In this document: positions 1-64,000 of the stretch, one piece after another
Layout: every line of letters begins with the position of its first letter
Numbering within the stretch: the stretch's first letter is position 1
Made by a program: the position numbers and the translations under genes
The notes under the pieces: generated by a model
Told to the model about the DNA's origin: nothing
The model's input: the letters and a program-made list of their open reading frames with translations, nothing else
Databases searched by the model: none
Assembly: GCA_903919125.1 (NCBI GenBank)
Contig: CAIXGS010000012.1
Coordinates: forward strand, 27,706 to 91,705
From: an uncultured Spartobacteria bacterium
GTDB lineage: Bacteria; Verrucomicrobiota; Verrucomicrobiia; Chthoniobacterales; Chthoniobacteraceae
Direction: 5' to 3'
Length of the DNA stretch: 64,000 nucleotides

Positions 1-90
1 CAGTTTGTTTAATACTGAGCTCATCAGGCGGCATAGTTTGCTAATGTCCGCGGCCACCGTCAAAAAGCAGCGTACAATTTTAGGCAATGG

Positions 91-696
91 CTATTTTTCA
101 AAGTCGCCTCTAAATAGCCTGATATCAGTGGGAAAAACGCGCTGCCACAGCTTTGAATTCTTGGATTCAGGCGCCGGAGGGGCAGGCGGTTGAGGTTTGG
201 CGCATTCAATCGCATAACCAACTTCATCCATGAAGTCCCGCTCTTCCTCTGTTCCGAACCATTCAAGCTCTACCTCGTATTCTCGGATGTATTTCTCAAG
301 TCTCTGCTCCATGCGGTTTCCACAATAAAAGCGGCAGAACGCTAGGATTTTCAGGCTGCATTTAATGCAATGGCCCGAGCGGGCTGCATCAATTTGATCC
401 AAATACTCGCCGAGTCTTTGGTTTGGGACGTCTGCGAGCAAATAAAACAACCGACCGAACTCCCTTAAGCCGTATCTGCCGCGCGCCATGGTGCAAACAT
501 TATGCTCTGCGCGCGCATTTCCAATAATGCGCAGAATTTCAGCGTGGGCTGGATCGCGATCGGCGGGCGGGGCTGTTTGGGGAGTTTGTTTTGAGGGAGC
601 TTTCTTTCGCATTGATGTGCGGCAGTTTGAGTGACGCCGGAGGGCCAGATTCGAGACAGGCACCTCCGGCTTTGCTCTGGGGCTGCTGTGACCCAA
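91..696 (-). CDS. hypothetical protein (Cys-rich, PPAPPAP stretch); real start probably internal
   Basis: 201-aa ORF co-directional and downstream of the sigma-factor gene; no recognisable domain. Confidence 0.3.
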   Translation of the reverse strand: MGHSSPRAKPEVPVSNLALRRHSNCRTSMRKKAPSKQTPQTAPPADRDPAHAEILRIIGNARAEHNVCTMARGRYGLREFGRLFYLLADVPNQRLGEYLDQIDAARSGHCIKCSLKILAFCRFYCGNRMEQRLEKYIREYEVELEWFGTEEERDFMDEVGYAIECAKPQPPAPPAPESKNSKLWQRVFPTDIRLFRGDFEK

Positions 697-699
697 GCC

Positions 700-963
700 C
701 TACGCAGAGCGCAACCAGTCTTCTGCCATTGGCAACTGGGTGACTGTGCCGCTGGGCGCTGGATCCGAGGGAGGTTCCTGGTTTAGGCCGCGCTTCAAGA
801 GCGCAGCCTCCGCACTGGCATCAACTTCTGCCCATGCGTTCGTGGCTTGATCGTTATCCGTAACCTCCAAATCAAATGCCGTAATGGCGCTGTATTGACC
901 GAAGATCTGGGCCAAAAAGCAGGCGCGCCCCGTTTCAATTAACATTTTGTCGCGTGTGGTCAT
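700..963 (-). CDS. small hypothetical protein (87 aa)
   Basis: ORF packed between the sigma factor gene and the 91..696 ORF on the same strand (4-nt spacing to the next ORF). Confidence 0.3.
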   Translation of the reverse strand: MTTRDKMLIETGRACFLAQIFGQYSAITAFDLEVTDNDQATNAWAEVDASAEAALLKRGLNQEPPSDPAPSGTVTQLPMAEDWLRSA

Positions 964-1044
964 TTTCGTGGATTTAGTTTTTGGGATTTTTGGATTAGCA
1001 ATATTGATAGTTAATGATGATTTCTGGCGTTTTTGAGCGTCGCT

Positions 1045-2199
1045 TTAAGCTGCGAGGGATTGTGTTTGTCTCTGAGTAGCAATCTTCGCGATGGCGCTTT
1101 TAATGGTTCCGCATACCGTTTCCTCGCTCAAACCTTTTTCGACTGAGATCTCTTTCATGCTCATCTGGCGAGTGAACCCGTAACCGATGGTTTTCTTCAA
1201 AACTTCGATCTCCAACCAGTCCAATTGCCCCAAGTAGGGCTCGATGAAATCCACGTAATCGCCGTAATCGTTGAAAACTGCGTTGTGGTCTGGCAATGTC
1301 TCGCCCAGGGTCATTCCGTCTTCCTCTTCGCCGACAGGGGCGTCGATGGAGACTACGTCCCAGTGGTACCGCTTCAACTGCTCTGCCTCCTCAACCTCGA
1401 TATTCAAGGCTTGCGCCATCTCTTGGCTCGTGGGAACACGTCCCAACTCGAAGACCAACTCATTCTGAACCTGATCGAAGGCCCTCATTTTGCTCCACAC
1501 ATGACAGGGGATGCGTATTTCTTGGGCGTAGTTTTCGCAGGCGCGCGTGATCTCGCCTTTAATTGAGGGTACTGCGTAGGTCGAAAATTTATTTTTCAAG
1601 CTAGGCTTGAAGGCCTCAACCGCCTTTTGCAAACCGATGACTCCATATTGCATTAAGTCCTCGTTCTCAAATGCCTTTCCCCCGTGCTTACTCGCTACGC
1701 CAGCCACTAGGCGTAGATTACCTTTTACGATCACATTGCGAGCCTCGATATACCCGCGTTCCAAAACTCTTAACTCCGCAAAATAGGCTTCGCTGCTTTC
1801 CGCTACATCCCGAGGAATGCCGTCTTTAGCACGTTTTTGCTCCGCTTTCAAGGTGTCGATGCACTCCTGGTAGATCGCCTGTTTAGCACACAAGGCGTGC
1901 AACGCCACTGAACGAGCCGCAGAATTTGAAGCGTTGGCGTAGTTTTGCAACCGAGCCACCGTTGGACCGTTGGGTTCAAAATACTTTTTAGTATCGTTTT
2001 TTGTCCCCTCTTCTCCATTCACCGCCGACGTTGCGTGGGCGATAATCGTCTGGGCAACCTGAACGCTCTGGTGCAAATGCGAGCGCAACTTTTCTTTTGC
2101 GACTGCAAACGTGGCAAAAGCCGCCGTCTGTTGGGCTGCGTTCATCGCAGGAGGCAAATTTGAGTACAACGAATAGCGATTTTGGTGCATATTTCTCAT
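1045..2199 (-). CDS. RNA polymerase sigma factor, sigma-70 family, with an Ala-rich N-terminal extension of about 150 aa
   Basis: Region 2 motifs (GNLRLVAGVASKH, DLMQYGVIGLQKAVEAFKP...FSTYAVPSIKGEITRA...IRIP) and region 4 HTH (SMKEISVEKGLSEETVCGTIKSAIAKI) are readable in the translation. Confidence 0.8.
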   Translation of the reverse strand: MRNMHQNRYSLYSNLPPAMNAAQQTAAFATFAVAKEKLRSHLHQSVQVAQTIIAHATSAVNGEEGTKNDTKKYFEPNGPTVARLQNYANASNSAARSVALHALCAKQAIYQECIDTLKAEQKRAKDGIPRDVAESSEAYFAELRVLERGYIEARNVIVKGNLRLVAGVASKHGGKAFENEDLMQYGVIGLQKAVEAFKPSLKNKFSTYAVPSIKGEITRACENYAQEIRIPCHVWSKMRAFDQVQNELVFELGRVPTSQEMAQALNIEVEEAEQLKRYHWDVVSIDAPVGEEEDGMTLGETLPDHNAVFNDYGDYVDFIEPYLGQLDWLEIEVLKKTIGYGFTRQMSMKEISVEKGLSEETVCGTIKSAIAKIATQRQTQSLAA

Positions 2200-2294
2200 A
2201 TTTTTGGTTAAACGTGGTTTTGGAATTTCAGGGACAACGAGATTGAGTGGCTGGAATGGGGTCTTTTCCTAAACGCAGGCAGGTTAATGCTGAT

Positions 2295-2318
2295 TACTAA
2301 ATATACTAAATAAGTATA
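2295..2318. promoter_or_regulatory. AT-rich element upstream of the sigma factor gene: direct repeat TACTAAATA x2 overlapping inverted repeat TATACT-n5-AGTATA
   Basis: Seen directly in the sequence about 100 bp upstream of the sigma gene start, in a 750-bp divergent intergenic region. Confidence 0.2.
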
Positions 2319-2954
2319 CTATTAGGCTGGGAATTGCCTTTTTGGAGCAAGCTCCGAATTCAAGAGTCAGGCGCTTACGCCAGACGGATGCGACCGGCTA
2401 GAAGGCCGGAAAAACCCAGTGAGGGGTTTGCAGACAGAGCAACACCGTTTTCATATTCCTCATGCCCGCTCTGACTTTTGGGGCTTGTGAAGGAAGGAGG
2501 TGTCGCACGTGATGGATAATAGAGAAAAACGACTTTTCTGTCAATTGCCTTTTTTGAAAAAAAGGAGTTTTGAGCAACCGATTTTTCCAAGGCGCAGAGG
2601 GGCAGTCGCGAATCGCTACACCTTACAATAGGCAGAATCTGGCTTTGCTTTAGAAATTTTTTTATTGCTCTGCTTTTGCTCATGATGCGGTTCATGCTGG
2701 TATGAAGGCGGCAAGCGACGGTTTTTCCGGCCCTTTTTAAAAAATATTCGAAAAATCAGGGATTTGGCTCACGCCGAACCCGCATACGGGAGTGCTCGGA
2801 GTGTAATCTATGAAGACCTGTTGTCCCCTGCTGTTCCAGTGATGGCACCGCACCGGAGGCTATTCCCTTACGCCCGCTTGGTGGTAACCTGCGGGTTTGT
2901 GCAATCATAGAAGTCTCCCAAGCGCTGAATTTTCTCGTTAGTCCCGCAACTATC

Positions 2955-3917
2955 TTGTTTTTTCCGGCTGAGCCTTTTCAAAACCAATCCACTATGAAGC
3001 TAGACATTATTGGCGATATCCATGGTCACTGCGACACTCTCGAGCGCTTGTTGGCTCGCCTTGGCTACAGCGCGCAAAGCGGCGTCTGGAAACACGCCGA
3101 ACGCAAGGTGGTGTTCCTCGGCGACTACATCGACCGCGGGCCAAAGGTGCGTGAAACCCTGCATTTGGTGCGGGGTATGGTGGAGTCCGGACACGCTTTC
3201 GCTCTGATGGGCAACCACGAGTTGAACGCGGTGGCTTACCACTCGAGGGACGCCGCCGGAAACCCACTTCGGGAGCATTCCTTCAAAAATACAAGTCAAC
3301 ACAAGGCCACCTTGGACGCTTTTTCGGGCCGAGACGACGAATGGCCGGAGTGGATAGAATGGCTCAAAGGACTCTCATTTTATCTAGAACTGCCGGGGCT
3401 TCGAGCCGTGCACGCGTGTTGGTGTGAGGGCTCGATTGCTCAGGTGCGCGGGGAATCGCTGCGCGACAGGGAGTTTTTGCTCGCTGCCACCCAACCTGGA
3501 ACAGAGGAGTGCAGGGCGCTCGATGCGCTGCTCAAGGGACCGGAATACAGTGTGGCGCATCTTGGTCTAAGAATCCGAGGCCGTGACGGAATTATCCGCG
3601 AGGACCTGAGGGTGCGGTGGTGGGGCCGCGATGCGGAGTCCTTCACGCTCTCTGAGATCACGATGCCCCCGGGTTCGCAGGTGAGCGATGATCGTATCAC
3701 CTCTGCGGATTTGGATGAGGCGCCGAACCTGGCATTGGGCGGTGCACCAGTGTTTTTCGGGCATTACAAATTGCCGCACGATCAACCCGTAGAACCGCTA
3801 GCGGAAGGAATTTGTTGTTTGGATTACGGCGTTGGACACGGAGGCGCCTTGGTCGCCTACCGTTGGGATGGTGAGCAGGCGTTGGACCTGTTGAAATTCG
3901 TGGCTGAGCCAGAGTAG
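2955..3917 (+). CDS. calcineurin-like metallophosphoesterase (PPP-family Ser/Thr phosphatase / ApaH-like); likely true start ATG at 2994
   Basis: GDIHGH...GDYIDRGP...GNHE motifs typical of the PPP/ApaH phosphoesterase fold. Confidence 0.75.
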   Translation: MFFPAEPFQNQSTMKLDIIGDIHGHCDTLERLLARLGYSAQSGVWKHAERKVVFLGDYIDRGPKVRETLHLVRGMVESGHAFALMGNHELNAVAYHSRDAAGNPLREHSFKNTSQHKATLDAFSGRDDEWPEWIEWLKGLSFYLELPGLRAVHACWCEGSIAQVRGESLRDREFLLAATQPGTEECRALDALLKGPEYSVAHLGLRIRGRDGIIREDLRVRWWGRDAESFTLSEITMPPGSQVSDDRITSADLDEAPNLALGGAPVFFGHYKLPHDQPVEPLAEGICCLDYGVGHGGALVAYRWDGEQALDLLKFVAEPE

Positions 3918-4094
3918 GCGCCTGCTGGGAGTGCAAGCGTCCCGCCTGCATCACTAGCCGAGAGAAGCAAGCGTGAGTCTTGTGCGAGACTAAGAAGGTC
4001 GCGCGCCGGATGAGTTGTCGAAAAACGACGAACCGAGCGACCGGAATACGGATTCCGAGAATGCATCCCAATCCCAGCTGCTCAAGACGCCACT

Positions 4095-5723
4095 ATGAAA
4101 CAACGAATAAACAATCAGAAAGTCATCAACTGGCATGCTCCACGGAAAGTAGGAGCACTAAATGCATCTTATATTGCCAAGAGAACTCGAGGTGTGGAGG
4201 GTTTATCCATCAAACAGCGTGATGCAGCGGAGAATGGATATTTTTGTGTTTATTGTGACAGGTGGAGTTGCTACGACGGCGAAAACGTGATGCGGTGTAT
4301 CAGGTTAAGCGAAGCGGATTACGATATCATTGAATTCGCAGACGGCACGGAGGAGTTTGTGAATCGTATCGATAAAATATCTGAATTAAATTGGAAAAAT
4401 ATCGAACGAAAATTCGGCTTTTCAAATCCCATACTCTTTCCTCTGGAAATTATTGAGAACGCCAATGTCGCCCTTTTTGAGGGAGGAGCTGCTCCTAAAC
4501 GGATCCAGGAAGTGGATCTCGTAGGTCACTATCAGTGCTTGAAAACAGCTGCCCCACAGCATTCATGTACAGCGGAATTTGACCCTAGGGATGTGCTGCG
4601 CATTGAAAAGGTCTTGGGCTATGGTGCAGGCTCGAAATTAACAGGAGAGCGGTCATTTCTTGGTGAGAAATTCGATGCCACCTTTCTGGCATTATTTCTG
4701 AGATACAGCATCAGAAGTTTGTCCCATTTCAATGCTATTTCGGGCGACGCGCGGAAGGATTTTCAAAATCTGGCTGAGTATCTCTTTTGTGATTATCCCA
4801 TTCCCCAATGGTTGAAATCGGTGTGGGGAATCCCCAAGAGTACTTTTAAGGGGGATTTAAAACAGGCTATACAGTGGGCGCATTGGTTTATTTGTCTGGG
4901 ACAGGGGGGCAGTTTGAGAAAATTGTCCAAGCTCATGGGGGGAAGAGTATCGGGGAAGCTCGTACACTTCCTCTATGCGGCGCCCTCCCATTTGCGCCCT
5001 GAAATGGCCTGCGCCTGGGCTGAAGCCATGCGGATTTCGGGAAGTCGGCGCGTGGCAGACTGGATTTCTAAAAATCAGGGATACGCCATCGATCCCTCTT
5101 TGGTTCCAACAAGGAAGCACGACATGCGTTTTCGAAAATTCTGGCAGCAAACGGTAAAATGGTTCGCTAGATTTCAGGGTGAGCTTTCAAATGAGGTGGC
5201 GGCGGAATTGCTCGAATGGGGGAACGTTCGCTTCAGCGAGGATTCTAAGAAAAATATCCTCTTTTCATGGGCGGGGCGCACGCCTGCCAGCGCGCTGGGG
5301 GTGGCTCGCAGAGAACTGCCCCAATTCTTCAGAGGGTTGGGCGGGACGACGAATCTTCAATGGAGCCCTCTCGGAGTGAGTTGGAATTTGGAGACTACGG
5401 CTTTTGCGGGGGCAAAAACGGACGTTTGGACCTTCGTGGAGCTGACTCAGAGCAGCGCCTTGTGGGAGGAGGGCGTCGCAATGGGAAACTGTGTCGCGGG
5501 CTATGATAAGAAGTGCATGGTGGGCATTTCGGCGATTGTCTCGGTGAGGCTTAACGGGATGCGGGTGCTTACGGCTGAGCTGAACAGAAGAAGCAAGGCG
5601 GTTGTGCAGGTAAAGGGGCGTTTTAACAGGGAGCCCACGGAGGCGGAGTTAGCGGTAGTACAGCAGTGGCAGCAGGAGGCGGTGGTAGGGCGCAGGGGAG
5701 AGGTTTTTGCCCTGGCAGCATAG
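4095..5723 (+). CDS. hypothetical protein, possibly PcfJ-like (C-terminal MGNCV..Y motif)
   Basis: 542-aa ORF in a visibly lower-GC segment; the C-terminal EEGVAMGNCVAGYDKKC...VQVKGRFN is recalled from memory as resembling the PcfJ-like family (unverified). Confidence 0.5.
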   Translation: MKQRINNQKVINWHAPRKVGALNASYIAKRTRGVEGLSIKQRDAAENGYFCVYCDRWSCYDGENVMRCIRLSEADYDIIEFADGTEEFVNRIDKISELNWKNIERKFGFSNPILFPLEIIENANVALFEGGAAPKRIQEVDLVGHYQCLKTAAPQHSCTAEFDPRDVLRIEKVLGYGAGSKLTGERSFLGEKFDATFLALFLRYSIRSLSHFNAISGDARKDFQNLAEYLFCDYPIPQWLKSVWGIPKSTFKGDLKQAIQWAHWFICLGQGGSLRKLSKLMGGRVSGKLVHFLYAAPSHLRPEMACAWAEAMRISGSRRVADWISKNQGYAIDPSLVPTRKHDMRFRKFWQQTVKWFARFQGELSNEVAAELLEWGNVRFSEDSKKNILFSWAGRTPASALGVARRELPQFFRGLGGTTNLQWSPLGVSWNLETTAFAGAKTDVWTFVELTQSSALWEEGVAMGNCVAGYDKKCMVGISAIVSVRLNGMRVLTAELNRRSKAVVQVKGRFNREPTEAELAVVQQWQQEAVVGRRGEVFALAA

Positions 5724-5773
5724 GTCGGCGCGGACGTCTACGTCTGATGGCGGGAGAATTGCCGGAAGAGCGC

Positions 5774-6544
5774 TCACCGCCGTGGTTCGTCTGGAAAGGC
5801 GGCTTGCATTTCCATCTCATGCATGAGGCAGGCGAGTTCGTATCCGTATTCACTCCACTTTTCAGCCCCGAGTCCTTGAGTCCAACGACTAAGATTCGCA
5901 GTAGTCCCCAATTCGAAATCCTTATCTCTTCCCCACGCCATACATTCGGACTCCACATAACGCAACCAGACGGCACTGACGTCCTCGCGTTCCAGCATCG
6001 TAGTCACACCGTTCTTTTTGAAAAGCAGCCCATCATCCGCTGTACAAAAATCGACGTTATAAGCGGGGCTCTCAGGTGTTGCCTTAAAATGGAGACGTCT
6101 TGGAAGCATCCTTTTTAAGGGTTCCCAAAAGTCTTCTTGGCGTTTGGTCTCTAATTCTTTCAAGGCATGTTCTGCCAACATAATCAATGCCAATACTTTC
6201 CGAATCACAAACTCACCCGTTTTTCCCCAGCGATTGAGATCTTTGAAAAACTCCTTGAGTGTAATAGCGCTGTCCCCTCGCCGCTTCCACTTTTTGAATC
6301 GCTCCGAAAGACGTCGTAGATCGGCATTCGTAACCTCCATACACTCAGAAGTTACTGTGAATAATAAGTTATCCCCCTGACGCTTCACCGCATAGGTGGA
6401 GTCCTCAGGACTGTCATCGCTGAGATTGTGCCCAGCATAACCGTTGGCGAACATGATCATGACCCCGAGTACACGCTCGGGGTCTATCGAATCCTGGCAG
6501 TTGTCTTGAGTGGGGGGCGTATTGGTATCGCTCATGCCGCCCAT
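5774..6544 (-). CDS. hypothetical protein (256 aa)
   Basis: ORF downstream of and co-directional with the TIR-repeat gene; no recognisable domain. Confidence 0.4.
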   Translation of the reverse strand: MGGMSDTNTPPTQDNCQDSIDPERVLGVMIMFANGYAGHNLSDDSPEDSTYAVKRQGDNLLFTVTSECMEVTNADLRRLSERFKKWKRRGDSAITLKEFFKDLNRWGKTGEFVIRKVLALIMLAEHALKELETKRQEDFWEPLKRMLPRRLHFKATPESPAYNVDFCTADDGLLFKKNGVTTMLEREDVSAVWLRYVESECMAWGRDKDFELGTTANLSRWTQGLGAEKWSEYGYELACLMHEMEMQAAFPDEPRR

Positions 6545-6800
6545 TATAGCACTCGGCGTCTTAACTTAGCTCAAGCGGCCGCTGCTGTTGTCGGGCGTGT
6601 GTGAGACTGATGGTCGCAACCAGCCGCACGTCCACCGTATGAAACGCACGGGCGGGCGGATCGCCCAGTTTGTCGGCTTCAACGACGGGTACTGGGAAGG
6701 CGGCAATTACGAATGCATTCACGCTGAACCGTTTCTTTCCAAATTACTGCCCCTCATGGAAGACGGCGGCGACTATTTCACGGATCATTCCAAGCTTCTC

Positions 6801-9800
6801 TCACAACCCAGAAATATCATGGGGTAGAGTGAACTTCTCAATCAAGGTCACCCCGAGCGGGCCGGGTTTTAATGCGAATTTTAGAAGCGACGTTCCGCGC
6901 ATCACTTGCAGCTCAACTTCTGGGGCTGTAGTTGTTTTTTCTAGATCGGCAAACTGCTCTTGCGTGGTGATTTCAACGCCCGCGTAGCCACTGATTCTGT
7001 CGCCCTCAAGTAATCCAAACTGCGCGGCCTGACTTTCTCCCAAAATGCCAGCTACCACGAGAGCCGTGGGTTTTAGCAGCTCGCCGTCGACTCCAAGGTG
7101 CCACTCAATGCTGACATTTCCGCGCCCGTCGTATTCTTTGCGAAGCTCTGCGTAGCCGTCTTTATGTAAAGTGAGATTCCCGTCGACGCCGAAGTAGCTG
7201 GTAAGCGTGACATTGCCGTGGTCATCGAATTCTTGGCGAATCTCTGCATAGCCGTCCTTGAGCAAAGTGGGCTTGCCGTCAACTCCAAGGTACCCCTGAC
7301 GGATGACATTTCCGCGCTCGTCGTATTCTTGGCGGAGCTCTGCATAGCCGTCCTTGAGTAAAGTGGGCTTTCCGTCGACGCCAATGTACGACAGACAGAT
7401 GACATTACCGCGCTCGTCATATTCTTGGCGAATCTCTGCGTAGCCGTCTTTATGCAAAGAGGGCTTGCCGCCGACACCGAGATACCACCTGCGGGTAACA
7501 TTTCCGCGCCGGTCGTATTCATGGCGGATGTCTGCGTAGCCGTCCTTGTGTAAAGTAGGCCTGCCGTCGACGCCGAAGTAGCTGGTAAGTGTGACGTTTC
7601 CGCGCTCATCATATTTTAGGCGGAACTCGGCATAGCCGTCCTCGTGCAAAGTGGGCTTGCCGTCGACGCCAATGTAGCACCGGCGGGTAGCATTTCCGCG
7701 CTGGTCGTATTCCCGGCGAAACTCGGCATAGCCGTCCTTGAGCAAAGTGGGCTTGCCGTCGACGCCGAAGTAACTGGTGAGTGTGACGTTTCCGCGCTCA
7801 TCATATTTTAGACGGAACTCTGAAAAGCCGTTTTTGTGCAAAGTGGGTTTGCCGTCGACGCCAATGTACCACTCACGGGTAACATTTCCGCGCTGGTCGT
7901 ATTCTTGGCGGAACTCTGCGAAGCCGTCCTTGTGCAAAGTAGGCTTGCCGTCAACTCCACGGTAGCACCAGTAGACTGCGTTGTCTCGCTCATCGAATTC
8001 TTGGCGGACCTCTGCATAGCCGTTCTTGATCAAGGTGGGCTTGCCGTCGACGCCGAAGTAGCTGGTAAGTGTGACGTTTCCGCGCTCATCATATTTTAGG
8101 CGGAACTCTGCATAGCCGTCCTTGTGCAAAGTGGGCTTGCCGCCGACACCGAGGTACCACCTGCGGGTGGCATTTCCGCGCTCGTCGTATTCTTTACGGA
8201 TCTCTGCGTAGCCGTTCCTGTGCAAAGTAGGCTTGCCGTCGATACCAAGATAGCACTGACGGGTAACATTTCCGTACTCGTCGTATTCTTGGCGGAGCTC
8301 TACATAGCTGTTCTCGTGCAAGGCAGGATTGCTATCGACGCCCAGGTACCACCAATGGGTGACATTTCCGCGCTCATCGAATTCTTGGCGAATCTCTGCG
8401 AAGCCGTCCTTGTGCAAAGAAGGTTTACCATCGACGCCAAGGTAGAACCGACGGGTGACATTTCCGCGCTCATCGTATTCTGTGCAGAGCTCTGAGTGAG
8501 CATCCTTGTGTGAAGTAGGATTGCCCTCGACGTCAAAGTAGCACTGCCGAGTAACATTTCCGCGCTCATCGAATTCTTGGCGAAGCTCTGCGTAGCCGTC
8601 CTTGTGCAAAGTGGGCTTGCCGTCGACGCCAATGTACCACTCACGGGTAAGATTTCCGCGCTTGTCGTATTCTTGGCGAACGTCTGTGTAGCCGTACTTG
8701 TGCAAGGTGGGCTTGCCGTCGATGTCGAGGAAGCAGGTACGGGTGACATTTCCGCGCTCATCGAATTCTTGGCGAAGCTCTGCGAAACCATTTTTTAGGA
8801 AAGTGGGCTTGCCGTCGGCGCCAATGTAGCACGCACGGATGATATTTCCGCGCTCATCGTATTCTTGGCGGAACTCTGCATTTCCGTCTTTGTGCAAAGT
8901 GGGCTTGTTATCAACGCCGAGGTACCGCGTACGAGTAATATTACCGCGCGCATTGTATTCCAGGCGGAGCTCTGCGAAGCCGTCGGGATTTCTGATCGGT
9001 TCGCTCCGCAGATCCAAGTATCGCACTGCGGTCATTACACCGTTGGCGTTACGTACTCGATGTACCGATGCTACGCCATTTTTGCCGGCGATTTTCACCA
9101 GCGTCCGCTTTTTGAATTCAATGAAGTTTTCGGAAATCCTCAATCCATTCCCATCGTACGTGTAGGCAATGCCTCCCACTCCATTGGCATCCCTTGTCGT
9201 TTGATTGTAAGAGTTTTTACAATACATAACATGGTCAATCAGACCACTGGCGCCATAAGCGCGAAGATGACGGACGATTTCCGTACGAGCTGTGTAATCC
9301 TTTTGCTTACCAAAGCCTGAGTTTGTAAATGACGGGAGCGCACTCTCCACTCCCTCTTTGGCTGAGACGAAGTCGACGATTTCAAGACGTTCGCCGCTTA
9401 GACGCTGCGTGCTTAGTACCCGCGCTTTTTGATTTATTTTTCCGTTGGGAAGCAGCGCTTTTTCGTCCAGCAGGTCCAACCGTTCAAGCCGGGTCTCTTT
9501 TTCGCCAGCGTACGTACACTTCAGCGCTGTGAAGCCGAGGTAATCGGACTCCCCATTGTACACTGGTTTACCCGTTCCGTTGACATAGGCAACAAGCCGC
9601 AGGCGGTTTTTGCGGTAAATCATCTGGTAAGAGCCCGAGCGTCTGGCCGCCTCCTGGGCGGAGATATGGAAGACGCCCTCTGGCATCCCCCAACGCAGCG
9701 TGAAATCTTGAAAGTAAAACGATTTCTCACGCCAATAATAATCCCAAGCCCACCATCCGCCCGTCATAAGCGCCATGGCTAAGGTTACAATCAAAGAACC

Positions 9801-10403
9801 GAAGAAACGCTGGCGCCTGAGAGCCAGTCGCTTGTGTCGCTCATAGAGTTGATCAAAACGCAGCCCCAAAATGGCAGCCACCACCTTTAAGACAATGCGT
9901 TCTCGATCATACTCCGCCATGGATGCCCCGAGGATTTCATGCGAAAGACTAGGGGGATAAGTGTGTGCGGGCACCGCCAAGGCGGGATCAGTTTCACAAA
10001 TCACGGGCACAATGCAGTCCTCACGCCCAAGTTCGTAAAAATGCTTAATTTCGCGTGCAACCCATTCCGAGGCGGCGGACTTTCGGGAGCAAAGCACGAT
10101 AAGAAAACGGCTGTCATCAAGTTCGCGCCGCAAATGCCTAGTGAGACTCCCGGCGCTCAGGTCGGTCTTGTCTCTAAAAACGGGGCGAAGAGATCGCGGC
10201 AGGTGCCCCCCGGCTTCCTTCTGAATCGAAACGGGGAGCCGGTACGCCTCTAAAGCATGCTGTAGCCATTTGGCCGTGGATTCGTCGGCGTGGGAATAGC
10301 TAATAAAAGCGTGGTAAGTGAAGCGTTGCGAACTCATGGAGGTTCTTTTTTCGCGCTTAAAGACAAAGAAACATTTTTGAACAAAGCCAGCGTTGAGACC
10401 CAA
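6801..10403 (-). CDS. giant TIR-domain membrane protein: N-terminal TIR, one TM helix, about 20 tandem 32-aa YD-like repeats, C-terminal PDZ-like domain; likely true start ATG at 10337 (listed start is TTG)
   Basis: TIR signature FISYSHADESTAKW...FLIVLCSRKSAASEWVAREIKHF; TM FFGSLIVTLAMALMTGGWWAW; repeats of GYAEFRQEYDERGNVTRxxYxGVDGKPTLHKD; C-terminal VVAGILGESQAAQFGLLEGDRISGYAGVEI...VELQVMRG PDZ-like. Confidence 0.85.
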   Translation of the reverse strand: MGLNAGFVQKCFFVFKREKRTSMSSQRFTYHAFISYSHADESTAKWLQHALEAYRLPVSIQKEAGGHLPRSLRPVFRDKTDLSAGSLTRHLRRELDDSRFLIVLCSRKSAASEWVAREIKHFYELGREDCIVPVICETDPALAVPAHTYPPSLSHEILGASMAEYDRERIVLKVVAAILGLRFDQLYERHKRLALRRQRFFGSLIVTLAMALMTGGWWAWDYYWREKSFYFQDFTLRWGMPEGVFHISAQEAARRSGSYQMIYRKNRLRLVAYVNGTGKPVYNGESDYLGFTALKCTYAGEKETRLERLDLLDEKALLPNGKINQKARVLSTQRLSGERLEIVDFVSAKEGVESALPSFTNSGFGKQKDYTARTEIVRHLRAYGASGLIDHVMYCKNSYNQTTRDANGVGGIAYTYDGNGLRISENFIEFKKRTLVKIAGKNGVASVHRVRNANGVMTAVRYLDLRSEPIRNPDGFAELRLEYNARGNITRTRYLGVDNKPTLHKDGNAEFRQEYDERGNIIRACYIGADGKPTFLKNGFAELRQEFDERGNVTRTCFLDIDGKPTLHKYGYTDVRQEYDKRGNLTREWYIGVDGKPTLHKDGYAELRQEFDERGNVTRQCYFDVEGNPTSHKDAHSELCTEYDERGNVTRRFYLGVDGKPSLHKDGFAEIRQEFDERGNVTHWWYLGVDSNPALHENSYVELRQEYDEYGNVTRQCYLGIDGKPTLHRNGYAEIRKEYDERGNATRRWYLGVGGKPTLHKDGYAEFRLKYDERGNVTLTSYFGVDGKPTLIKNGYAEVRQEFDERDNAVYWCYRGVDGKPTLHKDGFAEFRQEYDQRGNVTREWYIGVDGKPTLHKNGFSEFRLKYDERGNVTLTSYFGVDGKPTLLKDGYAEFRREYDQRGNATRRCYIGVDGKPTLHEDGYAEFRLKYDERGNVTLTSYFGVDGRPTLHKDGYADIRHEYDRRGNVTRRWYLGVGGKPSLHKDGYAEIRQEYDERGNVICLSYIGVDGKPTLLKDGYAELRQEYDERGNVIRQGYLGVDGKPTLLKDGYAEIRQEFDDHGNVTLTSYFGVDGNLTLHKDGYAELRKEYDGRGNVSIEWHLGVDGELLKPTALVVAGILGESQAAQFGLLEGDRISGYAGVEITTQEQFADLEKTTTAPEVELQVMRGTSLLKFALKPGPLGVTLIEKFTLPHDISGL
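7073..8984 (-). repeat. in-frame 96-bp (32-codon) tandem repeat array, about 20 units, high nucleotide identity between units
   Basis: Periodic ORFs with the same 32-aa periodicity appear in all other frames on both strands across this interval (frame shadows of a DNA-level tandem array). Confidence 0.8.
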
Positions 10404-10478
10404 ACTCGGACTTAACCCCGGCCAGTACTAATCTCGGGCGTGTCTGAGCGTCGCCGATCTCGTTCTAGAGTTTGGGCA

Positions 10479-12602
10479 TCAATCGGCTTCCGTCGTCGAA
10501 AATTCAATTAACAGCGGATCGATTCGGAAGGGATTAGAAAGGGGGAACATAAAGTAAGTGCCACCGGCGCGCACCGGCATCCCAGTGACGATGTGTTCGA
10601 TGATGCCGTCGGAGGTCGTTGCCCTGATCACTCGGCGGTTCCACGAATCAATGGTGATGGTTTCCACTCGGATGATTTTTGGGTAAATGGGTTGTGATGT
10701 GGCCCAGTCCGTATCCCAGAACCGTAGAAGTTCGAGCGTTTGATCCAAAAATTCCGCCGCTTTTCCGCTGAGATCATTTTGGCTATTATCGCTGAGTCGG
10801 TCATGAGCGAATATATTCCTTAGATTTGTGATGCTGTCGAACCCCCGCGGGGCAAGACGTTTTGCCGTGAGTGGTGCGTCAAGGTATCCCCGCTTTTCCG
10901 GTGGCGCATTGTCGAGATCCTTGGCCAACCTTTCCAAAAGACCGAGAAGTTGCCCCAGAGAGAGAGAGCTAAGCTTCCGGCTTTTGACTTCAGGAAGCTG
11001 CAGGAAGTGCTTTTCCGGGCCGCATTTATAGACTTGCAAGCAAATGAATCGGAGAAGGTTTCGGATGCTTGACTCGAGATGACTGCTAGCCTCGATTACC
11101 AGTCCTGCGCGCTCGTTGTATCCGGAAATCGGAAGTTTTGAGCGAATCGCTGTTACATGCTTGTGTGCAAAGGAAATGCCCTCCAATGGTTCTGGGAGAG
11201 GAAACCCAAGCTCAGAAAGGATTAAGACCGCAAGCTCGTCGGTGCTTACCGTTATTTTGGGAGTAAGCTTGTACTTGTCTCGGAGGATTCGACGCAATTG
11301 AGTCGCTCCGAGGCGCCTCAGAATTTCCATTGGATCAAGACGCGCGCAGTATTCTTTGAGGCGGAACAGCCGTTCGCCTTTGTACTGAAGTTCGTCCAGG
11401 AGAAGTTCCAGCTCTTGAGCCTCGGCCTCGGGTAGGGCGCTTAGTAATGCCACGAGGTTGTCCACATGCTGCATTTCGTGCCTGTGCGTATGGTTGGCGG
11501 GTTCGTGAAGCGATCCTCCGATTTTAGGGGAGGCGGGACGACTTGCCGATGAACTGGCTATGGAGGGCCGAGGATTGTGCTCTTCATCTGCGGCTAGGGG
11601 GGCGTTGAGTCCTTGTGTGCGCGCTAATTCAGTCTGGGGATCGGGTTCCCCTATCTGTTTAATCACGAGAGGGATTTTACTGACTCCTCCTTGGACGGCC
11701 TTCGCAAAGTATTTTTGTGCTATGGTCAGGAGCGCCACCACTCCCTGATTAAGGGTCTCAATCAACTCCCCATCGACGGAAATTAGACCGTGGACGACTT
11801 GGTTTCGTGCAAAGATTGCCTGCTCTACGGAAGTATCCAGACCGAGTGGGATCTTTGTTCCTCTTTTAGTGCTCGCTTCGCTGAATTCATGCCAGATGGT
11901 TTTTAATCCCTTTTTCTCTGGAAATTCGATGTTAAACACCCTGGCGCACCCATGCATAATGTCCTCAATGCGCGTGGTGATTGTCCGTATGCGAGTTTGC
12001 TCGTCACAAGCGAAGTCTCCGGGGGAGGTAGCGCTAAAAACATCTATGTGTTTGAAGTTCTCCTCCAGTGTTGGACAGCCTTCCAACGTGGCTACCGTAA
12101 TTTGGATGCCGCTGAAACCCACGTGTGTTGCAAGCCGCGACACCGCCGTCACTATGGCGCTCATGGACATTTTGGCGGTTCCAGTCCCGACCAAGGGCAT
12201 CAATACACGAGGGGGCGCATCTGGGTGTTTTTGCCTGAGAGACAGGATGGCGTCCCCGAGATTGCTGATAAAAGTGTGGGCGTCTGCGATCGAAACACTA
12301 ATTCGGGTGTCGAGATCCAAGGTGATTGCATGAAGCACTGCTATGGCAGGAAGTGCGCCAGCCGCAGTTTCAACGGTGCTTCCCACTTGAATGGGAGTTT
12401 TTAGGGACTCACGGATCGATTGGTTGAGAGCAGCAACTCCTGCGGATTGCCAAATGTCTCTAGCGGAGCCCCCAGCATGGGACAGATAGTTGTCATCGGA
12501 GGAAATTACGGCAAGCCACGGCCCGTCGCTTTTCGCGATGGCGCCAATCTCTCCAACAAGCACCTTATGGCGTAGGGGGTACATTATATCGTTTTTGTCC
12601 AC
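10479..12602 (-). CDS. Macro-domain protein with C-terminal RNxxxH (HEPN-like) motif; listed start is GTG, alternative ATG at 12584
   Basis: N-terminal AVISSDDNYLSHAGGSARDIWQSAG ... GSTVETAAGALPAIAVLH matches the Macro/ADP-ribose-binding fold (compare [25 protein letters not shown]); C-terminal NLRNIFAHDRL gives an RNxxxH motif; no TM segments. Confidence 0.8.
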   Translation of the reverse strand: MDKNDIMYPLRHKVLVGEIGAIAKSDGPWLAVISSDDNYLSHAGGSARDIWQSAGVAALNQSIRESLKTPIQVGSTVETAAGALPAIAVLHAITLDLDTRISVSIADAHTFISNLGDAILSLRQKHPDAPPRVLMPLVGTGTAKMSMSAIVTAVSRLATHVGFSGIQITVATLEGCPTLEENFKHIDVFSATSPGDFACDEQTRIRTITTRIEDIMHGCARVFNIEFPEKKGLKTIWHEFSEASTKRGTKIPLGLDTSVEQAIFARNQVVHGLISVDGELIETLNQGVVALLTIAQKYFAKAVQGGVSKIPLVIKQIGEPDPQTELARTQGLNAPLAADEEHNPRPSIASSSASRPASPKIGGSLHEPANHTHRHEMQHVDNLVALLSALPEAEAQELELLLDELQYKGERLFRLKEYCARLDPMEILRRLGATQLRRILRDKYKLTPKITVSTDELAVLILSELGFPLPEPLEGISFAHKHVTAIRSKLPISGYNERAGLVIEASSHLESSIRNLLRFICLQVYKCGPEKHFLQLPEVKSRKLSSLSLGQLLGLLERLAKDLDNAPPEKRGYLDAPLTAKRLAPRGFDSITNLRNIFAHDRLSDNSQNDLSGKAAEFLDQTLELLRFWDTDWATSQPIYPKIIRVETITIDSWNRRVIRATTSDGIIEHIVTGMPVRAGGTYFMFPLSNPFRIDPLLIEFSTTEAD

Positions 12603-12705
12603 GTCCTGAGTCCTTTTAGGTCGAGTTATTTCGGAGATCGAATCTGCACAGTTGTGGATGACGCAGGGCTTTATTGCTGAAACTCTGTCCTAGGTGCGCC
12701 TCCAG

Positions 12706-12906
12706 CTAATGCTCATCTCGGAAAACTCTGCGAAAAGACCTCAGGACGGCACCTTTTCGCGTAGGCATCCCGATCAAATTCTTTGGGATTTGGTAACTCT
12801 CCAGCTTCCGATGAAACCGTGAGGCATCCTGCTTGTCCGCTTGGCTGTAGCTTGTGCATATCCAGTAGTTTCGGGATGAACGATTGTCTGTTTCCTGATG
12901 ACTCAT
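12706..12906 (-). pseudogene. truncated TIR-domain gene fragment (N-terminal about 55 aa of a TIR, then stop)
   Basis: Translation ICTSYSQADKQDASRFHRKLESYQIPKNL...RSFRRVFRDEH aligns with the N-terminus of the full TIR protein (FISYSHADESTAKWLQHALEAYRLPVS...RSLRPVFRDKT); homology does not continue in any frame after the stop. Confidence 0.5.
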
Positions 12907-13381
12907 GGGTGCTGATTATTGGCAAAAACGCTTTTCTTCTCTCGATCTTCGAGCTCTGAAAGGCAGGGATTTAAAAGTTTTTAAAGCGTCATAATTTCGC
13001 TTTTTGAGAACAAGTACCATTTTGCTTCACTCTTGCAGGGTAACGTTACAATGGGGTCGACTTTTGCCCAATCTCCTCAGGGCCGTCGAGCGAAATTAGA
13101 CCATTATGCGCCGGTTTAGCAGGCCGTTCACCAGTGCGGTATGCTCGGCTATGGCGGATAGCCAACGGGAAGCCGCAAGGGTGAAGTGACTTCCCCCGTC
13201 GTGCGCAGTTTACTTCAGAAAATTGCGGGTATTCGCGGAAATCCAAGGGACGCGCATTCATTTTGGGATAGGCGGGAGGTACCTCCCTTAGCCGAGGATT
13301 CTTTTTAGAAAAAGTCAGGCATCTCCGGAAAACGAAGAAAACACGCCTTTCATACCCGTAGAAGCAAAACACCCCAGAAGC

Positions 13382-13609
13382 ATGAACACACCAACCCAAG
13401 CACCAATCCCCAGGGAAATTGAGCAGTTTTTAGCCGATACAGTTTCCCAAGCGCAGCGTGCAGTAGACCAAGCCGTCGAGGGCTTCGAAGCCGAACAACA
13501 GCCCCGTCCATTCCAATTTGATTCGGTGGAGGAATGGCACGCGATTGATGCCGTCTTGGAGCGTTGGTTGCAGCCCAACGAGCGGCGCCGGCACTCCGAT
13601 GCCGCTTGA
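13382..13609 (+). CDS. small helical hypothetical protein (75 aa), paralog of the ORF at 25676..26026
   Basis: Shares a FLA..QA...EW..DA.L..WL pattern with the small ORF at about 25.8 kb. Confidence 0.45.
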   Translation: MNTPTQAPIPREIEQFLADTVSQAQRAVDQAVEGFEAEQQPRPFQFDSVEEWHAIDAVLERWLQPNERRRHSDAA

Positions 13610-13815
13610 TGTGCAACACTCAAGCTAATGCAAACTAAAACAAAAAATTTAAACCACATACCCATCCATCCCATGCCAAACCCAAGCGATTCCAGCTCCA
13701 GGCTGCCCCTTGGCCAAAACTCGTAACCTAAAAGATTGCCGTAAGGATTAGTACGAGCTGGAGGAACCCATTTACAACGCCCCCTCCGTTCTCGGATCGG
13801 GCGACTTGTAGCGCG

Positions 13816-15816
13816 TCAGTAGGGAAACGCTTTTTGGGGGTCAACGGTGAGGTCGCCTTGCGTACGGCGGGTCCATTCCTCCCAAAATAAAGGGGCAAAC
13901 GTGTCCGCAGGAATTTTAGATAGAACCTCGAGTTGCAGCTCGTGCGGGAAAAGCGGCGACCGGCCTGCCTGGGTGAAGAGTTCGTTGGCCTGCAGCAGGA
14001 TGCTGAGATAAATCACTTGGATCAAGGGGCCTTCGGCTTTGTTGAGAAGTTCTTCCGCCTTTTTGAAATCCGCCTCTGCTTCAGCAAACTTTCCAGAAGC
14101 GGCGAACAAAGTGCCTCGGTATTTCAGCGAGGTTGCAGTGAGCCAGTTATCGGATGTATTGCGGGGGGAGACTACTTCAAGAGAGGCGAAATTATCTTCG
14201 ACCCTCCCTTGCTGCTTCCATAACCGATAAGCAGCAAGCAATCGATGCCGGCTCAAAAAAGCTAGGCTGACCGGGTCTGCCGCAGCCAGCGCCTCTAGAT
14301 CGCTTCTGACTTGTTTTTCGACCTCCGCGATCTGATCCGGTTCAAAAAGTGCCGTCCACAATGCAGTGCGAACGGTCGACTTGGAGTAATGGTATCGATG
14401 CGAATCAACGGCTCCGCAATTCTGAATCAGTTGCAAAGCGATTTGGGCTGCTTCTTCCAAACAGGCTTTCGACTCCTGCTCGCACCCCGAACCCCTGAGC
14501 GCTTTGAAAAGAAGCACTTCACCACCCAGCGCCCCGATGGCTCCCAGCTTGTGCAAAAGGTAATCCTCTTCTGAACCAAAGGTCGCCGCTTCGATTTCGG
14601 CCACCAATTTTCTCCCCACCTGCTCCGCGTCCTCGAGCATCATGCGGTCCGAAAGGGAGACGACAAACTGATTGATCGCTTGAAAGCGGTCCAATGCGCT
14701 GTGCCTCCAGTTGGTGCCCAAAATTTGGCGGAAGTACGCATCCGCACGTGCGGCATGGCCGGAGTGATTGTCAATCGCAGCGAGAATGACAAGGGTCTTG
14801 AGGTAGGCGGGACGCTGCTTCTTGCCATTGGCATCGAGCCACTGCTGCCATTTTTCCGCACGACCCCTCGCCGTCTCGTAATCCACAGTCTTCCGTTCGA
14901 CTTGCGCTTCCAGGGAGGCGGCTTGCGCCAAGATTGAAGCCTCGCTCAGATGCACACCATGGTGTTCCAACGCCTCTTCCACGATCCCTCGCGCTTCGTT
15001 GAGCGAGGTTCCCCCAGAAAAAAATACGCCTCCCGAAACGCTTGGCGATGATCCGACTGTGAGCCAAAGCTGGACTCCGAGTTTTTCGGCGAGCTTTTGT
15101 TTAGCCCGCAGCCCTTCAACAGGTTTCAGACGTCCTTCGGCAATCGCGCCCGAGGCCAGCCAACTGAGCGCATCCACACCACGGTTCATCCAGTAAAAGG
15201 CGAGCCACACAGGCAGGGCAAAACTTCCTCCAACGAGCACATTCCCCGCGACAGGTTGGACACACGACAAAGTGATCCGCCACCCTTTGTTGCTGAGCGC
15301 TGCTGCGAGCCCCTCCCCGCAATCCTCCCACGATGGAACCCTCTGACAGGCTTCGTCCAAAATTACTATCCCATCTCGAGAACCGCTTTCCGATTTCAAC
15401 ATGAAAGGAACTGGAAATGCTTCCCCAGCGGCGTCCACCACAGGGATCAAACCGTGCGCCTGTTCAAAAGCTGATTTTCTTGCGTTAAACTTCTGCAGCG
15501 TGAGTTTGTCTGAATCGGCGAGAAGCGAGCACAGAGTCAGCACCGTGTGAAAGCTGTCGCGCTTGAAATCCGGTGCGAGGTGTTTCACGGCAATGGACAC
15601 GACCGGCCCTGCGTTCGACAAAGCATCGATAACGGATTTCGGCGTGTTCTTGCCATACAACCACAGTCGACAGAGCAATTCGCCCTCGACGGCAGCCTGC
15701 GCCTCAGGCGAAAGAGCATGGCCGCTCTGTAGCAGACTGACGAGGGCGTCGTCTGAAAAGAATCCGACATCTAAAAGGGAATCCCTCAATCGTTTAAATA
15801 AATCTCGAGGCGTCAT
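13816..15816 (-). CDS. large protein with Lon-protease-like (S16-like) domain and TPR-like helical C-terminus (paralog P1)
   Basis: VGGSFALPVWLAF...SWLASGAIAEGRLKPVEGLRAKQKLAEKLGVQLW resembles the Lon S16 core (DGPSAG...AMTGEITLRG.VLPIGGLKEK...G.K) with Ser and Lys retained; paralogous to 19022..21232. Confidence 0.7.
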   Translation of the reverse strand: MTPRDLFKRLRDSLLDVGFFSDDALVSLLQSGHALSPEAQAAVEGELLCRLWLYGKNTPKSVIDALSNAGPVVSIAVKHLAPDFKRDSFHTVLTLCSLLADSDKLTLQKFNARKSAFEQAHGLIPVVDAAGEAFPVPFMLKSESGSRDGIVILDEACQRVPSWEDCGEGLAAALSNKGWRITLSCVQPVAGNVLVGGSFALPVWLAFYWMNRGVDALSWLASGAIAEGRLKPVEGLRAKQKLAEKLGVQLWLTVGSSPSVSGGVFFSGGTSLNEARGIVEEALEHHGVHLSEASILAQAASLEAQVERKTVDYETARGRAEKWQQWLDANGKKQRPAYLKTLVILAAIDNHSGHAARADAYFRQILGTNWRHSALDRFQAINQFVVSLSDRMMLEDAEQVGRKLVAEIEAATFGSEEDYLLHKLGAIGALGGEVLLFKALRGSGCEQESKACLEEAAQIALQLIQNCGAVDSHRYHYSKSTVRTALWTALFEPDQIAEVEKQVRSDLEALAAADPVSLAFLSRHRLLAAYRLWKQQGRVEDNFASLEVVSPRNTSDNWLTATSLKYRGTLFAASGKFAEAEADFKKAEELLNKAEGPLIQVIYLSILLQANELFTQAGRSPLFPHELQLEVLSKIPADTFAPLFWEEWTRRTQGDLTVDPQKAFPY

Positions 15817-15827
15817 ACTGGGAGTCT

Positions 15828-16784
15828 TTATCGCGTCTCGGTCGTGACATTCAGCGCAGTTCCGTTGAGGACGAGTGAAAACGCGCCTCTGAAGTTTTGC
15901 GCTGGGACGGAACAGGAATGGCCTTTGAACACGCCTAAAAGGGAGCCATCGCCGTCTCGGATTTCACATCCGTCGAGAGCTGTGGACTCGTGCCCAGTTG
16001 CATCGAACACGTTGAACGTCGCGCTGGAACCCGCCTTCGCCCGCGCGTCGACATCAACCGACACGCCTAGTGATTCCACGATAAACGCCTGGTGGAAGCT
16101 GGGTGCCCCCTCGTCAGCGTACAAGCGCACCATCGCTGCGGCCCATTCATCGCCAAAATCGACTTTTATTACGTTTGGTTCGATACGGACCTCTGTTTCC
16201 CTGTCACCCACTGGCGCAATCCATCCCTCAAGCGGGCGTTGCAGATACGCAATTTCATTCGCTAGATTTTTGTGGAATGCGATTCGCGTGTCTAAATAGT
16301 CCAGCGGAGGAATTCCGCGCACGACCTCTTCCGGACATTCATCTCCCTTGCCTCCGAGCCAAGCGGAAAAGTCGCTCAGAATCTGTATTTCCTTCTCGGG
16401 CAGCAGAGTCACAAAACTGCTTAAAGCATCTGCCGGGACCGATAGCTCCAAGCCAACAGCGACGACGGGAGTGAATCCAAGCAGTTCGCGCAGGAGAATC
16501 GCGTCGGACGCGTCGGCCATCGTCGGATCGCTGAAAAGCGGAGCAACGGCAAAAAGTGTGCCTTCGGACAGTTCCATTCGGCGGAGTACCACAACCCAGT
16601 GGGACGCCTGTTCCTCTTCGGAAAGCGCGGAATCTGGGGTCGTTGTCCAAATTTCACCGGGGCTGGCGAAATTCGGTTCTCGGTCTTCTTGAAAGGATTG
16701 CAGCGTCGACTTTGATTCAAGAATAGGGCGCGTCTCGGCTAGTAGCCTCTCGATCGCCATTTCTTCAGAATTCGGAATATTCAT
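15828..16784 (-). CDS. hypothetical protein (318 aa), co-operonic with P1
   Basis: 12-bp spacing to the downstream P1 gene; no recognisable domain. Confidence 0.55.
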   Translation of the reverse strand: MNIPNSEEMAIERLLAETRPILESKSTLQSFQEDREPNFASPGEIWTTTPDSALSEEEQASHWVVVLRRMELSEGTLFAVAPLFSDPTMADASDAILLRELLGFTPVVAVGLELSVPADALSSFVTLLPEKEIQILSDFSAWLGGKGDECPEEVVRGIPPLDYLDTRIAFHKNLANEIAYLQRPLEGWIAPVGDRETEVRIEPNVIKVDFGDEWAAAMVRLYADEGAPSFHQAFIVESLGVSVDVDARAKAGSSATFNVFDATGHESTALDGCEIRDGDGSLLGVFKGHSCSVPAQNFRGAFSLVLNGTALNVTTETR

Positions 16785-16815
16785 AGGTCTGTAGTTTTAG
16801 GAAGAGCCCGAATTG

Positions 16816-18015
16816 CTAAATTTCCGAAATTTTGTGCTCAAGAGCGGTGTTCGACGGAGTTTGCTCTGAGTTATCGCCGCCGATGGAAGCTGAGGAGGTC
16901 AACGCTCCCCCGCAGTGATGGCGACAATGTTTCTCTGCTGCGTCCACAGCTTGTCGTCGGAGTGTTTCCTTCCAAAAGTTGAAGGCGATCCGCTCCTCCA
17001 GTGTCATGTGTAGTTTGTAGGACTCAAACTCCTCGCGCTTCAGGATATAATCATCCTCCTCAACATACTTGTAATCAACAAAGTCCGGAAGATAGGTGAC
17101 TAAAATTTTTGCGATTTTTTTTGTTTTCTCTCCAATCCTCCGAGCGTCGCCTAGTCCGGCGAGGATTACCGCGTCACCCAGTACGCGTTTCGGGTAAAAG
17201 TAATTGACATAAACGTCGCACAGTTTTTCCGCGCACAGCCGTTCTCCAATTAACTCACCTCTCTCGTAAATCTGTCCTTCCAGAATTTTTGTGACGTAGT
17301 CGGAAGGTCTTTCATCCTCAGAATTACCCACATCAAAGTCGACCTCGTCTTCGGAATCGCTTCCTTTTGAAATTCTGACAACCTTTAAGAGCGATGTTTT
17401 TATACACATCGCTTCGTGGATCAGCTTCATCTGAAGCGGGCAGTCCACATTGCCCAATAATTCCATCACGAACGCCTTCGCCTGAGTCGGCGCCACCAAT
17501 TTGCGTCCCTCATGAGCAGGCGGCGGGATATGCTCCATTTTCGCAAGCGCTTTCACAAAGCGGAGGTCGTTGCTCCTCTCACATGGCCGCTGATTCGCGG
17601 CAGACGCTGGGGACCACCACAATTCGTCGGCATGCTTTGGCCTCCCCACATTGCCCATGAAGACCTGTTTGCTTTTCTGCAGGTCCAGAAGCGCTTCTCG
17701 GCAGATATCCCATACTTCAGCCGATGCTGGATCGCTTAATTTCTTGAGTAACCGGCCCATCTGCATCCTAACCCCGGCCCTGTTGTTTAGCAGCACGTTG
17801 CGTGTACGCTGAATGTCCGCGAGGAAATCGTGGGCGAGATCCTCGCGCGTCAGTTTGGCGGCGCCTCCTTCCTTGCCACGCAGCACATGATCGGCGACGT
17901 CTTTTAACTCCCGGTAAAATTCGAGAAACGAAGCGTAGGAGGCATCCGACGGCGTGATGTCACTGTAATGACCGGCCACATAATCGTGAAAGAACTTGTT
18001 CCAGTTTAGAGCCAT
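16816..18015 (-). CDS. hypothetical protein (399 aa), first gene of the P1 operon
   Basis: 32-bp spacing to the next gene on the same strand; acidic central stretch; no recognisable domain. Confidence 0.55.
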   Translation of the reverse strand: MALNWNKFFHDYVAGHYSDITPSDASYASFLEFYRELKDVADHVLRGKEGGAAKLTREDLAHDFLADIQRTRNVLLNNRAGVRMQMGRLLKKLSDPASAEVWDICREALLDLQKSKQVFMGNVGRPKHADELWWSPASAANQRPCERSNDLRFVKALAKMEHIPPPAHEGRKLVAPTQAKAFVMELLGNVDCPLQMKLIHEAMCIKTSLLKVVRISKGSDSEDEVDFDVGNSEDERPSDYVTKILEGQIYERGELIGERLCAEKLCDVYVNYFYPKRVLGDAVILAGLGDARRIGEKTKKIAKILVTYLPDFVDYKYVEEDDYILKREEFESYKLHMTLEERIAFNFWKETLRRQAVDAAEKHCRHHCGGALTSSASIGGDNSEQTPSNTALEHKISEI

Positions 18016-18034
18016 AAAAGTCGCGGTAAAAAGC

Positions 18035-18493
18035 CTAGCGAAGCTTGTCTAGGAGGATACCTGCATCTTCCAAGAGTTCGGCGCGCAGTCGTTGGACGGA
18101 TTCCATGCCAACCCTCAAATGCGACATCGGAATACGGATCGCCATCGGAAGCAGGATCCAAGATAGCTTTCGGATTGCCGTGCCCGCCGTGTACTTAACA
18201 GGCAATGTTTCATGCGGCAGTTCCAAACAGTACCGCAGTGCTGCGGCGTCCGGTTGCTTGCTGGTGATGGGTGACATTGACACGGTGTTCCCGGAAAACC
18301 CTTCGGATCGCCGAGTCCGCACCATGGCAAAGTGCGGTGCTCCTCCTGCGAAACACGGGATCGGACCGTAATAAATGCATCCAAACTGAGGAGGAAACGC
18401 TTCGAAGCAAGAGGGGTTCATTCCTCGTGAATGGATGCGTTTATCCACATCATAATCTTCGCTATCAGATAGATCGCCCTGATAAATATGCAC
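18035..18493 (-). CDS. questionable ORF (152 aa)
   Basis: Overlapped by ORFs of similar length on both strands; no domain; possibly non-coding. Confidence 0.2.
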   Translation of the reverse strand: MHIYQGDLSDSEDYDVDKRIHSRGMNPSCFEAFPPQFGCIYYGPIPCFAGGAPHFAMVRTRRSEGFSGNTVSMSPITSKQPDAAALRYCLELPHETLPVKYTAGTAIRKLSWILLPMAIRIPMSHLRVGMESVQRLRAELLEDAGILLDKLR

Positions 18494-18730
18494 AAAAACT
18501 TTATGGTAATAAGACGAGTTTACCTGATTTCATTCGGTGCGAATTCATCAATCTCCACTAGTCTTCATTGCGTGTTGACGTGAGTAACATTTGGAATGAT
18601 TGGCGTCCGTACAAGTAAAATTAAGTTAATTTACAATGGCGCAACTCTTCATCGCACTTCATGCGCAATGAATTAAGTTGCAGTTACTTTTTCTTGCTGT
18701 GCAGTTGCTGCAGAGCGTCAACCCAAATCG

Positions 18731-18976
18731 TCATGCTGCAATGGAGGGATGGTCGATTCTCCTCCGAGCGAATGCGAGGCACGCCTTGATGTCATCCACT
18801 TCAATGTCCGGCATTTCCTCGACAATTTGGTCCATGCTTAAGCCTGCCGCGAGCAGGTCGAGAACATCCCCCACCCTGATACGCATACCCCTGATGCAGG
18901 GGCGCCCGCCGCACTGTTCTGGGTTGAATGTGATGCGTTCAAGAAGCGCTTCCATGAGATAACGATACACCAGCAC
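18731..18976 (-). CDS. DUF433-family small protein (antitoxin-like), apparently solo
   Basis: CGGRPCIRGMRIRVGDVLDLLAAGLSMDQIVEEMPDIEVDDIKACLAFA matches the DUF433 pattern (cGGkP.I.GTRI.V..VL..LA.G.S.eeIl..YP.Lt.edI.aAL.YA). Confidence 0.75.
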   Translation of the reverse strand: MLVYRYLMEALLERITFNPEQCGGRPCIRGMRIRVGDVLDLLAAGLSMDQIVEEMPDIEVDDIKACLAFARRRIDHPSIAA

Positions 18977-19021
18977 TATATCGAGAACAAGGACACATAG
19001 GCACGCCAGTTCCCCCGCCGC

Positions 19022-21232
19022 TTGTATTTTGTATCAAGTTGCGATGTTTTTCCTTTCCTCCTTGGAGGCTGTAGGGGCAGGTTTGCAGAGTATTTCGGAC
19101 TCAATATCCGCCCAAATCCTCACCACAAACCACGCCCCGTTCCCATGCCATCCCCTGACGCCGCCGCAAATTATCCTCATTCTGGCTCGAAAGTCTGTTT
19201 CATGTCAGACGAGGAGCTTGCCAAACATTTGCTTCAGCCCTCTACCGGAGAAACAAGCGACTCAAACGCAGTAGCTGCTGAGGTCCTTTTCAGATTGTGG
19301 CTCTACCGTGGGGGGTGCCCAGATTCGATCAAACAAGCGGCGGCGGCTTTTGGGAAGGAGCACCCCGAATTCTATAGTTTTGTCACCCTCAAGTTGGTTC
19401 CTGTCCGCGGAAAGGCCCAGGGAGAAGATGAGTTAGACGAGGAGTCCGTACTGGAAAAGCGCTCAGGGGAAAACAAAGAGGCAAAACGCGCGGTTCCAAT
19501 TGGCAGCGTCGAAGCGCTTTTAACTGAGCGACTCAGGCAGTTTCGTTCGGCGCATGGCATCATTCCTTTGGTGCTGCACGAAGGCGGCCCTGCCTTTCCC
19601 GTGCCGTTTCAAATCTCTGTGGGAAAGCGTGGCATTCACACGTTTTTAGATGCGGGTGGTACTCCTCTGGATTCTTGGGGGGAACACTTTGCGCCGGTTT
19701 TGGAAATCCTCGAAACAGATTCAGGCGTGAGAATGACCTCGGGCTTCCCAAACGGGGAGGACGACATTGCCTACGAAGAGGGCGGCTTCGCGTTGCCGGT
19801 AGCGCTGGCCCTCGACAACTTGGAAAATTACTTGGAGATCGATCCGCTCAGCGTTTTGGCAACGGGGGCCATCGTGCACGGTCGTGTGGTTTCTGCAAAA
19901 GCTTGCGCCGCAAAAGCTGCGCTCGCCCGTAAAATGGGAGTGGAGCTTTGGGTCCAGCCAGACCCTTGCGACCACGACACGAACGCTCCGCATCAAGTCC
20001 TGGCGTTGGGCAACGATCAACCGTTGCTCAAAGCGCTGGAGTTGATCCGCCACAGCCTCGCCGGAATCGGGAAGGCTCGACCGACTGCACGCCACGCACG
20101 CGAAATCATTGCGCGTTACCGTAAAATTCCGCCCTCGAGATTGCGTGACATCCAAAAAGCCATTGTGATGGTTGAGAGTCATTTAAAAGTGCTCGTTGAC
20201 GAAGGAATTGACTATCTCCTACCGACCATTGCGGACGCATACATTCTTTTGGCGTCCCTTCACAATCATACGGGGAATGCGATAGTTGCCGACAAGGTGC
20301 TTGACGACATCCAACCGCACATCAAAGGCGACAAGGTGCGCATGTGTGAACTATATGCCCACAGAGTTGTTGCGCTCACGGACATGGGGCGTCTAGCTGA
20401 TGCGGAAAAGCTCGGCCGCAAGGCTCGTGAGATCGCCGGCACGCTGGATATCCTCGTGCATGGACAGGCGGAGGCTCTCGTTCAAACCACCGGTTCCCTT
20501 GGCGGGGAAGCGCTGCTCCACAAGGCGCTGCGAACCGGCAACGTAGCCGACTCGGACGAGGCCTACGGACTTCTGAACATCACCCTAGACATCACCGAAG
20601 AACTCGCCCAATCCGGTCACCAAACGCCTCATGTGGACGCCGATCTTTGGTACGCAAAAAGTGCGGTGCGCTATGTGCTTTGGCACGCGTATTTCACGCC
20701 AACGAAAATCACGGATCGAGTCAAAGAGTATGAACCGTTCGTCGAGGCGCCGCGTCTGGCGGGGAAGTACGACATCAGCGAGGAGTACCTAAAGCGGACG
20801 CATTTTCTCGGCGGTTACCGCGCTCTATTGGCGGGGAAGCCGCCCGCACATTCAGAGTTTACCACTTGGCCCCTGCCGTCTCTGCAGGACGGCGCGCCGG
20901 AATGGTTGGTCGCAACGGCGTTGAAATATCGCGGTGCGTTAAAGGCGCATTACGGCGATGCCGGCGCCAAGGCGGATTTTGAGGAAGCGGTTAAACTCCT
21001 GCGAGGCAACCAGCACGCCACTTTGCGGGTGATCCTATGGAGCATTGCGGCCGAGGCGAGATTGAGCGGCATCGCCTCACCGATTTTTGAGCGAGTCTTG
21101 GCTGAAGGAATTTACGACGTCGTGGACTATCTGTCCTGGGACGGCTCGATGGCCGGCTTAATCGACAAGTTGCTCAGCGGCAAATTCGGTGACGCGGATC
21201 TCGCAGAGTTCCGACGCAAGTTTGCGTATTAG
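19022..21232 (+). CDS. large protein with Lon-protease-like (S16-like) domain, catalytic Ser position replaced by Gly (paralog P2); likely true start ATG at 19202
   Basis: EEGGFALPVALAL...SVLATGAIVHGRVVSAKACAAKAALARKMGVELWV aligns to the same Lon-like core as P1; shared LWLY N-terminal motif and GIIPLV/AFPVPF block. Confidence 0.7.
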   Translation: MYFVSSCDVFPFLLGGCRGRFAEYFGLNIRPNPHHKPRPVPMPSPDAAANYPHSGSKVCFMSDEELAKHLLQPSTGETSDSNAVAAEVLFRLWLYRGGCPDSIKQAAAAFGKEHPEFYSFVTLKLVPVRGKAQGEDELDEESVLEKRSGENKEAKRAVPIGSVEALLTERLRQFRSAHGIIPLVLHEGGPAFPVPFQISVGKRGIHTFLDAGGTPLDSWGEHFAPVLEILETDSGVRMTSGFPNGEDDIAYEEGGFALPVALALDNLENYLEIDPLSVLATGAIVHGRVVSAKACAAKAALARKMGVELWVQPDPCDHDTNAPHQVLALGNDQPLLKALELIRHSLAGIGKARPTARHAREIIARYRKIPPSRLRDIQKAIVMVESHLKVLVDEGIDYLLPTIADAYILLASLHNHTGNAIVADKVLDDIQPHIKGDKVRMCELYAHRVVALTDMGRLADAEKLGRKAREIAGTLDILVHGQAEALVQTTGSLGGEALLHKALRTGNVADSDEAYGLLNITLDITEELAQSGHQTPHVDADLWYAKSAVRYVLWHAYFTPTKITDRVKEYEPFVEAPRLAGKYDISEEYLKRTHFLGGYRALLAGKPPAHSEFTTWPLPSLQDGAPEWLVATALKYRGALKAHYGDAGAKADFEEAVKLLRGNQHATLRVILWSIAAEARLSGIASPIFERVLAEGIYDVVDYLSWDGSMAGLIDKLLSGKFGDADLAEFRRKFAY

Positions 21233-24200
21233 AGAAGAAGTTCACTCCGCACTCCAACCGCACGTTTTCATGAACCTTAACGCATTTTTAGCGCAGCACA
21301 ACTTGAACGCATTAAACGGGAAACTACCGTTTAAATCGGCTGATGAGTTGCGATCCCTCTTTCCCGAGGGCAATACTTTAGATCAGTTGCAACTTCTCGG
21401 TTTGGAGGAGCGAAAGTTAAAAAGGGCGGTCGAGACCCTGCCCTTTCGAAGCAATCTTCCGACGCCGCTGGCTCTTTCATTGAAGGAGTTTCATCTATGC
21501 ACCAGCGGTGCCGAGTCGCTTTGGATGGCGTGCAATTTTTTGGAGATCGTTCTGAAATTTTGTTTCGCGGCTGCAATTGCCGAAAGAACAGAGACTTGTG
21601 GAGCGTTGGTAATGCCCGAATCTCTGGTGGATCTGATAAGCGAACGGATTGACACGCCTGGACTGGGAGAGTGGCTCAAACTTACTGAGAAAGCTGTCGA
21701 AAACGTGGGAACTTGGAATTCAAACACCCCGCTACAGAAGGAGCTTCTCAACACGGTTGAGAAGGTGCGCGTTCTTAAGGTAACCCACGGAATGTGGGAT
21801 ACTCGAAATCGTCTTGCGCACGGAGGATGGTTCAGGCGGTCTCCGGTCGATGTTGACATTTGGAGGGGGCCGTTTCTTGATTTTGTCGCGAAGGATCTAA
21901 TTTGGTTGGAGCGGGCCGAGCTTCTTGCTGGGGCTGGAGACAAGGTTTGGCTTTTTCGGGGCGAGACGGCGTCTGTGTATCATTCGTGGAACCATTGGCG
22001 GCGGGGTGCAATTCACGCCGGGATGTGCCGCATAATTTCGAGCAATCTTGGGGCTGATTTGGACGTCAGTCCCTTCGCTGCCACAAGTCCCGCAGTTCCC
22101 CTTCCTCTGATGTATGCGCGCTGGAAAGGCAGTTGCATAGAGTACATCAGCTATGGCGGATTGGTGGAATGGGTAAAGGAGCCTAATCGACTAAATAACG
22201 ATTGTTTCCGCAAAAACTTTATTCGCCCATCGTTTAAGTGGCTTTCAACTCCTTTTCCTGACTTTCGAGACAAAGGACAAGACGCCATTTCACAAACGGA
22301 GTCTTGCCGATTTTTGGTTAATATAGTGGACCAACGAATCAAAAAAGGCGGCGGAGGTATTCTTTGGGTGGATGGAGTCGAGGGCAGTGGCAAGTCCACG
22401 ATAATGGCTCATCTAGCGAAAAGACGTATCGATCAGCGTGATCTTGGTAAAGTGCTTACATTCGCGTACCGCTTTGAAAGCTCTTCCTTTTTAAGCCGCG
22501 CAGAGTATTTTTTACATTATATCTATCTGCGTCTGTCATCGGCTCATTGGAATCCATCCACTCAAAAATGGAGCGTATCCAAGGGAACAAACGAAGCGTT
22601 CGATCCGGCCTGCACAGTATCTGCGGAAGACATTCTGGATCTGTTCAAAAAAAAGACTGAGGATCCGCTGAGTATGATGCTGTTTGTCGTAGACGGCATC
22701 GATGATATGATCGCCAAGCACTATTGGTTCTTGGCTGAGGTCTTATCCCCTCTAACCAAAGATAGTAGAATTCTCTTTGTCGTGTCAGGCATGCACGGGA
22801 CGCCGGTTGCGTACAATTTTCGGATGAATGGGGCTTCCTCTGTTTTCCGCGACGGTTTGCCTCCTTTGACGTTAAGGGAATTTACTTCTGTGCTGTGCAC
22901 GGCATGCGGTGACTCTAGCACGAAATTGTTGGACCTCCAAACTCAGGCCGAACGCGAGAGCCACGCATTCGCGGAAAACCCAGAAGGAGTTGCGGGGGAG
23001 GAGGAAAGAAAATTGTTGGAGCTCCAAACTCGGGCCGAACGCAAGAGCCACGAATTCGCTGAAAACCCAGAACGAGTCGCGAGGGAAGAGAAAAGAATAC
23101 ACTCGTTTGGCTTTTTGGCAGAGGCCCATCGAAAAGGGAAGGGTTTACCTCTTTATGCATCCTACCTAGCCGAAGATTTGCGGTCGGGCGTGATCAAAAT
23201 CGGAGAAGTTGATGCCCTGCCTGAGGGCATTGAAGGTTACCATAACCTCCAGCTTGCTCGAACGGGTGTTTTAGAAATGCTCAGCCCCCTGCCTGCAAGC
23301 GCTCTTCGAGCGGCTTTTGGTGGCTTTGTGGCAGCCACTGAAATGCGTCTTGAAGGAAATCGGACCGTTGATGCCCGAGGAAAAGACGCGGCTCGGGCGT
23401 TGATTCAACCCGTTGATGAATATCTTGCGCGGGCCTCGGTACTCGCACTCATGGCTACGGATTCCAATGCCGTTACGGTGGATGAAATCAGCCAGCGTTT
23501 GGGGCAAACTGTGTTGCGAGGGCAGAACGCCGAGGAGCGCTCCGCGGTGTTGGAGCGCGCATTGGAAGCCGTTTCGCCCATGCTCAAAATGGCTCCAATC
23601 GATGAATCTGGACGAGAGGGGTTTGAGCTGGCGAACCAGTCTATTCGCCGGCATTTGAATTCACTCCCTGGGATCCAGCAGATGGCGCACCGGTTCAAGC
23701 GACGCTCGGACGATGCTCCGCCCTCGGAACCCCGCGAGCCTAAACGGGTGGATGATATTCCGCAATGGGAACGACCGAGGGAAGATAGGATTGACGATAG
23801 ACCATTCGAGGAACGGCGAAATACGTCCGAAATGGAAGAGCGCGTGGCCGCGTGCATCAGTCGCTTAGAGAGCATTAAGCGTTGTTCTGAAGTATCGGAG
23901 TTCGACTTAGACCTTTACGGCAGCGGGTCCAATGACTGGGTGGAACATTTTTTTGACGGAACCATAGCCGAGGTAGTTGCCATTCTCCAGAGAGGGAGAT
24001 CTCTCGCATTAACGCCTTCCAAAGCGTTCAAGGCCCTTGGACAGGTGGGAGTGACTTCGGATTTTAAATGGAGTGATCATCTGAGGGATGCGCCGAGCAT
24101 CCTTAGAAATTTCACGTGGAGTGAACCTTCTGTGACGCAACGCTCAATGCACCCCAGTTATCGATACCATTTGCACCCCAGTTATCGATACCATTTCGGG

Positions 24201-24557
24201 AAGGACTGGTACCAGAGGTCGTGGGATCTTGATAGGGGAACTAGTGCGGGCGGAAATGCTTTTGCATTAATAAGTTATATTGACTTTCAATTGAACAGCT
24301 GGGTGAGGAGAGTGTGCCGTGCCGAGAATGATGGTGTAACAGTTTATAAAATTGCTAATTCCCGAGAACTCGAATTTGTGTGCGGCGCGGTAGCCGACAT
24401 TCTAGATTTGGTAAGGGATGGAGCAGATTTGTCTGGGCTTGATGCTTTCCCTGGGGCCGTTCATCTCAAAAGCCGAGAAAATCAATTTTCTTTAGCTAGA
24501 ATTTTTTCGATCGAGTTCGTTTTCAGGGACCTTCCAGTACGCGTCTCTATAGATTAA
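21189..24557 (+). CDS. STAND-type P-loop NTPase (about 1100 aa) with unknown N-terminal domain and repetitive C-terminal region; likely true start ATG at 21270
   Basis: Walker A ILWVDGVEGSGKST and Walker B-like LMLFVVDGIDDM; 37-bp spacing after P2; lower GC than the backbone. Confidence 0.75.
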   Translation: MTRISQSSDASLRIREEVHSALQPHVFMNLNAFLAQHNLNALNGKLPFKSADELRSLFPEGNTLDQLQLLGLEERKLKRAVETLPFRSNLPTPLALSLKEFHLCTSGAESLWMACNFLEIVLKFCFAAAIAERTETCGALVMPESLVDLISERIDTPGLGEWLKLTEKAVENVGTWNSNTPLQKELLNTVEKVRVLKVTHGMWDTRNRLAHGGWFRRSPVDVDIWRGPFLDFVAKDLIWLERAELLAGAGDKVWLFRGETASVYHSWNHWRRGAIHAGMCRIISSNLGADLDVSPFAATSPAVPLPLMYARWKGSCIEYISYGGLVEWVKEPNRLNNDCFRKNFIRPSFKWLSTPFPDFRDKGQDAISQTESCRFLVNIVDQRIKKGGGGILWVDGVEGSGKSTIMAHLAKRRIDQRDLGKVLTFAYRFESSSFLSRAEYFLHYIYLRLSSAHWNPSTQKWSVSKGTNEAFDPACTVSAEDILDLFKKKTEDPLSMMLFVVDGIDDMIAKHYWFLAEVLSPLTKDSRILFVVSGMHGTPVAYNFRMNGASSVFRDGLPPLTLREFTSVLCTACGDSSTKLLDLQTQAERESHAFAENPEGVAGEEERKLLELQTRAERKSHEFAENPERVAREEKRIHSFGFLAEAHRKGKGLPLYASYLAEDLRSGVIKIGEVDALPEGIEGYHNLQLARTGVLEMLSPLPASALRAAFGGFVAATEMRLEGNRTVDARGKDAARALIQPVDEYLARASVLALMATDSNAVTVDEISQRLGQTVLRGQNAEERSAVLERALEAVSPMLKMAPIDESGREGFELANQSIRRHLNSLPGIQQMAHRFKRRSDDAPPSEPREPKRVDDIPQWERPREDRIDDRPFEERRNTSEMEERVAACISRLESIKRCSEVSEFDLDLYGSGSNDWVEHFFDGTIAEVVAILQRGRSLALTPSKAFKALGQVGVTSDFKWSDHLRDAPSILRNFTWSEPSVTQRSMHPSYRYHLHPSYRYHFGKDWYQRSWDLDRGTSAGGNAFALISYIDFQLNSWVRRVCRAENDGVTVYKIANSRELEFVCGAVADILDLVRDGADLSGLDAFPGAVHLKSRENQFSLARIFSIEFVFRDLPVRVSID
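22922..23096 (+). repeat. in-frame tandem duplication, 2 x about 87 bp (29-aa unit KLLDLQTQAERESHAFAENPEGVAGEEER)
   Basis: Two adjacent copies about 90% identical at nucleotide level inside the STAND gene. Confidence 0.7.
24149..24196 (+). repeat. perfect 24-bp tandem duplication x2 (HPSYRYHL HPSYRYHF) inside the STAND gene
   Basis: gcaccccagttatcgataccattt occurs twice in direct succession. Confidence 0.85.
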
Positions 24558-24635
24558 CATCTGGATTTGAACGTTTTAAATTTTTAAAAACTCCCTCGTA
24601 GACATCACGAAATCCCCCATCTCCGTTGTGCAATA

Positions 24636-25535
24636 ATGAGTGTGCACCTCAAGCACTCACTTATGCTCAACGAAGAAATCGACCACATCATCGACGGTAT
24701 CTGCCAGGAACACGGCTCATTGTCTGACGCTTTTGATTTTCCTGAAGAACCTGAGTCCGACGAGACTCCCAACGAACGCGACGAGTTCCCCGAAGACGAC
24801 GAATCCGACCTCCCGCCAGATTCTGGGATTGGCGGGACTTTCCGGCCGGGAGGCGGTCTCGGCCGCTTCGTAAACATGTATCCGGCCAATGCCCGGGGGG
24901 CGTGCCGGCCTCATTTCCTCGTGATCTTTCCTGCCGATCCTTTGCGCAAACATCGCAAGGTGACGGCGCACGAAAGACAGCGCCGGACCATCTTGTATTT
25001 CCAAAACGCTCTGCGCGCCATGCACCGTTGGGCCGCAAATTGTGGGGGTAAAGACGTGATCCTGCTCACGGAGCAATGGCCCGTTGCGCCCGGAATCACC
25101 GAGTCTCCCCTCTGGGCAAATACCTTGGCCACACACGGCGCTCAGCATGAAGACTGGCGGGTCACCCTGCGCGGATTGCTTCGCAGCCTCCACCGCCGAG
25201 CGTCTTCGGATCCAGCCTTGGCGCAGTTGACGGGGCTTATCCGTGATTTGGAGATTCACTGGGATCATGGTTGGTGGCCGCATCGGCACTGGAGGCATTG
25301 GGTTGAAACCGTGAATAGAGCGCCGATTCCGAGCCAGTTTAAGAAGAGGCTACTTCAAGGTTTACCTTACAAGTCCCACGGGTTGATTGATCCGGCGCTG
25401 ACTTTTCATGAGAACCTTCAGGCCTTCCGCGAGATGCATCCAGACGTGAACTTTCATATCCGCCTCGCAGCGGTGCCTCATCAAAAGCCAGCTCGATTCC
25501 GCTTCGTGGGCGGCGAACCCTGGTCACGAGTTTAG
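24636..25535 (+). CDS. hypothetical protein (299 aa), downstream of the STAND gene
   Basis: ATG start; acidic N-terminal segment; no recognisable domain. Confidence 0.5.
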   Translation: MSVHLKHSLMLNEEIDHIIDGICQEHGSLSDAFDFPEEPESDETPNERDEFPEDDESDLPPDSGIGGTFRPGGGLGRFVNMYPANARGACRPHFLVIFPADPLRKHRKVTAHERQRRTILYFQNALRAMHRWAANCGGKDVILLTEQWPVAPGITESPLWANTLATHGAQHEDWRVTLRGLLRSLHRRASSDPALAQLTGLIRDLEIHWDHGWWPHRHWRHWVETVNRAPIPSQFKKRLLQGLPYKSHGLIDPALTFHENLQAFREMHPDVNFHIRLAAVPHQKPARFRFVGGEPWSRV

Positions 25536-25675
25536 CGCCTGCTGACCGGCAAGGTTTTTCCATGCTGCAGGGCTTTGGCATTGTAAATCTATGCCCATAA
25601 GATGCTCGCTTCGTTTGGTTTTACCGGAGAAGCACTGCAGCAAATCAGCATTCAGTTTTCTACGCCCCATTCCTT

Positions 25676-26026
25676 GTGCGCTCCAGCGGAAGGAGTGGGG
25701 CCGAGGGTGCCTCATACACGAAAATCTCCAAAAAATTGATGGACCATTCGGAATTCACGCAGTTTCAGAACTTCACCACTTTTGACATGAAAAACACAAA
25801 CTCCACTCCCACATCAACCGCCGCCCTTTTTTCCGAAGCCGATCACGTCGCGCTGGAAACCTTCCTCGCCGGACTCATCGAGCAGGCGGAAAAAGCAGCC
25901 GAAACCAGCGTCGCCTTGCACGACCAGATGACGTCCGCCGAGTGGGCCGAACTCGACGCTGCGCTTGACCACTGGCTCGAAGCCCGCGCGATTGCTGACA
26001 GAAACACCAACAACAAGGCCGCCTAA
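25676..26026 (+). CDS. small helical hypothetical protein, paralog of 13382..13609; likely true start near 25789 (MKNTNSTP...)
   Basis: ALETFLAGLIEQAEKAAE...SAEWAELDAALDHWLEA parallels EIEQFLADTVSQAQRAVD...SVEEWHAIDAVLERWLQ. Confidence 0.4.
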   Translation: MRSSGRSGAEGASYTKISKKLMDHSEFTQFQNFTTFDMKNTNSTPTSTAALFSEADHVALETFLAGLIEQAEKAAETSVALHDQMTSAEWAELDAALDHWLEARAIADRNTNNKAA

Positions 26027-26414
26027 AATCTCAAGCCAAGGCTGGAAGCTTTTCCTAATTCACCCCAACACCATGAACTTACAAGCCTGCGAGGATTACC
26101 TCGTCAAAATGGACTTCAATATCTCGAAGACAGATATTGAAGCGTATAATAATGCGTTCAACAATTGCTGTGGGGAATTGCGCGGGAAGGGCGAGATTAT
26201 TCCCAAAGACGAGTATACAGACTCCGAGTTGTATTTTTACACCACCAAGGTGATGAATGTGTTGGAGGCGGCGGGAGATCCGATGATTCTAAAGTTGCGG
26301 TATCTGCTTGCAGAGGGCTTCCTGCGTCTGGCTTGCGATGGGTGTATTTACGAGAATGATCTTAAATTTGAGCCGCTCACAGAGGCGGATTTTTCAAGAA
26401 AGAAGGCGGCGTGA
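25965..26414 (+). CDS. hypothetical protein (true start probably the internal MNLQACEDYL)
   Basis: ORF only. Confidence 0.3.
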   Translation: MTTGSKPARLLTETPTTRPPKISSQGWKLFLIHPNTMNLQACEDYLVKMDFNISKTDIEAYNNAFNNCCGELRGKGEIIPKDEYTDSELYFYTTKVMNVLEAAGDPMILKLRYLLAEGFLRLACDGCIYENDLKFEPLTEADFSRKKAA

Positions 26415-26851
26415 AACTTTGTTCAAGGTTTGTATTCTCACCTATGTTGCGACCTCTAATATTTGGCGTGCTCATCGCAGCTTGCCTGACTTCTTGCCAG
26501 GAAAGTGAGGAAGCGGAACTCGAGAGACTAGAAGCAGCCTTGAGTTCTGCGGAGAGTCAGGGCTCGTTGAACAGAACTTCCCACGAGCTGAGTCTTGGGC
26601 TGGAAAGGAAGCTCAAGCGGTTGGAGGACCGGATGGAGAAAGGCTTGGAGGGAAAGGAATTGGAGCTATTTCAGAAATCAGCAGCTGCCTGGAAGATTTA
26701 CTTTGAGTCGGAATGGCAATTCGAGGCCGAGAGCTTTCATGGCGGTTCAATTCAACCGATGATTGCGAATTCCGCGGCTACTCGTCTTCTTGCGGAGCGA
26801 ATTAAAGGCCTCGAGGAGTGGGATACCACGGGCAGGTTCAAGGCTAAGTAA
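26411..26851 (+). CDS. lipoprotein, LprI/DUF1311-like
   Basis: Signal peptide with lipobox LTSC; C-terminal LELFQKSAAAWKIYFESEWQFEAESFHGGSIQP resembles the DUF1311 (lysozyme-inhibitor LprI) pattern. Confidence 0.55.
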   Translation: MKLCSRFVFSPMLRPLIFGVLIAACLTSCQESEEAELERLEAALSSAESQGSLNRTSHELSLGLERKLKRLEDRMEKGLEGKELELFQKSAAAWKIYFESEWQFEAESFHGGSIQPMIANSAATRLLAERIKGLEEWDTTGRFKAK

Positions 26852-26962
26852 TCGTCCTTCAGGCGGCTAGTCAGCACGAGGCCGCTCTCAAGCTCTATTT
26901 GGCGGAGCCACGCCCGGCTTGAAAACTCGGGAGCGCGGGCGGGTTTTCCTGCACGTTGGAGG

Positions 26963-27904
26963 CTATGGTAAAAGGATGTGGCCAGGCTCTTCAGATGTCT
27001 GAGTATGGGATCGAGTTACCTCTGCGGACTCCCGCTCCGAAAGTGACTCGCCTGCCCGCCATAAGCCGACCGCGCAAGTCAGTAACACCGCGATGCTAAC
27101 GAATAGCACGCAGCAGTAATGCACCGCCTTGTAAGGGACGTGAGGCGCCGGCAACGTTTTGTCTTTACCAGAAAGCACCTGCCACGCTCGGTAGAACGCC
27201 GGTAGCAGTAACATGGGAATGAGCAGGCAGTTTTTCCAACCCAAGTCGGCGAACTTGTAAACGTACCAGAGCAAGGCGACGCATCCCGGCACCCACAGCC
27301 AGCGTCCCAATAGGGCGGCTATTCGCGCGCCGTCGAGTATGCCTGCGGGAATGAGATTGAAGAGGTGGACCAAGTAACCAAACAGGGCGGCCTTCATTAA
27401 AACGGTCGAGTCGCAGCGGTTTGCTGCGTAATGGATGGCCACGGTTGCCAACACGCCGGCAACTGGCCCGGCGACGCCAACCCACGCTTCCTCCACTGGA
27501 TTAGCGAATGGACGCCGCAAATTAATGAAGGCGCCAAACGGCCCCAGGAACACCGGCCAGTTCACCGGGATGCCCAGCCACTGCGCCGCGAACAGGTGCC
27601 CTAGTTCGTGGACGCCAATCACCGTGAGCATCGCGGACGCCTGCCCTAAACTTCCGTTATGCGCCAAAATCGCGAGACTCCCCGCCAGCGACAACACGCT
27701 CAACGCGAGACCCCTCGACTCGCTTGAGTCCTCCGAAGTCGGCTTGGGCCTCACCCGTCGAGTATTTTGAAGAGCCGCTTCTTGCGGCTCCATAAACAGC
27801 GGCAGCGGGAGCTGTTCCTCTGCTTCACGGGATCTCAGAGGAACGTGTTTCAGTTTGAAGTAGGGTGGTGGCATTGCGGGTGGCTCCTTATTTGCCGCGC
27901 CCAA
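26963..27904 (-). CDS. M50-family (site-2 protease-like) membrane metallopeptidase
   Basis: HELGH zinc motif within multiple hydrophobic helices. Confidence 0.65.
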
Positions 27905-29528
27905 ACAGCCGACCAGCGCGCGTCGGATGCCGCAGTTTGCGCAGCGCCTTCGCTTCGATTTGCCGAATGCGTTCTCTCGTTACACCAAAGCGCTGACCGA
28001 GCTGCTCCAAGGTTTGCGGGTTATGGTCGCGCAACCCGTTTCGCATTTCGATGATGACTCGCTCGCGATCACTGAGGGTGCTGATCATCCGATTGAGATG
28101 TTCCCTCACGTCTGATTGGTCGGTGTCGTGGAAGGGATCCACCGCGTTCTCATCGGGAATCATGTCGCCCAGAGTTTTGTCCTGGCTCTCGCCGATCAAC
28201 GTATCCAGCGAGATGGTAAGTTGTGCCGAGCCCAGCACTTCCCGAATTCGGTCCACCGGCATGGCTGTGGCTTCTGCGATTTCTTCATGCGTCGCTTCCC
28301 TCCCAAATTCCTGAAAAAGCTGGCGTTGGATCCGGCTTAAGCGCGTGAGGTGCTCATTCATGTGGATCGGAATACGGATCATACGCGACTGGTCGCCGAT
28401 GGCGCGAGTGATCGCCTGACGAATCCACCAGCTTGCGTAAGTGGAAAAGCGATATCCCAGACGGTAGTCAAAACGTTCCACCGCACGGGTTAGACCGATG
28501 TTACCTTCCTGAATCAAATCCATCAGTGGCATGCCGCGGTTCATGTATTTCTTGGCGATCGAGACGACCAGGCGCAGGTTGGCCTCCACCATGTCGTTAC
28601 GGGCATTGGTAGAACGCGCGATCCAGCGTTTGAGTTGTGCCGCGTTGTCCATCGCATCTTCGGGCGACATCCAATGGGCTCGGAAAAACTGGCGTTTTCT
28701 TTGGAGTGTTCCTTTTTTGTCTAGGCCGTCGACCGAGAGCGCGTTGGCGGTTTCCGCGCCGGTTGTTACTAACGCTCCGAGTTCAAGCACAACGGCATTG
28801 CGCAGCCGTAACCGCAGAGCGACTTGAGAAAAACGCTTTTGCAATCTCGCCAATTCCTCGCCGTGAACTTCGCGGGCTCTTGCGCTCCGCGCGCTCGCGA
28901 CCTCGTTGCTCGCTATTGTGAGGCCAGCCGTTAATTGCTCCAATTCCTCGACCCAGCGGCCAAGCCGTTTTTTGTGGACTCCAGCCTCCTCGGGTTTAAT
29001 CGCACAGGCCTGCTCCAAGCGGAGCGTTCCGGAGGACAGTTCCCTTGCGCGCTCGATGATTTTCCCAGCTGCTGTTCCGCAACGTAAGACACATAAAACA
29101 GCCTGGTAGTCGGCTTCGTCCAAACGCTTGGCAACGGCTTGTTCGCCGTCCTTTCCCAGCAACGCAACGCGTCCAATTTGACGTAGGTACGTCTGCAAAG
29201 AATCAGGCAAGGCAGCGGCCAATTCCTTCGGATCCGCGTTTTCAAAGCTTTCGGCGTTCAACACGTCCTCTTGATCGGGGGTTACGGCGATTGGCTGCTC
29301 TTCCTCGATCTCAACGGGCGAATCCGCTTCCGTCTTGTCCTTTGGAACAACAAAGCGCAACCTCTCGGAGGTGGCATCTGCCTGCTTGCGCCGCTCATGC
29401 ACGAGAGGCTTATTTCTGGGACTGGCGGACTGTTTTAGTGTGCTTGTGGGTGAGTTCAGTTTCATATTTGGGTGTGAAGCTTCTAGTGTGGAGACTATTG
29501 TGATGAGCAACTTTCCCTTCTTGGGCAT
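27888..29528 (-). CDS. rpoD: RNA polymerase primary sigma factor RpoD
   Basis: Regions 1.2 to 4 are all recognisable ([55 protein letters not shown]-terminal [34 protein letters not shown]). Confidence 0.9.
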
Positions 29529-29659
29529 CCTCTGGTGGCTCGGGACACAGTGTTATTATCGCACATTGCGCGGCGGGACTGACGCAGTGGGCCCGCTCAC
29601 CCCCTAATGGAACCGGCGGGCGATGAATTATTTTTGAAACGAACGGTGCGAACCTTTGG

Positions 29660-30457
29660 ATGTGCGATAATGTTGGGATGCCCGCAACCCATCCTAAATC
29701 CAAACCGCGCCCTACCCGTTTGATAACCGTCAGCTTTGCTGATGATGCCGCCGAATGGCTCCGTGAAATCAACGAAGCGGTTCAGGCCAATCCCAAGGAA
29801 ATCCGTGTGCAATTTATCGGCGCAAGCATCGCCCCGCCCTTTGAAATTATTGCTCTGCGGAATGCCTTATTACAAATTCCTGAGGAGATTCATTTGGTAA
29901 CTATTGCGACCTGTTCGTTGCCTCCTTTTGGCTGCGCAGCGTGGCTCGTGGGCGACGAGCGTCAGATCGCCCGAGATGCCGTCGTGTGGATTCCGAAGCT
30001 GCCGGAATCCCTGCTGCGTGAAGGACAAAAAGGCTCTGAAGGTCGTTTACTTAAAGAGGGGTGTCCAGACTTGGACGAGGAATCTGAGGAGGACGAGGAT
30101 CCAGAGGCGGACGCCAATGATCAGCGGCTACGTTCCATGGTGATATCGTCGAATAAAAAGTCGCGCGTCGACTTTGATCTTCGGGCACTGGCTGATGTGC
30201 TCAACGAGTGGTTTCCCTCTTGGGAATTCACCGGTTCTTATTTGGATTTCGACGACTTGCTCGCTTGGGAAGTCGTGCGTCCCGAATGGGGCTTTGGAGG
30301 CCGAGGCACGCGCACAAGGCAGCCTCAAACCGCCCCATCTCGAAGCCGTCGCGTTGAAAAGAAATCCAGCAGCAAAGAAGATCCGCTGGAGGAGCTGCCG
30401 TCCTCAAACCCGGATGATGCTCGGGGCGAAATACCGATCCCGAGAGAAGAGACTTAA
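29660..30457 (+). CDS. hypothetical protein with acidic low-complexity segment
   Basis: ORF only. Confidence 0.4.
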   Translation: MCDNVGMPATHPKSKPRPTRLITVSFADDAAEWLREINEAVQANPKEIRVQFIGASIAPPFEIIALRNALLQIPEEIHLVTIATCSLPPFGCAAWLVGDERQIARDAVVWIPKLPESLLREGQKGSEGRLLKEGCPDLDEESEEDEDPEADANDQRLRSMVISSNKKSRVDFDLRALADVLNEWFPSWEFTGSYLDFDDLLAWEVVRPEWGFGGRGTRTRQPQTAPSRSRRVEKKSSSKEDPLEELPSSNPDDARGEIPIPREET

Positions 30458-30647
30458 GCATCTCCGGACGATAGCGCCCGAGGAATGTCGTAAAACGACG
30501 GCATTTCTCTGGTGCCGCAGTGTGATTGTGACTTCGCGGCAATAAGCTTCTACGGCCTGTACCGAACTTTGCCCCGCCCAAATCAGGCGCCGCTCTTGGC
30601 TTAAACCTGATTTTCTCGTTCGGAGTCTTCTTTCAAAGAACCGTAAG

Positions 30648-30908
30648 TTACTTGGCCGCAGATAGCTGCTTTTTCTTGATGCGAACGTACACAATCCAGC
30701 GGTCCAGGTAGCCTTCCGCACGCGTGTCCGCAACCGGAACCGGTTCGAGGTAATGGTTGTCTTTGAAATTGGCGTCGCAGTTACCTTCCCAATCCAACTG
30801 ATCGACGATGAAGTCGATGTCGTTGTGGTACTCCTTAGGCATGTCTTTCACCAACAAATCCCACGGCACATAACGGCCTTCCACCAAGTTCTCGTACATC
30901 CCGAACAC
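30648..30908 (-). CDS. small hypothetical protein (86 aa)
   Basis: ORF only. Confidence 0.25.
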   Translation of the reverse strand: MFGMYENLVEGRYVPWDLLVKDMPKEYHNDIDFIVDQLDWEGNCDANFKDNHYLEPVPVADTRAEGYLDRWIVYVRIKKKQLSAAK

Positions 30909-31006
30909 GCCAGCGAGCCGTAATCAATGCTTTGACTAAAAAGGAATAGGTCGCTTAGCCGAGGAACTTACTTGCATTTCAATGTCCAAATGATACGCCC
31001 CGAGAC

Positions 31007-32995
31007 ATGCTCATTTTCGTCATCGTCGGTTTGCTGGCAATCGCAGCACTGGTGTACATGCCTCGCCTTTTGGGGGTTGTCTACATTCCGCACACGAGAG
31101 TGGGACTCATAGAGAAGCTCTGGAGCGCGCGTGGGTCGCTTTCTGAGGGACATATCATCGCAACGGCAAATGAGGCTGGGATGCAAAGCCGCGTGCTGCG
31201 AGGCGGCATTCACTTCGGGCTCTTTCCCTGGCAATACCGCATTCATCGCGTGCCGTTGGTGAGTATATCGGAAGGGCGCATTGGCTATGTGTATGCCAAG
31301 GACGGCTCTCCGCTGGAAGCCCAGCAGACGCTCGGGCGCACCGTCGAGTGCAACCAGTTTCAAGATACGGACGCGTTCCTCAGTAAGAAGGGCCAGCGAG
31401 GGCGGCAGAGAGCCATTCTTCGCGAAGGCGTTTACGCGATCAACACCGCTCAATTCGTTATCCTGACAGAGACTGCCATTTACAGCTTGGACGAAGACGA
31501 GACGTATTCCCTCTGGCAAAACGAACTGGCGCAACTGAATGGGTTTCGTCCGGTGAACATCAGCTCTATAGTGGACGATGCGGCAGTTGCCCACGGCACC
31601 GCACTCCCCGCCTCGGGACCGGGAGGACGCACCGACGCCATTGGGATCGTCGCCGTGCAAGATGGTCCGACGATTCCAGCTGGCGAAACCATAGCCCCGG
31701 CCATCAAAGCTAATCACAACTATTTTCAGGACATCGAAACATTCCTCGCAAACGGCGGTTGCCGCGGACGCCAACTGCAAGTGCTCACCGACGGCACATT
31801 TTTCATCAATCGCTGGTTTGCGACCATAGAGCTCGGACAAAAGACGCTCGTGCCCATCGGCTTTGTAGGCGTGGTTGTTTCGTATTACGGAGAAACAGGA
31901 ACCGACACCACGGGCTCAACTTTCCGTTATGGCGAGCAGGTCGCTGTGGGCGAAAAAGGCGTGTGGCGCGAAGCTTTGACTCCCGGCAAATATCCGCTGA
32001 ACCCCTACGCGATTAAAATAGAACTGGTTCCCACCGTCAACTTTGTATTGCGCTGGATCACGGGTCAAAGCGAGAGCCACCGCTACGACGAGCAATTAGC
32101 GACTTTAGAAATCATCACCGCAGACGGGTACGAACCGTTGCTGCCGCTCTCCTTGGTGCTGCACATTGACTACCAAAAAGCGCCCTCAGTCGTGCAACGT
32201 TTCGGTGATGTCAAACGGCTCATTACCCAAACGTTAGACCCCATTTTGACAGCCTACTTCCGGGACGTTGCGCAGGGCTCTCGTATGCTAGATCTACTCA
32301 CTCATCGCGAGGATATCCAGAAACGAGCGACACTCGAATTGAGCAAGCGATTTGAGGAGTTTGACATCAACTGCGTGGCTGTCCTCATCGGGCGACCTGA
32401 ATCAAAGATTGCCGACCAGACGGCGGATCCCATCGAGAAGTTGTTCGATCAGTTGCGGATCCGGCGACTTGCTGAAGAGCAACGTGAGACTTACGCAAAG
32501 CAGCAAGAGGCGGAATTCCACCTCAAGGCGTTGCAGGAGGCCAAGGCGATTGCTGGTAAGCAGCAAGAATTGACGCAGTCAAAAATCGAGATCGAAGTGG
32601 CGACAAACCGTGCGGAAGCCCAGTTGGCCGAGGCGCAGCGGATGGCGAAAAAGGACATCGCGCTGGCAGAGGGGCGTGCGAAAGCGCAGGTGCTTGAGGG
32701 GCAGGGCGAGGCCTCCAAAATTACGCAAATCGGTGAAGCGGAAGCTGCGGTGTTCGCCCAAAAAATCGCCGCCTACGGAGATCCCCGCCTGTTTGCTTTA
32801 CGCGATGTCGCGGAACGTTTTGCGAATTCAAAACAGCCTTTAGTTCCAGAAAGACTTCTGGTTACAGGAGGCTCTGGAGAGCAACCCGGAAGCCTCATGC
32901 AAACTCTTTTGACCCTGATGATATCCGAAAAAACCGACACCGGTTTCAATGCTCCGCCTCCAGTTTCCCCAAAGGTTCCAAATCCCAACGCTTGA
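31007..32995 (+). CDS. SPFH/band-7 (flotillin-like) membrane protein with long coiled-coil C-terminus
   Basis: N-terminal TM, SPFH-like core, then an extended EA-rich coiled coil (QQEAEFHLKALQEAKAIAGKQQELTQSKIEIEVATNRAEAQLAEAQR...). Confidence 0.8.
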   Translation: MLIFVIVGLLAIAALVYMPRLLGVVYIPHTRVGLIEKLWSARGSLSEGHIIATANEAGMQSRVLRGGIHFGLFPWQYRIHRVPLVSISEGRIGYVYAKDGSPLEAQQTLGRTVECNQFQDTDAFLSKKGQRGRQRAILREGVYAINTAQFVILTETAIYSLDEDETYSLWQNELAQLNGFRPVNISSIVDDAAVAHGTALPASGPGGRTDAIGIVAVQDGPTIPAGETIAPAIKANHNYFQDIETFLANGGCRGRQLQVLTDGTFFINRWFATIELGQKTLVPIGFVGVVVSYYGETGTDTTGSTFRYGEQVAVGEKGVWREALTPGKYPLNPYAIKIELVPTVNFVLRWITGQSESHRYDEQLATLEIITADGYEPLLPLSLVLHIDYQKAPSVVQRFGDVKRLITQTLDPILTAYFRDVAQGSRMLDLLTHREDIQKRATLELSKRFEEFDINCVAVLIGRPESKIADQTADPIEKLFDQLRIRRLAEEQRETYAKQQEAEFHLKALQEAKAIAGKQQELTQSKIEIEVATNRAEAQLAEAQRMAKKDIALAEGRAKAQVLEGQGEASKITQIGEAEAAVFAQKIAAYGDPRLFALRDVAERFANSKQPLVPERLLVTGGSGEQPGSLMQTLLTLMISEKTDTGFNAPPPVSPKVPNPNA

Positions 32996-33878
32996 CTCTC
33001 TGCGTCTCCAGCTTTCCTCTATTCCTCCTATGAAATGGTTTCCCCTTCTCCCAGCAATCGTCGTTTTTTCAGCCAGCGCCCTATACGCCGCCGCACCGAT
33101 CGCAGCAGATCTCCGCACCAACGGGTACGCGCTTGGCACCCAGTCGTATACCTTCAAACAATTCACCTTTGAGGAGGCCTGCGCCAAGACGGCCTCAGCC
33201 GGTTTAAAGACAACAGAACTTTTCCCAGGTCAAAAGATCTCAGCGGCTTTGCCCACAGAAAAGACTGGGCCCGGAGTTTCCGCTGAGGGACTCGCAGCAA
33301 TCAAAGACATCCTCAAGAAGAACGGCTTACAAGCCGTCGCGATTGGTGTGATCGGAATTCCTAAGGACGAAGAAGGTGCACGGAAAGTTTTCGCCTTTGC
33401 CAAAGAATTAGAAATCAAAGTCATCAACACCGAAAGCACCGAGTCCATCGACACCATCGACAAGATGGTCAAGGAATTCGACATCAAGGTCGGTTACCAC
33501 AATCACCCACAGCGCCCAGACAAACCCGACTACAAAGTATGGGACCCGAACTACATCATTGAACTCACCAAGGACAAAGACGCACGTATCGGTTCCTGCG
33601 CAGACCTCGGGCATTGGACCAACTCCGGGTTATCGGCGGCGGATTGTGTGCGCATCCTCAAAGGCCGCGTCGTTTCTAGTCACATCAAAGACATTCAAAT
33701 GGGCGGCACCAAAGTCGTTCGCGCTGGCGAAGGAAGGGCCAACTTGGGCGAGGCGTTGAAGGCGTTGAAGGAAGTTGGTTTTGACGGCCCCATTTCCATT
33801 GAACACGAAGCAAACTGGGAAGATAATGTGGGCGATGTCGTTTCCTACGTGGATTTTGTAAAGAAACAAGGAAAGTAG
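32949..33878 (+). CDS. secreted sugar-phosphate isomerase/epimerase (xylose-isomerase-like TIM barrel); likely start at 33030
   Basis: Signal peptide MKWFPLLPAIVVFSASALYAAAP; GYHNH...H...EHE pattern of the TIM-barrel family. Confidence 0.65.
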   Translation: MLRLQFPQRFQIPTLDSLRLQLSSIPPMKWFPLLPAIVVFSASALYAAAPIAADLRTNGYALGTQSYTFKQFTFEEACAKTASAGLKTTELFPGQKISAALPTEKTGPGVSAEGLAAIKDILKKNGLQAVAIGVIGIPKDEEGARKVFAFAKELEIKVINTESTESIDTIDKMVKEFDIKVGYHNHPQRPDKPDYKVWDPNYIIELTKDKDARIGSCADLGHWTNSGLSAADCVRILKGRVVSSHIKDIQMGGTKVVRAGEGRANLGEALKALKEVGFDGPISIEHEANWEDNVGDVVSYVDFVKKQGK

Positions 33879-33888
33879 ACTCGTCTCC

Positions 33889-35343
33889 CTATTTGCCGAT
33901 ACAGAACGTGCTGAAAATCTGGCCCAGCAGATCCTCAGTATCTTTCTGGCCGACTACCTCACCGGCAGAATTTAACGCCGCTCGCAATTCTTCAGCAACG
34001 AATTCGGGCGGCGTTCCTGCGTGAAGCGCCGCTTCGGCTGCTTGGAGAAATGCCAGCGAGCGGCGCAGACAATCCTGATGGCGCGCGTTAATGGCAACGT
34101 CGTTGGCGGAGTCGTGAAGACCAAGTCCCTCGCTCAACTTGAGTTCGATGGCGTCTTCCAATTCGTTTAGCCCTTCCCCGGAGAGACAGGACAAGCGCAC
34201 TGCATCGACATTTTTCCACGCGGGATGCTCGGGCAAATCCGCTTTATTAAGAACCACCACAACGCCATCCCGTTTTACCACAGGGACTTCCTCCGGAGCT
34301 GCAGTGCTGTCAAAAACCTCCAGCACCAAATCTGCCTGTTCCAATTGCTTGCGCGCCCGCTGGATGCCCTCCAGTTCCAAGGCGTCCGCCTGGTCCCGTA
34401 GCCCGGCTGTATCCACTAAACGTAACGGCCAACCGCGCACCATCACCGACTCTTCCAAAGTGTCGCGCGTCGTTCCTGGAATGCTACTGACAATGGCACG
34501 CTCGAACCCCAGTAACCGGTTGAGAAGACTGCTTTTTCCCACGTTGGGCGCCCCGCTCAAAACGGTGCGAACACCCGCCCGCAGCACGCGCCCCTGCCTT
34601 GCCGTCGCAAGCAACGCCTCCAATTCGCGAGCCACGCTACGCATCCTCTCGAGAAAGACAGCACCAGTATCAGGAGAAATGTCGTCCTCCGGAAAATCAA
34701 TATAAGCCTCAAGATGCGCGAGCAAATCCAGCAACTGTTTCTGTAACTCACGGATACGCAATCCGAGGCGTCCCTCCAGCTGGCTCGCTGCCGCGCGCAA
34801 AGCAATATCGCTCTGCGCGCCAATAAGATCCATGACAGCTTCAGCCTGTGTCAAATCCAGTTTACCGTTCAAATATGCCCGCCGCGTAAACTCCCCCGGA
34901 CCCGCCGCGTTCGCTCCCGAGCGCAGTAACAGCTCCAAGATACGTCGAGTCACCAGCGACCCGCCATGGCACCCAATTTCCACCACATCCTCACCCGTAA
35001 AACTTGCCGGCCCCGGAAACACGGTGAGCAATACCTCGTCGATTACCGCCCCGTTTTCCATAACCGCCCCAAAATGCTGCATCCTCGGACGCAATACCTT
35101 CTGTGAGCCGCGTGCCACAAAAACGCGCGTGGCAACAGCCAAGGCCTCCGGTCCGCTCACGCGAATCAAGGCAACGGCCCCCTGGCCCGGAGGCGTCGCG
35201 ATGGCTGCTACGGTATCCATGGAAAAGCGAAGCGGGCTACGAAGGCTAAGCGGTTGCAGACAAAATTTGTGAAAGCTCAGCAATGAAGCGGCGGTTTTGC
35301 TCCATCGTTCCCACAGAAACGCGCACCCACTCGGGCAGACCAT
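33889..35343 (-). CDS. mnmE: tRNA modification GTPase MnmE (true start probably MDTVAAIATPPG at about 35220)
   Basis: N-terminal GAVALIRVSGP, G-domain motifs (GAPNVGKSSLLN, TTRD), C-terminal CIGK. Confidence 0.9.
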   Translation of the reverse strand: MVCPSGCAFLWERWSKTAASLLSFHKFCLQPLSLRSPLRFSMDTVAAIATPPGQGAVALIRVSGPEALAVATRVFVARGSQKVLRPRMQHFGAVMENGAVIDEVLLTVFPGPASFTGEDVVEIGCHGGSLVTRRILELLLRSGANAAGPGEFTRRAYLNGKLDLTQAEAVMDLIGAQSDIALRAAASQLEGRLGLRIRELQKQLLDLLAHLEAYIDFPEDDISPDTGAVFLERMRSVARELEALLATARQGRVLRAGVRTVLSGAPNVGKSSLLNRLLGFERAIVSSIPGTTRDTLEESVMVRGWPLRLVDTAGLRDQADALELEGIQRARKQLEQADLVLEVFDSTAAPEEVPVVKRDGVVVVLNKADLPEHPAWKNVDAVRLSCLSGEGLNELEDAIELKLSEGLGLHDSANDVAINARHQDCLRRSLAFLQAAEAALHAGTPPEFVAEELRAALNSAGEVVGQKDTEDLLGQIFSTFCIGK

Positions 35344-36349
35344 ACGCGGCCATGTCGCGGATAATAATGCCCAGCTTCATTAAGGCGCCGAACACCGTTT
35401 TACCGTTGCCGACTTTCACGAGGACGAAGTTGGCATGACTTGGAACGAATTCCAAACCGAGTTGCGCGAAACTCGTCTCCAGATAAGCGCGACCTTCATC
35501 GGTGATTTCGCGGGTACGGTTCTGGTGTTCGACATCTAGCAGACCCGCGAGTGCGCCTGCCTGCGCAATGCCGTTTGTATTAAAGGGTTGCCGTGTCTTT
35601 TGAAGCACGCTGATAAGCTCAGCGGGAGCTAGTCCGTAGCCTATGCGCAGATTTGCGAGGCCCTGTATTTTCGAAAAAGTGCGCAACACCACAACGTTGC
35701 GGCCCTCGCGCACAAATTTCAAAGTGTCAGGCGGGTTGGCAAGGAACTCGAAATAAGCTTCATCAAAAATCACCACCACGTGAGGAGGCACTTTGTCCAT
35801 GAAGCGATCGATTTCCTCTTGAGAAACCAGCGTGCCAGTAGGGTTGTTGGGGTTGGCGATGAAGATCTCCTTCGTGGCAGGAGTGATCGCCGCGGCCATC
35901 GCATCCAGATCGTGACGGAAGCCTGGATCTGGTACCTCGACTGTGGTTGCTCCAAAAAGCGTCGCCATCAGTTTGTAGACGACGAATGCGTGCTTCGCGG
36001 TCACCACCTCGTCGCTCGGTTTAAGAAAAGCGTGCCCGATAAATTCGATGATCTCGTTAGAACCGCATCCGAGGATCACGTTTTCTCGGCTCAATCCGCA
36101 TTTCTCCGCGATAGCCTCACGCAAATAGTAACCACCACCATCTGGATAAAAATGACTGCGCTCCAATGTTTTCCGCATTGCCTCCAGTGCTTTGGGTGAA
36201 GGCCCAAGAGGATTCTCGTTGGAGGCAAGTTTGATGATAGAAGAAGGATCCAGCCCCAATTCACGCGCCACATCTTCGATGGGCTTTCCGGGTTCGTAAG
36301 ACAACAAGTCGCGCAGCCAAGGATGAGATAGGTTCCAAATGGAGGACAT
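35246..36349 (-). CDS. hisC: histidinol-phosphate aminotransferase
   Basis: LASNENPLGPSPKA motif and class II aminotransferase features. Confidence 0.85.
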   Translation of the reverse strand: MSSIWNLSHPWLRDLLSYEPGKPIEDVARELGLDPSSIIKLASNENPLGPSPKALEAMRKTLERSHFYPDGGGYYLREAIAEKCGLSRENVILGCGSNEIIEFIGHAFLKPSDEVVTAKHAFVVYKLMATLFGATTVEVPDPGFRHDLDAMAAAITPATKEIFIANPNNPTGTLVSQEEIDRFMDKVPPHVVVIFDEAYFEFLANPPDTLKFVREGRNVVVLRTFSKIQGLANLRIGYGLAPAELISVLQKTRQPFNTNGIAQAGALAGLLDVEHQNRTREITDEGRAYLETSFAQLGLEFVPSHANFVLVKVGNGKTVFGALMKLGIIIRDMAAYGLPEWVRVSVGTMEQNRRFIAELSQILSATA

Positions 36350-36391
36350 AAAGCGGCGAGACTAAAGGAAGGACGCCCCCAGCGACAAGGA

Positions 36392-37417
36392 CTACGCAAC
36401 GGAGCCAAAGGCGCGGTTGATTTCCAACAAGTCTTCCGAGCGCGCCTGGCCCGTGGTTCCCACTTGATGCACCGTCGAAGAGGCCGCGAGCATCGCCAAC
36501 TCCATCGCCTCTCTAAGCGAGGCTCCCACCGCCAAAGCAGCCGTAAGGGCAGCCGTCACAGAATCCCCCGCCCCCACAATATCAATGGGTCCCCTCACCG
36601 GCAGCGAGCGGGCCGACAACGCCTTCTGACCTGGCAATGCGCCCAGCATTCCCTCTTCTGCAAGTGTGACAAAAGCGGCGCACTGATTGCGGTCAGCAAG
36701 AGCCTCCAAGGCTGTTTCCAGAGCGGTTGTGCTTGGCAGCGGCGTACCCGGTTGAAGCGCACAGAGCTCGCTGCGGTTTAACTTAAAAATCAAGGGTGGG
36801 TACAACCCCAACCCGCTACGAGAGTCTGCTAGAACTGGAATCTGACTAGCCAGTTGGGCGAGCTCCCGACGAACCGCCTCGGTGACCACCCCCGTTTCAG
36901 GAATATCGACTTGGTCCATAACGCTTATGGCGTCCACATGGCCGGCCAAACTCGCCACGGACTCTGCTAGGGCCTCGGAAACGCCCTCTGGGGTGGCACT
37001 CCAGTTTTTGGAGTCCAAACGGCTCAACTCCCGAGGCAACTGCTCCGAGGCGAGCAACAGGGGTTTGCAGTACGTAAAAGTGCGGCGTTGCGGGGTGTTC
37101 AGGAAATGGCGCAAATCGATCCCCGGCAGCGAAGAGAGCGCTCGAGCCAGCTCGTACCCTTCCCCGTCATCACCACAAAATCCAACCGGCAAAATGGTTC
37201 CGACACCCAATCCGACGAGGTTGTTCAAGACCGTTCCAGCCGCCCCCGGCTGAGCACGCACGCGCGTCACTTTGTAAACGGGCAGCCCGGTTTCGATAGA
37301 TAACTCGTGGTGGGCCGCATCGATTTCGAGATAGCGATCCAGACAAAAATCGCCGACCACAGCGAGGCGAAGCTTCGCAAATGAATTCAATAAATCCCGC
37401 AACCGCTCCTGATCCAT
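36392..37417 (-). CDS. PfkB-family carbohydrate kinase (HldE/RfaE kinase-domain-like)
   Basis: LAVVGDFCLDRYLEI N-terminus and C-terminal DIVGAGDSVTAALTAAL PfkB signature. Confidence 0.7.
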   Translation of the reverse strand: MDQERLRDLLNSFAKLRLAVVGDFCLDRYLEIDAAHHELSIETGLPVYKVTRVRAQPGAAGTVLNNLVGLGVGTILPVGFCGDDGEGYELARALSSLPGIDLRHFLNTPQRRTFTYCKPLLLASEQLPRELSRLDSKNWSATPEGVSEALAESVASLAGHVDAISVMDQVDIPETGVVTEAVRRELAQLASQIPVLADSRSGLGLYPPLIFKLNRSELCALQPGTPLPSTTALETALEALADRNQCAAFVTLAEEGMLGALPGQKALSARSLPVRGPIDIVGAGDSVTAALTAALAVGASLREAMELAMLAASSTVHQVGTTGQARSEDLLEINRAFGSVA

Positions 37418-37440
37418 ATTGAAAAATGTTGCTGATTAAA

Positions 37441-38562
37441 TCACGCCAGACGCTTCCAAAGGTGCTGGATGAAAGCCGCGTTGTCGCATTGCAAATAGGC
37501 CATCGGAGCGCCCATCCGTGAGAAGCTTTTACAAAAACGTAAGTAATACGCCGGATTAGTCTTAGGCGGCTCCCCCTGGGCCCAATCCCATCCGCCGCCG
37601 TCTTGTAAATCTACGACAAAAATAGAATGTCCCGCCACGGGCGCGCTCCCCTTTTGTAAACGGAGGTTGTTCACGCAGCTCAGACTCTTTTCGAAAACCT
37701 GCGGCCCCATAATCGCGGAGCCCACGGACAACACCACGCCGCCCTCCAAATTTGCCACCGAGCCGCCGAACAACTTAAAATCCAGTTCCGCCCCTCGTCC
37801 CAAAACTCCCCCGTTAAACGCGGGATGATTAGCGATAATATCGTAACCGATCCCCGGATGCACCGTCATGGGGACCGAGTGCTTCCACGCCGACGCCAGA
37901 ATGGACGCCTGCTTCCAGCGATGCTCCACGGCAATTCGCCCCGCGCCCCAACCGCGCTCCAGCATCGTACGAAGCAAGTCTGCTCGCGCAGGCGTGAGCG
38001 GATGCGCGGGTGCTTGGGAAATCAGCGTATGCAGCGCGACCGGGTCTGGCAGCGTCACGCCGTCTTCGTGGATAAAGCGTCCCAAGGAGCGCCCATATCC
38101 AAGGTCCTCCAACGCTCCGGCAAGTAGTGCCAGATGAATGTAATCCCCCGTTTCCTTCCAACAACCAAACGTACCGGAAGCCACGTTATCAGCGACACCC
38201 TCGGTACTTGCGCCAAGCCAAGCGTATTCCCAATCGTGGATGGTCCCCGCGCCATTGGTAGCCAAATGCGTGAGCCAACCGCGTTCCATCAAGGCGTCCA
38301 AAACCAAAGCCGCGCCGTTGCGTAAAAGGTGCGCCCCGTAAATCAGAATGACTGCGGCATCGCGCTCCCGAGCGGCGCGGATCGCTGCGGCAGCGCGGTC
38401 CAACTGAATCGCTGCGTCCTGAGAAATAGCGGCGGGCGAAGCGCTGAGCGGAAGCAGAACGTCTTCACAACGCGTCAGGCTCCGACGCTCAGCTAGCGGT
38501 TGGACCCGCAATTGGGACAGATCCAGAGGAACGAGCGCTTTGTGAGCAGTTGGCGAGCTCAT
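37441..38562 (-). CDS. hypothetical protein (373 aa)
   Basis: ORF; weak resemblance to the DHS-like NAD-binding fold at best. Confidence 0.45.
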   Translation of the reverse strand: MSSPTAHKALVPLDLSQLRVQPLAERRSLTRCEDVLLPLSASPAAISQDAAIQLDRAAAAIRAARERDAAVILIYGAHLLRNGAALVLDALMERGWLTHLATNGAGTIHDWEYAWLGASTEGVADNVASGTFGCWKETGDYIHLALLAGALEDLGYGRSLGRFIHEDGVTLPDPVALHTLISQAPAHPLTPARADLLRTMLERGWGAGRIAVEHRWKQASILASAWKHSVPMTVHPGIGYDIIANHPAFNGGVLGRGAELDFKLFGGSVANLEGGVVLSVGSAIMGPQVFEKSLSCVNNLRLQKGSAPVAGHSIFVVDLQDGGGWDWAQGEPPKTNPAYYLRFCKSFSRMGAPMAYLQCDNAAFIQHLWKRLA

Positions 38563-39407
38563 GAAAGCAACAAGGGTGCAATCAACTCCAAAGCATTTCG
38601 AAAGTCAGGCAACGCAGCGTGCGCCCCAACCGCCCTCAGTTGGTCAAACTTCCACGGATCACAAACGCCGGAGCCGTTGTGATTCTCGTCCGAACACACG
38701 GCCACGGCTGCTCCGCCAAGACGCACCGCTTCCGCAATCTCCACAGGACCATCGCCAAACGCCAATAACTGTTCGCCGGAAATTCCAGCCTCCGCCAGAA
38801 TGCGTTCAAACACCGCTCGCTTCGTAAATTGCGACGGATCCAGCGGAGACCCGTGGATGCGTTCTCCAAAAAAGTGTGCGATGCCCAAGAGCTCAGCCTC
38901 TTCGCGCACTCGATGTTCCACCGTCGAACTAAGGACGAATAGTTGTACACCCCGTGCTGCCAGAAATTCCAAAAGCGCACGCGCTCCAGCCACAACATAG
39001 GCGTCCGGTGCAACAGTTTGGGAGTGAACTTGCGCCGTGCGTTCGCGGATCTGAGCGTCCAAGCGATCCTGAAAGGTGACCCGAAGCTGCTCAGGATTCA
39101 GCTGAACGCCGCCTTGAGAAAGCGACCAATCTGCGAAAGCGCGCATTTGCTCAATGGTCGGCTTTCCATTGAGAGCCAAAATCAAAACGGTGAGTTCTGC
39201 CCGCGTTTGCGAATCCCGCACACTCAAACCGGCGGGCATATTTTCCTCGAAAACTTCTAGCATCAATTCCGGCCAGCCATGCCGCAGCCAAGACAGCGTG
39301 CCGTCGAAATCAAAAACGACGTGGGTTACTTTACCCAAACCAAGTGGTTCAATCTCCCATTTTACGGGCGTTACGAGCGACTCACTTGGCAGGGAAGCAT
39401 TCATCAA
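38559..39407 (-). CDS. HAD-superfamily hydrolase
   Basis: VVFDFDGTL motif I and later HAD motifs. Confidence 0.7.
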
Positions 39408-41701
39408 AAGAAGATGGGGATTACCAAAATAGCGACGATGTTAGCAACCTTGATCATGGGATTGATCGCGGGCCCTGACGTATCTTTGTAAGGATCGCCC
39501 ACCGTATCTCCGGTAACCGCAGCGCCATGAGCAGGAGAATGCTTCCCGCCATGGTTTCCTTCTTCAATGTACTTCTTCGCGTTATCCCACGCCCCGCCGC
39601 TGGAGGTCATGGCGAGTCCCATAAAAAGTCCGGTGACAATTGTTCCCACCAAAAATCCACCCAACACCGTTTTTCCGAGCATCGGAGTTGCCGCGATGCA
39701 AACCACAAACAATACGGGCAGTAGCGCGGGAATGATCATCTCGCGCAACGCCGCCTTGGTCACGATATCCACGCAAGTCCCGTATTCAGGCAACTCCGTA
39801 CCGAGCAATATCCCGGGCTTCGCCTTGAGCTGACGGCGCACTTCCTCCACGACAGCGCCGGCCGCACGCCCCACTGCGTCCATGCTGAACGCAGAAAAAA
39901 CAAACGGGAGTAGTCCGCCCAAGAACAGACCGATGATCACTTTAGGATCGTTGAGCGAAAAATCCAATGCACCCGCGACTAGCCGCCCTGCATGCTCGAG
40001 ATGCACGCGCAACTCCTCCACGTAGGTCCCGAACAGCACCACGGCTGCCAGCCCCGCCGAGGCGATCGCGTACCCCTTGGTCACGGCCTTCATCGTGTTG
40101 CCGACTGCGTCGAGTTCATCCGTAATCCCACGCACCTCCGCAGGAAGTCCCGCCATGACGGCAATCCCGCCAGCGTTGTCCGTGATCGGCCCAAACGCAT
40201 CCAAAGAAATAATGATACCCGCCATCGACAACATCGCCATCACGGCCACTGCGATCCCGTACAAACCCGCTAGTTCGTACGAACCCAAAATCGCCGCCCC
40301 GATGCAAAGGACCGGAAGCGCCGTAGCGTGTTGGCCCATCGCGAGTCCTGCGATGATGTTGGTCGCGTGGCCGGTTTCACAAGCTTTGGCGATTTTACGC
40401 ACCGGCGCGTGATGGGTTGAGGTGTAATAATTGGTGATCGCCACAACGAGTCCAGTCATCACCAAGCCAATCAGAGACGCCCCGTACACGCTACCGGCAC
40501 CGAGGGTTTTTCCATCTAATACTACACCCGAGCCGAACAGCGATTGAGTGATCGGCCACAGTGCCACAGCGGAAACGATCCCCGAAACCCCCACGCCAGA
40601 CATCAAAGCCGCAGCGGGTGCCAACCGAGTCATATTCACGAAGAGCACGCCCACAATCGCACCCAAAATGGAAATGCCGCCCAGCAAAAAGGGAAACAAG
40701 ATCGCGTTCGGAAAACCCTTCAGAGTGAGACCTGCGATGAGCACCGCACCAATCAGACTGACCGCATAAGTCTCAAAAACGTCGGCTGCCATTCCTGCGC
40801 AGTCGCCGACATTGTCGCCGACGTTATCCGCGATAGTGGCCGGATTGCGGGGATCATCTTCGTCGAGGTTGCTTTCAATTTTGCCCACGAGATCCGCGCC
40901 CACGTCGGCGGCCTTCGTGTAAATACCGCCTCCCAAACGGGCAAACACACTGATGAGACTCGCTCCCAGAGCCAAGCCCACGAGACTATGCAACGCCTCC
41001 GCCTGTCCTTGCCAGCGTTGCACGCCCTCGAAAAAGAGAGCCGTAGAAAGCAGCGCCAAGCCCACCACCAGCAAGCCCGTCACCGCCCCACCATTGAACG
41101 CCACATTCAACGCCGCACGCCGACTGTGAACAGCACCCTGAGCCGTCCGCACATTGGCAAGCACAGCAACGCGCATCCCGATAAAACCAGCCGCCAACGA
41201 ACACACCGCACCCAAGAGGAAACCGAGCGCAGTTGCCGCCCCCAACTTCCAAAACAGCAGCGCAAAAAGTACCGCAGCAATCAAACTGATCGAGGCCAAC
41301 TGACGGTTCAAGTACGCCTTCGCCCCCTCCTCAATGGCCGCAGCGATCTCCCTCATACGCTGATGTTCGATTCGAATTTTAAGGATTGAAAAGATCAATC
41401 CGAACGCGACCAACAGGCTTATTATGGAACAAACAATAACAATAGGGATTCCTGAGGTTTCAAGAAAAGAGGCTAGCATCATAGGGGAACTCATAAAAAA
41501 TCTGGGGTTCTGGGGGTTCTGGGGGTTCTGGGGGTTCTGGGGGGGCTGGGGGGGCTGGGGGGGCTGGGGGGGCTGGGGGGGCTGGGGGTTCTGGGGGGGG
41601 GCTGGGGGTTCTAAGAGTGAAGAAGATTCTGGGGGGGGTAAGAGGGTTTTAGGGGGAAGATTTTTTACAACAGACGCAGAAGCGTATTCTGCATAAATCA
41701 A
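39404..41701 (-). CDS. hppA: membrane-bound proton-translocating pyrophosphatase; listed start is TTG, with ATG at 41494 the more credible start
   Basis: [21 protein letters not shown] and a multi-helix layout typical of H+-PPase. Confidence 0.9.
41502..41612. repeat. G-tract 9-bp microsatellite (CTGGGGGTT / CTGGGGGGG units, G runs of 5 to 9) immediately 5' of the hppA ATG
   Basis: Seen directly; about 12 units; encodes [10 protein letters not shown] only if the upstream TTG start is used. Confidence 0.85.
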
Positions 41702-41759
41702 AACATTTACCTGATGAAGGGCTGCGAATTATCTCAATTTTTCAACTGATTCTAAGCGC

Positions 41760-42668
41760 TCAAGCCCTATGAGCGATAAGTTGGAGAATCGCTTTTTGAG
41801 CGTGTAAGCGATTTTCCGCCTGATCAAAAAGTGTTTCTGCGTGCGCTTCAAAAGTCTCCGCCGTGATCTCTTTACCACGGTAAGCGGGCAAACAATGCAT
41901 CACTAGTGCACCAGGCGCTGCACACTCCACCAACTTCTCGTTGATCTGGTATTTTGCCAGCGAAGCCATCCGCTCAGCAGCCTCCGACTCCTTGCCCATA
42001 CTCACCCAAACATCCGTGTAAAGCACATCGACTCCCCGGGCCGCCTCATTTGGATCCTCAAAAACTGATATATGTCCCGTCCGGCGCGCGCGTTCCAAAA
42101 GAGTATCGCTAGGCTGAAAACCCGCTGGAGCTGCGATACGCAACTCAAGATCCAACTTTGCCGCCGCCCAAATCCACGAGGCAGCGACGTTACAAGCTCC
42201 GTCGCCGACAAAACAAACCGAGCGCCCTTCCAAAGAGCCCATGCGTTCGCGAATCGTCTGTAGATCGGCCAATATTTGGCACGGATGCTCATCATCCGTA
42301 AGCGCGTTCACCGTTGGAATTCGGGAATACTGCGCAAATGTCTCCACATCCGACTGCAAAAACGTCCGAATCACGGCTCCATCGAGCATCCGCCCCATCA
42401 CGCGGGCGGTGTCCTCAATAGGTTCGCCCCGCCCCAATTGGATGTCAGTCGCTGACAAAAACATGACAGACCCACCCAGTTCGCGGATCCCCACCTCGAA
42501 GGACACCCGGGTGCGGGTGGAAGATTTGCTAAAAATGAGCGCCCAACACTGGCCGGCAAGCGGCAAGAACTCATGATGGCCGCGAGAGGCCTTGAGCGTT
42601 TCGGCGAGATCCAAAACGTCGTATATTTCATCCCTTGTAAGGGCTTCTATCGAAAGCAAATGTTTCAT
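41760..42668 (-). CDS. argF: ornithine carbamoyltransferase
   Basis: STRTR carbamoyl-phosphate motif, HCLP motif. Confidence 0.9.
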   Translation of the reverse strand: MKHLLSIEALTRDEIYDVLDLAETLKASRGHHEFLPLAGQCWALIFSKSSTRTRVSFEVGIRELGGSVMFLSATDIQLGRGEPIEDTARVMGRMLDGAVIRTFLQSDVETFAQYSRIPTVNALTDDEHPCQILADLQTIRERMGSLEGRSVCFVGDGACNVAASWIWAAAKLDLELRIAAPAGFQPSDTLLERARRTGHISVFEDPNEAARGVDVLYTDVWVSMGKESEAAERMASLAKYQINEKLVECAAPGALVMHCLPAYRGKEITAETFEAHAETLFDQAENRLHAQKAILQLIAHRA

Positions 42669-42694
42669 GAGAAGAAAAGTTTCAGGCCACCCAA

Positions 42695-44014
42695 CTAGAC
42701 TTGGGGTAAGGCAGAAAGCACCCCGCCCAAAATTTGGATCGCTTCGTCAATATCTGCCTCAGAAACATTCAGGGGAGGCAACCACCGCAAAGTATGCGTT
42801 CCAGAGGGGATCGTGAGTAAACCAGCCTCATGAAGACGTTCCACGAGAAAGATCGAGGGCGCTTTGCCCGCAGGCAACATACAGCGCGAGGCAAAATCAG
42901 CCACCATCTCGATGCCGATCATCAGCCCAACGCTACGGATTTCGCGAATCCAGACAGAATGCAACGCTTGCAAGCCAGCTACCGCGTGACGGCCCTGTTG
43001 GCGCACGTTCTCCAAAAGATGCTCCCTTTCAATAATACTAAGCACTTCCAATGCGCCCACACACATTAACGGCGTCCCGCCAAATGTGGTCCCATGCGAG
43101 CCCTGCCCCAGCAAATCACACAGAGGCTTCACCTCGCCGCTTCGCATTTGAACCAAGCGGGCACTCACCCAAACCGCTCCGACAGGGAAACCGCCCGCGA
43201 TCCCCTTGGCCCAGGACACGGCGTCGGGCTTGATATCTGGAGCCAGCGAGTCCCAGCCGTTCCAATCACCCGTGCGCCCTAGGCCGCATTGCACCTCGTC
43301 GAACATCAAGAGACAGGAACGTTGATCGCAAATTGCTCGGGCCCCGCGCAAATAAGCCGCATCGGCAGCGTGAATTCCACCTTCTCCCTGAATGGGCTCC
43401 AAAAGTACCGCCGCGGTATCAGGATCCTCCATGGCATCAGAAAGTGCCGCGACATCATTAAAAGCAATATGACGATAGCCTTCGACCATTGGCTCAAACC
43501 CCTTTTTCACCTTGTCCTGGCCTGTGGCGGCAATTCCACCCAGAGTTCTACCGTGAAAAGAGCCTAGCATCGTGACGATCCCACGGCGCAAGGGAGCGTC
43601 CGGATTGCTAGTGCCGGCGTTGGGATGGGCAAAACCGTTGGTTTCATTGCCAAACTTGCGAGCCAATTTATACAAGGCTTCATTGGCCTCCGCGCCTGAA
43701 TTACAGAAGAAAATCTTCCCCGGAGCACCGACGATTTCCACAAGGCGCTTGGCCAGTTCACCTTGAGGACGAGTGTAATACAGGTTGGACGTATGCACCA
43801 AAGTGGCCATTTGCTCTGTCATACGGGCCGTAACCTTGGGATGACAGTGCCCGACAGACGTCACCGCAATGCCCGCCCCAAAATCTAGGTATTCCCGCCC
43901 AGCCTCATCCCAAATACGAGAACCGGCTCCACGGGCCAACTGCAGCGGGAAACGCCCATAAGTGGGCATTACGTACTGATCGAAGAGTTCAACTGTGGTT
44001 GAGGTTGGGCTCAT
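42695..44014 (-). CDS. argD: acetylornithine aminotransferase
   Basis: Class III aminotransferase features with a PLP lysine region. Confidence 0.85.
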   Translation of the reverse strand: MSPTSTTVELFDQYVMPTYGRFPLQLARGAGSRIWDEAGREYLDFGAGIAVTSVGHCHPKVTARMTEQMATLVHTSNLYYTRPQGELAKRLVEIVGAPGKIFFCNSGAEANEALYKLARKFGNETNGFAHPNAGTSNPDAPLRRGIVTMLGSFHGRTLGGIAATGQDKVKKGFEPMVEGYRHIAFNDVAALSDAMEDPDTAAVLLEPIQGEGGIHAADAAYLRGARAICDQRSCLLMFDEVQCGLGRTGDWNGWDSLAPDIKPDAVSWAKGIAGGFPVGAVWVSARLVQMRSGEVKPLCDLLGQGSHGTTFGGTPLMCVGALEVLSIIEREHLLENVRQQGRHAVAGLQALHSVWIREIRSVGLMIGIEMVADFASRCMLPAGKAPSIFLVERLHEAGLLTIPSGTHTLRWLPPLNVSEADIDEAIQILGGVLSALPQV

Positions 44015-44162
44015 TGGAAAACCGGCGAGTGTACGCCTTCAAAAACGCTTGAAAAGCAAAAGACACGTCATTTGTAAGGAAGAACGCCTAAGCGATGGCT
44101 CCCTGCCCTGGCCTGGAGGCGCAAAAGGGGGCTGACAAGTGCTGAAGTTCGATTAGAATGCT

Positions 44163-45044
44163 GTGATGAAGCCGCGCCGCTATTCACGGCTCAATTTATC
44201 TAGCTGGGGAATACAATTCCTCTGGGGTGTTGCGTTTTTAGCAGCGCGACCCGCTTTAGCTGCTCCGCCTGTCGCGCCCCCTCAGGTTGTCGTGGAGTCG
44301 TCCGCCGCCACAAAGCCCGCGACAACCGATGCGCCAGCACCCGCTTCGCAAGCTCCCTCCGGCCGCTTCGTGGAAGAGCTCCTCTCTGGGCTGGCACGGC
44401 AATCCAAACCCGATTGGGCTGGAAAGTTCCGCCCCCTGCATACGACGCCGCTTGTCGGCCGTGTACAAACCGCTTTGGTTCTCGGAATTTTCCTAGCAGA
44501 CAGCTATCTGAGCGTGCAGGCGGAGGATTCGCAACAATGCCGCAATGCGGGTAAAGAGATGCTGAAGCTTGCGAAAACCCTTGGCGTACAGAACGAAATG
44601 CTGGATCGCGGGAGAAGTCTCGGAGAAGCGGCTCAACGCCGTGACTGGCCAGCGGTAAGACTCGAATTGGAAGCGATTTTCGCCGAACTGAGCGCGGTTC
44701 TGCGAGCCCACCAAGATGAGGGAATCGTCCGCTTGATCTCCTTGGGTTCGTGGTTGCGTGGCTTGGAAGTTGTGGCAGGCACAGTGAGTGAAAACTATTC
44801 AGAATCCACTGCTTTACTGTTGCGACAACCCGCGTTGGCACTAGAAATGGAGGCCAGTTTTGAGCGCCTGAGCGTGGCTCTAACTGGGACTACACTTCTA
44901 GCGCAACTCCACCCTCAACTTCTCGAAATCCAATTGCTGCTCGCTGGCCCTCAAGGAGAAGCTCCCACCCAACCGGAAGTAAAGTCGCTTGCCGCCCTCC
45001 TTACCAAAGCGCTCAACGGCATCACCGCAGCGCCCCAGCCGTAA
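44163..45044 (+). CDS. secreted hypothetical protein
   Basis: Signal peptide; ORF. Confidence 0.45.
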   Translation: MMKPRRYSRLNLSSWGIQFLWGVAFLAARPALAAPPVAPPQVVVESSAATKPATTDAPAPASQAPSGRFVEELLSGLARQSKPDWAGKFRPLHTTPLVGRVQTALVLGIFLADSYLSVQAEDSQQCRNAGKEMLKLAKTLGVQNEMLDRGRSLGEAAQRRDWPAVRLELEAIFAELSAVLRAHQDEGIVRLISLGSWLRGLEVVAGTVSENYSESTALLLRQPALALEMEASFERLSVALTGTTLLAQLHPQLLEIQLLLAGPQGEAPTQPEVKSLAALLTKALNGITAAPQP

Positions 45045-45079
45045 CAACTCCTCTTTAGCAACCCTAACCTGCCTAACTC

Positions 45080-45550
45080 ATGCCCTTCGAAAACTCATCC
45101 ATAGCTGAAAAAACGGGAACTCCGCGAGTCACACAGTTCTCAGTCTTTTTGCCCAACAAAGTGGGAGCCTTGATGGAAGTCGTGCGCCTGCTCAACAACC
45201 ACAATGTTCATGTTGTTGCGATTAGTGTTCAAGCGTCAGCGGACACTGCAATTGTGCGCATTGTGGTAAGCGATCCGGAATCTGTTCAGGATATTTTTGC
45301 GGAGCACGAAATACCCCACTCGGTGTGCGAATTATTGGTGGTGGAATTGCCTGAGGGCCCCACCGAACTGGGACGTCTTTTAGCGTCTCTGCTCGCCGCA
45401 GATGTCAACATTTTCGGTTCCTACGCGCTGCTGACCCGTCCGAGGGGACGCACCGCGCTGGCCCTCCATGTCGAGGACAACGAGTGCGCCATGTCCGTCA
45501 TTCAACAACACGGCTTCGAGATCCTCAGCCAGTCGGATATTTCCCGCTGA
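45080..45550 (+). CDS. ACT-domain protein
   Basis: Two ACT-like segments (FSVFLPNKVGALMEVVRLLNNHNVHVVAISV). Confidence 0.6.
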   Translation: MPFENSSIAEKTGTPRVTQFSVFLPNKVGALMEVVRLLNNHNVHVVAISVQASADTAIVRIVVSDPESVQDIFAEHEIPHSVCELLVVELPEGPTELGRLLASLLAADVNIFGSYALLTRPRGRTALALHVEDNECAMSVIQQHGFEILSQSDISR

Positions 45551-45591
45551 TTTTTCCTTCCCCGCACCGTTAAGCCCATCCCGCACGGAGG

Positions 45592-46398
45592 TTGCCTCGC
45601 CTAAAAGTCGGCGCTTCCAGGTTACTTTCCAGCCCTGTGTCGCCTCGCACCACACTCTGCTTCATTTTCACGTGCCTGATCCTCGGTTCAACGCAAGGGC
45701 CAGCGCAGTTGCGCCAAGACGAGCGCAACCGTTCGGAAAAAAAAGAAGAATCCCAGCCCAAAAGACCTGAGTCGAAGACCAAACCTGCTAACATTCAAAA
45801 AGAGTCTCAGCCCCTTCTACTGATTGAAAAGTCGGGGCTTAATCTTAGAGACGACCTCCAACCAGCCCCTTCATTCGGCTGGTTTGCCCGTTGGAAATTT
45901 ATCACCCGTTCGGTGCGGCAATCCATCGATAATGCGCCGGTTCGCAAAGCGCGCTGGCGCTACTTAGTGGTTCACAACAGCGGCACCAAACAGGGTAATG
46001 CGAAGGCCTTCGACTTTTACCACACCAACGTGCGGCGAATGTCCAACGGCTTAGCTTATCATTTCGTCATCGGCAACGGAACCACCTCGGGGGACGGCGA
46101 AATAGAAATCGGGGCCCGCTGGAACAAACAAATCAACGGCGGCCATGTCCACAGCGATTATCTGAATAACATTGCTCTTGGAATCTGTCTGGTCGGCGAT
46201 TTCAACCAGCAAAAGCCCACGGAAAAGCAACTCGCCGCACTCGATGAACTCATCCGCTACCTACGCTTGCGGGTGGGCAAAATTGACGGAAACTCCGCTG
46301 TGGTGAAGGCTCACAAGGAGATTAACCCGCCGCGCTGGCCCACGGATTGCCCTGGGGACGGCTTCCCTTACGGCTGGCTCCACAACAAGTTTGACTAA
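45592..46398 (+). CDS. N-acetylmuramoyl-L-alanine amidase (amidase_2 / PGRP, AmpD-like)
   Basis: Amidase_2 core RWRYLVVHNSGT...AYHFVIGNG...LGICLVGDF. Confidence 0.75.
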   Translation: MPRLKVGASRLLSSPVSPRTTLCFIFTCLILGSTQGPAQLRQDERNRSEKKEESQPKRPESKTKPANIQKESQPLLLIEKSGLNLRDDLQPAPSFGWFARWKFITRSVRQSIDNAPVRKARWRYLVVHNSGTKQGNAKAFDFYHTNVRRMSNGLAYHFVIGNGTTSGDGEIEIGARWNKQINGGHVHSDYLNNIALGICLVGDFNQQKPTEKQLAALDELIRYLRLRVGKIDGNSAVVKAHKEINPPRWPTDCPGDGFPYGWLHNKFD

Positions 46399-46540
46399 GG
46401 GTAGCCGGGAAAAACCGCGCCCTTTAGAAAAAATCAGGAGAGGAGAAGCTGCTCGCCTTCACTTCGAGCGCAAACTTCCCTCGAACCGGAAAATTCTCCG
46501 AATCAAGGAGAAGGCTTGTGGAAGCTTCTAGGCCAGACGC

Positions 46541-46780
46541 CTATAGCTTGGCGTGCCCACCGTCACAAAGCGCTCCTTTAGCACTGTGTTTGCAACCACA
46601 GAAATACACAGTCCCATCCTTTTCCGCCGTGTAAGGAGTCGGGGCGAACTCGCTGCCTTTATGGGCACCGTCGCAAAACGGTTGGTTGGCGCTTTTTCCG
46701 CAGGAGCACCAGTAGTAGGTTTTACCAGCTTGGACTTCGACAGGAAACGGGGCTTTTTGGGCGATGTGCGGGCTGCTCAT
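46541..46780 (-). CDS. CDGSH iron-sulfur domain protein
   Basis: Two C..C...CDG.H/CDGGH motifs. Confidence 0.7.
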   Translation of the reverse strand: MSSPHIAQKAPFPVEVQAGKTYYWCSCGKSANQPFCDGAHKGSEFAPTPYTAEKDGTVYFCGCKHSAKGALCDGGHAKL

Positions 46781-46830
46781 TTCCTAAGATTAGTTCCGAG
46801 CCTTGAGGCAAAAAAGGAGATTCTCGTGTT

Positions 46831-48510
46831 TTGTCATTCAACCAAACCACGCCGCCAGTCAGAGTTGCCTTCATCGCCATGAAACTGCGCAATTTACTCC
46901 CCATCGTTCTCCTGGGCTACAGTCTGACCCCAATGGCACAGGCCGAAGCGCAGCCGCGCCCTAAACTCGTGCTGGCCATTCTCGTGGATCAGTTGCGCTA
47001 CGATTACCTTGAACGTTTCGAAAGCCAGTTCTCCCAACGCGGCTTCCGGTTATTGATGCAGGAGGGAGCATTCCTGACTTACGCCCATTACGAGTACGCG
47101 CCGACCGTTACCGGCCCCGGGCACGCGAGCTTCCTAAGCGGCGCGACGCCCAGCAGCCATGGCATCATCGCCAACGAATGGTTTGATAAGCGTTCACTCA
47201 AAGCACTCAACTGCGTCGGCGACGCCGAGGTGGAAACGGTTGGTGCGCCCGGTACTGCTGGCAAACGTTCGCCCCGCAACTTTATTGGCTCAACCTTGGC
47301 GGACGAGTTGCGCTTACGTTACCAGTCCAAGGTGGTGGGCATTTCCCTCAAAGATCGTGGTGCCATCCTTCCGGCCGGACGCAAGCCGCAGGGCGCCTAC
47401 TGGTTTGATTCGGCAAGCGGCAACTTCATCACCAGCAGCTACTACCGCAAGGAACTACCGGAATGGGTACAAGCCTTCAACGCCCAAAAACGTCCGGCAG
47501 CAATCATCGGACAAACTTGGAAACGGCTTTTGGAACCCAGCTCCTATCTCTGGCCGGACGATACAACCGGCGAAGGGAAGCTACCCGGCGAGACGAAGGG
47601 AACCTTTGATCACACGGTTCAACTCTCAAAGAAAGAAGGCTTTGAGACCATAGTACCCACGCCCTTCGGCAACCAGTTGCTGGCAGATTTCGCTTTGGCA
47701 GCGGTGGACGGCGAGCATTTAGGCGAGGGGCCGAACCCCGATCTTTTGTGTGTCTCCTTCTCTTCGAGCGATTTGGTGGGGCACATTTTCGGCCCCTACT
47801 CTCAGGAAGTGCAGGATATTATCCTACGTTTGGACCGCCAACTGGAGGTGTTGTTCCAGCAACTGGACCAGAAAATCGGCTTGGCCAACCTCACCATCGT
47901 GCTCACAGCCGATCACGGCGTCGCCCCGACTGCGGAGTTCGCCGCTGAACAGGGCTTGGATGGCAAACGAGTGGACCCATTGCCGCTGATGGGCGATTTG
48001 CTGGCGCAATTGGAAGCGCGTTTCGGCCCGGGCAAATACCTGCTTTCTCCTCGCCTTACCGACGGCAATCTCTACTTCAATCACAACACCCTGCGTGAAA
48101 AACAAATTTCCGCCGAGGATCTCGCCGTCTTCATTCGCGAGTGGGCGCTGGATACCGGTTCCTTCCAAGCCGCATACTCTCGCAGTCAGTTACTGGACGG
48201 TCGCGCCCCCGGTCCTTTGGGGCAACGCGTCCTGAACGGCTACAACGCCGAACGCAGCGGCGACATGGTACTCGTCTCCAAAGCGTTTACGTTGCCGGGC
48301 GGTTTCCAAAGCGGCACCACCCACGGCACCCCCTACTCGTACGACACCCACGTTCCCGTGCTTCTTTTTGGCAAGGCTTTCAAGCCCGGTCGCTGCGCTG
48401 CTTCGTTTCCGATGAGTGATCTCGCCCCCACACTTTCCACAACATTAGGTATGACGGAACCTTCTGGGTGCGTTGGAAAACCGTTCACGCAAGTGCTCAA
48501 AACGCAGTAA
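46831..48510 (+). CDS. alkaline-phosphatase-superfamily nucleotide pyrophosphatase/phosphodiesterase-like enzyme (secreted); likely start at 46879
   Basis: Signal peptide; TVTGPGHASFLSGATPSSHGIIANEW and DHG metal-site motifs. Confidence 0.75.
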   Translation: MSFNQTTPPVRVAFIAMKLRNLLPIVLLGYSLTPMAQAEAQPRPKLVLAILVDQLRYDYLERFESQFSQRGFRLLMQEGAFLTYAHYEYAPTVTGPGHASFLSGATPSSHGIIANEWFDKRSLKALNCVGDAEVETVGAPGTAGKRSPRNFIGSTLADELRLRYQSKVVGISLKDRGAILPAGRKPQGAYWFDSASGNFITSSYYRKELPEWVQAFNAQKRPAAIIGQTWKRLLEPSSYLWPDDTTGEGKLPGETKGTFDHTVQLSKKEGFETIVPTPFGNQLLADFALAAVDGEHLGEGPNPDLLCVSFSSSDLVGHIFGPYSQEVQDIILRLDRQLEVLFQQLDQKIGLANLTIVLTADHGVAPTAEFAAEQGLDGKRVDPLPLMGDLLAQLEARFGPGKYLLSPRLTDGNLYFNHNTLREKQISAEDLAVFIREWALDTGSFQAAYSRSQLLDGRAPGPLGQRVLNGYNAERSGDMVLVSKAFTLPGGFQSGTTHGTPYSYDTHVPVLLFGKAFKPGRCAASFPMSDLAPTLSTTLGMTEPSGCVGKPFTQVLKTQ

Positions 48511-48656
48511 GTCCTACCGACCTTTTATTCCACCTGTTCCAAGGTCACGCTCCGCTTCATTCCAAAAAGTGCGCCCGCACAACTCCGTCACCCACGAAAG
48601 CTCCGCTGCCGATCAAAAAGACGCACAGCGAGGCATCCCCAGCACACTGGGCGTGC

Positions 48657-49883
48657 TCAGTCTTTAATGATCCGCAACACCCGATTGTTGTAGCTGTCCG
48701 TAATGTACAATTCGCCAGTTTGCGGGTGGATCACTACCCCGTGCGGGCGCGCCAATTCACATTCCAAAGGACTGCCACCGACACCGGACGCGCCCTTTTT
48801 CCCTGTGCCCGCCACGCGTTCCAAACGGCCGGTTTCCGGCACATAACGCCGAATTAGATTATTCTCGGCGTCGGCAATAATCACAGAATTATCCCGATCC
48901 ACGCACAGATGCTTGGGACCGTTGAGCTGGGCGTCCAAACCCGGCCCTCCATCCCCGCCCGCCCCTGTCTTGCCCGAGGCATTCACGACCGTTCGAATAC
49001 GCCCGTCCTTGTCCACTACTCGCAAAGCGTTGCCACCGCGTTCCAACACATACACATTCCCCAAATGATCAGGCGCCACCGCACGGGGATCGGCCAGTGG
49101 AGACTCCACAGCAAGCGCACCGTTCTCTGGGATGCCTTTTTTGCCGTTGCCTGCTATCAACTGGAGCGAACCTCCTGCCAAATCGAGCGCCCAAACCTGC
49201 TTTAAATCAGCAATGTACACCTTACGCCCTGCATCATCAGCTGTGATGCAATAAGGACCGCCGCCCTTAGCCCGTTCGGGTGCGATTTCAAAACCTGGCA
49301 CGCTTCGCACCTCGCCCGCCGTCGGTAAATACTCGCGAATCCTTCCATTCCAAGTGTCGGCGACCAAAATGCGCGCCCCTGCGGGAATTGTTAAATTGTG
49401 TGGGCCGTTAAACTGAGCACTTAGACTGGGACCATTATCACCGCTGAAGCCGGGCTCCAACTTGCCGGCTGCATGGGTCAATTTGCCCGAGGGATCCACT
49501 TTCAAAAGCCTATTGCCTGAAACCATTTCCACAATCCAAGCGTTCCCTAAGGCATCAAACTCCGTCCCGAAAGGTTCATGCAACGCGGCGTCTACAGCCG
49601 CAACAGGGAGTTCGGACTGAGCGCCCCCAGCGAAGAGGACCACTTTGTCGGCCTTAACGGGCGCTACAAAGGCAAAGAGCGCTGCCCCTGAGAGTAAAAG
49701 TGACGAAATGTTCCGAAAGGAATCAGCACGAAGCAATGAAGAGAAACTGGGTTGGTTCATGTGTCTATTTTTTGCGTAAAACGCGGATCCTATGCGCCTC
49801 GCTGTCACCGATGAAGATGGATCCATCTGCATCTGCGAAAATACCGTGAAGGCGAGAGAACTTACACTGTAGCGGGTCGCCAT
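48657..49883 (-). CDS. NHL-repeat beta-propeller protein (secreted); true start probably near 49760
   Basis: Repeated motifs of the NHL type (D..GN.YV.D..NNR). Confidence 0.65.
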   Translation of the reverse strand: MATRYSVSSLAFTVFSQMQMDPSSSVTARRIGSAFYAKNRHMNQPSFSSLLRADSFRNISSLLLSGAALFAFVAPVKADKVVLFAGGAQSELPVAAVDAALHEPFGTEFDALGNAWIVEMVSGNRLLKVDPSGKLTHAAGKLEPGFSGDNGPSLSAQFNGPHNLTIPAGARILVADTWNGRIREYLPTAGEVRSVPGFEIAPERAKGGGPYCITADDAGRKVYIADLKQVWALDLAGGSLQLIAGNGKKGIPENGALAVESPLADPRAVAPDHLGNVYVLERGGNALRVVDKDGRIRTVVNASGKTGAGGDGGPGLDAQLNGPKHLCVDRDNSVIIADAENNLIRRYVPETGRLERVAGTGKKGASGVGGSPLECELARPHGVVIHPQTGELYITDSYNNRVLRIIKD

Positions 49884-50859
49884 CTGGCCCGTCGCCGCGC
49901 TCTCCAGTGCCAGCGACTAGACTGACATCGCCCGACTTTCCATCGATCATGCGCACCACACTGTTCTCCGTATCTGCAATCCACGCATTGCCTTCTGCAT
50001 CCAACGAGAGCCCCGTCGGACCACCAAACGTTGCCTGCTTCCCTGGTCCCCCTTTCATTCCCCTCGCGCCCGTCCCCGCAACCAAGCGAATGCGCCGAGC
50101 CTTCATATCAAATTTGAAAACCTGACAACCTTCCTTGGTCGCAAGCCACAAATCTCCGTTTCGATCGAAATCAATCGCCCTAGGCCCATTCAACGGCGTG
50201 CCCTCAATAGGCGCTCCATCTGGGGTGACACCCACTTTTCCCGTACCTGCGAAAGTCGTTATCAAGCCGGTTTTGATTTCCAAGCGCCTAATCACATTGT
50301 TTCCAGTGTCGCAGATAAATAAATCACCCTCAGGACTAAATTGAATACCCTGAGGCTGACGCAAATGAGCGATCAAGGCAGTATCGCCATCCCCTGAATA
50401 ACCAGCCAAACCTGTGCCAGCAATGATCTCTGCTTTGCCAGTTTGCATGTCAACTTTGCGGATCACATGATTGCCCATGTCTGCGATAAACATATCGCCT
50501 TTGGCATCAAAACGAAGTTCCGGCGGACGCTTCAGGGCTGTTTCCTGCACCCAAGTTCCCGAGGGACTGAAATCCTTGGTGCCGCTTCCTGCAAAAGTGA
50601 AAATGAACCCATCGGGCCGAATTTGACGGATGCGATTGTTACCCGAATCGCAAAACCAGAGCGCCTTGTCTGGCCCACGTACTATACCGAAAGGGTTGTA
50701 GAGATTGGCTTTAAGAGCCTTACCGTAGTCTCCAGAGAGCCCCGGATTGCCCACCCCAGCGATAGCCTCGATCTTCCATTGCGCAGACGCGTTGGATCCG
50801 AGTAGCACACTCAAGAAGTAAATTAGATGGGAGATTCGCTTCATTTCGTCTGAACGCAA
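49765..50859 (-). CDS. NHL-repeat beta-propeller protein (secreted), paralog of the downstream gene
   Basis: Signal peptide plus repeated NHL-type motifs (D..GN.YV.D..NNR) as in the neighbouring gene. Confidence 0.65.
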   Translation of the reverse strand: MRSDEMKRISHLIYFLSVLLGSNASAQWKIEAIAGVGNPGLSGDYGKALKANLYNPFGIVRGPDKALWFCDSGNNRIRQIRPDGFIFTFAGSGTKDFSPSGTWVQETALKRPPELRFDAKGDMFIADMGNHVIRKVDMQTGKAEIIAGTGLAGYSGDGDTALIAHLRQPQGIQFSPEGDLFICDTGNNVIRRLEIKTGLITTFAGTGKVGVTPDGAPIEGTPLNGPRAIDFDRNGDLWLATKEGCQVFKFDMKARRIRLVAGTGARGMKGGPGKQATFGGPTGLSLDAEGNAWIADTENSVVRMIDGKSGDVSLVAGTGERGDGPDGDPLQCKFSRLHGIFADADGSIFIGDSEAHRIRVLRKK

Positions 50860-51065
50860 GACGCTCTAAAGCGTCTCAAATAACAATCTCTAATACAACG
50901 ACAACACATATCTGAGGTCAAACGAGACTTACGTAACTCAATTCGCGAAAATAGATAGCAAAGCTAAATTAAGAAGTCAGCTATCATTCGCATCCTCAAC
51001 CCTTTCAGGACTCATGCCAAAGCAAACTGTTCCACTTCATTCCCTTTAACACGAGCTTCACAAAG

Positions 51066-51138
<73 letters not shown>

Positions 51139-51262
51139 AGCTCGTGATCATTCGGAATCGACCAGTCTCCAAGTCGCTTTCCTCCAACCAAACTGAAGAC
51201 CTTTATCTGAACATAACGCCATCAAATCGTCACTCGGAATTCGGCAAATTACAGATCTTTAG

Positions 51263-52369
51263 TTGCAGGGTGCCCTTCCTTCGTGGAAAATAACAGACCG
51301 TCTTATGACATCAGAGGCCCGCCTTCACCCCCAAGATCCACTCCAGAAAACCTGCATCGAGAACGTCCGAGTCAACGGGGTTAAACGCCTGATAACCCCC
51401 GCACAAGTCAAAGACGAAATCCCAGCCTCGCCCCAGACGCTGGAGCGCATTCTTAATGCGCGCGAAACGTCGCGGCGGATTTTGCGCGGCGAAGATCCTC
51501 GGCTCATGGTCGTAGTCGGCCCTTGTTCGATTCACGATCCGGTGTCGGCGATGGACTACGCGCGTCGCCTCTACGCCTTGGCCCGTGAACTGGAAGACCG
51601 CATCTTTGTGGTCATGCGTGTTTATTTTGAAAAGCCTCGCACCACGGTGGGCTGGAAGGGGCTGATTAATGATCCGCATCTCGACGATTCAGCGGACGTC
51701 GAATACGGTATCAAGTTGGCGCGCAGACTGTTGCTGGACATTTCCGAACTGGGACTTCCAGCGGGAACCGAGTTTCTGGATCCCATTATTCCACAATACA
51801 TTGCAGATCTCATTAGCTGGGCGGCAATCGGTGCGCGCACCACTGAGTCACAAACCCACCGCGAAATGGCGAGCGGTCTTTCCATGCCGGTGGGATTCAA
51901 AAACGGTACGGATGGTAGTGTTCAAACGGCTCTCGATGCGATGCGCTCGGCCTGCGCACAGCACAGTTTTCTCGGAATTGATCAGGAGGGAATGACCAGC
52001 ATCATTCAAACAGCGGGCAACCCCGACAGCCATCTCGTGCTGCGTGGAGGACGGGATGGAACGAATTACGGTCCGGAGCATACGTCTGCGGCGGCGGAAA
52101 AATTGCGTCAAACGGGATTGCTCCCTGCGGTGATGGTGGATTGCAGTCATGCCAACAGTGGCAAAGATCCGCTTCGGCAACCGGAGGTGCTGCGCAACGT
52201 GTTACAACAACGCAAAGGCGGTCGCAGTGAACTGGTCGCGGTAATGCTTGAAAGCCATATTCATCTGGGCACTCAACCGGCAGCCAAGACGGGACTGAAG
52301 TATGGGGTCTCCATCACAGACGCGTGTCTGGATTGGGATGCGACCGAGGCGTTGTTGCGCGGGATCTAA
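51263..52369 (+). CDS. 3-deoxy-7-phosphoheptulonate (DAHP) synthase, class I; likely start at 51305
   Basis: GPCSIHDP...MRVYFEKPRTTVGWKGLINDPHLD class I AroF/G/H signature. Confidence 0.9.
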   Translation: MQGALPSWKITDRLMTSEARLHPQDPLQKTCIENVRVNGVKRLITPAQVKDEIPASPQTLERILNARETSRRILRGEDPRLMVVVGPCSIHDPVSAMDYARRLYALARELEDRIFVVMRVYFEKPRTTVGWKGLINDPHLDDSADVEYGIKLARRLLLDISELGLPAGTEFLDPIIPQYIADLISWAAIGARTTESQTHREMASGLSMPVGFKNGTDGSVQTALDAMRSACAQHSFLGIDQEGMTSIIQTAGNPDSHLVLRGGRDGTNYGPEHTSAAAEKLRQTGLLPAVMVDCSHANSGKDPLRQPEVLRNVLQQRKGGRSELVAVMLESHIHLGTQPAAKTGLKYGVSITDACLDWDATEALLRGI

Positions 52370-52423
52370 AAACGGCACGCAACGGTCAGAAAGCGGTGCG
52401 CAGCGATACACCACGTCTGTCGT

Positions 52424-53248
52424 CTAACCCAGCGTGGAGTAGTCGATTGTCGTGAGGCGGCGGCGGCGTTGCCCCAATTGCGGGATGCAGCCGATGAGCG
52501 CCTTGGTGTAAGGATGTTGCGGATTGTGAAGCACTTCTGCCGTGCTCCCATGCTCGACAATCGAACCGCGAAACATCACCGCCACGCGGTCCGCAATCCC
52601 TCCAATGATTCCGAAGTTGTGAGTGATCAAGAGCATCGCCATTTTGATCTGCTGCTTAATCAGTCGCATTTGATCGAGGATCTGCGCCTGCACAGTCACG
52701 TCCAACGCTGTTGTTGGTTCGTCCGCAACAAGTAATTGAGGGTGACAGGCCAGCGCCATGGCAATCATCACGCGCTGCTGCATTCCCCCAGAGAGCTGGT
52801 GTGGATAATCATGCATCCGCTTGGACGGGTCCACAATCCCCACTAGATCCAGGCACCGCGCAACCTCCGCATCAACGTCGCTTACCTCGGGTCGATGCAG
52901 GCTCAACGCTTCCGCAATCTGACTGCGGACGGTGAATACCGGATTCAAGGAAGTCGAAGGCTCTTGGAACACGTAGGCGATTTTGCCGCCACGCAACCGG
53001 CGCAACTCAGCGGGCGACATCTTCAACACGTCCCGGTCCTCGAATAAAATCTCCCCGCCAGAATACACTGCGGGTGGCTCCTGTAATAACCTCGTAAGCG
53101 CAAGGCCAGTAACACTTTTCCCACTACCACTTTCTCCCACAAGAGCCAGAGTCTCCCCAGCGCCAATGGAAAAACTAATATCCTTCACCGCATGCACTCG
53201 CGCGGCACCGGCACCGAAATCAATACTGAGAGAGCGTACAGAAAGCAT
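52424..53248 (-). CDS. ABC transporter ATP-binding protein (Dpp/Opp type)
   Basis: Walker A GESGSGKS, signature LSGGMQQR, Walker B LLVADEPTTALD. Confidence 0.85.
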   Translation of the reverse strand: MLSVRSLSIDFGAGAARVHAVKDISFSIGAGETLALVGESGSGKSVTGLALTRLLQEPPAVYSGGEILFEDRDVLKMSPAELRRLRGGKIAYVFQEPSTSLNPVFTVRSQIAEALSLHRPEVSDVDAEVARCLDLVGIVDPSKRMHDYPHQLSGGMQQRVMIAMALACHPQLLVADEPTTALDVTVQAQILDQMRLIKQQIKMAMLLITHNFGIIGGIADRVAVMFRGSIVEHGSTAEVLHNPQHPYTKALIGCIPQLGQRRRRLTTIDYSTLG

Positions 53249-53260
53249 GGGAACCGTGGA

Positions 53261-54298
53261 TTAGGAATTGGATTTTGGATCGAATGCACGACGAAGAGCA
53301 TCCCCCAAAATATTGAGAGAGAGGACTAACAAAAACAAGGCGGCGGACGCGGCAGCGAGATTCCACCAAACGAGAGGATCACGAGAAAGCTCTGAACGGG
53401 AGGCATCTATGATTGCACCCCAACTCGGGGTTCCCACCGGAGCGCCAACGCCGAGATAACTTAGAACGGCCTCAGCGAGCACGAGACCTGAGAAACCGAG
53501 GACGAACTTAATTACGATTAAATGCATCACATTGGGCAGAAGATGCCTTGTGAGAATTCTCCAATCAGACTGGCCCAATGCCTTCGCCGCCGCCACGTAC
53601 GGGCGCTCCATTTGCCGCAGTGCTTCGCCGCGAATCAAACGGGCCATCCCAACCCAACCGGTGATGCCCAAGGCTATCGCCATCGTTCCCAAGCCTTTTC
53701 CGAGAACCATCAGGATTGCGACGAGCATCAAAATCTCCGGTACCGCAGCGATCGTGCTGTAAAGATATTGCACCACATCATCAACCCAACCCCGGTAATA
53801 GGCGGCGAGAATCCCGAGTAAAACCCCTAACGGAATGTACACCAGACTCGTAAGTCCCCCGATCCAAAGCGCCGAGCGTGTCGCCCGGAGCGTCTGGACA
53901 AGTGTATCGCGTCCAAGCGCATCCGTGCCAAGTATATGCCTCTTCAGAAGAGGTTTAGGATCAGAAACTGAGAGTGCGTGGGTGGCCAAAGGCGCGGAGT
54001 AGCCTTTCTCTTGGGGGATGCCGGAAAGAAGCAGTTGCAGCACCGTGCGCGAACCTGTGTCTGTGGGATAGACAACGGTCTCAAGCGCTCCAACCACGAG
54101 AAACAGGGCTGCAATAGCGCCAGCAACCTGCCCGAGACGATCCCCGCGCAACCGGCGCCACGCCACGGCCCAGCGCTCCGAACGATTGCCCTGCCACACC
54201 AAAAGCGCCACGAGCAAGGCACCGAGCAATACCGCTAAGTTTGGCAACCAAATTGGCAGGAAGGACTGGTTTAGCCAGTCTTGGGACGAAGTGGTCAT
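53261..54298 (-). CDS. ABC transporter permease (DppC/OppC-like)
   Basis: Inner-membrane component pattern with EAA-like loop. Confidence 0.8.
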   Translation of the reverse strand: MTTSSQDWLNQSFLPIWLPNLAVLLGALLVALLVWQGNRSERWAVAWRRLRGDRLGQVAGAIAALFLVVGALETVVYPTDTGSRTVLQLLLSGIPQEKGYSAPLATHALSVSDPKPLLKRHILGTDALGRDTLVQTLRATRSALWIGGLTSLVYIPLGVLLGILAAYYRGWVDDVVQYLYSTIAAVPEILMLVAILMVLGKGLGTMAIALGITGWVGMARLIRGEALRQMERPYVAAAKALGQSDWRILTRHLLPNVMHLIVIKFVLGFSGLVLAEAVLSYLGVGAPVGTPSWGAIIDASRSELSRDPLVWWNLAAASAALFLLVLSLNILGDALRRAFDPKSNS

Positions 54299-54304
54299 AC
54301 GGGA

Positions 54305-55279
54305 CTAATGCAGACGGATTCGAGGATCAGCCCAAGCGTAGCAGACGTCGGTTAGAAGGAGGCCTCCAAGATAGAGGAGAGAACCGAGAAAAACCGAAGC
54401 TTGTACCACCGCGAAGTCGGGCAATTGAATGGCGGTAAACAGCACATTGCCGAGGCCTGGGATCCCGAAAAAATTCTCAAGCAATAGTGAGCCCATAATG
54501 AGGAAGGGAAGCGAGGCAACCACCAAGGTTATCAAATTGATAAGACCATTTTTGAAAACGTGCCCCATTAGTACCACAGCGGAAGAAACGCCCTTAGCCC
54601 GCGCAGTGCGGATATAGTCCTGGCCTAGTTCTTCGAGAAAAAGCGCCCGGAATAAACGCACATCTGCGCCCAAACCACTGACAATCATCAGAGCGATGGG
54701 CAGGAGTAAAAACTTGGCAGTGGACCATCCGTTCAACTGAAAACCAAACGCTGGAAAATAGTTGAACACCTGCGCGACAAGATATTGCCCGAAAATCACA
54801 TACACCATCACAGGCACACTCATCAAAGCGACGCACAACAGCGAGGCAATGAAATCTGCCGCCGCGTTTCGAATAAAAACAAGATAGAGGGCAAGTCCCA
54901 CGGACATCACCAGTCCGGCGAGGAAAGCCGGAACGGTTAACAAAAGCGAGGGGAGCGCCCCTTGGCGAAAAACCTCAGCTAGGGGTCGACCGGTGACATC
55001 GGAACTACCGAGGTCAAAGGTCGCGAGACGACGCATTTGGGAAATGAAAAGCGAGTCGTACCACGGTTGTTCGGGGATTCGGTTAATCAACAACGGCTTG
55101 TCATAGCCTCGGTTGTGCAGCCACAACTCAACGGCCTTCGGTGTCGCCTTCGGCCCCAAAACTCGATGGGCCATGGCTTTGGGACTCTGCACCATAAAGA
55201 AAAGCGCGAAGGTAAGCAGCATCACGCCCGCCACGATTGGAACGAAAAACAGAATCCGTCGGAGGAGATAGGAAAACAT
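54305..55279 (-). CDS. ABC transporter permease (DppB/OppB-like)
   Basis: Inner-membrane component pattern with EAA-like loop, DppB/OppB-like N-terminus. Confidence 0.8.
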   Translation of the reverse strand: MFSYLLRRILFFVPIVAGVMLLTFALFFMVQSPKAMAHRVLGPKATPKAVELWLHNRGYDKPLLINRIPEQPWYDSLFISQMRRLATFDLGSSDVTGRPLAEVFRQGALPSLLLTVPAFLAGLVMSVGLALYLVFIRNAAADFIASLLCVALMSVPVMVYVIFGQYLVAQVFNYFPAFGFQLNGWSTAKFLLLPIALMIVSGLGADVRLFRALFLEELGQDYIRTARAKGVSSAVVLMGHVFKNGLINLITLVVASLPFLIMGSLLLENFFGIPGLGNVLFTAIQLPDFAVVQASVFLGSLLYLGGLLLTDVCYAWADPRIRLH

Positions 55280-55282
55280 GGC

Positions 55283-57244
55283 TTAATTGCTCCGGTACGC
55301 CCGAATGCCCGCGACTGAGGCAGCGGCAAATATAAATAAAAGCAACCAGATGGGCCACAACGGCTTACGATTCCACTGATTTTGCAACTCCTCACGATTC
55401 CTTGGATCAAGCACTGCGTACTTAAGGCCTCCCTCCAGCATCGGGTTACTTTGAATCCGCGGCGCCCAAGGCTGACTGAGCGAAAATAAAGAACGGTGCA
55501 TGAGCAGGATATGGGGGACGTCTTCCGCCAGAAGCGCGTTCATTCGGGATACAAGCTCTTCACGTTTTAGGCCGTTTTCCATGGTCGCCATTTGGTCAAA
55601 AAGCGCGTCGTATTCTGGGCTGTTGTAACGCGAGGCGTTCTTACCCGCAGGAGGAATATTTTTGCTGTAGTACAAAAATAAAAAGTTCTCGGGATCCGGA
55701 TAATCAGCGCCCCAGCCGCTCCCGGCAGCGATTTGAAAACTGCCTTGATCCAGCTTTTCCATCAACCGTGCAAACGGATTTTCCACGACCTTAACCCTCA
55801 ACCCAAGCTGCTCAAACTGGCGCTGCTCAAACTCCGCTCCGAGACGTTCATCAGCGCTTCCACCGCTGGTATCAAGGGTGAGTTCGAGCACTTTCCCGGA
55901 GGCATCGCGTCCGTTAGGATAGCCGGCCTCGGCAAGCAACGCCTTCGCTTTTTCCAGATTGTAGCCGTACGGATTCCTAAAGTCTTTTTTATGTCCGGCA
56001 ATACCGGGCGGCAGAAGTTGTTGGGCGACAATCGGAACGCCGTTATAAAAAATATCCAAATACGTCGGCGTGTTGAACGCAGCAGAAAGCGCCTGACGCA
56101 GTTTGCGATTCGGCCCCAGCACCGGATCCTGCATATTCAGGCTCATGTAATAAGTGCTCGGCTCGGTGTCACGATGAAGCGCGACGCCCCGCTCCTTATA
56201 CTTCTCGGACAGGTCGCGACTCGGAGTGATCAGACTGGAAAACGCATCCTTGCCCACTCCCATGGCGTCCAGATAGCCCTGCCTGAAGAGCAGAAAAATT
56301 GGAATACTCTCGCGGAAAATCGTCATGCAAACCTCGTCGACCAGTGGGAGCGCCCGCCCCGCCAATGGCGCGAGTTCACTCTCCCGCGCGGGATCCCATC
56401 CGCCCGTGGGGAAAGTGGTGGTGCGATAATTGGGGTTACGAACGAAGCGAATACGGGTGTTGCGCTTCCACTCCGAGATTCGGAATGGCCCAGTGCCCAC
56501 GGGATGAAAGCGAAAGAGATCGCGCGCGATTCCATCGTGGACTTTTCCATCATAGTACTCGACCGCCTCCCGCGCCACTGGAGCAGTAAAGGGCATCGCA
56601 AGCCAGTAGAGGAGTTGAGGATAGACTTGGGTCAGATGAATTTCAAACGTATATTTCCCAGTGACTTGCAGACCGGAAATCGCACGTGAATAGTCGAACT
56701 GACCCGACTTGCGAGCGGCTTCAAACGCCTCACTCAATCCCTGCACATAATCCTGGAGCGTGGAGAGAGCAGGACATTCTACTTTGGGATCAGCGATCCG
56801 CTGAAAGGCAAACTGGACATCAGCGGCGACGACTTCACGGCCTTTACCGTCGGGGAAACAAGGGTCGTCGTGAAAAAGAATCCCCTGCTTCAGGGTGCAG
56901 CGAAAAGACGTCTTGCCGCCCTCACCCGTAATGCGCTCGGGAAGCGCTTCGAGAAGACAGCCTTGGAGCTCGTAGGGATCTGTCTTAAACGGATGGTACT
57001 CGAGCAGACACTCCTGCACGGGCTCAATCACGCGCTTCCCGACGCTGTCGTAACACACCTGCGGATCCAAGGAGCGAGGATCCTCAGGCAACGCACCGTA
57101 GCGAACCTTCCACGGAGAACCATCTGCGCCATTCTCCTGAAGCGGAGGCGGATAAGGGTTGTTAGAACAACCGGCGCCTAGCGTGAGACACAAAAAAACC
57201 GCCGCCAGCAGAGCTGAACGGCGGATAATTTTGAAAATGCTCAT
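55283..57244 (-). CDS. ABC transporter substrate-binding protein, family 5 (peptide/nickel type), lipoprotein
   Basis: Signal peptide with LGAGCS lipobox; large SBP_bac_5-like body; first gene of the operon. Confidence 0.8.
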   Translation of the reverse strand: MSIFKIIRRSALLAAVFLCLTLGAGCSNNPYPPPLQENGADGSPWKVRYGALPEDPRSLDPQVCYDSVGKRVIEPVQECLLEYHPFKTDPYELQGCLLEALPERITGEGGKTSFRCTLKQGILFHDDPCFPDGKGREVVAADVQFAFQRIADPKVECPALSTLQDYVQGLSEAFEAARKSGQFDYSRAISGLQVTGKYTFEIHLTQVYPQLLYWLAMPFTAPVAREAVEYYDGKVHDGIARDLFRFHPVGTGPFRISEWKRNTRIRFVRNPNYRTTTFPTGGWDPARESELAPLAGRALPLVDEVCMTIFRESIPIFLLFRQGYLDAMGVGKDAFSSLITPSRDLSEKYKERGVALHRDTEPSTYYMSLNMQDPVLGPNRKLRQALSAAFNTPTYLDIFYNGVPIVAQQLLPPGIAGHKKDFRNPYGYNLEKAKALLAEAGYPNGRDASGKVLELTLDTSGGSADERLGAEFEQRQFEQLGLRVKVVENPFARLMEKLDQGSFQIAAGSGWGADYPDPENFLFLYYSKNIPPAGKNASRYNSPEYDALFDQMATMENGLKREELVSRMNALLAEDVPHILLMHRSLFSLSQPWAPRIQSNPMLEGGLKYAVLDPRNREELQNQWNRKPLWPIWLLLFIFAAASVAGIRAYRSN

Positions 57245-57330
57245 TTGGGGGAGGAGTAAGATTCCGTAAAAAGTCGAATACCGGCAATCGCCTTTTCGCA
57301 GATTAAACTTAAAACTCCCCCATAGGCAAC

Positions 57331-58179
57331 TTAAGCGGTTGGAAGCTCTTCTCCTACGGTGAAGCGAAGGAAATTACGAATGGCGATAGACTCGCCCAAA
57401 GCCTTATTCTTCTCAGCGACCAATTGGGTTATCGTGATGTCGGGATTTTTGATGAACGCTTGCTCCTCCAAACAGGACGTCGCGTAGAACTTGTTCATCT
57501 TCCCTTCCACAATCTGTTCGATAATGTTCGCGGGCTTACCCACGACCTGACCGCGATACACTTCGCGCTCCCGCTCTGCGAGCGCCGCAGGCACGCTGTT
57601 CCGAGACACGCACACTGGGTTGGCTGCAGCAATCTGCAAAGTAATGTCGCGAACGAACTGCTTAAAATCTTCGGTCTGGACGGTGGCGTCGTTAGCAGCA
57701 CCCACTTCGAGAAGGACACCGACTTTACCGCCGGTGTGAATGTAAGAAGCAACCGCACCGCTTCCTTTAACTTCGAGACGCTTGTGACGACGCACACGAA
57801 TGTTTTCTCCGAGAGTTTGCACCGCGTTGACACGGTCAGCCTCGATATCGGCGTTGTCGTTTTCAGCAAACGCATTGGCGACAGAATCCGTGAAGGCTTT
57901 GAAGGCGTCGTTTTTAGCGACGAAATCCGTTTCGCAGTTCACTTCGACGAGCACTCCGACCTTGCCGTTGTGCACGATAGTCTGAGCGATAACGCCTTCC
58001 TTCGCTTCACGATCTGCTTTTTTCGCAGCGCTTGCGGCGCCTTTCTTGCGGAGCAAATCTACAGCTGCTTCCAAATCGCCATGGGTCTCGGCGAGAGCGC
58101 GTTTGCAATCCATTAATCCTGCGCTGGTTTTTTCACGCAACGTTTTAACCAACTGGGCATCAATCACTAGTTCACTCAT
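57331..58179 (-). CDS. tsf: translation elongation factor Ts
   Basis: N-terminal UBA-like LVKTLREKTSAGLMDCKRAL and duplicated EF-Ts core. Confidence 0.9.
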   Translation of the reverse strand: MSELVIDAQLVKTLREKTSAGLMDCKRALAETHGDLEAAVDLLRKKGAASAAKKADREAKEGVIAQTIVHNGKVGVLVEVNCETDFVAKNDAFKAFTDSVANAFAENDNADIEADRVNAVQTLGENIRVRRHKRLEVKGSGAVASYIHTGGKVGVLLEVGAANDATVQTEDFKQFVRDITLQIAAANPVCVSRNSVPAALAEREREVYRGQVVGKPANIIEQIVEGKMNKFYATSCLEEQAFIKNPDITITQLVAEKNKALGESIAIRNFLRFTVGEELPTA

Positions 58180-58356
58180 ACTTCAAAAATATCTGGTTTA
58201 ATTAAACTTTCGCCAATCGCATTTACGATCCTGGCCGAGCCGCTGACTAAAGGGAAACCGGCTATCGAGCAAACACAAAGGTGATCACTCGCATGAGCCG
58301 GTTGTACCGAGCACGGCCCCTTAACGGCCTGGAAGATTCAACAGACGTTCGACGAA

Positions 58357-59172
58357 CTACTCGCTAACAGCCGTCAAATCTTGCGGCGCAGCCTCGTCTT
58401 CAGGCACGACAGCAGCGGCAACTGGGCGGGTTGCGCCAGAACCAGCGAAGAGCGCATCAACGAGCTTTTGCAAAAGCACGCGGATCGAACGGATCGCGTC
58501 GTCATTTCCAGCGATGGGATAGCTGATCAACGCGGGATCCGCGTTGGTGTCAACGATTGCTACCGTCGGAATGTTGAGACGGCGAGCCTCCGCGACGGCG
58601 ATGCCTTCACGAACGGAGTCGATGATAATCATCGCGTCCGGAAGCTTTTCCATCGTGCGAATGCCTTCGAGATTGCGCTTGAGCTTTTCTCCTTCACGCC
58701 GGAGCGCGGAGATTTCCTGATTCCCCATTTTAGAGTATTCAGGCTGACTTTCGAGAGTCTCGATGTAGGTCATACGAGCGACGCTCTTGCGAATCGTCGT
58801 CATGTTGGTGAGGGTACCGCCAAGCCAACGTTGATTCACGTAAAACTGGCCGCAAGCTTGGGCTGCTTCTTTAACAGCTTCCTGAGCCTGCTTTTTGCAG
58901 CCCACAAACAGCACCTTGCCCCCGCGAGAAGCGAGGCTGGTGAGAAATTTTGTAGCAGCATCAAGCTGATGGACGGTCACGCCCAAATTGATAATGTGTA
59001 GGGCGTTGCGCTTCTCAAAGATGAAGGGTTTCATCTTGGGGTTCCAGCGCTTGCTCTGGTGGCCGAAGTGGACTCCAGCTTCGAGCAGTTCCGTCATGAG
59101 TTCTGTGGACATAGCTATTTGCGACTTAAGAAAAAGGGAGGGGAGAATGTGGGACGCAGGATAAAAACGCAA
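58357..59172 (-). CDS. rpsB: 30S ribosomal protein S2 (true start probably MSTELMTELLEAGVHFGHQ at about 59112)
   Basis: VHFGHQSKRWNPKM signature; classic rpsB-tsf arrangement. Confidence 0.9.
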   Translation of the reverse strand: MRFYPASHILPSLFLKSQIAMSTELMTELLEAGVHFGHQSKRWNPKMKPFIFEKRNALHIINLGVTVHQLDAATKFLTSLASRGGKVLFVGCKKQAQEAVKEAAQACGQFYVNQRWLGGTLTNMTTIRKSVARMTYIETLESQPEYSKMGNQEISALRREGEKLKRNLEGIRTMEKLPDAMIIIDSVREGIAVAEARRLNIPTVAIVDTNADPALISYPIAGNDDAIRSIRVLLQKLVDALFAGSGATRPVAAAVVPEDEAAPQDLTAVSE

Positions 59173-59278
59173 GCTTTGGTTTCAACTTTTCTGAGTTGCG
59201 CCCAATTTAACACAAGAAAGAGGCCGCCAGAACAAGTCCAGCGGCCTCAATTGACCAAACGCAACCCATTGTAATGGA

Positions 59279-59707
59279 CTACTTTTTGATATCAGAACCC
59301 GGCGCTACAGAACTCGGTGCGGTATGAGTTGGCGCCGCAGGTTCCTTCGCCCCAATGGAGACCCGCTTAGTTTCCCAAGCGTCTTCCAGCTTCAGTGCGG
59401 TGCCCCGCACAATGGAACCCACGCTGATGGCTCCAAATTGAGCCTGCTTATTGTCGATTAAGATCTCCGTCTGGTCGTTAACTTTAAACACCCGTTCCTT
59501 AATTTTTCCATTTAAGGTGAAAGTGCGTGCCACACTGTCCGTGGCCACAACGTTCCCTTGGAAAGGAATAGCGCGGGACATCACCGCCGCTGTCTTTTCG
59601 CTCATCTTCCCCTTCGCTTCCGTTTTTTGGTCTGCAGCAAATAAGGCAGGTGCCATTTGCATCCCGACCACCAACAGCCCAACTCCAAACATTCCTAGTC
59701 TCTTCAT
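59279..59707 (-). CDS. secreted hypothetical protein (142 aa)
   Basis: Signal peptide; ORF. Confidence 0.4.
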   Translation of the reverse strand: MKRLGMFGVGLLVVGMQMAPALFAADQKTEAKGKMSEKTAAVMSRAIPFQGNVVATDSVARTFTLNGKIKERVFKVNDQTEILIDNKQAQFGAISVGSIVRGTALKLEDAWETKRVSIGAKEPAAPTHTAPSSVAPGSDIKK

Positions 59708-59864
59708 TAGTTCGATTTTCTGTAGCCCTGCGCGCCGGAAGCATTCCAGCTACGCAAAGACGTTTCCGAGGAACCGCTCCCTTCCTGCTCCCGACTTCGA
59801 GACCCGACAGGAAAACGCCCGCCTCTTCCTCCCCATCGTTTCTAGGAAACGCTCTGGTCGGGTT

Positions 59865-60581
59865 CTAACGGGAAGGCAGCTTGTGTTGAAAAGCTTCTTG
59901 AAGCAAAGCAACACACTGTGCTCCAACATTTTCCTCGGAAACAGAGGCATCAACTTTTCTGAAAAACGGACGCTTAATCGACAAAAATATGCGTTGAACA
60001 GTCTCCAACTCCTCCAGCTTTTCAAACGCGTCCACGCCCCCTCCCCGAGCCCTAATCCTTGCCAAGGTTTGCACGGGAGGACAGTCCAAAAGCAGCACCA
60101 AATCCGGCTCCGGCGCGAACGCCTCATTCAACGCAAGCACGGCTACGGGATCTGCCCCACGCGCACCTTGGTAAGCGGCTGTGGAGAAATAATAGCGGTC
60201 CAATAAGATCAGCGCGCCCCGACCAAGCGCTGGCACAATCACCTCAGCGACGTGCTGGCGGCGGTCTGCGATAAACAGATCGAGCTCTTCTTCCATGGAG
60301 AAGCGTCCACTTAAAGCAGACTCTCTAAGACGCTTGCCAAACGGACTATCGGTGGGCTCCCTGCCCTGAACGACCTCCACGGGAAGGGTTGAGCAATAAG
60401 CGGCCAAACGCTTCAATACCGAGCTTTTACCCGATCCGTCCACACCTTCCACAACCACCAGCAAACCACCTGGAATCTTTTGCTTCATAACGGAATCCCG
60501 CCTAACGTTCACCTGCGACAACAAACCCCTCTGCTTCAAGTAAATCACGAACCTTAGCCGGAAAGTCGCCCTGCAATTCAA
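59865..60581 (-). CDS. tmk: thymidylate kinase (start probably MKQKIPGG at about 60488)
   Basis: P-loop EGVDGSGKSS and DRY-type LID region. Confidence 0.85.
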   Translation of the reverse strand: MNCRATFRLRFVIYLKQRGLLSQVNVRRDSVMKQKIPGGLLVVVEGVDGSGKSSVLKRLAAYCSTLPVEVVQGREPTDSPFGKRLRESALSGRFSMEEELDLFIADRRQHVAEVIVPALGRGALILLDRYYFSTAAYQGARGADPVAVLALNEAFAPEPDLVLLLDCPPVQTLARIRARGGGVDAFEKLEELETVQRIFLSIKRPFFRKVDASVSEENVGAQCVALLQEAFQHKLPSR

Positions 60582-60879
60582 CTACCCGCCCGCGTACCGT
60601 CCCACCGCAACCACACCCTGCACGCAAACGCCTCGCAAGCGCCTCTATCGCCGACTCCGAGTGCTGACCGCCAAACCCGTCCACCACTAAAACCGTCTTG
60701 CCTCCGCGATGCGCTGTTTCCCTTCTGAGCACCACACGCCCGGGCTTTACGACAATTGGCGCGGTCGCTTCAGACGCCTCCGGCCCCAGCGCGAGCCCTT
60801 CCAACTTCAACCCAGCAAAGGCGGCGTTAAGCCCAGATTGAGGACCTGAGGTTGGAATGCGTTTTTTGGGCGAGGACAT
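60502..60879 (-). CDS. translation initiation factor SUI1/YciH family
   Basis: Conserved GRVVLRRETAHRGGKTVLVVDGF core. Confidence 0.7.
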   Translation of the reverse strand: MSSPKKRIPTSGPQSGLNAAFAGLKLEGLALGPEASEATAPIVVKPGRVVLRRETAHRGGKTVLVVDGFGGQHSESAIEALARRLRAGCGCGGTVRGRVVELQGDFPAKVRDLLEAEGFVVAGER

Positions 60880-61242
60880 CGTTTCGGCTTTATCTAATCC
60901 ATTACCAGCGGCTCGTGATCCTTCACAATATCAAAGGAGTAACAGCGAACATCGCCTCCACATTCGAAAGCAAAATCGGCAACCGAGTACTCTTTCACGC
61001 TTCCCTCTAAACGCCCGCATTGAAACTAAAAACAAGACGTGCTCCAGTCGCTGCCCAAGTTGTTAAAGCTTACTGAGGGAGGGAGCGCCGGTTCGCAAAA
61101 CCAGACCCATCGCCGATTTCCCCCTCAAGGATTCAACCGACTCGCCGCCGTCGCTACTCGATCCGAGAAAGGAAATACCACGTTTTCGCGTCTTACCCTT
61201 TGCTTCCTTTATGATTTTCGCCTTTCTAATTAGAAATTCAAC

Positions 61243-62562
61243 GTGATGAAAGTTTCCGACCTCAGAGGCATCCTGCAATACGTCCCCCGCTTTAGGGAAA
61301 AGATTTTCGTAGTCGCACTCGATGGCGAGGTGGCGGCGTCTCCTAACCTTGGGAATTTGCTTTTGGATCTAGCGGTGCTGCGTTCGCTGAGCATTCGAGT
61401 GATTTTAGTTCACGGCTGCGGGGCGCAATTGCTCACTCTCGCCAAGCAACGCGGGGTGGAGGTATCCAGCTCAGATGGCACAGGGGTGACGGACGAGACC
61501 ACGCTGAAGCTTGCCATAGAGGCCAGTCACGCGGTGCTTCAGGAATTGATGGAAGGCCTTGCTCAAGTCGATCTGCGTGCCGCATACGCCAACGTGATTA
61601 TCGCCCATCCTGCGGGGATTCTTAATGGAGTAGACACCCTTCAAACCGGTCGTGTTGAACGTGTTGATACCGCGACACTCCAATTCTTTTTAAACGAGGG
61701 AATCATTCCCGTAGTACCACCGTTAGGCTTCGACGGAGAGGGGCATACTTTTCGCGTAAACTCTGATTCGATGGCTTTGGAAATCGCCGAAGCGGTGCGC
61801 GCGCTCAAAATCATTTACCTCTCACACCGAGGCACTTTGCGTCTGGGCGATACGATGGTTCGGCAATTATCGGTGGCTGAAACCGAGGAGGTGCTGCGCA
61901 AAAAACGGCCCCAGTTGGAGCCGTCCATGGTGAGCAAACTCGAACACGCGGCGCGCGCCTGTCGCAGCGGGATCGCGAGGGTGCACCTGCTTGATGGCAC
62001 GCAAAACGAGGCGCTTCTGAGCGAAATCTTTAGCCATGAAGGTATCGGGACTATGGTCTACTCCAATGAGTACCAACAGATGCGACGAGCTTTGAAAAAG
62101 GATCTTCGTGCTATCATGGCGCTCATTCGGGAATCCGTAGCCAACGCCGAATTGGTGAAACGCTCGCGGGCGGATTTGCTCGCGACGCTGGATGACTATT
62201 GGCTTTTGGAAATTGACCGCAACCTCGCCGGTTGCGTGGCGGTGCATTTTTATCCTGGGCAGGAAACGGCAGAACTCGCCTGCCTCTATATTTCCAAGAG
62301 CCACGAAGGAAAAGGCTACGGCCGTAAGCTCATGTCCTTCGCAGAGCAACTTGCCGCCAAAAAAGGCGCGCGTCACCTGCTGGCGCTCTCCACGCAGGCT
62401 TACAACTTTTTCCAACAAAAGGGCGGCTTCACCGAAGTTAGCGCAGATGCCCTGCCGCCCGAACGTCGCCGCAAGTGGGAGGCTAGCGGCCGCAATTCTA
62501 AAATCATGCGCAAAGACACCGCACTTGCGCCCCAAGCCGTTCCAACCACCCTCCCAGATTAA
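61243..62562 (+). CDS. argA: amino-acid N-acetyltransferase (N-acetylglutamate synthase, NAGK-like kinase fold + C-terminal GNAT)
   Basis: Amino-acid-kinase fold N-terminus (FVVALDGE...VLVHGCGAQ) and GNAT motif (ISKSHEGKGYGRKLM). Confidence 0.8.
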   Translation: MMKVSDLRGILQYVPRFREKIFVVALDGEVAASPNLGNLLLDLAVLRSLSIRVILVHGCGAQLLTLAKQRGVEVSSSDGTGVTDETTLKLAIEASHAVLQELMEGLAQVDLRAAYANVIIAHPAGILNGVDTLQTGRVERVDTATLQFFLNEGIIPVVPPLGFDGEGHTFRVNSDSMALEIAEAVRALKIIYLSHRGTLRLGDTMVRQLSVAETEEVLRKKRPQLEPSMVSKLEHAARACRSGIARVHLLDGTQNEALLSEIFSHEGIGTMVYSNEYQQMRRALKKDLRAIMALIRESVANAELVKRSRADLLATLDDYWLLEIDRNLAGCVAVHFYPGQETAELACLYISKSHEGKGYGRKLMSFAEQLAAKKGARHLLALSTQAYNFFQQKGGFTEVSADALPPERRRKWEASGRNSKIMRKDTALAPQAVPTTLPD

Positions 62563-62586
62563 GCGGGCTCAACAGCAACCACCCCC

Positions 62587-64000
62587 ATGTCCAATCTCTG
62601 GATCGACGGCTTAGTCGTCGCAGTTTACTTCATTGTCATCACCACCATTGGTCTGCGCGCCGGCCGCGGAGAGCGCTCCATGGAGTCCTTCGCCGTGGGG
62701 GATCGCAACATCCCATGGTGGGCCGTACTGGCCTCAATCCTCGCCGCTGAAATCAGCGCTGCGACTTTTTTAGGAGCTCCCGGCGAGGGCTATGCCACCC
62801 GTAATTTTACTTATGCCCAGCTCGCCATCGGAACGATTCTCGCACGCATCATCATCGCGGGCGTCTTCATTAAACCGTTCTACGAGTTCCGTGTGGTGTC
62901 GATTTATCAGTATCTTTCACTGCGCTTCGGCTCTCGCACACGCAACGCGTCCTCGGCGCTATTCCTTGTCACACGGGCTCTTGCGAGCGGCACGCGCCTC
63001 TACGTGGCGGCGATTGTCATCGTTATGACCTACGAGCAGGTCACCGGAGTGAGCCTGGATCCGCTCTCACAGGTCGCCGTCTACTCCGTTGCTCTGGTTT
63101 TTATTACCGCCATCACCGCCCTTTACACCGCAGTGGGCGGGATCAAAGCCGTCGTCTGGACCGATCTAATTCAGGCCACGCTAATGTTCGGCTCCTTAGG
63201 CTTCGCCATCTGGACTCTTCTAACCCGTATCCCAAACGGTTGGGCGGGCGTTACCGATGTGCTTAGCGGCCCGAAAGACTTTGCCATCATCGACCTCGGA
63301 CTCACTCCAGGGGCAAGCTTTTGGACTAATGTGCGCAATATCTTGGAAAGTGAGTACACCATTTGGGCAGCGCTCATAGGCTCCACCTTCACTACAATGG
63401 CCACCCACGGCACCGACCAAGACATGGTGCAACGGATGTTGACGGCGAAAACCCATCAACGCTCCAGACTTTCACTCATCCTCTCCGGGCTAGCAGATCT
63501 CCCTCTTGTCCTTTGCTTTCTACTAGTGGGAATGCTCCTTTGGGTCCACTACCGCGAACCCGGCAAAGACGCGCCTTTCGCCTTTTTTATCGTCAATGAT
63601 CTTCCCCCGGGCGTCCGCGGCATTCTATTTGCAGGAATTTTTGCCACAGCCATGGGATCGTTAAGCACCGCCCTCAACGCGCTTGCCACCAGTTTTACGG
63701 AGGACTGGTACAAAACAATGATCCGGCCCCAAGCCACCGATGCACAGACTCTGCGGGCGGCGCGGATTAGCACCGTGGTGTTCTCCGTGCTCTTGGTACT
63801 CATCGGCGCGGGCACTGCTTACGCAAAAATTGTCCTCCAGGCCCGAATCATTCCGATAGTACTTGGAATTTTTGGGTACACTTACGGCTCGCTGCTCGGA
63901 GTATTTTTGGTCGGACTGCTCACCAAGCGACGCGGCAATGAGACGGGCAACTTGTTGGCCATGTTGGCGGGGTTGATCGCCGTGTCCTTGCTTAGCGGCC
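62587..64000 (+). CDS. sodium:solute symporter family transporter (3' partial, runs off the window)
   Basis: ATG at 62587; continuous multi-TM translation to the window end with SSF-like N-terminal helices; absent from the ORF track only because no stop is reached. Confidence 0.75.
   Translation, partial: MSNLWIDGLVVAVYFIVITTIGLRAGRGERSMESFAVGDRNIPWWAVLASILAAEISAATFLGAPGEGYATRNFTYAQLAIGTILARIIIAGVFIKPFYEFRVVSIYQYLSLRFGSRTRNASSALFLVTRALASGTRLYVAAIVIVMTYEQVTGVSLDPLSQVAVYSVALVFITAITALYTAVGGIKAVVWTDLIQATLMFGSLGFAIWTLLTRIPNGWAGVTDVLSGPKDFAIIDLGLTPGASFWTNVRNILESEYTIWAALIGSTFTTMATHGTDQDMVQRMLTAKTHQRSRLSLILSGLADLPLVLCFLLVGMLLWVHYREPGKDAPFAFFIVNDLPPGVRGILFAGIFATAMGSLSTALNALATSFTEDWYKTMIRPQATDAQTLRAARISTVVFSVLLVLIGAGTAYAKIVLQARIIPIVLGIFGYTYGSLLGVFLVGLLTKRRGNETGNLLAMLAGLIAVSLLSG

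Follow-up and report, generated by a model that had tools for sequence, protein, structure and literature searches.

A Macro-HEPN-like gene beside TIR genes in an uncultured Spartobacteria bacterium looks like a Thoeris-like variant

The window, the whole 64,000-nucleotide stretch of uncultured Spartobacteria DNA analyzed here, encodes a soluble Macro-HEPN protein whose gene lies between the remnant of one TIR gene and a second, intact TIR gene, and the locus looks like a new variant of Thoeris-like systems. In the reading preferred here, which has close to an even chance of being right, the Macro-HEPN protein is an RNase effector gated by an ADP-ribose (ADPR)-type ligand and, at this locus, is probably fed by the neighboring TIR. 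All three open reading frames are present on the minus strand where the earlier note, made from the bare sequence, had placed them, and its domain calls (Macro, HEPN-like, TIR, transmembrane (TM) helix, repeat ectodomain, and a decayed second TIR) were right throughout. In order along the minus strand, the genes and their features are as follows.

12706..12906, minus strand: TIR remnant, 66 aa (ORF confirmed; pseudogene)
10479..12602, minus strand: Macro-HEPN gene, 707 aa (ORF confirmed; soluble product)
12045..12575, minus strand: Macro domain, aa 10-186 (profile E=1e-23 to 3e-35; TM score about 0.77 against MacroD-type macrodomains)
11688..12005, minus strand: middle four-helix domain with the first Rx4H motif, aa 200-305 (predicted model, pLDDT 74-89)
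11790-11807, minus strand: motif R266-N-Q-V-V-H271, the first Rx4H
11193..11492, minus strand: helical domain, aa 371-470 (HEMQHVDNL...KEYCARLDP...LGFP; pLDDT >90)
10707..11183, minus strand: C-terminal HEPN-like domain, aa 474-632, with the superfamily-wide RNxxxH motif
10803-10820, minus strand: motif R595-N-I-F-A-H600, superfamily-wide
10494..10685, minus strand: C-terminal beta-strand domain, aa 640-703 (five beta strands, pLDDT >94)
6801..10403, minus strand: TIR-TM-YD-repeat-PDZ gene, 1200 aa (ORF confirmed)
9978..10307, minus strand: cytoplasmic TIR domain, aa 33-142 (Pfam TIR_2 E=6.7e-15; ThsB_TIR E=4.9e-10)
9750..9806, minus strand: single predicted TM helix, aa 200-218, FFGSLIVTLAMALMTGGWW (hydropathy 1.47; one hydrophobic segment)
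7079..8984, minus strand: about 20 tandem 96-bp (32-aa) YD/RHS-like repeats, predicted extracytoplasmic (TRF and profile matches)
6864..7082, minus strand: C-terminal PDZ domain of the periplasmic RseP/S2P type (phmmer against PDB: A. aeolicus S2P PDZ tandem, E=3e-4)

The stop of the TIR remnant and the GTG start of the Macro-HEPN gene are 103 nt apart. From the Macro-HEPN stop to the TTG start of the 1200-aa TIR gene there are 75 nt, or 141 nt to the ATG at 10337 (M23), which is probably the true start. The generic Thoeris arrangement, a TIR with its catalytic Glu encoded beside an effector gene, is found here on the same strand with this gap of 75-141 nt. Near the trio, the window also carries an NPHP3_N STAND NTPase gene (21189-24557), as well as genes for a TPR protein and a PcfJ-like mobile-element protein.

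The Macro-HEPN protein, which a public collection lists as a 701-aa product starting at M7 (P0001), comprises in order a Macro domain, a HEPN-like domain, a disordered linker, a helical domain, a second HEPN-like domain, and a beta domain. Its Macro domain shares the fold and phosphate-binding loops of MacroD-type proteins (E. coli YmdB, T. thermophilus TTHA0132, human MacroD1/2, and the PARP14 macrodomain), and these loops are intact by both profile and fold comparison. In contrast to the MacroD type, the catalytic YmdB residues N25 and D35 correspond to D37 and A47 here and to Asp and Ser in the family consensus (Ser in most members), the loop SSDDNYLSH (aa 34-42) is a family-specific, invariant signature, and the domain is fused to a 500-aa C-terminal module. 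Against MacroD-type ADP-ribosyl hydrolases, the fold and ADPR-binding loops fit but the catalytic Asn/Asp pair does not. Loss of the N25/D35 equivalents alongside an invariant SSDDNYLSH loop supports the proposal that the Macro domain, with its hydrolase residues gone and its binding loop strictly conserved, would sense a small molecule containing ADP-ribose; judged from the Macro fold and the intact phosphate-binding loops, it is a putative receptor for an ADPR-derived signal.

Both HEPN-like domains are predicted to form the four-helix up-down bundle of the HEPN fold, with an Rx4-6H motif where the last helix begins (R595-H600 and R266-H271). The RNxxxH motif marks active HEPN RNases (PMC3710099, from which the HEPN motif definition was taken), and the presence of two such motifs, with R595, N596, and H600 at least 90% conserved in 113 members, supports the proposed RNase activity. 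The first motif is kept in most, but not all, of the 113 members surveyed; R266 is at least 90% conserved in one alignment, and H271 is invariant in the close clade. Searches with known HEPN profiles gave no significant match, the best scores being sub-threshold and found in 3 of 26 members (HEPN_RiboL-PSP, E=0.05-0.07; HEPN, E=0.056). The HEPN-like part had no match in a PDB sequence search, and no sequence similarity of the protein to Csm6/Csx1-type HEPN RNases was detected; the candidate HEPN assignment is drawn from the predicted fold and the motif. The helical domain is nearly invariant across the close clade, and the beta domain is the best-conserved segment of the superfamily (P641, D652, R656, G680, Y683, N690, P691, and P696); neither has a match in Pfam. 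Outside the Macro core, no 19-residue window resembles a TM helix, the sole peak (1.55, aa 77-97) lying inside that core.

The superfamily comprises 484 cluster representatives at 50% identity. Its C-terminal half has no Pfam model, and its members are named in their sources either "hypothetical" or O-acetyl-ADP-ribose deacetylase, the latter being a mis-transferred name. Leaving the TIR question aside, a sizeable unannotated protein superfamily is now defined. From its architecture, a non-catalytic Macro domain with two RNxxxH HEPN-like domains and a beta domain, an ADP-ribose-gated RNase can be predicted, which would carry over to ADP-ribose chemistry the sensor-plus-HEPN design known from Csm6/Csx1. 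In these CARF-HEPN proteins of type III CRISPR systems, an N-terminal nucleotide sensor is fused to a C-terminal Rx4-6H HEPN RNase. The Macro-HEPN protein shares the logic of an N-terminal sensor and a C-terminal HEPN domain but uses a Macro domain (ADP-ribose chemistry) instead of CARF (cyclic oligoadenylate), has two HEPN-like domains per chain, and lacks a CRISPR context. HEPN-MNT toxins (SO_3166, 5yep; 8xdj; 7ae2) are stand-alone proteins of ~130 aa controlled by an MNT nucleotidyltransferase, whereas the HEPN domains in the window form part of a larger protein, of 707 aa and several domains, beside which there is no MNT partner.

In the 1200-aa protein, the catalytic Glu of the TIR domain is conserved (E118 in SEWVAREI, aligned with WCLEEL of Roq1 and WPAREL of TcpB), which supports the proposed TIR activity. 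Ahead of the TM helix lies a juxtamembrane helix, KVVAAILGLRFDQLYERHKR, which the other TIR-TM proteins in the alignment share. For the repeat array, TRF reported a period of 96 with 19.9 in-frame copies, 74% matches, and no indels, and repeat models were matched at E=1e-12 (TIGR01643 YD_repeat) and E=3.5e-6 (RHS_repeat); the C-terminal PDZ domain also has a sub-threshold match to Pfam PDZ_6 (E=0.0033). Because a periplasmic-type PDZ domain and YD repeats follow the TM helix, an envelope-sensor topology is supported, in which a periplasmic YD-repeat/PDZ part, tied by one TM helix to the cytoplasmic TIR, could report an envelope-side event.

By sequence comparison, the upstream remnant is truly orthologous to the N-terminal part of a 545-aa TIR-TM gene that stands full-length and intact ahead of the Macro-HEPN gene in the relative L001 (62% identity over 65 aa, E=9e-28); with the 1200-aa TIR protein of the window, it shares 38% identity at the N-terminus. 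At the DNA level, window positions 12908-12712 match L001 positions 202-398 at 75%, homology extends beyond the stop by a few codons, as far as about 12694, and similarity returns only at the Macro gene, with about 1.4-1.5 kb of the L001-type gene deleted in the window. The upstream TIR-TM gene may be the older partner, and its decay here leaves the downstream paralogue as the sole intact TIR.

Co-occurrence of TIR and Macro-HEPN genes outside this genome, on which the earlier note had staked its proposal, was found: TIRs flank the Macro-HEPN gene in L001, L003, and L017 and lie near it in L053 and L063. In the close clade, a TIR flanks the gene in three of four relatives with context, each with exactly one intact TIR (upstream in L001, downstream in L003, and downstream in the window, where the upstream copy is decayed); the fourth, L002, has no TIR in 2.8 kb upstream, and its next downstream ORF (0.5 kb covered) is convergent. 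Among distant members, L017 (28% identical Macro-HEPN) is flanked by two TIR genes, L063 has a TIR gene five genes away, and in L053 a TIR gene ends 1 bp ahead of a partial Macro ORF of the same variant, suggesting co-translation. A TIR lies within two genes at 4 of the 20 distinct full-length loci and nearby at 4-5; within two genes on either side, TIRs account for 4 of 52 neighbors versus 1 of 114 in the remainder of these loci (Fisher p=0.03, from few, partly related loci). The other 15-16 loci have no TIR nearby and mixed neighbors, including a STAND NTPase (adjoining the Macro-HEPN gene in L005), a Lon-like operon, an M48 peptidase, a PLD-helicase gene, FBPase, and unknown proteins. L017 and L014 are orthologues, with 64.5% identical Macro-HEPN proteins and the same divergent neighbor, yet L014 has no TIRs and its Macro-HEPN gene is intact. 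Three TIR-TM relatives, among them the one whose TIR domain is closest to the window's, occur without a Macro-HEPN gene, with WD40, TPR, or ATPase partners. Across the wider family, TIR pairing is optional, neither fixed nor restricted to the window's particular TIR. Adjacent TIR partners fall into at least three unrelated architectures, more diversity than is usual for a signal and its cognate receptor.

Type II Thoeris consists of the TIR protein ThsB and a Macro-TM effector (now ThsC), with His-ADPR as the signal. The window locus differs in its effector output (two HEPN-like domains and a beta domain instead of TM helices), in its TIR (a 1200-aa membrane protein, whereas ThsB is small and soluble), and in the facultative pairing of TIR and effector across the family. 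Type II was ruled out, as a Macro domain is present but pore TM helices are absent, the C-terminal part is HEPN-like, and PADLOC gave no ThsA match. Type I was also ruled out for want of a SIR2-SLOG effector (ThsA), no SIR2 or SLOG domain being found in the seven proteins from 4095 to 16784 (Pfam, NCBIfam, PADLOC) or in the outer neighbors. Hydropathy and profile scans thus bear out the earlier note on the lack of both TM helices in the Macro protein and SIR2/SLOG, and the PADLOC run it had proposed recognized the TIR domain in the window but neither the Macro-HEPN effector nor a ThsA. Its comparison of the gene pair to Thoeris held in part: TIR adjacency recurs, but within two genes at only 4 of 20 loci, and L017 and L014 differ. 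Because pairing is facultative, TIR-TM relatives occur elsewhere, and PADLOC finds the TIR alone, Thoeris-like logic is a reasonable hypothesis for this locus and not an established two-gene system.

In the preferred reading, the neighboring TIR would most likely make the ligand from NAD+, and the ligand, once bound by the Macro domain, would turn on the HEPN RNase, as an intramolecular pair of RNxxxH domains or as a dimer, leading to growth arrest or abortive infection and possibly serving an anti-phage role. Supply by the TIR is supported by the one-intact-TIR pattern of the close clade and the TIRs beside the distant members L017, L053, and L063. It is weakened by the TIR-less majority of loci, by L014 and the upstream region of L002, by TIR-TM relatives lacking Macro-HEPN, and by the failure of PADLOC to recognize the effector. 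Should the link prove real, TIR/ADPR immune signaling would gain an RNase output and a Macro receptor from a different lineage, and this would be the first signaling TIR coupled to a sensor domain in the periplasm, a topology seen in animal Toll-like receptors. An unlikely but more far-reaching version holds that TIR-TM-ectodomain proteins are trans-envelope receptors with Toll-like-receptor topology, whose ectodomain is a periplasmic YD-repeat/PDZ part in this protein and, in relatives, WD40 or another domain. After sensing a phage or an event at the envelope outside the cytoplasm, such a receptor would make an ADPR-derived second messenger with its TIR, and a dual-HEPN RNase would read that messenger through its non-catalytic Macro domain; this would be a new Thoeris type, with an RNase as effector and a sensor outside the cytoplasm.

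The main rival, a tentative but genuine possibility, is that the Macro-HEPN protein is a self-contained effector or an Abi-type protein with no dedicated TIR, its Macro domain sensing an ADP-ribose species of other origin, for instance from phage ADP-ribosyltransferase activity, from NAD+ breakdown, or on ADP-ribosylated RNA or protein, and that the TIRs are other cargo of a shared conflict or defense island. It accounts for the 15-16 TIR-less loci and for the intact L014 gene without the TIRs of its orthologue, and the neighbors are typical variable island cargo: STAND NTPases (window and L005), a HEPN_RiboL-PSP gene, a PLD-helicase-DUF3427 gene, and the PcfJ-like gene. Where short Macro proteins carry the same loop, their partners are trypsin-like or EAD11 proteins. 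Such pairings recall the NTP-dependent conflict systems of multicellular bacteria (Kaur, Burroughs, Iyer, Aravind; PMC7159879, PMC8195603), whose effector modules exchange Macro, TIR, HEPN, trypsin, and EAD domains between adjacent genes, in the company of STAND NTPases and TPR proteins. The window's STAND and TPR proteins, the EAD11 partner at L025, and the STAND gene next door at L005 resemble these systems; the same two papers describe no Macro-HEPN fusion, and in the three genes of the trio Pfam detected neither an EAD nor a Death-like adaptor domain. Chance sharing of an island fits less well with TIRs, rare in genomes, lying within two genes at four independent loci, plus a fifth (partial Macro) and a sixth (five genes off), with their membership in three different TIR subfamilies, with the single intact TIR kept at each TIR-bearing locus of the close clade, or with the 1-bp junction in L053.

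It is improbable that the TIR-TM-YD-PDZ protein acts autonomously as an envelope-stress or contact sensor killing by NAD+ depletion, though many bacterial TIRs are effectors that deplete NAD+ (bioRxiv 10.64898/2025.12.03.692087) and TIR-TM relatives are found on their own with WD40, TPR, or ATPase partners. The Macro-HEPN protein would then be unrelated, or a brake sequestering the TIR product, as its Macro domain lacks hydrolase residues and therefore could only bind ligand; in a simple sponge, however, two conserved RNxxxH domains and an invariant C-terminal module of 330 aa would be superfluous, and the gene persists without a TIR in L014. Very improbable is a Macro domain catalytic through non-canonical residues (DarG-like, or de-ADP-ribosylating RNA or DNA, as an antitoxin-like or repair module on an RNA-binding HEPN scaffold), for which the deacetylase annotations and the acidic and His residues of the SSDDNYLSH loop, possibly catalytic, could be cited, but against which stand the replaced YmdB N25 and D35 equivalents, the lack of a DarT-like or ART partner at all 20 loci, and the conserved RNxxxH of active HEPN RNases (PMC3710099).

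The three co-directional minus-strand ORFs on which the earlier note had built its proposed Macro/TIR module are all present in the ORF listing of the window:

12906-12706, minus strand, 66-codon ORF (TIR remnant)
12602-10479, minus strand, 707-codon ORF (Macro-HEPN gene)
10403-6801, minus strand, 1200-codon ORF (intact TIR gene)

The remnant is separated from the Macro-HEPN gene by 103 nt, and the Macro-HEPN gene from the intact TIR gene by 75 nt, or by 141 nt with the ATG at M23 as the start of the latter, the more plausible choice. A promoter/terminator scan found no terminator-like site between the Macro-HEPN and intact TIR genes. Other ORFs overlapping 7000-9300 on both strands were rejected as genes, being by-products of a 96-bp in-frame repeat (19.9 copies).

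In the metagenomic locus L001, the gene immediately preceding the Macro-HEPN orthologue encodes a 545-aa TIR-TM protein, and the 66-aa ORF matches the N-terminus of this protein with 62% identity across 65 residues (E=9e-28). At the DNA level, window positions 12908-12712 match L001 positions 202-398 at 75%, and homology resumes only within the Macro gene, so that approximately 1.4-1.5 kb of the upstream TIR gene has been lost in the window. Given this orthology in both DNA and protein, a chance TIR-like peptide was rejected as an explanation, and the truncated TIR fragment reported upstream of the Macro gene proves to be a decayed orthologue of the L001 TIR-TM gene. The remnant and the intact TIR of the window share only 38% identity, and the alignment of TIR-TM proteins (A4) indicates that they are old paralogues within one TIR-TM subfamily and that a recent duplication is not their origin.

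Taken alone, the 707-aa protein scores below the Pfam Macro cut-off (17.4 versus 22 bits); the Macro domain assigned to it earlier is supported by a 113-member profile, which matches the solved Macro domains of PARP14 (E=3e-35), TTHA0132 (1e-26), and YmdB (6e-23). AlphaFold2 modeling on the 113-sequence alignment, chosen because a 5-sequence close-family alignment gave a pLDDT of 41, yielded a mean pLDDT of 83.7 and a pTM of 0.78, with two linkers as the sole low-confidence parts. The protein carries two RNxxxH motifs, namely R595-N-I-F-A-H600, at least 90% conserved across the superfamily, and R266-N-Q-V-V-H271, conserved in most of its members. HEPN sequence-profile matches of the family are sub-threshold only, so the HEPN assignment rests on fold and motif; a HEPN-domain profile searched against PDB sequences returned only noise. 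N25 and D35 are the residues mutated in the YmdB mechanism structures (both to Ala in PDB 5cb5); their counterparts are Asp and Ser in the family, and D37 and A47 in the window protein. Together with the loop SSDDNYLSH, which is invariant across a 21-sequence alignment, these replacements point to a Macro domain that is binding rather than hydrolytic. A conserved helical domain (aa 371-470) had no family match. The C-terminal beta domain (aa 640-703; window 10494-10685, minus strand) shows the highest conservation of any segment across the superfamily, with conserved residues P641, D652, R656, G680, Y683, N690, P691, and P696; it too matched no known family, and it may serve in RNA binding, oligomerisation, or sensing.

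The 1200-aa protein agrees with its earlier description as a membrane-anchored TIR protein with a repeat ectodomain. Its TIR domain (TIR_2, E=6.7e-15, aa 33-142; ThsB_TIR, E=4.9e-10; both Pfam) retains the catalytic glutamate, E118 in SEWVAREI, which aligns to STWCLEEL in Roq1 and KQWPAREL in TcpB. The domain is followed by a juxtamembrane helix, a single hydrophobic segment (aa 200-218, hydropathy 1.47), a region of ~330 aa in which no matches were found, ~20 YD/RHS-like repeats of 32 aa (TIGR01643, E=1e-12), and a C-terminal PDZ domain of the periplasmic RseP/S2P type (E=3e-4). Since no signal peptide precedes the TIR domain, the TIR is expected to be cytoplasmic, with the YD repeats and PDZ domain extracytoplasmic.

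An exhaustive HMMER search identified 484 cluster representatives of the Macro-HEPN family at E<=1e-3, including 99 at <=1e-30, and the whole architecture is common to most of them. Related loci in genomes and metagenomes were not retrieved with the close-family alignment as query, while the 21-sequence alignment yielded 3 + 49 loci; a search of viral contigs gave no relatives, and a 5.8-billion-protein index searched with the family alignment yielded nothing beyond the same 5 proteins. The module had been called unclassified, and indeed no PADLOC model matches the Macro-HEPN family. Pfam covers only its Macro part, and database names of its members are "hypothetical protein" or "O-acetyl-ADP-ribose deacetylase (regulator of RNase III)". 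The term "Macro-HEPN" is absent from the literature searched, and such a fusion is described neither in a HEPN survey (PMC3710099) nor in a conflict-system paper (PMC8195603). The preprint of Yirmiya et al. (December 2025) widens Thoeris to types I-XI plus 29 putative types and names "RNases" among the predicted effectors; no HEPN, and no Macro effector beyond type II, was found in the preprint and a portion of its supplementary tables. The Macro-HEPN effector may be among those 29 putative types.

The lack of a canonical Thoeris architecture was confirmed: type I has a SIR2-SLOG effector and type II a TM effector, whereas the window locus has neither. It does place a TIR next to a predicted ADPR-sensor effector, and is best called Thoeris-like, with a predicted Macro-gated dual-HEPN effector. 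Csm6 and Csx1 have a CARF-HEPN design. The most economical mechanism would share this design, with a non-catalytic Macro sensor gating the HEPN RNase and an ADP-ribose derivative as the ligand. Where a TIR is adjacent, as in the window, it would be the likely ligand source, by analogy to type II Thoeris, in which a Macro-containing effector is described as binding His-ADPR. Given the membrane topology of the TIR protein, sensing of the trigger could take place at the envelope. The analysis brings out a large, uncharacterised effector family with a testable mechanism.

A functional link from TIR to Macro-HEPN at the window locus is advanced tentatively, at slightly below even probability. Context is available for 4 loci of the close clade (62-68% identity). 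In L001, an intact TIR-TM gene lies upstream of the Macro-HEPN gene; in the window, that gene is decayed and a different TIR-TM gene is located downstream; in L003, a TIR-DnaJ_C-2TM gene is downstream and the upstream TIR is absent. Thus, each TIR-bearing locus of the clade has exactly one intact TIR copy. In L002, no TIR is present in the 2.8 kb upstream, and the next downstream ORF (0.5 kb of it covered) is convergent. In the wider family, TIRs were detected by phmmer with a set of 50 seeds, some of them ThsB domains listed in Table S1 of Yirmiya et al., and a TIR gene lies no more than two genes away in 4 of 20 distinct loci where the Macro-HEPN gene is full-length. At the same loci, TIRs are encoded by 4 of the 52 genes at positions up to ±2 and by 1 of the 114 more distant genes (Fisher p=0.03, on few, partly related loci), the sole distant case being the second TIR of L017 at position +3. 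L017, whose effector is 28% identical, carries a TIR-TM-WD40 gene and this second, soluble TIR (6654-8291), which belongs to one subfamily (FISYRRD...DRC..DY.R.E) with a TIR located five genes from the Macro-HEPN gene in L063. In L053, a strong TIR (E=3.5e-33) ends 1 bp before a partial Macro ORF of the same variant.

The alternative that the effector is stand-alone and the TIR genes are co-resident island cargo is possible, at a probability well short of even. Neighbours at the remaining loci are heterogeneous, including a STAND NTPase, a five-gene operon with a Lon-like protease, an M48 peptidase, PLD-helicase-DUF3427, SbcCD, FBPase, and proteins without match. L014 and L017 are orthologous (effectors 64.5% identical; the same divergent HEPN_RiboL-PSP neighbour, 83.5%), and TIR genes occur in L017 only. 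Macro-HEPN is absent from the context of the nearest relative of the window's TIR domain (74% identity) and from those of two further TIR-TM relatives. The TIR association of the family is real and facultative, with at least three TIR architectures; a TIR gene beside the Macro-HEPN gene recurs outside this genome (L001, L003, L017), and the pairing is not conserved family-wide (4/20). Small weight is given to a brake or sponge role and, with the YmdB residues replaced, to a catalytic de-ADP-ribosylase role.

The window context, with its PcfJ-like, TPR, NPHP3_N STAND NTPase, and sigma-like genes, is compatible with a conflict island without proving one:

1045-2199, minus strand, 384-aa sigma-70-like protein (Sigma70_r2/r3), PADLOC MzaA match in its sigma part (E=6e-24)
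4095-5723, plus strand, PcfJ-like protein (E=7e-10)
13816-18493, minus strand, four co-directional genes just upstream of the remnant (666-aa TPR-like, 318, 399, and 152 aa)
19022-21232, plus strand, 736-aa product without match, overlapping the next gene
21189-24557, plus strand, 1122-aa STAND NTPase (NPHP3_N, E=1.7e-7)

The PcfJ family is known from conjugative elements, and with this gene present, the region may be cargo of a mobile element. The sigma-like protein may belong to an Mza-like defence system, or its match may merely reflect shared sigma domains. The four-gene group gave only weak TPR matches in Pfam, NCBIfam, and PADLOC (Pfam and PADLOC for the 152-aa gene). The pair at 19022-24557 is a candidate for an NLR/Avs-like system and lies 8.6 kb from the module; a STAND NTPase gene also directly follows the Macro-HEPN gene in L005.

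Several further arrangements were observed at related loci:

L017 109-933 and L014 9040-9945, both minus strand, HEPN_RiboL-PSP protein (E=2.8e-8, over the Pfam cut-off) divergent to Macro-HEPN
L014 11918-13612, minus strand, convergent after Macro-HEPN, weak Card1-like endonuclease match (E=9e-4, below cut-off)
L008 2614-8335, L011, and L051 12169-17952, five-gene operon conserved directly after one Macro-HEPN lineage (360, 234, 357, 541, and 420-440 aa; the fourth with a Lon_C protease domain)
L056 1842-3344 (adjacent) and L063 2465-7269 (same cluster as Macro-HEPN), TIR and M48 peptidase genes recurring together
L061 196-2550, 784-aa protein without Pfam match
L047 9072-10999, L037, L038, L039, L046, L025 9354-10972, L031, and L034, second class of ~350-aa proteins with the same Macro variant (Pfam Macro E about 1e-20)

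The 784-aa gene overlaps by 4 bp the start of P0008, a Macro-HEPN relative 40% identical to the window protein, which suggests that this lineage has another dedicated partner. The ~350-aa Macro genes are translationally coupled to genes for a trypsin-like peptidase (283 aa), an EAD11 protein (187 aa), or small proteins without match, and with these partners they look like separate uncharacterised two-gene modules.

Follow-up and report, generated by a model that had tools for sequence, protein, structure and literature searches.

A TIR protein with a predicted extracytoplasmic YD-repeat and PDZ ectodomain, a candidate bacterial outside-in receptor

Can a bacterial TIR domain be governed by events outside the cytoplasm? 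The question is raised by a gene in the 64,000-nucleotide stretch of DNA analysed here (the window). For the bacterial TIR systems in the literature searched (Thoeris types I–XI, SpbK, TIR-SAVED and TIR-STING), no extracytoplasmic sensor is described, and a literature search for TIR domains combined with YD/RHS, PDZ, transmembrane or periplasmic features found nothing relevant. The open reading frame (ORF) at 6801..10403 (-) encodes 1200 aa in its longest reading, which starts at TTG 10403; the likely translation start is the ATG at 10337, in agreement with the public gene call P0001. A first-pass annotation had described the product as an inverted Toll-like receptor, with a TIR domain, one transmembrane (TM) helix, a repeat ectodomain and a C-terminal PDZ domain, and profile searches, repeat analysis and predicted folds confirm this layout.

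Domain architecture and predicted topology

The features of the gene are as follows, with residues counted from the ATG; 'ORF aa' in the text refers to the longest reading.

6801..10337 (-), TIR-TM-YD repeat-PDZ gene, 1178 aa from ATG 10337
9867..10316 (-), cytoplasmic TIR domain, aa 8-157
10050..10052 (-), Glu96 in 'SEWVAREI', putative catalytic Glu of NADase-type TIRs (codon verified)
9744..9848 (-), basic stretch ERHKRLALRRQR next to the membrane, then the one TM helix FFGSLIVTLAMALMTGGWWAW (TM core 9744..9809)
9021..9725 (-), membrane-proximal outer region, aa 205-439, with a conserved 'Y..D....WG.PEG' motif and then degenerate β-hairpins (from the family consensus and the AF2 model)
7101..9020 (-), 20 tandem YD-type hairpin repeats of 32 aa, aa 440-1079
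6828..7076 (-), C-terminal PDZ domain, aa 1088-1170

The head of the protein, placed by the first-pass annotation at about aa 25 to 170, matches the Pfam family TIR_2 at ORF aa 33-142 (E 6.7e-15; 56.1 bits against a cut-off of 28) and ThsB_TIR at 40.1 bits (threshold 21.2). Its predicted structure contains the flavodoxin-like TIR fold, and the fold matches include SARM1 and AbTir. Glu96 is unchanged across an alignment of 65 family members and lines up with the glutamate of WCLEEL in Roq1, WCLDEL in AT1G72930 and WPAREL in BtpA. With this glutamate in a W-x-x-x-E motif, the domain is, judging by its sequence, of the NADase type and is predicted to cleave NAD+.

A single hydrophobic segment follows directly after ERHKRLALRRQR, at ORF aa 199-220, where a lone helix had been anticipated. 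Nearly all of the 120 family hits likewise have a head domain and then a single hydrophobic segment, and in 85 of 88 relatives the charges obey the positive-inside rule for a cytoplasmic head. This charge bias puts the N-terminus inside and supports the inverted-receptor topology of a cytoplasmic TIR and extracytoplasmic YD-like repeats. Around 980 aa are thereby predicted to lie outside the cytoplasmic membrane, probably in the periplasm because the host, probably verrucomicrobial, is diderm.

At the far end of this outer part, the PDZ assignment is carried by the family and the fold. The window protein's own sequence scores 17.6–19.1 bits, under the Pfam cut-off of 27, but PDZ_6 is matched by 17 of 22 aligned family members (best 9.3e-13), and a profile of the family's PDZ domains aligns with those of DegP and RseP at E 3.4e-14. 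The domain has a conserved G-x-LG[IV] element at its C-terminal end. A PDZ fold is present in the predicted structure, as the TIR fold is at the other end of the protein, and the nearest relatives by profile and fold are the periplasmic PDZ domains of DegS, DegP, RseP and MucP.

Between the membrane and the PDZ domain lie the repeats. With a repeat HMM, the count is exactly 20 units, each 32 aa long (ORF aa 462-1101); Tandem Repeats Finder reports, at 7079..8984, 19.9 copies of a 96-nt period, with 74% matches and no indels. The number and length of the units are thus as first described; their supposed near-identity is not, given a mean pairwise identity of 62% in protein and about 75% in DNA (dS about 0.7), with only units 10, 13 and 15 attaining 88–94% DNA identity. 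The units match the YD/RHS profiles TIGR01643 (48 bits versus 15.8) and RHS_repeat (27.7 bits versus 22). The first reading had also expected a β-solenoid or a β-hairpin stack; the AF2 model has hairpins, and Foldseek matches the YD region to YD folds (E 9e-30), the best being T6SS Rhs cores and Tc toxin shells; teneurins 2, 3 and 4 are matched as well. A closed Rhs/Tc-like shell is not established, because the global TM-scores against those shells are just 0.2–0.3. The roughly 250 aa preceding the regular array had been called non-repetitive and turn out otherwise: AF2 models the same type of hairpin there in degenerate form, throughout the region apart from two low-confidence loops. In this model, the outer part would be one continuous YD-type β-hairpin sheet, built from the degenerate region and the 20 regular units and capped by the PDZ domain.

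Variation within each 32-aa unit is concentrated at positions 18, 20 and 30–32. At the variable positions dN/dS is 0.8, compared with 0.17 at structural positions; the former value is below 1, and positive selection is therefore unproven. The number of units ranges from 1 to 30 across the family. Together with tandem and multiple paralogs, the changing unit number and the pattern of variability suggest receptor-like evolution.

Family and gene neighbourhood

Hundreds of species have the family, among them abundant gut Bacteroidota, Clostridia and Akkermansia; its distribution is patchy, and tandem and multiple paralogs occur per genome. The same module of TM helix, motif and repeats, with or without PDZ, also stands behind Ser/Thr kinase, nSTAND1 or FHA+TIR heads, all of which work in the cytoplasm; P0057 and P0086 are kinase-headed direct relatives of the ectodomain. 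Conversely, outer domains of other kinds, TPR and WD40 among them, follow the TIR-TM module elsewhere. On both counts the system looks modular. At one position where the pattern used to scan for the family has [YFD], the window gene has H.

Directly upstream of the TIR gene, on the same strand, is a gene for a 707-aa protein that is a candidate for reading a TIR-derived signal.

10479..12602 (-), upstream 707-aa gene, candidate signal-reading partner, with an N-terminal Macro domain, a helical region and a conserved C-terminal module
12153..12512 (-), N-terminal Macro domain of the 707-aa protein
11790..11807 (-), second, less conserved RNQVVH motif
10803..10820 (-), R595-N-I-F-A-H600 motif in the C-terminal module, an unproven HEPN-like signature

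This gene ends 141 nt upstream of the TIR gene's ATG, and a scan found no terminator-like site between the two; sigma-70 promoter and terminator scans of the region gave results at or near chance level. By itself, the neighbour scores 17.4–18.8 bits for Macro, under the cut-off of 22. Macro is matched by 48 of 59 relatives of the protein, whose consensus shows the Macro signature, and P0122, a 67%-identical homolog, clears the cut-off at 22.8 bits. P0122 also directly adjoins a TIR-TM gene (locus L085), which is 38% identical to the window gene through the TM helix and then continues into an unrelated outer domain. More distant relatives of the Macro module have partners other than TIR genes. 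In the C-terminal module, R595-N-x3-H600 is near-invariant in the 59 relatives. We considered a HEPN assignment for this module and keep it as a lead: the Pfam matches to HEPN_RiboL-PSP are faint (E 0.059–0.32), and no sequence relative of the module was found in the PDB. An AF2 model of the whole neighbour, made from 5 sequences, is unusable (pLDDT 41), with the C-terminal region predicted to be helical at low confidence.

We also considered whether the window's own neighbours are conserved partners of the family, and rejected the idea. For the 18 ORFs flanking the TIR gene, the Macro neighbour included, no homolog lies next to the family gene at any of 84 loci. A census of those 84 loci did find other neighbours: a multi-TM TrkA_N-RyR protein adjoins the family gene at 17, and a SLOG(YpsA)/DUF4231 protein at 8. 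At about 29% of the loci, a predicted nucleotide-binding membrane protein is immediately adjacent, often with overlapping genes, and across phyla. Most family loci lack any conserved partner and the TIR gene is often alone; signalling through a second protein therefore cannot be general.

A defence-island context for the window found no support either: PADLOC gave no matches among the genes around the TIR gene, the protein's neighbours included. It was run on 14 window proteins, 13 of which had no match; the sole match was the TIR protein itself, over its TIR domain only, with SAVED_TIR best (1.2e-8) and ThsB at E 0.0013 and 0.032.

Proposed mechanism and alternative readings

The reading that we prefer, and to which we give an even chance, is that of a single-pass, N-in/C-out (type II) membrane receptor with an NADase-type TIR inside and the YD repeats and PDZ domain outside, serving a Thoeris-like pathway triggered outside the cytoplasm. 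The domains, predicted topology, breadth of the family and neighbour statistics are those described above; enzymatic activity, signalling to a partner, a ligand and any immune role are what we infer. The variable face of the repeats, the PDZ domain or both would bind a ligand present in the envelope, such as a protein that is foreign or out of place, or the free C-terminus of a peptide. Binding would cluster the receptors or re-orient them through the long linker-TM helix, upon which the TIR domains would assemble and cleave NAD+, leading either to direct depletion or to an ADP-ribose-derived signal. In the window, the reader of such a signal would be the Macro-domain protein next to the receptor gene; in relatives, SLOG/DUF4231 (SLATT-like) or multi-TM TrkA_N-RyR proteins beside the gene would take this role. 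The end result would be growth arrest or death.

The same outside-in architecture could instead serve a stand-alone suicide or dormancy receptor, in which the TIR is itself the effector, by NAD+ depletion, and neighbours of the Macro, SLOG and RyR kinds would be bystanders or modulators at most. The many solitary genes, with no recurrent neighbour at most loci, fit this account, as does the invariant glutamate at the catalytic position; NAD+-depleting TIR effectors are moreover established, in SARM1 and AbTir, both of which are among the fold matches. We nevertheless hold it to be rather unlikely, since predicted nucleotide-binding membrane proteins adjoin the gene, often overlapping it, across phyla, and the Macro partner is seen again beside a second TIR-TM gene.

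Alternatively, the protein might be a non-immune receptor for envelope or cell–cell recognition, teneurin-like or DegS-like, whose YD repeats and PDZ domain watch the cell's own envelope or neighbouring cells and whose TIR is a regulatory enzyme or scaffold. Teneurins, too, are of type II and carry their YD repeats outside, the nearest PDZ domains are the envelope-stress ones of DegS, DegP and RseP, and the window offers neither PADLOC matches beyond the protein itself nor a defence island. Also in keeping with this account, an M48 peptidase is co-conserved in one subclade, and sister proteins bear Ser/Thr kinase heads, which are typical of physiological sensors. The patchy spread, paralogs, variable unit number and single variable face nevertheless suggest diversifying recognition over housekeeping, and STAND heads on relatives, like the SLATT-like proteins at neighbouring genes, are typical of conflict systems. 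On balance, we judge this alternative unlikely.

Very improbable, by comparison, is a soluble or peripheral cytoplasmic TIR-repeat protein whose helix does not span the membrane, after the manner of TIR-WD40 or TIR-TPR STAND-like sensors. The hydrophobicity of the window protein's helix is indeed modest, at 1.47. Homologous helices reach 2.5–2.9, however, and the strong charge bias in 85 of 88 relatives, the kinship of the PDZ domain with periplasmic ones and the kinase-headed relatives, which are laid out like classical receptor kinases, all argue for a membrane-spanning protein. Finally, we rejected as scarcely credible an Rhs/YD-shell polymorphic or surface toxin that delivers the TIR NADase as cargo into other cells: T6SS Rhs cores and Tc shells are the best structural matches and NADase toxins exist in such systems in the literature, but the protein has neither a DP.GL nor a P....DP.G motif, ends in a PDZ domain and no toxin, carries its TIR N-terminally on the cytoplasmic side of the TM helix, lacks PAAR, VgrG and secretion domains (Pfam, NCBIfam), and no immunity-like conserved neighbour was found at the 84 loci.

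Were the preferred reading of a Thoeris-like outside-in receptor true, bacteria could couple TIR/NAD+ signalling to periplasmic or cell-surface events. Possible triggers would include phage adsorption, genome ejection, injected toxins, predators and envelope damage, all before cytoplasmic entry. The family would offer a testable prokaryotic parallel to the logic of Toll-like receptors, with the YD-repeat fold as a receptor in place of a toxin cocoon, and its exchangeable heads, ectodomains and partners make it amenable to experiment.

Comparison with known systems

Like teneurins and bacterial teneurin-like proteins, the window protein is predicted to be a type II single-pass protein with a YD-repeat β-sheet outside. 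Unlike teneurins, it has a TIR as its intracellular domain and a regular 32-aa array as its repeats, and it lacks EGF, NHL, FN-plug, ABD and Tox-GHH domains (Pfam, NCBIfam) and an encapsulated C-terminal toxin. It differs from Rhs and Tc BC-component shells in having no DPxGL aspartyl protease motif, toxin cargo or secretion-associated N-terminus. With DegS, DegP, RseP and MucP it shares the PDZ profile and fold and the predicted periplasmic location, except that its PDZ domain caps the far end of a repeat array and is not part of a protease. Receptor Ser/Thr kinases of the PknB type have the same order of N-terminal cytoplasmic head, one TM helix and C-terminal extracytoplasmic repeat sensor; here, by contrast, the head is a TIR and the sensor is YD and PDZ, not PASTA.

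The enzyme-type TIR with a glutamate at the catalytic position resembles that of Thoeris; the matches to ThsB_TIR and, in PADLOC, to ThsB are weak. In the literature, the Thoeris effector classes comprise Macro (type II), SLATT (type VII) and ion channel (type X), and the proteins adjacent to the TIR gene, Macro in the window and SLOG/DUF4231 or channel-like proteins in relatives, belong by description to the same classes. Unlike Thoeris, most family members have no adjacent effector, and the window TIR is predicted to be anchored in the membrane with about 980 aa outside, whereas ThsB sensors in the literature searched are not so described. Among bacterial TIR families, this may be the first one made for sensing outside the cytoplasm.

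Homology to Toll-like receptors is confined to the TIR domain. The window protein is by prediction type II with an N-terminal TIR, whereas Toll-like receptors are type I with a C-terminal one; YD hairpins stand in place of leucine-rich repeats (LRRs), for which no Pfam match was found; the TIR has an NADase-type glutamate and is predicted to be more than a scaffold; and a PDZ domain forms the C-terminus. Both have one TM helix between a repeat-built ectodomain and a cytoplasmic TIR, and in both the variability of the repeats is focused on one face. Tentatively, and with somewhat less than even confidence, we suggest that the protein is the first example of a class of outside-in TIR receptors, widespread and as yet undescribed, in which a diversifying YD-hairpin/PDZ ectodomain would detect extracytoplasmic ligands and control signalling by a cytoplasmic TIR NADase. 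Downstream Macro, SLATT-like or channel-like effectors would then bring the cell envelope under the watch of Thoeris-type immunity, and in function the class would be a prokaryotic equivalent of Toll-like receptors.

Gene model and domain architecture

The TIR protein is encoded by a real open reading frame, and the coordinates and parts list of the first-pass annotation proved correct, the ORF, TIR domain, transmembrane helix and 20-unit repeat array all being recovered. The gene lies among the following:

4095–5723, plus strand: PcfJ-like protein (E = 7e-10), on the 3′ side of the TIR gene
5774–6544, minus strand: 256-aa protein with no matches, on the 3′ side of the TIR gene
6801–10403, minus strand: TIR ORF, 1200 aa
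10479–12602, minus strand: Macro neighbour gene, 707 aa, ending 141 nt ahead of the TIR ATG

The first in-frame ATG, at 10337, gives a protein of 1178 aa beginning MSSQRF and is also where the public gene call, P0001, starts. In M23 numbering this ATG codes for residue 1, and ORF numbering is M23 + 22. P0001 (913 aa, NCBI/ENA, 91,945-bp contig) is identical to the window gene through repeat unit 13, after which comes an unrelated 75-aa tail encoded nowhere in the window. The public assembly seems to be broken or misjoined within the array, leaving this record without 7 repeats and the PDZ domain.

Full-length modelling by AlphaFold2, with 65 sequences of the family as input, gave a confident structure (mean pLDDT 84, pTM 0.75) with this layout:

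aa 1–157: TIR domain
aa 161–201: single long helix holding the hydrophobic segment
aa 205–1081: beta-hairpins without interruption
aa 1090–1169: small alpha/beta domain

The TIR assignment is borne out by Pfam, in which TIR_2 scores 56 bits against a cut-off of 28 (E = 6.7e-15) and ThsB_TIR also matches (4.9e-10), and by Foldseek searches of the PDB, in which the N terminus of the model matches PdTIR, AbTir, BtTir, BtpA and SARM1. Glu96 (‘SEWVAREI’), invariant across the family, lines up with the Glu residues of WCLEEL (Roq1), WCLDEL (AT1G72930) and WPAREL (BtpA). In TIR NADases this is the established catalytic position, and catalysis in the window protein is a prediction. At the C terminus, the protein's own PDZ score is below the Pfam threshold, and the family upholds the proposed PDZ domain: the profile of the family C-terminal domain matches the PDZ domains of DegP, DegQ, DegS, AlgW and RseP (best E = 3.4e-14), Pfam PDZ_6 is matched by 17 of 22 aligned members, and the C terminus of the model matches the PDZ domains of RseP and MucP (Foldseek, PDB).

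Repeat array and membrane orientation

Tandem Repeats Finder reports a single array at 7079–8984 (96-nt period, 19.9 copies, 74% matches, no indels), which a profile built from the units divides into exactly 20 units of 32 aa at ORF aa 462–1101. The units had been called near-identical; their mean pairwise identity of 62% in protein and about 75% in DNA, with dS about 0.7, instead marks them as old. Only the non-adjacent ‘TLTS’-type units 10, 13 and 15 (about 7965–8156, 7677–7772 and 7485–7580) reach 88–94% DNA identity, against about 75% elsewhere, which suggests recent duplication or gene conversion inside an otherwise old array. The 250 aa described as non-repetitive are modelled by AlphaFold2 as degenerate beta-hairpins of the kind found in the repeats.

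Within the window array, structural positions (Y1, G3, D5, G6, P8, G14, E17, R19, Y22, D23, R25, G26 and N27) are strongly constrained, with a dN/dS of 0.17. Constraint is almost absent (dN/dS 0.8) at positions 18, 20, 30, 31 and 32, which map to both of the strands that pair in a hairpin. This pattern fits a variable binding face and in itself does not prove positive selection. The best PDB fold match of the hairpin region is to T6SS Rhs cores (Foldseek, E = 9e-30), with further matches to RhsA, teneurins, Tc toxin BC components and SGS1; global TM-scores against Rhs shells are only 0.2–0.3, too low to infer cocoon closure.

Topology was judged from family statistics. With the C-terminal domain set aside, ORF aa 199–220, directly after ERHKRLALRRQR, is the one strongly hydrophobic stretch, in agreement with the single transmembrane helix proposed earlier, and one such segment follows the head domain in nearly all of 120 retrieved relatives. 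Among 88 repeat-bearing relatives, K+R content is higher in the 15 residues N-terminal to the segment than in the 15 after it in 85 (means 6.3 and 1.9). The window protein has no signal peptide at its N terminus. The helix, a ‘Y..DY..WG.PEG’ motif, the YD-hairpin repeats and often the PDZ domain also occur in other organisms behind other heads:

Ser/Thr kinase: P0057, P0086
nSTAND1 NTPase: P0006, P0013, P0044
FHA+TIR: P0089

These heads are ATP-dependent or phospho-signalling and belong in the cytoplasm. The nearest relatives of the PDZ domain are periplasmic. Together, these observations support the N-in/C-out prediction, and with it the first-pass view of a cytoplasmic TIR and extracytoplasmic repeats; we hold the architecture and topology with high confidence. 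The outside is probably the periplasm in the window's host, as database proteins with at least 90% identity to the products of housekeeping genes in the window carry the label Verrucomicrobiota or Chthoniobacteraceae; in monoderm relatives from Clostridia and Coriobacteriia the outer domain would be surface-exposed.

Family breadth and genomic neighbours

A protein search returned 194 matches, about 92 with window-type repeats, and species-representative genomes hold at least 493 confirmed matches. Taxa among the matches listed include Planctomycetota, Verrucomicrobiota (including Akkermansia), Lentisphaerota, Kiritimatiellia, Bacteroidota, Alphaproteobacteria, Desulfobacterota, Clostridia and Coriobacteriia. 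In databases the members go under a generic name (‘TIR domain-containing protein’). Genomes often hold more than one copy, and tandem paralogs are frequent. Proteins carry 1 to 30 repeat units (median 12), with PDZ present in 37 of 91; by an iterated profile, about 40 of 92 repeat-bearing relatives share the C-terminal domain of the window protein. In P0093–P0120, the TIR–linker–TM module alone (40–46% identity) is followed by TPR or WD40 repeats. These relatives share a ‘VVAxxLGxxFDxLxxR’ linker, with TIR and TM, with a protein at locus L085 (204–1841), whose outer part is an unrelated 320-aa region; none of these outer parts has YD repeats. The pattern suggests a wider superfamily of membrane TIR proteins whose C-terminal domains are exchangeable.

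No terminator-like site lies in the gap between the TIR gene and the Macro neighbour gene. The N terminus of the Macro neighbour is Macro-like with a score below the Pfam threshold; its 67%-identical relative P0122 is above the Macro cut-off, and among 484 relatives (exhaustive HMMER search), 48 of 59 sampled match Macro, with a Macro signature in the consensus. P0122 lies directly downstream of the L085 protein (545 aa), whose TIR, linker and TM are 38% identical to those of the window protein (E = 1e-28) ahead of its unrelated outer region (about 320 aa), so a membrane TIR is paired with this Macro protein a second time, with the sensor domain exchanged. The partners of more distant Macro-module relatives are different. 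One relative (L089) has a PLD-helicase (DUF3427) gene on one side and SbcCD-like genes on the other. In this uncharacterised family, a Macro domain and a helical region are joined to a C-terminal module (about 330 aa) in which E510 is invariant, R595-N-x3-H600 near-invariant and a beta-rich tail conserved (…DRWGRR…YFMHPLSNPxRVDPILV). Neither Pfam nor PADLOC contains this module, and a sequence search of the PDB gave no relative; R595-N-x3-H600 is reminiscent of HEPN, with faint profile matches, which we offer as a lead.

Directly upstream of the Macro–TIR pair on the same strand, 13816–18493 (minus) holds four tightly packed genes (666 aa with weak TPR matches, then 318, 399 and 152 aa) with no Pfam or PADLOC assignment. 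At 19022–24557 (plus), a 736-aa protein without family matches overlaps the beginning of a STAND-type NTPase of 1122 aa (NPHP3_N, E = 1.7e-7). PADLOC matches neither of the two, which could make up a further conflict-type pair in this variable region. PcfJ-like proteins often occur on mobile elements, a hint that the DNA around the TIR gene is accessory.

When all flanking ORFs of 84 family loci were clustered, none of the window's own neighbours recurred at any of them. At 17 of the 84, TrkA_N and RyR domains are combined in a multi-TM protein (profile against RyR repeats, E = 3e-23), whose gene often overlaps the TIR gene. In one subclade it belongs to a four-gene block that adds an M48 peptidase carrying a zinc ribbon, together with a zinc-ribbon protein of 166 aa (L024, L042, L045, L052, L063, L065 and L076; the TrkA_N–RyR gene, about 650 aa, at 10 further loci); block hosts are gut Bacteroidota, Clostridia, Kiritimatiellae and Lentisphaeria. 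A SLOG (YpsA-family)/DUF4231 protein of about 570–690 aa occurs at 8 of the 84, adjoining the TIR gene immediately in L019, L038, L046, L078 and L084 and also present in L002, L003 and L064; in L002, a patatin phospholipase and two DUF4344 genes intervene. DUF4231 presumably belongs with SLATT domains, and the TrkA_N–RyR protein may, by analogy, resemble the Thoeris type X channel. In a 2025 preprint, Macro, SLATT and ion-channel proteins are reported to serve Thoeris types II, VII and X as effectors; the term ‘transmembrane’ is used there for effectors only, and neither sensing in the periplasm nor TIR sensors with repeats are mentioned (10.64898/2025.12.03.692087).

Proposed signalling and known systems

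We read the protein as a type II membrane receptor and give an even chance to the full account, in which it would signal through its TIR domain, possibly in immunity. The outer YD-hairpin/PDZ domain would bind an envelope-side ligand, upon which the cytoplasmic TIR would oligomerise and cleave NAD+, either depleting it or producing a nucleotide signal for a neighbouring sensor-effector, in the window the Macro neighbour. A stand-alone receptor that depletes NAD+ is an appreciably weaker candidate, and a non-immune sensor of envelope or cell contact is slightly less likely again. A cytoplasmic repeat protein is very improbable, given the charge bias and periplasmic PDZ kin.

A full-text literature search, largely outside subscription journals, returned no description of a TIR–TM–YD–PDZ protein, in line with the first-pass claim that this is not a characterised bacterial TIR architecture; an earlier mention is possible. 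Nor, within that scope, was an extracytoplasmic bacterial TIR sensor described, including in Kaur 2020 (PMC7159879), Kaur 2021 (PMC8195603), the Thoeris I–XI preprint (10.64898/2025.12.03.692087) and the bacterial teneurin paper (PMC13018210). The protein would be a sensor or enzyme of the TIR kind whose outside-in receptor layout has no precedent, from a family already widespread in sequence databases.

Rhs/Tc/teneurin-like toxins share YD repeats with the window protein but not their other defining features: it has no DPxGL autoprotease motif, C-terminal toxin, PAAR, VgrG or secretion domain, and the 84 family loci have no conserved immunity-like neighbour, which rules against an Rhs-type toxin, the least probable reading of all. 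With Toll-like receptors, whose LRRs are absent from the window protein and whose orientation is opposite, so that we reject a homologue beyond the TIR domain, it shares TIR homology only.

Follow-up and report, generated by a model that had tools for sequence, protein, structure and literature searches.

A 707-amino-acid protein, in which an N-terminal Macro domain is joined to two HEPN-like domains, probably acts as a novel type of effector in antiviral signalling of the TIR-based, Thoeris-like kind. It is encoded in a 64,000-nucleotide stretch of DNA from an uncultured Spartobacteria bacterium (hereafter the window) and represents a Macro-HEPN-like family, comprising a few hundred proteins from metagenomes, that is previously undescribed and uncurated; a literature search for Macro-HEPN fusions found no paper. 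We consider it somewhat likely that the protein is a soluble, signal-gated RNase serving as the effector of a TIR-based defence module.

The gene is complete, spans positions 10479–12602 on the minus strand and ends with a stop codon at 10479–10481. Its length of 707 aa is confirmed by the list of open reading frames (ORFs), and its GTG start is backed by the MDK N-terminus, which is kept in a 67%-identical homologue (P0002). The identical protein is recorded on 18 public contigs from several samples, and its full-length homologues show 62–69% identity. In the AF2 model (pLDDT 87.3, pTM 0.86) no transmembrane (TM) segment is seen, and the residues beyond the Macro domain fall into five parts: HEPN-like domain 1, a disordered linker, a helical domain, HEPN-like domain 2 and a beta-barrel. 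The initial annotation had called the last ~500 residues unassignable by eye except for the motif near the C-terminus; in view of these five parts, that statement is superseded, not mistaken.

The N-terminus is a Macro domain of the MacroD/YmdB/Af1521-like fold (about residues 10–190; 12033–12575, minus strand), as seen in profile comparisons, Foldseek searches, an alignment to 2dx6 and column conservation. Taken alone, the 707-aa protein matches Pfam Macro below threshold (E = 0.0043, 17.4 bits vs a cut-off of 22, residues 38–145). The same Pfam model matches 61 of the 66 family members, with a best E of 1.9e-17, and a profile of 100 members finds the solved macrodomains of PARP14 (1.5e-28), TTHA0132 (6.9e-24) and YmdB (7e-20). 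AF2 predicts a three-layer alpha/beta/alpha macro fold with a pLDDT >90 over residues 10–190. Foldseek superposes TTHA0132, YmdB and Af1521 on this model with a probability of 1.0 and a TM score of up to 0.82 (2dx6); of its 176 PDB matches at E ≤ 0.001, all 50 that are listed are macrodomains. The earlier assignment of the first ~190 residues to the Macro fold is thus borne out by the family-level profile, the Pfam matches and the structural comparison.

The phosphate-binding loops of the Macro domain are conserved in the family (G44/G45 about 90%, P136 95%, G139/G141 about 80%), and the loop VISSDDNYLSHAGGS is the counterpart of the canonical VNAANxxLxxGGGV in the alignment to 2dx6. Family positions 37, 46 and 51 were assigned from N174, D184 and H188 of MacroD1, which we take to be its catalytic residues. 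At these catalytic N, D and H positions the 707-aa protein has D37, S46 (S or V across the family) and W51. Because the catalytic residues are replaced, the sequence argues for a domain that binds an ADP-ribose-type ligand rather than hydrolysing it, and a MacroD-type enzymatic role, which we also weighed, was judged less likely.

The family's conserved core is HEPN-like domain 2 (residues 476–632; 10707–11177, minus strand). It carries the second Rx4H motif and putative catalytic site, NLRNIFAHDRL (10794–10826, minus strand), in which R595, N596 and H600 are covered by codons 10803–10820 in the translation. The motif had been picked out, in its RNxxxH form, near the C-terminus and is indeed present there. 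An R....H string alone is weak evidence, since about one is expected by chance per 700 residues, and the 707-aa protein has three. In an alignment of 100 relatives with ~25% identity and a mean column identity of 14%, R595 and H600 are found in 100/100 sequences and N596 in 99/100. The RN-x3-H motif is also invariant in a set of 121 sequences, and its three residues are the best-conserved polar positions of the entire protein. It is this conservation, not the mere presence of the motif, that exceeds chance.

HEPN domains are four-helix bundles with inserts between helices 2 and 3. Their Rx4-6H motif is placed where core helix 3 ends and the loop towards helix 4 begins, and helix 2 bears a conserved acidic residue, typically within E-x3-[KR] (PMC3710099). 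The AF2 model of HEPN-like domain 2 predicts helix 495–525 with E510-x3-R514, helical inserts (529–583), helix 589–599, a loop and helix 611–629, with H600 as the first loop residue after helix 589–599 according to DSSP. In agreement with the N, D or H expected at this place in HEPN motifs, a polar residue follows the arginine of the motif, and in the modelled topology the motif sits at a helix end and loop start, with inserts and an acidic residue upstream of it. E510 is conserved in 97% of the 100 relatives and is D in the rest; column 514 is R in the 707-aa protein and R or K in 44% of the sequences.

When the 66 members and their consensus were compared with Pfam, no curated HEPN family was matched above its gathering score. 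The best HEPN matches, all sub-threshold, are HEPN_AbiU2 (E = 0.0024, one member), HEPN_RiboL-PSP (best E 0.029, five members; 0.36 for the 707-aa protein itself) and HEPN_Apea (E = 0.039). Beyond Macro and ThsA_Macro, HEPN families are the only Pfam entries matched by more than one of the 66 members. Single-sequence searches with the C-terminal 343 and the middle 179 residues gave no Pfam match at E ≤ 1, and a profile of the 340-residue C-terminal module found only chance CheY matches (E about 1) among PDB sequences. A Foldseek comparison of residues 196–707 with the PDB, a check proposed in the initial annotation, gave no match at E ≤ 0.001; nothing stood out as significant apart from local similarities to OB folds. 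Together, the motif, the predicted topology and the weak but convergent Pfam matches suggest membership in the HEPN superfamily. Of the single C-terminal HEPN-like domain that had been suggested, the motif stands as invariant and a HEPN topology is modelled around it; a curated threshold is not reached, and there are two such domains instead of one.

A second, weaker RNxxxH domain (R266–H271) had been overlooked. This HEPN-like domain 1 (residues 196–335; 11598–12017, minus strand) contains, in the AF2 model, helices 201–222, 233–246, 253–270, 278–302 and others. Its Rx4H motif RNQVVH, the first of the protein (11790–11807, minus strand), is intact in the translation and is placed at the end of helix 253–270, with H271 as the first loop residue before helix 278–302. 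R266 is conserved in 89% of the family, N267 in 71% and H271 in 66%; the motif is lost in about one third of the relatives and absent, for instance, in P0010, P0011 and P0013. The acidic candidate, E213, is E or D in 61%, and the consensus of the domain has its best Pfam match, below threshold, with the HEPN family DUF4145 (E = 0.03). When HEPN-like domains 1 and 2 are compared by hhalign, they align with a score of 28.5 (P = 1.2e-4) and with their Rx4H motifs in register; the maximum score in 60 column shuffles was 11.7. The profiles thus indicate that the two domains share a common origin. We also considered that the middle RNxxxH is a chance string and rejected this, since the alignment is in register and far above the shuffled controls.

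Between the two HEPN-like domains lie a low-complexity linker, predicted to be disordered (residues 336–372; 11487–11597, minus strand; pLDDT <50), which aligns poorly and varies in length among relatives, and a conserved five-helix domain (residues 373–475; 11178–11486, minus strand; AF2 helices 378–465, pLDDT >90). The consensus of the latter includes GYRG..RLLE.CVR..DP and LA..LL..LGFP, with G409, E417, L436, G466 and F467 near-invariant, and neither Pfam nor PDB sequences gave a match to it. A predicted small five-stranded beta-barrel of the OB/SH3-like type (residues 636–707; 10482–10697, minus strand) closes the protein; conservation within the family is highest here (DxWNRR..., YFMxPLSNPxRxDP).

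An exhaustive HMMER search recovers at least 235 clusters of the family at 50% identity; a word-indexed protein search found only 5–6 close homologues, also when the 100-sequence alignment was the query. Most members come from uncultured Myxococcota-like, Planctomycetota, Holophagales and Lentisphaerota genomes, host lineages that are under-sampled by surveys focused on the relatives of E. coli and Bacillus. Where relatives carry a public annotation, it reads 'O-acetyl-ADP-ribose deacetylase (regulator of RNase III)', and the C-terminal module of 340 residues (helical, HEPN, barrel) is without a Pfam model. In one relative, a protein kinase stands in place of the Macro domain and the C-terminal module is kept. 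This swap suggests that the effector is the C-terminal part, which stays constant, and that the N-terminus is a regulator that can be exchanged. Profile searches found no family member in viral contigs and, with the alignment of close relatives, no match in genome contigs; the main-clade alignment found 10 MAG loci in the genome contigs, none of which (0/10) has an adjacent TIR gene.

In the window, the gene downstream of the Macro-HEPN gene is co-directional with it (6801–10337, minus strand) and encodes a 1178-aa protein, counted from MSSQRF, with a TIR domain, one predicted TM helix and about 20 YD-type repeats. It matches Pfam TIR_2 (6.7e-15), ThsB_TIR (4.9e-10) and RHS/YD repeats and, below threshold, PDZ_6 (E = 0.0033, 17.6 bits vs a cut-off of 27); the gene call is also present in public contigs. 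The 141-nt gap between the two genes contains no terminator-like site, and we regard the 1178-aa TIR protein as a candidate signal generator. Immediately upstream of the Macro-HEPN gene lies a 66-codon remnant of a second TIR-TM gene (12706–12906, minus strand), which is recovered by a TIR HMM (E = 2e-6) and is 62% identical over 65 residues to L001:204–1841 (BLASTP, E = 9e-28). Locus L001 has an intact 545-aa TIR-TM gene at the place of the remnant, and in locus L003 a TIR gene is found downstream of the Macro-HEPN homologue. A TIR gene is thus adjacent and co-directional in three of the four loci of the window's subclade, on either side and with three different architectures, and these three loci show the Thoeris-type layout of an effector gene beside a TIR gene in the same operon. 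Among 16 other distinct loci that were inspected, all from more distant relatives, none showed a TIR gene next to the Macro-HEPN homologue; the closest case is L017, with a TIR_2 gene on the opposite strand at a distance of 3.6 kb. TIR genes in these distant loci were sought with a four-sequence HMM and with Pfam on selected ORFs, an insensitive procedure; since our TIR HMM brought back nothing beyond the remnant and the TIR genes used to build it, the absence is weakly established. The link to TIR genes therefore holds for the window, L001 and L003 and was not seen in the 16 distant loci, and the upstream copy in the window has to be read as a remnant. Other genes of defence type, a STAND NTPase gene among them, surround the window locus. 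PADLOC, applied to the Macro-HEPN protein and seven neighbours, gave only weak ThsB matches for the TIR protein and no match for the Macro-HEPN protein.

We propose that upon infection the neighbouring membrane-anchored TIR protein would turn NAD+ into an ADP-ribose-derived signal, which the Macro domain would bind without hydrolysing it. Ligand binding might alter the conformation or oligomeric state of the protein and thereby assemble a composite HEPN active site, either from HEPN-like domains 1 and 2 within one chain, as in Cas13, or from two copies of HEPN-like domain 2 across chains, as in Csm6. This site would cleave RNA in a metal-free reaction, aided by the OB-like barrel and the basic helical domain, and the resulting stop of translation would abort the infection. 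Such a Thoeris-like effector is favoured by the Macro profile, the invariance of RN-x3-H, the HEPN topology, the homology of the two domains, the TIR neighbours and the defence-type genes at the locus, and by the fact that a Macro domain senses the TIR signal in type II Thoeris. Against it speak the lack of a curated HEPN match and of any TIR gene found next to the homologues in the 16 distant loci, the different partner genes of the distant relatives, the decay of the upstream TIR gene and the lack of a PADLOC match. Moreover, the surviving TIR protein is large and membrane-bound, unlike a typical ThsB, and the Macro domain is closer to MacroD/YmdB-type enzymes than to ThsA_Macro.

Several of these points would also suit a self-contained sensor-effector, which we regard as possible though rather doubtful. 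Its Macro domain would detect an ADP-ribose-type cue of any source and activate the HEPN part, and the TIR genes would be mere residents of the island. The cue could be ADP-ribose, ADP-ribosylated protein or nucleic acid, or NAD+ breakdown products, stemming for example from phage ADP-ribosyltransferases or other NADase defences. Most relatives indeed lack an adjacent TIR gene and have varied neighbours, namely a CARF-Csm6-like gene and a STAND NTPase in L007, FHA and PLD-helicase genes in L008, a VWA gene in L014, a radical SAM gene in L013 and housekeeping genes in L006. The window's upstream TIR gene has decayed next to a Macro-HEPN gene that is intact on 18 contigs, and the Macro domain belongs to the general MacroD type. 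However, the co-directional TIR genes in three of the four subclade loci, with their varied architecture and position, show the pattern expected of a functional pair, and the search for TIR genes in the distant loci had low sensitivity. Moreover, the gene that follows P0014 weakly matches nucleoside deoxyribosyltransferases; a macro-specific ThsB subfamily is described whose active site resembles that of deoxynucleoside-processing enzymes (PMC11204291).

It is very unlikely, in our view, that the Macro domain is an enzyme (a de-ADP-ribosylase or O-acetyl-ADP-ribose deacetylase) and the helical region a non-catalytic scaffold that binds RNA or protein. Such a protein would, for instance, regulate a different RNase in the manner of YmdB, or take part in RNA-end repair or de-modification. 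The annotation of relatives as deacetylases points in this direction, and so do the closest folds, which are the enzymes YmdB, Af1521 and MacroD1/2. Some HEPN domains are non-catalytic as well, but these typically lack the Rx4-6H motif (PMC3710099), whereas here its R, N and H are invariant. Furthermore, the changes at positions 37, 46 and 51 speak against MacroD-type catalysis, and the relative with a kinase instead of the Macro domain has kept the C-terminal module. Just as improbable is a C-terminal region that is an unrelated helical bundle and uses R-N-x3-H for, e.g., ligand or phosphate binding: the form of the motif, its position in the secondary structure, the upstream E-x3-R and the inserts between helices 2 and 3 all fit HEPN, and weak matches recur to four different HEPN Pfam families.

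A bolder reading, which we hold to be unlikely, is an outside-in TIR pathway, leading from a membrane TIR sensor via an ADPR-derived messenger to a Macro-gated double-HEPN RNase with a portable C-terminal cassette. The sensor would have the shape of a Toll-like receptor, with the TIR domain in the cytoplasm, one TM helix, and the YD repeats and a possible PDZ domain outside. This receptor, whose YD repeats are hypervariable, would sense an envelope or extracellular cue, and the messenger then made would switch on the cytosolic, Cas13-like RNase. The helical-HEPN-barrel cassette would be coupled, depending on the lineage, to a Macro domain or a protein kinase, and its further partners might be a DHH-like membrane protein and a further HEPN protein.

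The Macro domain of type II Thoeris recognises an ADPR conjugate made by TIR (His-ADPR, or IAD/ADPR), and the ligand activates the effector by inducing its oligomerisation (PMC11204291; bioRxiv 10.64898/2025.12.03.692087). This effector, ThsA (TM-Macro, renamed ThsC), acts through TM helices and a membrane pore, whereas the 707-aa protein has a double HEPN-like region and a barrel. PF20016 (ThsA_Macro) is not matched by the 707-aa protein and only weakly by 4 of the 66 relatives, and the TIR partner is ThsB there and a 1178-aa membrane protein with YD repeats here. Up to now, a membrane pore is the only effector type known for the Macro-sensor branch of TIR signalling, and the available text and supplements of a survey of 29 types yielded no Macro- or HEPN-containing effector entry. 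If the Thoeris-like reading is true, an RNA-degrading output would be added to TIR/ADP-ribose immune signalling. A Macro-sensing, ligand-switchable RNase could, moreover, report TIR-made ADPR derivatives; for His-ADPR, no enzyme-based assay exists according to the same survey.

The CARF-HEPN enzymes of type III CRISPR would then also have a parallel on the ADP-ribose side in the Macro-HEPN protein. Csm6/Csx1 combine a CARF sensor with cyclic oligoadenylate, whereas here a Macro domain is expected to bind an ADPR-derived ligand, and the 707-aa protein differs further by its two HEPN-like domains per chain and its OB-like barrel. With Cas13 it shares two Rx4H-bearing HEPN domains per chain, which could form an intramolecular composite site; in contrast to Cas13, it lacks a crRNA-binding architecture and has a first HEPN motif that is dispensable in one third of the relatives, and homology between the two is not detectable outside the HEPN fold. 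DUF4145, RiboL-PSP-HEPN, Apea-like and AbiU2 proteins resemble it in the RN...H motif, the E-x3-[KR] and the defence-island setting (Anantharaman et al. 2013, PMC3710099), but the matches to them are sub-threshold and the 340-residue C-terminal module forms a distinct family. Finally, the fold and both phosphate-binding loops are shared with MacroD-type macrodomains (E. coli YmdB, Af1521, TTHA0132, PARP14 macro 1), whereas their signature NAAN...GGGV[D]xAI[H] is replaced by SSDD...GGGVSxA[LI]W in the Macro-HEPN family.

The Macro-HEPN gene (window 10479..12602, minus strand) is an open reading frame of 707 residues. Its exact product is recorded on 18 contigs from several samples, with constant gene order, and four homologues of 62-69% identity cover its full length; we therefore regard it as a real, conserved gene. 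A profile of residues 186-707, searched against 1.84 billion representative proteins, recovers 235 proteins at E<=1e-3 (72 at E<=1e-30), mostly 600-830 aa long, nearly all of which have the C-terminal 330 residues in common. Relatives that are annotated publicly are entered either as 'O-acetyl-ADP-ribose deacetylase (regulator of RNase III)' or as 'hypothetical protein'. The MAGs that carry the family are labelled Polyangiales, delta-proteobacteria, Holophagales, Lentisphaerota and Planctomycetota, and the family was not found in the viral contigs searched. Across 100 aligned full-length members, whose mean column identity is 14%, G409, G550, R595, H600, P641 and D652 are invariant. An AlphaFold2 model built from the 100-sequence alignment (mean pLDDT 87.3, pTM 0.86) begins with a Macro domain (residues 10-190), to which a helical domain (201-331, HEPN-1) is joined; a disordered linker (336-372) then leads to a five-helix domain (373-475), a second helical domain (476-629, HEPN-2) and a five-stranded barrel (642-701).

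The Macro fold proposed in the initial annotation was reasonable but unproven from sequence alone: the window protein by itself matches Pfam Macro with E=0.0043, under the gathering score, and PDB 2dx6 with E=0.22. At the family level, however, the assignment is secure, since Pfam Macro matches 61 of 66 members (best E 1.9e-17) and the family profile matches solved macrodomains with E down to 1.5e-28. Searched against the PDB with Foldseek, the full model has 176 matches at E<=0.001, and the best 50 of the 176 are all macrodomains. TTHA0132, YmdB, PARP14 macro 1 and Af1521 head the list, so the domain resembles MacroD and is not specifically ThsA-like. Where the canonical signature has VNAANxxLxxGGGV[D]xAI[H], the family has VSSDDNYLSHGGGVSxA[LI]W; the glycine loops are retained, and the positions that are catalytic in MacroD enzymes are substituted. 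This pattern favours ligand binding as the role of the domain.

According to Anantharaman et al. (2013, PMC3710099), HEPN domains carry an Rx4-6H motif whose R is followed by a polar residue, and this motif lies where core helix 3 passes into the loop to helix 4. Helix 2 bears an acidic residue, frequently as E-x3-[KR], and inserts separate it from helix 3. In the alignment and the model, all four features are found in HEPN-2. The motif NLRNIFAHDRL, noticed near the C-terminus in the initial annotation, is encoded at 10794-10826 (minus strand), and its R595-N596-x3-H600 is conserved (N596 in 99% of members). In the model, helix 589-599 stops immediately ahead of H600 and leads through a loop into helix 611-629; E510-x3-R514, with E510 97% conserved, sits in the long helix 495-525, and residues 529-583 form helical inserts. 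A second motif, RNQVVH (residues 266-271; R 89%, N 71%, H 66%), had been overlooked and is placed in the same way, with helix 253-270, a loop and helix 278-302. When the two sub-alignments are compared by hhalign, the Glu-bearing helices and both RNxxxH motifs fall in register with a score of 28.5 (P=1.2e-4); 60 column shuffles score no higher than 11.7 and pairs of other domains 7-16.5. We therefore conclude that the protein contains two homologous HEPN-like domains. Because many relatives dispense with the first motif, catalysis probably resides in HEPN-2, with HEPN-1 as a regulatory pseudo-partner. HEPN-1, the middle domain, is missing from three members (P0010, P0011 and P0013).

Matches from outside the family converge on HEPN, if weakly. 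With Macro and ThsA_Macro set aside, just two Pfam families are matched at E<=1 by more than one of the 66 members: HEPN_RiboL-PSP (five) and HEPN_Apea (two); HEPN_AbiU2 is matched by one (E=0.0024). The window protein's own HEPN_RiboL-PSP match (E=0.36, residues 586-610) lies exactly over the motif, and the best Pfam match of the HEPN-1 consensus is DUF4145 (E=0.03), classed as HEPN in the 2013 survey (PMC3710099). For the HEPN region no curated family matches at its threshold and a profile search of PDB sequences returned nothing significant, as did a Foldseek comparison of the C-terminal region.

The five-helix domain between linker and HEPN-2 (window 11178-11486, minus strand; helices 378-465) is well predicted and conserved, with the consensus GYRG..RLLE.C.R..DP ... 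LA..LL..LGFP. Its residues 433-465 form a helix-turn-helix-like pair that is SAP/HeH-like by eye. No match was found for it, the sole weak Pfam hit of the consensus being DUF4129 (E=0.0025). In P0124, a metagenomic protein of 1161 aa, a Ser/Thr kinase (Pkinase, 1.1e-76) replaces the Macro domain before the same C-terminal module, a swap which suggests that the helical-HEPN-barrel part may be a portable effector cassette.

The next gene, 141 nt downstream of the Macro-HEPN gene and on the same strand (6801-10337, minus), encodes a TIR protein of 1178 aa; no terminator-like site was seen in the gap. An N-terminal TIR domain (TIR_2 6.7e-15, ThsB_TIR 4.9e-10) precedes a single hydrophobic helix, some 20 YD-type repeats (7079-8984; 19.9 copies of a 96-nt unit, 74% matches) and a C-terminal PDZ match under the Pfam threshold. 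With some 950 residues of repeats behind the TIR domain and helix, its topology is Toll-like-receptor-like. Other samples have a 913-aa version instead; either the number of repeats differs or they are collapsed in assembly. Directly upstream of the Macro-HEPN gene (12706-12906, minus) lies a remnant of 66 codons, the decayed 5' end of a TIR-TM gene. It shares 62% identity with the beginning of a 545-aa TIR-TM protein that is intact at the same position in the close relative L001. Its SYSHAD motif reads SYSQAD; this upstream partner has decayed in the window, and the Macro-HEPN gene is intact. A TIR-DnaJ_C gene comes after the homologue in L003, and on the short contig L002 no TIR gene was found. 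Thus, a TIR gene is paired with the Macro-HEPN gene in three of the four close-subclade loci, with varying TIR architecture and position.

At the loci of more distant relatives TIR pairing was not seen, by a TIR detection that is not very sensitive there; in L017 a TIR gene lies 3.6 kb off on the opposite strand. Other neighbours include FHA and PLD-helicase-DUF3427 genes (L008), a VWA gene (L014), a radical SAM gene (L013) and, next to P0014, a weak nucleoside-deoxyribosyltransferase match. L007, from one MAG, has the family member between a divergent CARF-like (Csa3_N) Csm6-HEPN gene (6461-7894, minus) and a STAND NTPase (10594-13698, plus), so that two different sensor-HEPN proteins are encoded side by side. 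A conserved 512-aa protein without Pfam matches recurs in the P0016/P0018 subclade, directly after the Macro-HEPN gene in L018 (2593-4131, plus) and L019 (3880-4467) and about 5.4 kb upstream in L017 (1-573); from its own RNxxxH motif, LRNRAAHD, it could be another HEPN-like partner. In the subclade of P0008 and a Holophagales MAG the gene pairs with a 784-aa DHH-like membrane protein (L004:196-2550, plus, with a 4-nt overlap; L012:2441-3403, plus). This protein has an IIDHHH motif (weak DHH match, E=0.05) and C-terminal hydrophobic helices, and could act as a different signal-making or signal-degrading partner.

The best-supported reading is that the Macro-HEPN protein acts as a signal-gated RNase effector. 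Computation gives the domain identities and the gene order, and each functional step is drawn by analogy with type II Thoeris, in which a Macro sensor oligomerises upon ligand (PMC11204291; bioRxiv 10.64898/2025.12.03.692087), with Csm6/Csx1 and with Cas13. The Macro domain would bind an ADPR-derived ligand, at the window locus most likely made by the neighbouring TIR protein; binding would reorganise or oligomerise the protein, and a composite HEPN site would assemble and cleave RNA. For activation by a TIR product, as initially proposed, the link is contextual and confined to the close subclade, where TIR genes adjoin; the pairing was not seen at the distant loci inspected. The main rival, in which the protein senses ADP-ribose or ADP-ribosylation independently of TIR, would suit the distant loci better than the TIR-paired ones, and we hold it to be possible but distinctly less likely. 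An enzymatic Macro domain on a non-catalytic scaffold would agree with the MacroD-like fold and would have to accommodate both the altered macro signature and the invariant R595 and H600; we think it improbable. That the C-terminal region is a non-HEPN bundle is similarly improbable, given the conserved motif and its helical setting. A HEPN fold with a functional Rx4H site is in our judgement likely.

In its proposed working mode the protein would resemble a Thoeris effector. It differs from type II Thoeris in having neither TM helices nor a ThsA_Macro match, and PADLOC has no model for it. A 2025 survey of 29 Thoeris configurations, in the parts available, mentions RNase effectors in general and Macro only as a type II effector, and HEPN does not occur in those parts of its text and supplements (bioRxiv 10.64898/2025.12.03.692087). 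In the 2013 HEPN survey (PMC3710099) the sole Macro link is an operonic one, to the pEK499_p136 family, and full-text literature searches for Macro-HEPN combinations found nothing. We place the protein, which represents an uncurated family, with the sensor-plus-HEPN effectors and TIR/Macro signalling. The initial observation is confirmed and its domain calls hold, while its interpretation stands in part. The logic is anticipated by known systems, and we infer all of the function; the architecture makes a coherent, testable whole and adds to a very active field.

The locus is flanked by two paralogues of unknown function, of 666 aa (13816-15816, minus) and 736 aa (19022-21232, plus), which share 30% identity (E=3e-40) and each have a TPR-like C-terminal part. 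Neither matches Pfam, PADLOC or PDB sequences; their motif GGSFALPVxLA...A[ST]GAI..GR..P is reminiscent of Lon-type protease domains. Adjoining them are unannotated genes of 318 aa (15828-16784, minus) and 399 aa (16816-18015, minus) and a STAND-type NTPase of 1122 aa (21189-24557, plus; NPHP3_N 1.7e-7). With a PcfJ-like gene at 4095-5723 as well, the part of the window between roughly 4 and 25 kb has the look of a defence or mobile island.

What the first reader, a model, noticed from the sequence alone, without database searches (positions are those of the whole stretch)
13816..21232. Two divergent operons each carrying a paralog of a large Lon-protease-like protein, one with the catalytic Ser position lost
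The 666-aa (minus strand) and about 680-aa (plus strand) proteins share an LWLY N-terminal motif, a GIIPLV/AFPVPF block and a segment that aligns with the Lon S16 core: GGSFALPV / EGGFALPV versus DGPSAG, and ATGAI.GR.....K...A versus AMTGEITLRG.VLPIGGLKEK. P1 keeps Ser and Lys, while P2 has Gly at the Ser position but keeps Lys. That gives an active/pseudo-protease pair, each followed by or following different partners, with a TPR-like tail. Lon-like domains occur in phage-defence and stress systems (for example BrxL), but this gene family and arrangement are not something I recognise.
Basis: partly seen in the sequence, partly recalled or inferred. Interest (0 to 1): 0.75.

Follow-up and report, generated by a model that had tools for sequence, protein, structure and literature searches.

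The report
Lon-like protease sensors, one inactive
Two neighbouring genes in a bacterial defence island encode related proteins that join a Lon-type protease domain to a ligand-sensing repeat domain, one with an intact catalytic serine and one without; they belong to an undescribed family that probably switches on immune or stress responses by cutting a partner protein.

Summary
P1 (13816-15816, minus strand, 666 aa) and P2 (19145-21232, plus strand, 695 aa) are full-length paralogs (30% identity, E 3e-40). Neither has a Pfam, NCBIfam or PADLOC assignment beyond sub-threshold TPR matches.

The family has at least 207 clusters at 50% identity. Ser and Lys are almost universal. The only Ser-less lineage is the P2 clade (Gly214 here), and it is under purifying selection.

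The C-terminal half is a Rap/MalT-like TPR sensor. In relatives, STAND NTPases replace it.

P1 closes a conserved four-gene cassette (A-B-C-P). Its neighbour C is fused to the protease in other genomes. P2 heads a STAND NTPase operon here and DISARM-like operons elsewhere.

The likely function is a ligand-triggered signalling protease that works like CalpL, paired with a non-catalytic paralog. The substrate, trigger and output are all inferred.

The parts
13816..15816 (-). P1: 666-aa protein with an N-terminal helical domain, a Lon-fold Ser-Lys protease domain and a TPR sensor. It is the predicted active protease and the last gene of the A-B-C-P cassette.
   Evidence: ORF. AlphaFold model with pLDDT 87. 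Ten close homologs. Cassette conserved in L001, L009-L013 and L018.
15460..15816 (-). P1 N-terminal all-helical domain (residues 1-119) carrying the conserved E..R.WLY motif.
   Evidence: Secondary structure of the model. E46, R50, W52 and L53 are nearly invariant in alignment A1.
14947..15459 (-). P1 Lon-fold protease domain (residues 120-290). Ser198 is the codon at 15223-15225 and Lys239 the codon at 15100-15102.
13819..14946 (-). P1 C-terminal TPR-like alpha-solenoid (residues 291-666), the predicted ligand sensor.
15828..16784 (-). C: 318-aa cassette protein with no known domain. It is the candidate substrate or partner of the protease.
   Evidence: Conserved directly upstream of P. Homologous to the N-terminal part of C-protease fusion proteins (hhalign prob 79%, E 1.6e-5). 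A C-like domain is fused to 6 family members.
16816..18015 (-). B: 399-aa cassette protein of unknown function.
   Evidence: Conserved in L001, L009-L013 and L018. No Pfam or PDB sequence hit. hhalign against RpoE is negative.
18035..18493 (-). A: 152-aa first gene of the cassette, unknown function.
   Evidence: 67-94% identical homologs at the same position in L001 and L010-L012. No Pfam hit.
19145..21232 (+). P2: 695-aa paralog with the same three-domain layout. The Lon-like domain lacks the nucleophile: Gly214 is the codon at 19784-19786. Lys257 (19913-19915) is kept.
   Evidence: BLASTP against P1 gives E 3e-40. All 11 members of the P2 clade have Gly, or Cys in one case, at the Ser column. 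dN/dS of the Lon-like domain is 0.16. Coordinates.
21270..24557 (+). STAND NTPase (about 1095 aa, NPHP3_N/NACHT-like P-loop), starting 37 nt after the P2 stop codon.
   Evidence: Pfam NPHP3_N E 1.7e-7. The same P2-STAND-299 aa order occurs in L008 at 86-92% identity.
24636..25535 (+). 299-aa protein of unknown function that follows the STAND gene.
   Evidence: 90% identical homolog after the STAND gene in L008. An 84% identical homolog lies divergent to the A-B-C-P1 cassette in L010. No Pfam hit.

Best explanation
P1 and P2 are paralogs in an undescribed family of sensor-coupled Lon-fold Ser-Lys peptidases. [quoted passage not shown] In relatives the TPR solenoid is replaced by a STAND NTPase with WD40 or TPR repeats.

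P1 (Ser198/Lys239) is the catalytically competent member. It is the last gene of a conserved four-gene cassette, A-B-C-P.

Inferred mechanism: binding of a trigger to the TPR domain drives self-association. The trigger is probably a phage-derived or stress-derived protein or peptide. Self-association activates the protease in trans, as in CalpL filaments and Lon oligomers. P1 then cleaves the co-encoded protein C, which is fused to the protease in other genomes. Cleavage releases or activates an output carried by A, B or C.

P2 (Gly214/Lys257) is a conserved non-catalytic paralog at the head of a STAND NTPase operon. It most likely acts as an extra sensor or adaptor. It could co-assemble with an active paralog, or couple to the downstream defence module.

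Shown: the fold, the dyad alignment, the loss of Ser in P2, the family size, the domain architectures, and cassette and fusion conservation.

Inferred: protease activity, the substrate, the trigger, oligomerisation, the defence role, and the role of P2.

Sub-confidences: Lon fold with an aligned dyad 0.9; active signalling or effector protease in a conflict system 0.6; C as substrate 0.4; the proposed P2 role 0.3.
For: Fold and dyad:
- The family profile hits 46 Lon-type PDB sequences at E<0.1. The best is 3e-5, with Ser and Lys aligned to the catalytic residues.
- CalpL S152/K193 align to the family Ser and Lys.

Conservation:
- The only invariant columns in 44 diverse members are G122, S198, G223 and K239.
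- After correcting one- or two-residue alignment shifts, Ser and Lys are kept in nearly all of about 165 domains in which both positions are aligned. The exception is the P2 clade.

Sensor:
- The TPR half matches Rap, MalT domain III, NprR, PlcR and AimR, which are ligand-binding domains.

Family and architectures:
- At least 207 clusters at 50% identity.
- At least 25 of 170 sequences carry a STAND NTPase after the Lon-like domain. These include NACHT, NB-ARC and AAA_16 types. This is the position that effector domains occupy in NLR-like proteins.

Partners:
- The A-B-C-P order recurs at 24-90% identity of the protease.
- C is fused N-terminally to the protease in 6 family proteins, including one C + Lon + STAND polypeptide of 1905 aa.

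P2:
- dN/dS 0.16 in the Lon-like domain, against 0.13 for P1.
- It lies next to an active paralog in the window, L006-L008 and L016.
- It is followed by a STAND NTPase (window, L008) or by SNF2 / Eco57I-type methylase / DEAD-MZB helicase genes resembling DISARM.

Context is rich in defence genes:
- A TIR protein, a sub-threshold macro-domain match and a STAND NTPase in the window.
- Cas10/Cmr3 and a VWA-PP2C-kinase set in L009.
- RloB and a PLD-helicase elsewhere.
Against: - No biochemical data exist for any member.
- Dyad geometry could not be measured. The evidence is profile alignment plus helix N-terminal placement in the model.
- Pfam Lon_C does not match either protein.
- A, B and C have no recognisable domains, so the output is unknown.
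- A/A' and B/B' of the two cassette subtypes are not detectably homologous. The cassette may therefore be less uniform than gene order suggests.
- In L003-L005, P2 has no active paralog within 10 kb upstream. This argues against obligate pairing in cis.
- The DISARM-linked loci share near-identical downstream genes, so they are few independent observations.
- No PADLOC model matches P1, P2, A, B or C. The defence association rests on neighbourhood only.
Confidence: 0.6

Rival explanations
1. A true CalpL-type transcriptional switch. P1 cleaves an anti-sigma-like protein (C) to free a sigma-like factor (B), which reprogrammes transcription rather than killing the cell.
For: - The domain order matches CalpL: N-terminal domain, Lon domain, sensor.
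- CalpL appears in both the fold and the profile hit lists.
- Partner genes are co-encoded in one operon.
- One cassette sits directly upstream of Cas10/Cmr3.
- By eye, B has segments resembling sigma regions 2 and 4, and C has a GEIW...VAPL pattern reminiscent of MazF/PemK. This is my own reading of the sequences, not a test.
Against: - There is no SAVED or CARF domain.
- B and B' give no Sigma70 Pfam hit even at E<=10 and no PDB hit. hhalign against E. coli RpoE gives probability below 1%.
- The C N-terminal profile against E. coli MazF gives probability 0.1% and no PDB hits.
- The Lon-like domain is no closer to CalpL than to archaeal LonB.
Confidence: 0.15
2. The Lon-like domains are non-proteolytic assembly or nucleic-acid-binding modules, as in RadA/Sms and ComM. 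Neither protein would be a protease.
Against: The Ser and the Lys are two of only four invariant columns across 44 diverse members at about 22-36% identity to P1. Such conservation is hard to explain without catalysis. The sequence profile hits catalytic Lon domains at E 3e-5 but RadA only at E 0.7-1.4.
Confidence: 0.1
3. A housekeeping regulatory protease or TPR scaffold unrelated to conflict systems. The defence-gene neighbours would be coincidental.
For: No PADLOC hit for P1, P2, A, B or C. TPR proteins have many housekeeping roles. The promoter and terminator scan was uninformative.
Against: - The distribution is sparse: only 10 hits were returned for each clade in a 5.8-billion-protein index.
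- Flanking genes vary around a conserved cassette.
- The same domain is repeatedly fused to STAND NTPases.
- Neighbours include TIR, STAND, Cas10, DISARM-like and toxin-antitoxin genes.
Confidence: 0.05

Closest known systems
CalpL (Lon-SAVED protease of type III CRISPR; CalpL-CalpT-CalpS system)
   Same: Stand-alone, ATPase-less Lon-fold Ser-Lys protease domain. It is preceded by a helical N-terminal domain and followed by a ligand-sensor domain. It is encoded with small partner proteins, and the dyad residues align. It is the best model for how P1 may work: ligand-induced assembly followed by site-specific cleavage of a partner.
   Different: The sensor is a TPR solenoid, not SAVED, so no cyclic-oligoadenylate sensing is expected. 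The partners show no detectable MazF, DUF2080 or ECF-sigma similarity. Only one locus is next to a type III CRISPR system. Sequence similarity to CalpL is marginal (E 1e-3) and no better than to LonB.
Lon proteases (MEROPS S16: LonA, LonB, LonC)
   Different: No AAA+ module and no Lon N-domain. Pfam Lon_C is not matched. Fusion is to TPR or STAND sensors. The context is a defence island rather than proteostasis.
Bacterial NLR-like / STAND defence proteins with N-terminal effector domains (Avs, bNACHT), and effector-plus-TPR sensors such as Dsr1
   Same: In at least 25 relatives the same helical + Lon-like module sits N-terminal to NACHT, NB-ARC or AAA_16 NTPases with WD40 or TPR repeats. P1 and P2 resemble the NTPase-less effector-plus-sensor layout. 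The P1 TPR resembles MalT domain III.
   Different: P1 and P2 themselves have no NTPase. In the papers I could search, I found no description of a Lon-fold effector among STAND effectors.
BrxL (BREX) and the RadA/ComM Lon-like domains
   Different: Those proteins carry AAA+ or RecA ATPase modules and act on DNA. There is no BREX context here. P1 keeps the dyad.

Membership tests
Lon protease S16 proteolytic-domain superfamily | Lon proteolytic-domain fold | tested here: met
Lon protease S16 proteolytic-domain superfamily | Ser-Lys catalytic dyad at the canonical positions | tested here: met
   For P1, the profile alignment puts Ser198 on the Lon Ser and Lys239 on the Lon Lys. Both are invariant in 44 diverse members. 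For P2 the feature is NOT met: Gly214 replaces the Ser and Lys257 is kept. Three-dimensional geometry was not measured.
Lon protease S16 proteolytic-domain superfamily | Match to the curated sequence model (Pfam Lon_C / S16) | tested here: not met
   No Lon_C hit for P1 or P2 at E<=1. Nothing in NCBIfam either.
Canonical Lon (LonA/LonB) | AAA+ ATPase module fused upstream of the protease domain | tested here: not met
   Residues 1-119 are an all-helical domain with no P-loop hit.
CalpL / Lon-SAVED | C-terminal SAVED (cyclic-oligonucleotide-binding) domain | tested here: not met
   The C-terminal half is a TPR solenoid. No SAVED hit in Pfam or PADLOC.
CalpL / Lon-SAVED | Partner MazF-like CalpT and ECF-sigma-like CalpS | tested here: not met
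   hhalign of C against MazF gives probability 0.1%, and the C profile finds no PDB hits. B against RpoE gives probability below 1%, and B has no Sigma70 Pfam hit. This is a sequence-level test only.
CalpL / Lon-SAVED | Genomic association with type III CRISPR-Cas | tested here: inconclusive
   One cassette (L009) lies directly upstream of Cas10/Cmr3. The window and the other loci show no cas genes nearby.
STAND / NLR-like defence NTPases | Central NACHT / NB-ARC type P-loop NTPase in the same polypeptide | tested here: not met
   Absent from P1 and P2. Present in at least 25 relatives and in the separate gene at 21270-24557.
TPR ligand-sensor domains (RRNPP / MalT domain III type) | TPR-like alpha-solenoid fold | tested here: met
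DISARM (class 1) | drmD (SNF2), drmMI (methylase), drmA (helicase + DUF1998) gene set next to the gene | tested here: not met
   Not present in the window. P2 orthologs in L003-L007 precede SNF2, Eco57I-type and DEAD/MZB genes. Calling that set DISARM rests on my knowledge of the system, not on a PADLOC run.

The most novel reading that the evidence does not exclude
The active and inactive Lon-TPR paralogs form a sensor/executor pair, analogous to paired plant NLRs or NAIP-NLRC4. The Ser-less P2 would be a dedicated receptor that hetero-oligomerises with the active protease (P1/P3). On sensing an invader it would trigger cleavage of protein C. This would link a proteolytic signal to whichever defence module (STAND NTPase, DISARM-like, type III CRISPR) lies next to it. 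It would be a portable proteolytic 'alarm' cassette of a kind not yet described.
Probability: 0.15. Interest if true: 0.85.

Novelty: new variant of a known kind. Interest (0 to 1): 0.66.

Why it matters
Signalling proteases are emerging as a major theme in prokaryotic immunity. Examples are CalpL, Craspase/TPR-CHAT, SAVED-CHAT and the proteases that activate gasdermins.

This family would add a Lon-fold protease that is wired to protein- or peptide-sensing TPR domains and to STAND NTPases, rather than to cyclic-nucleotide sensors. It has its own set of three unknown partner proteins and a naturally occurring pseudo-protease paralog.

It offers concrete hypotheses that can be tested now:
- S198A and K239A mutants.
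- C as the substrate.
- P1-P2 interaction.

It also provides a sequence profile for annotating more than 200 currently 'hypothetical' protein clusters, including the N-terminal effector domains of many bacterial NLR-like proteins.

Tried and rejected
1. Direct sequence annotation. Pfam, NCBIfam, PADLOC and single-sequence PDB searches gave nothing for P1 and P2 beyond weak TPR hits. The full-length profile against the PDB also found nothing. Only the domain-restricted, diversity-enriched profile reached Lon.

2. C as a MazF/CalpT-like protein. This was my own by-eye reading. It is rejected at the sequence level: hhalign probability 0.1% against E. coli MazF, and no PDB hits for two different profiles.

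3. B as an ECF-sigma-like protein. This was also a by-eye reading. It is not supported: no Sigma70 Pfam hit in 7 homologs at E<=10, nothing in the PDB, and hhalign against RpoE below 1%.

4. Homology of A with A' and of B with B' between the two cassette subtypes. Not detected.

5. An apparent loss of Lys in 17 family members and of Ser in two more. Inspection showed one- or two-residue alignment shifts, not real losses.

6. The promoter and terminator scan was no better than shuffled sequence.

7. The AlphaFold-database fold library was unavailable.

8. There was no match in the plasmid collection.

9. A profile search for more C homologs returned only close relatives without annotation.

10. 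The genome-collection scan found only one locus.
Full report
1. The observation

The region holds a minus-strand run of four ORFs:
- A: 18035-18493, 152 aa.
- B: 16816-18015, 399 aa.
- C: 15828-16784, 318 aa.
- P1: 13816-15816, 666 aa.

It also holds a plus-strand run:
- P2: ends at 21232.
- A STAND NTPase: 21270-24557.
- A 299-aa ORF: 24636-25535.

The mechanical ORF call starts P2 at TTG 19022. Homolog N-termini and an exact database gene call of 695 aa fix the start at ATG 19145.

P1 and P2 align end to end at 30% identity, E 3e-40.

Between the two gene sets lie a DUF433 gene (18731-18976, minus strand; Pfam E 1e-24) and a 16-codon remnant of its DUF5615 partner (18684-18734). The 'divergent operons' are therefore real but not directly abutting.

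2. What the central domain is

Standard libraries say nothing. Pfam, NCBIfam and PADLOC give only sub-threshold TPR matches. Single-sequence and full-length-profile searches of PDB sequences find no Lon protein.

An AlphaFold2 model of P1, built on a 19-sequence alignment, has pLDDT 87. It shows:
- a helical N-terminal domain (residues 1-119);
- an alpha/beta domain (120-290);
- an alpha-solenoid (291-666).

In a Foldseek search of the whole model, the only non-TPR hit among the listed top 50 was BrxL.

- B. subtilis LonBA, 12.9
- LonC, 12.5
- ComM, 12.4
- RadA, 12.2
- E. coli Lon, 11.9
- CalpL, 11.8
- BrxL, 10.5
- birnavirus VP4, 9.9

The next fold scores only 5.5.

Sequence evidence followed once the profile was restricted to the domain and made more diverse. 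The 19-sequence domain profile has CalpL as its best PDB hit (E 0.033). A 44-sequence profile drawn from the wider family hits 46 Lon-type PDB sequences at E<0.1. M. jannaschii Lon and A. fulgidus LonB score 3e-5, and CalpL scores 1.1e-3.

In these alignments the family motif G-x-S-[FL]-x-L-P lies on Lon 'GDSAT', which holds the catalytic Ser. The motif T-G-...-A-K-x-x-L-A lies on 'TGS...GGVNEK', which holds the catalytic Lys. In the CalpL alignment P1 Ser198 and Lys239 correspond to S152 and K193. A published paper names these as the CalpL dyad (bioRxiv 10.1101/2024.05.08.593097).

I could not access model coordinates. Dyad geometry is therefore inferred from the alignments and from both residues sitting at helix N-termini in the model. 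It was not measured.

3. The family

An exhaustive HMMER search of 1.84 billion cluster representatives with the domain profile found 207 clusters at E<=1e-3, of which 108 were at E<=1e-10.

In 170 aligned domains, Ser198 is present in 154, and the T/S-G motif at 222-223 in every aligned sequence bar one. The 17 apparent Lys losses and two of the apparent Ser losses are one- or two-residue alignment shifts.

In 44 diverse Ser-type members (about 22-36% identical to P1), the only invariant columns are G122, S198, G223 and K239. That pattern is what an active Ser-Lys peptidase would show.

The only lineage that truly lacks the Ser is the P2 clade. It has 11 sequences, with Gly in ten and Cys in one (P0011), and all keep the Lys.

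P2 is not decaying. dN/dS is 0.23 over the whole gene and 0.16 in the Lon-like domain against its 92%-identical ortholog. P1 gives 0.12-0.13.

4. Architectures

Of the 170 sequences, 105 are 600-800 aa, the P1/P2 layout. At least 25 continue into a STAND NTPase. Pfam confirms the following:
- NPHP3_N/NACHT in P0047, P0049, P0117 and P0127, with only a sub-threshold NPHP3_N match in P0084;
- NB-ARC in P0146;
- AAA_16 in P0072;
- WD40 or TPR repeats behind them in P0025, P0100 and P0127.

The helical + Lon-like module therefore occupies the N-terminal position that effector domains hold in NLR-like proteins. One member is fused to a UvrD helicase (P0143).

5. Gene context

Protein P follows A, B and C in L001/L002, L010-L012, L018 and L021/L022, and B and C in L009 and L013, whose records show no A or are cut before it (protease 24-90% identical to P1).

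A second cassette subtype occurs in L006, L008, L021 and L026. It has A' (152-169 aa), B' (265-377 aa) and C'.
- C and C' are homologous (hhalign probability 79%, E 1.6e-5 over 224 columns).
- A/A' and B/B' are not detectably homologous.

In L006 and L008, C' is fused to the N-terminus of a third, Ser-containing paralog of about 1000 aa. Six family proteins carry this C-like domain. One of them, P0049, is C-like + Lon + STAND in a single 1905-aa chain. Such fusions are classic evidence that C and the protease work together physically.

In L026 the protease is a 326-aa protein with no TPR. It is followed by a 495-aa protein, a ClpP-like protease and a HerA-like ATPase.

Context of the P2 clade:
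- In L006/L007, L008 and L016, P2 lies immediately after the C'-protease fusion.
- In the window it is divergent from the P1 cassette.
- In L003-L005 it has no active paralog within 10 kb upstream.
- Downstream of P2 there is either the STAND NTPase plus the 299-aa gene (window, L008) or SNF2, Eco57I-type methylase and DEAD/MZB helicase genes. From my knowledge of the system, that second set looks like class 1 DISARM.

Surroundings are rich in defence genes:
- A TIR + YD-repeat protein and a protein with a weak, sub-threshold macro-domain match in the window.
- Cas10/Cmr3 and a VWA-PP2C-kinase set in L009.
- RloB and a PLD-helicase elsewhere.

Named records are Verrucomicrobiota MAGs (Spartobacteria, Chthoniobacteraceae).

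6. How it most likely works

Shown:
- Lon fold with an aligned and conserved Ser-Lys pair in P1.
- Loss of the nucleophile in a selectively maintained P2.
- A TPR or STAND sensor coupled to the protease domain.
- Conserved partners, with C fused to the protease in some genomes.

Inferred:
- A trigger bound by the TPR domain drives assembly.
- The protease then cleaves C in trans. CalpL, which is activated by filament formation, is the nearest characterised analogue.
- A cleavage product, or A or B, executes the response.
- P2 would be a non-catalytic sensor or adaptor, either for an active paralog or for the adjacent STAND NTPase.

I put 0.9 on the fold and dyad assignment. I put about 0.6 on an active signalling or effector protease in a conflict system, about 0.4 on C as the substrate, and about 0.3 on the proposed role of P2.

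7. Rivals

A literal CalpL-like sigma / anti-sigma switch is attractive, but every sequence-level test failed. It remains possible only if structure reveals what sequence does not.

A purely structural Lon-like domain, as in RadA and ComM, fits P2. It does not fit the invariant Ser and Lys of the rest of the family.

A housekeeping role is unlikely. The distribution is sparse, the flanks vary and the domain is repeatedly fused to STAND NTPases.

8. Comparison with known systems, and novelty

The proteins are members of the Lon-fold superfamily by structure and dyad. They are not canonical Lon: they lack an AAA+ module and do not match Pfam Lon_C. They are not CalpL: they lack SAVED, and CalpT/CalpS-like partners were not detected. 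They are not BrxL.

Searches of the available literature found no description of Lon-fold effectors on TPR or STAND sensors. The 2020 eLife survey of NTP-dependent conflict systems does not contain the word 'Lon'. Neither does the main text of the 2026 Nature STAND survey. This literature set is incomplete.

I rate the finding as a new variant of a known kind: a signalling or effector protease of prokaryotic conflict systems.

Noticed in passing
window 18684-18976 (minus strand); L016 1668-2494: A DUF433 gene (Pfam E 1e-24) is followed by a 16-codon remnant (MTIWVDALQQLHSKKK*) of a DUF5615/PIN-like toxin gene. The intact pair sits between the active paralog and P2 in L016 (DUF5615 Pfam E 3.7e-24). 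This suggests that a rearrangement breakpoint here created the divergent layout in the window.
   Followed up: partly
window 6801-10403 (minus strand): A 1200-aa protein with an N-terminal TIR domain (TIR_2 E 6.7e-15; PADLOC SAVED_TIR-like E 1.2e-8), YD/RHS repeats and a weak C-terminal PDZ match. It is likely another defence or toxin gene.
   Followed up: no
window 10479-12602 (minus strand): A 707-aa protein with a weak macro-domain / ADP-ribose-binding match at its N-terminus (Pfam E 0.004; NCBIfam E 9e-5) and a very weak HEPN hint. It lies next to the TIR protein.
   Followed up: no
window 21270-24557 (plus strand): The STAND NTPase contains two internal near-repeats that are visible in the translation: ...LDLQTQAERESHAFAENPEGVAGEEERK / LLELQTRAERKSHEFAENPERVAREEKR, and HPSYRYHLHPSYRYH. 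It has no recognisable effector or repeat-sensor Pfam domain.
   Followed up: no
window 24636-25535; L008 15587-16486; L010 955-1944: The 299-aa protein with no known domain follows the STAND gene in the window and in L008. In L010 it lies divergent to an A-B-C-P1 cassette that has neither P2 nor a STAND gene. It may belong with the cassette rather than with the STAND gene.
   Followed up: partly
L026 6729-15103: A variant locus: A'(152)-B'(265)-C'(349), then a 326-aa helical + Lon-like protein without TPR (Ser and Lys kept), a 495-aa protein of unknown function, a ClpP-like protease (187 aa) and a HerA/DUF87-like ATPase (988 aa).
   Followed up: partly
P0049 (1905 aa), P0143 (1154 aa), P0011 (676 aa): P0049 joins the C-like domain, the Lon-like domain and a NACHT-type NTPase in one chain. 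P0143 fuses a UvrD helicase to the Lon-like domain. P0011, the 92%-identical P2 ortholog, has Cys rather than Gly at the nucleophile position.
   Followed up: partly
L009 565-16518: The cassette (B-C-P, 51% identical P1 ortholog) is flanked upstream by a VWA-PP2C-Ser/Thr kinase trio and a BNR-repeat protein. Downstream lie Cas10/Cmr2 and Cmr3 of a type III-B CRISPR system.
   Followed up: no
L001/L002 and L003/L004: The same two metagenome samples (JGI 3300034012 and ERZ27272050) each hold one contig with a P1-type cassette and another contig with P2 plus DISARM-like genes. The 'lone' P2 loci may therefore have an active paralog elsewhere in the same genome.
   Followed up: no
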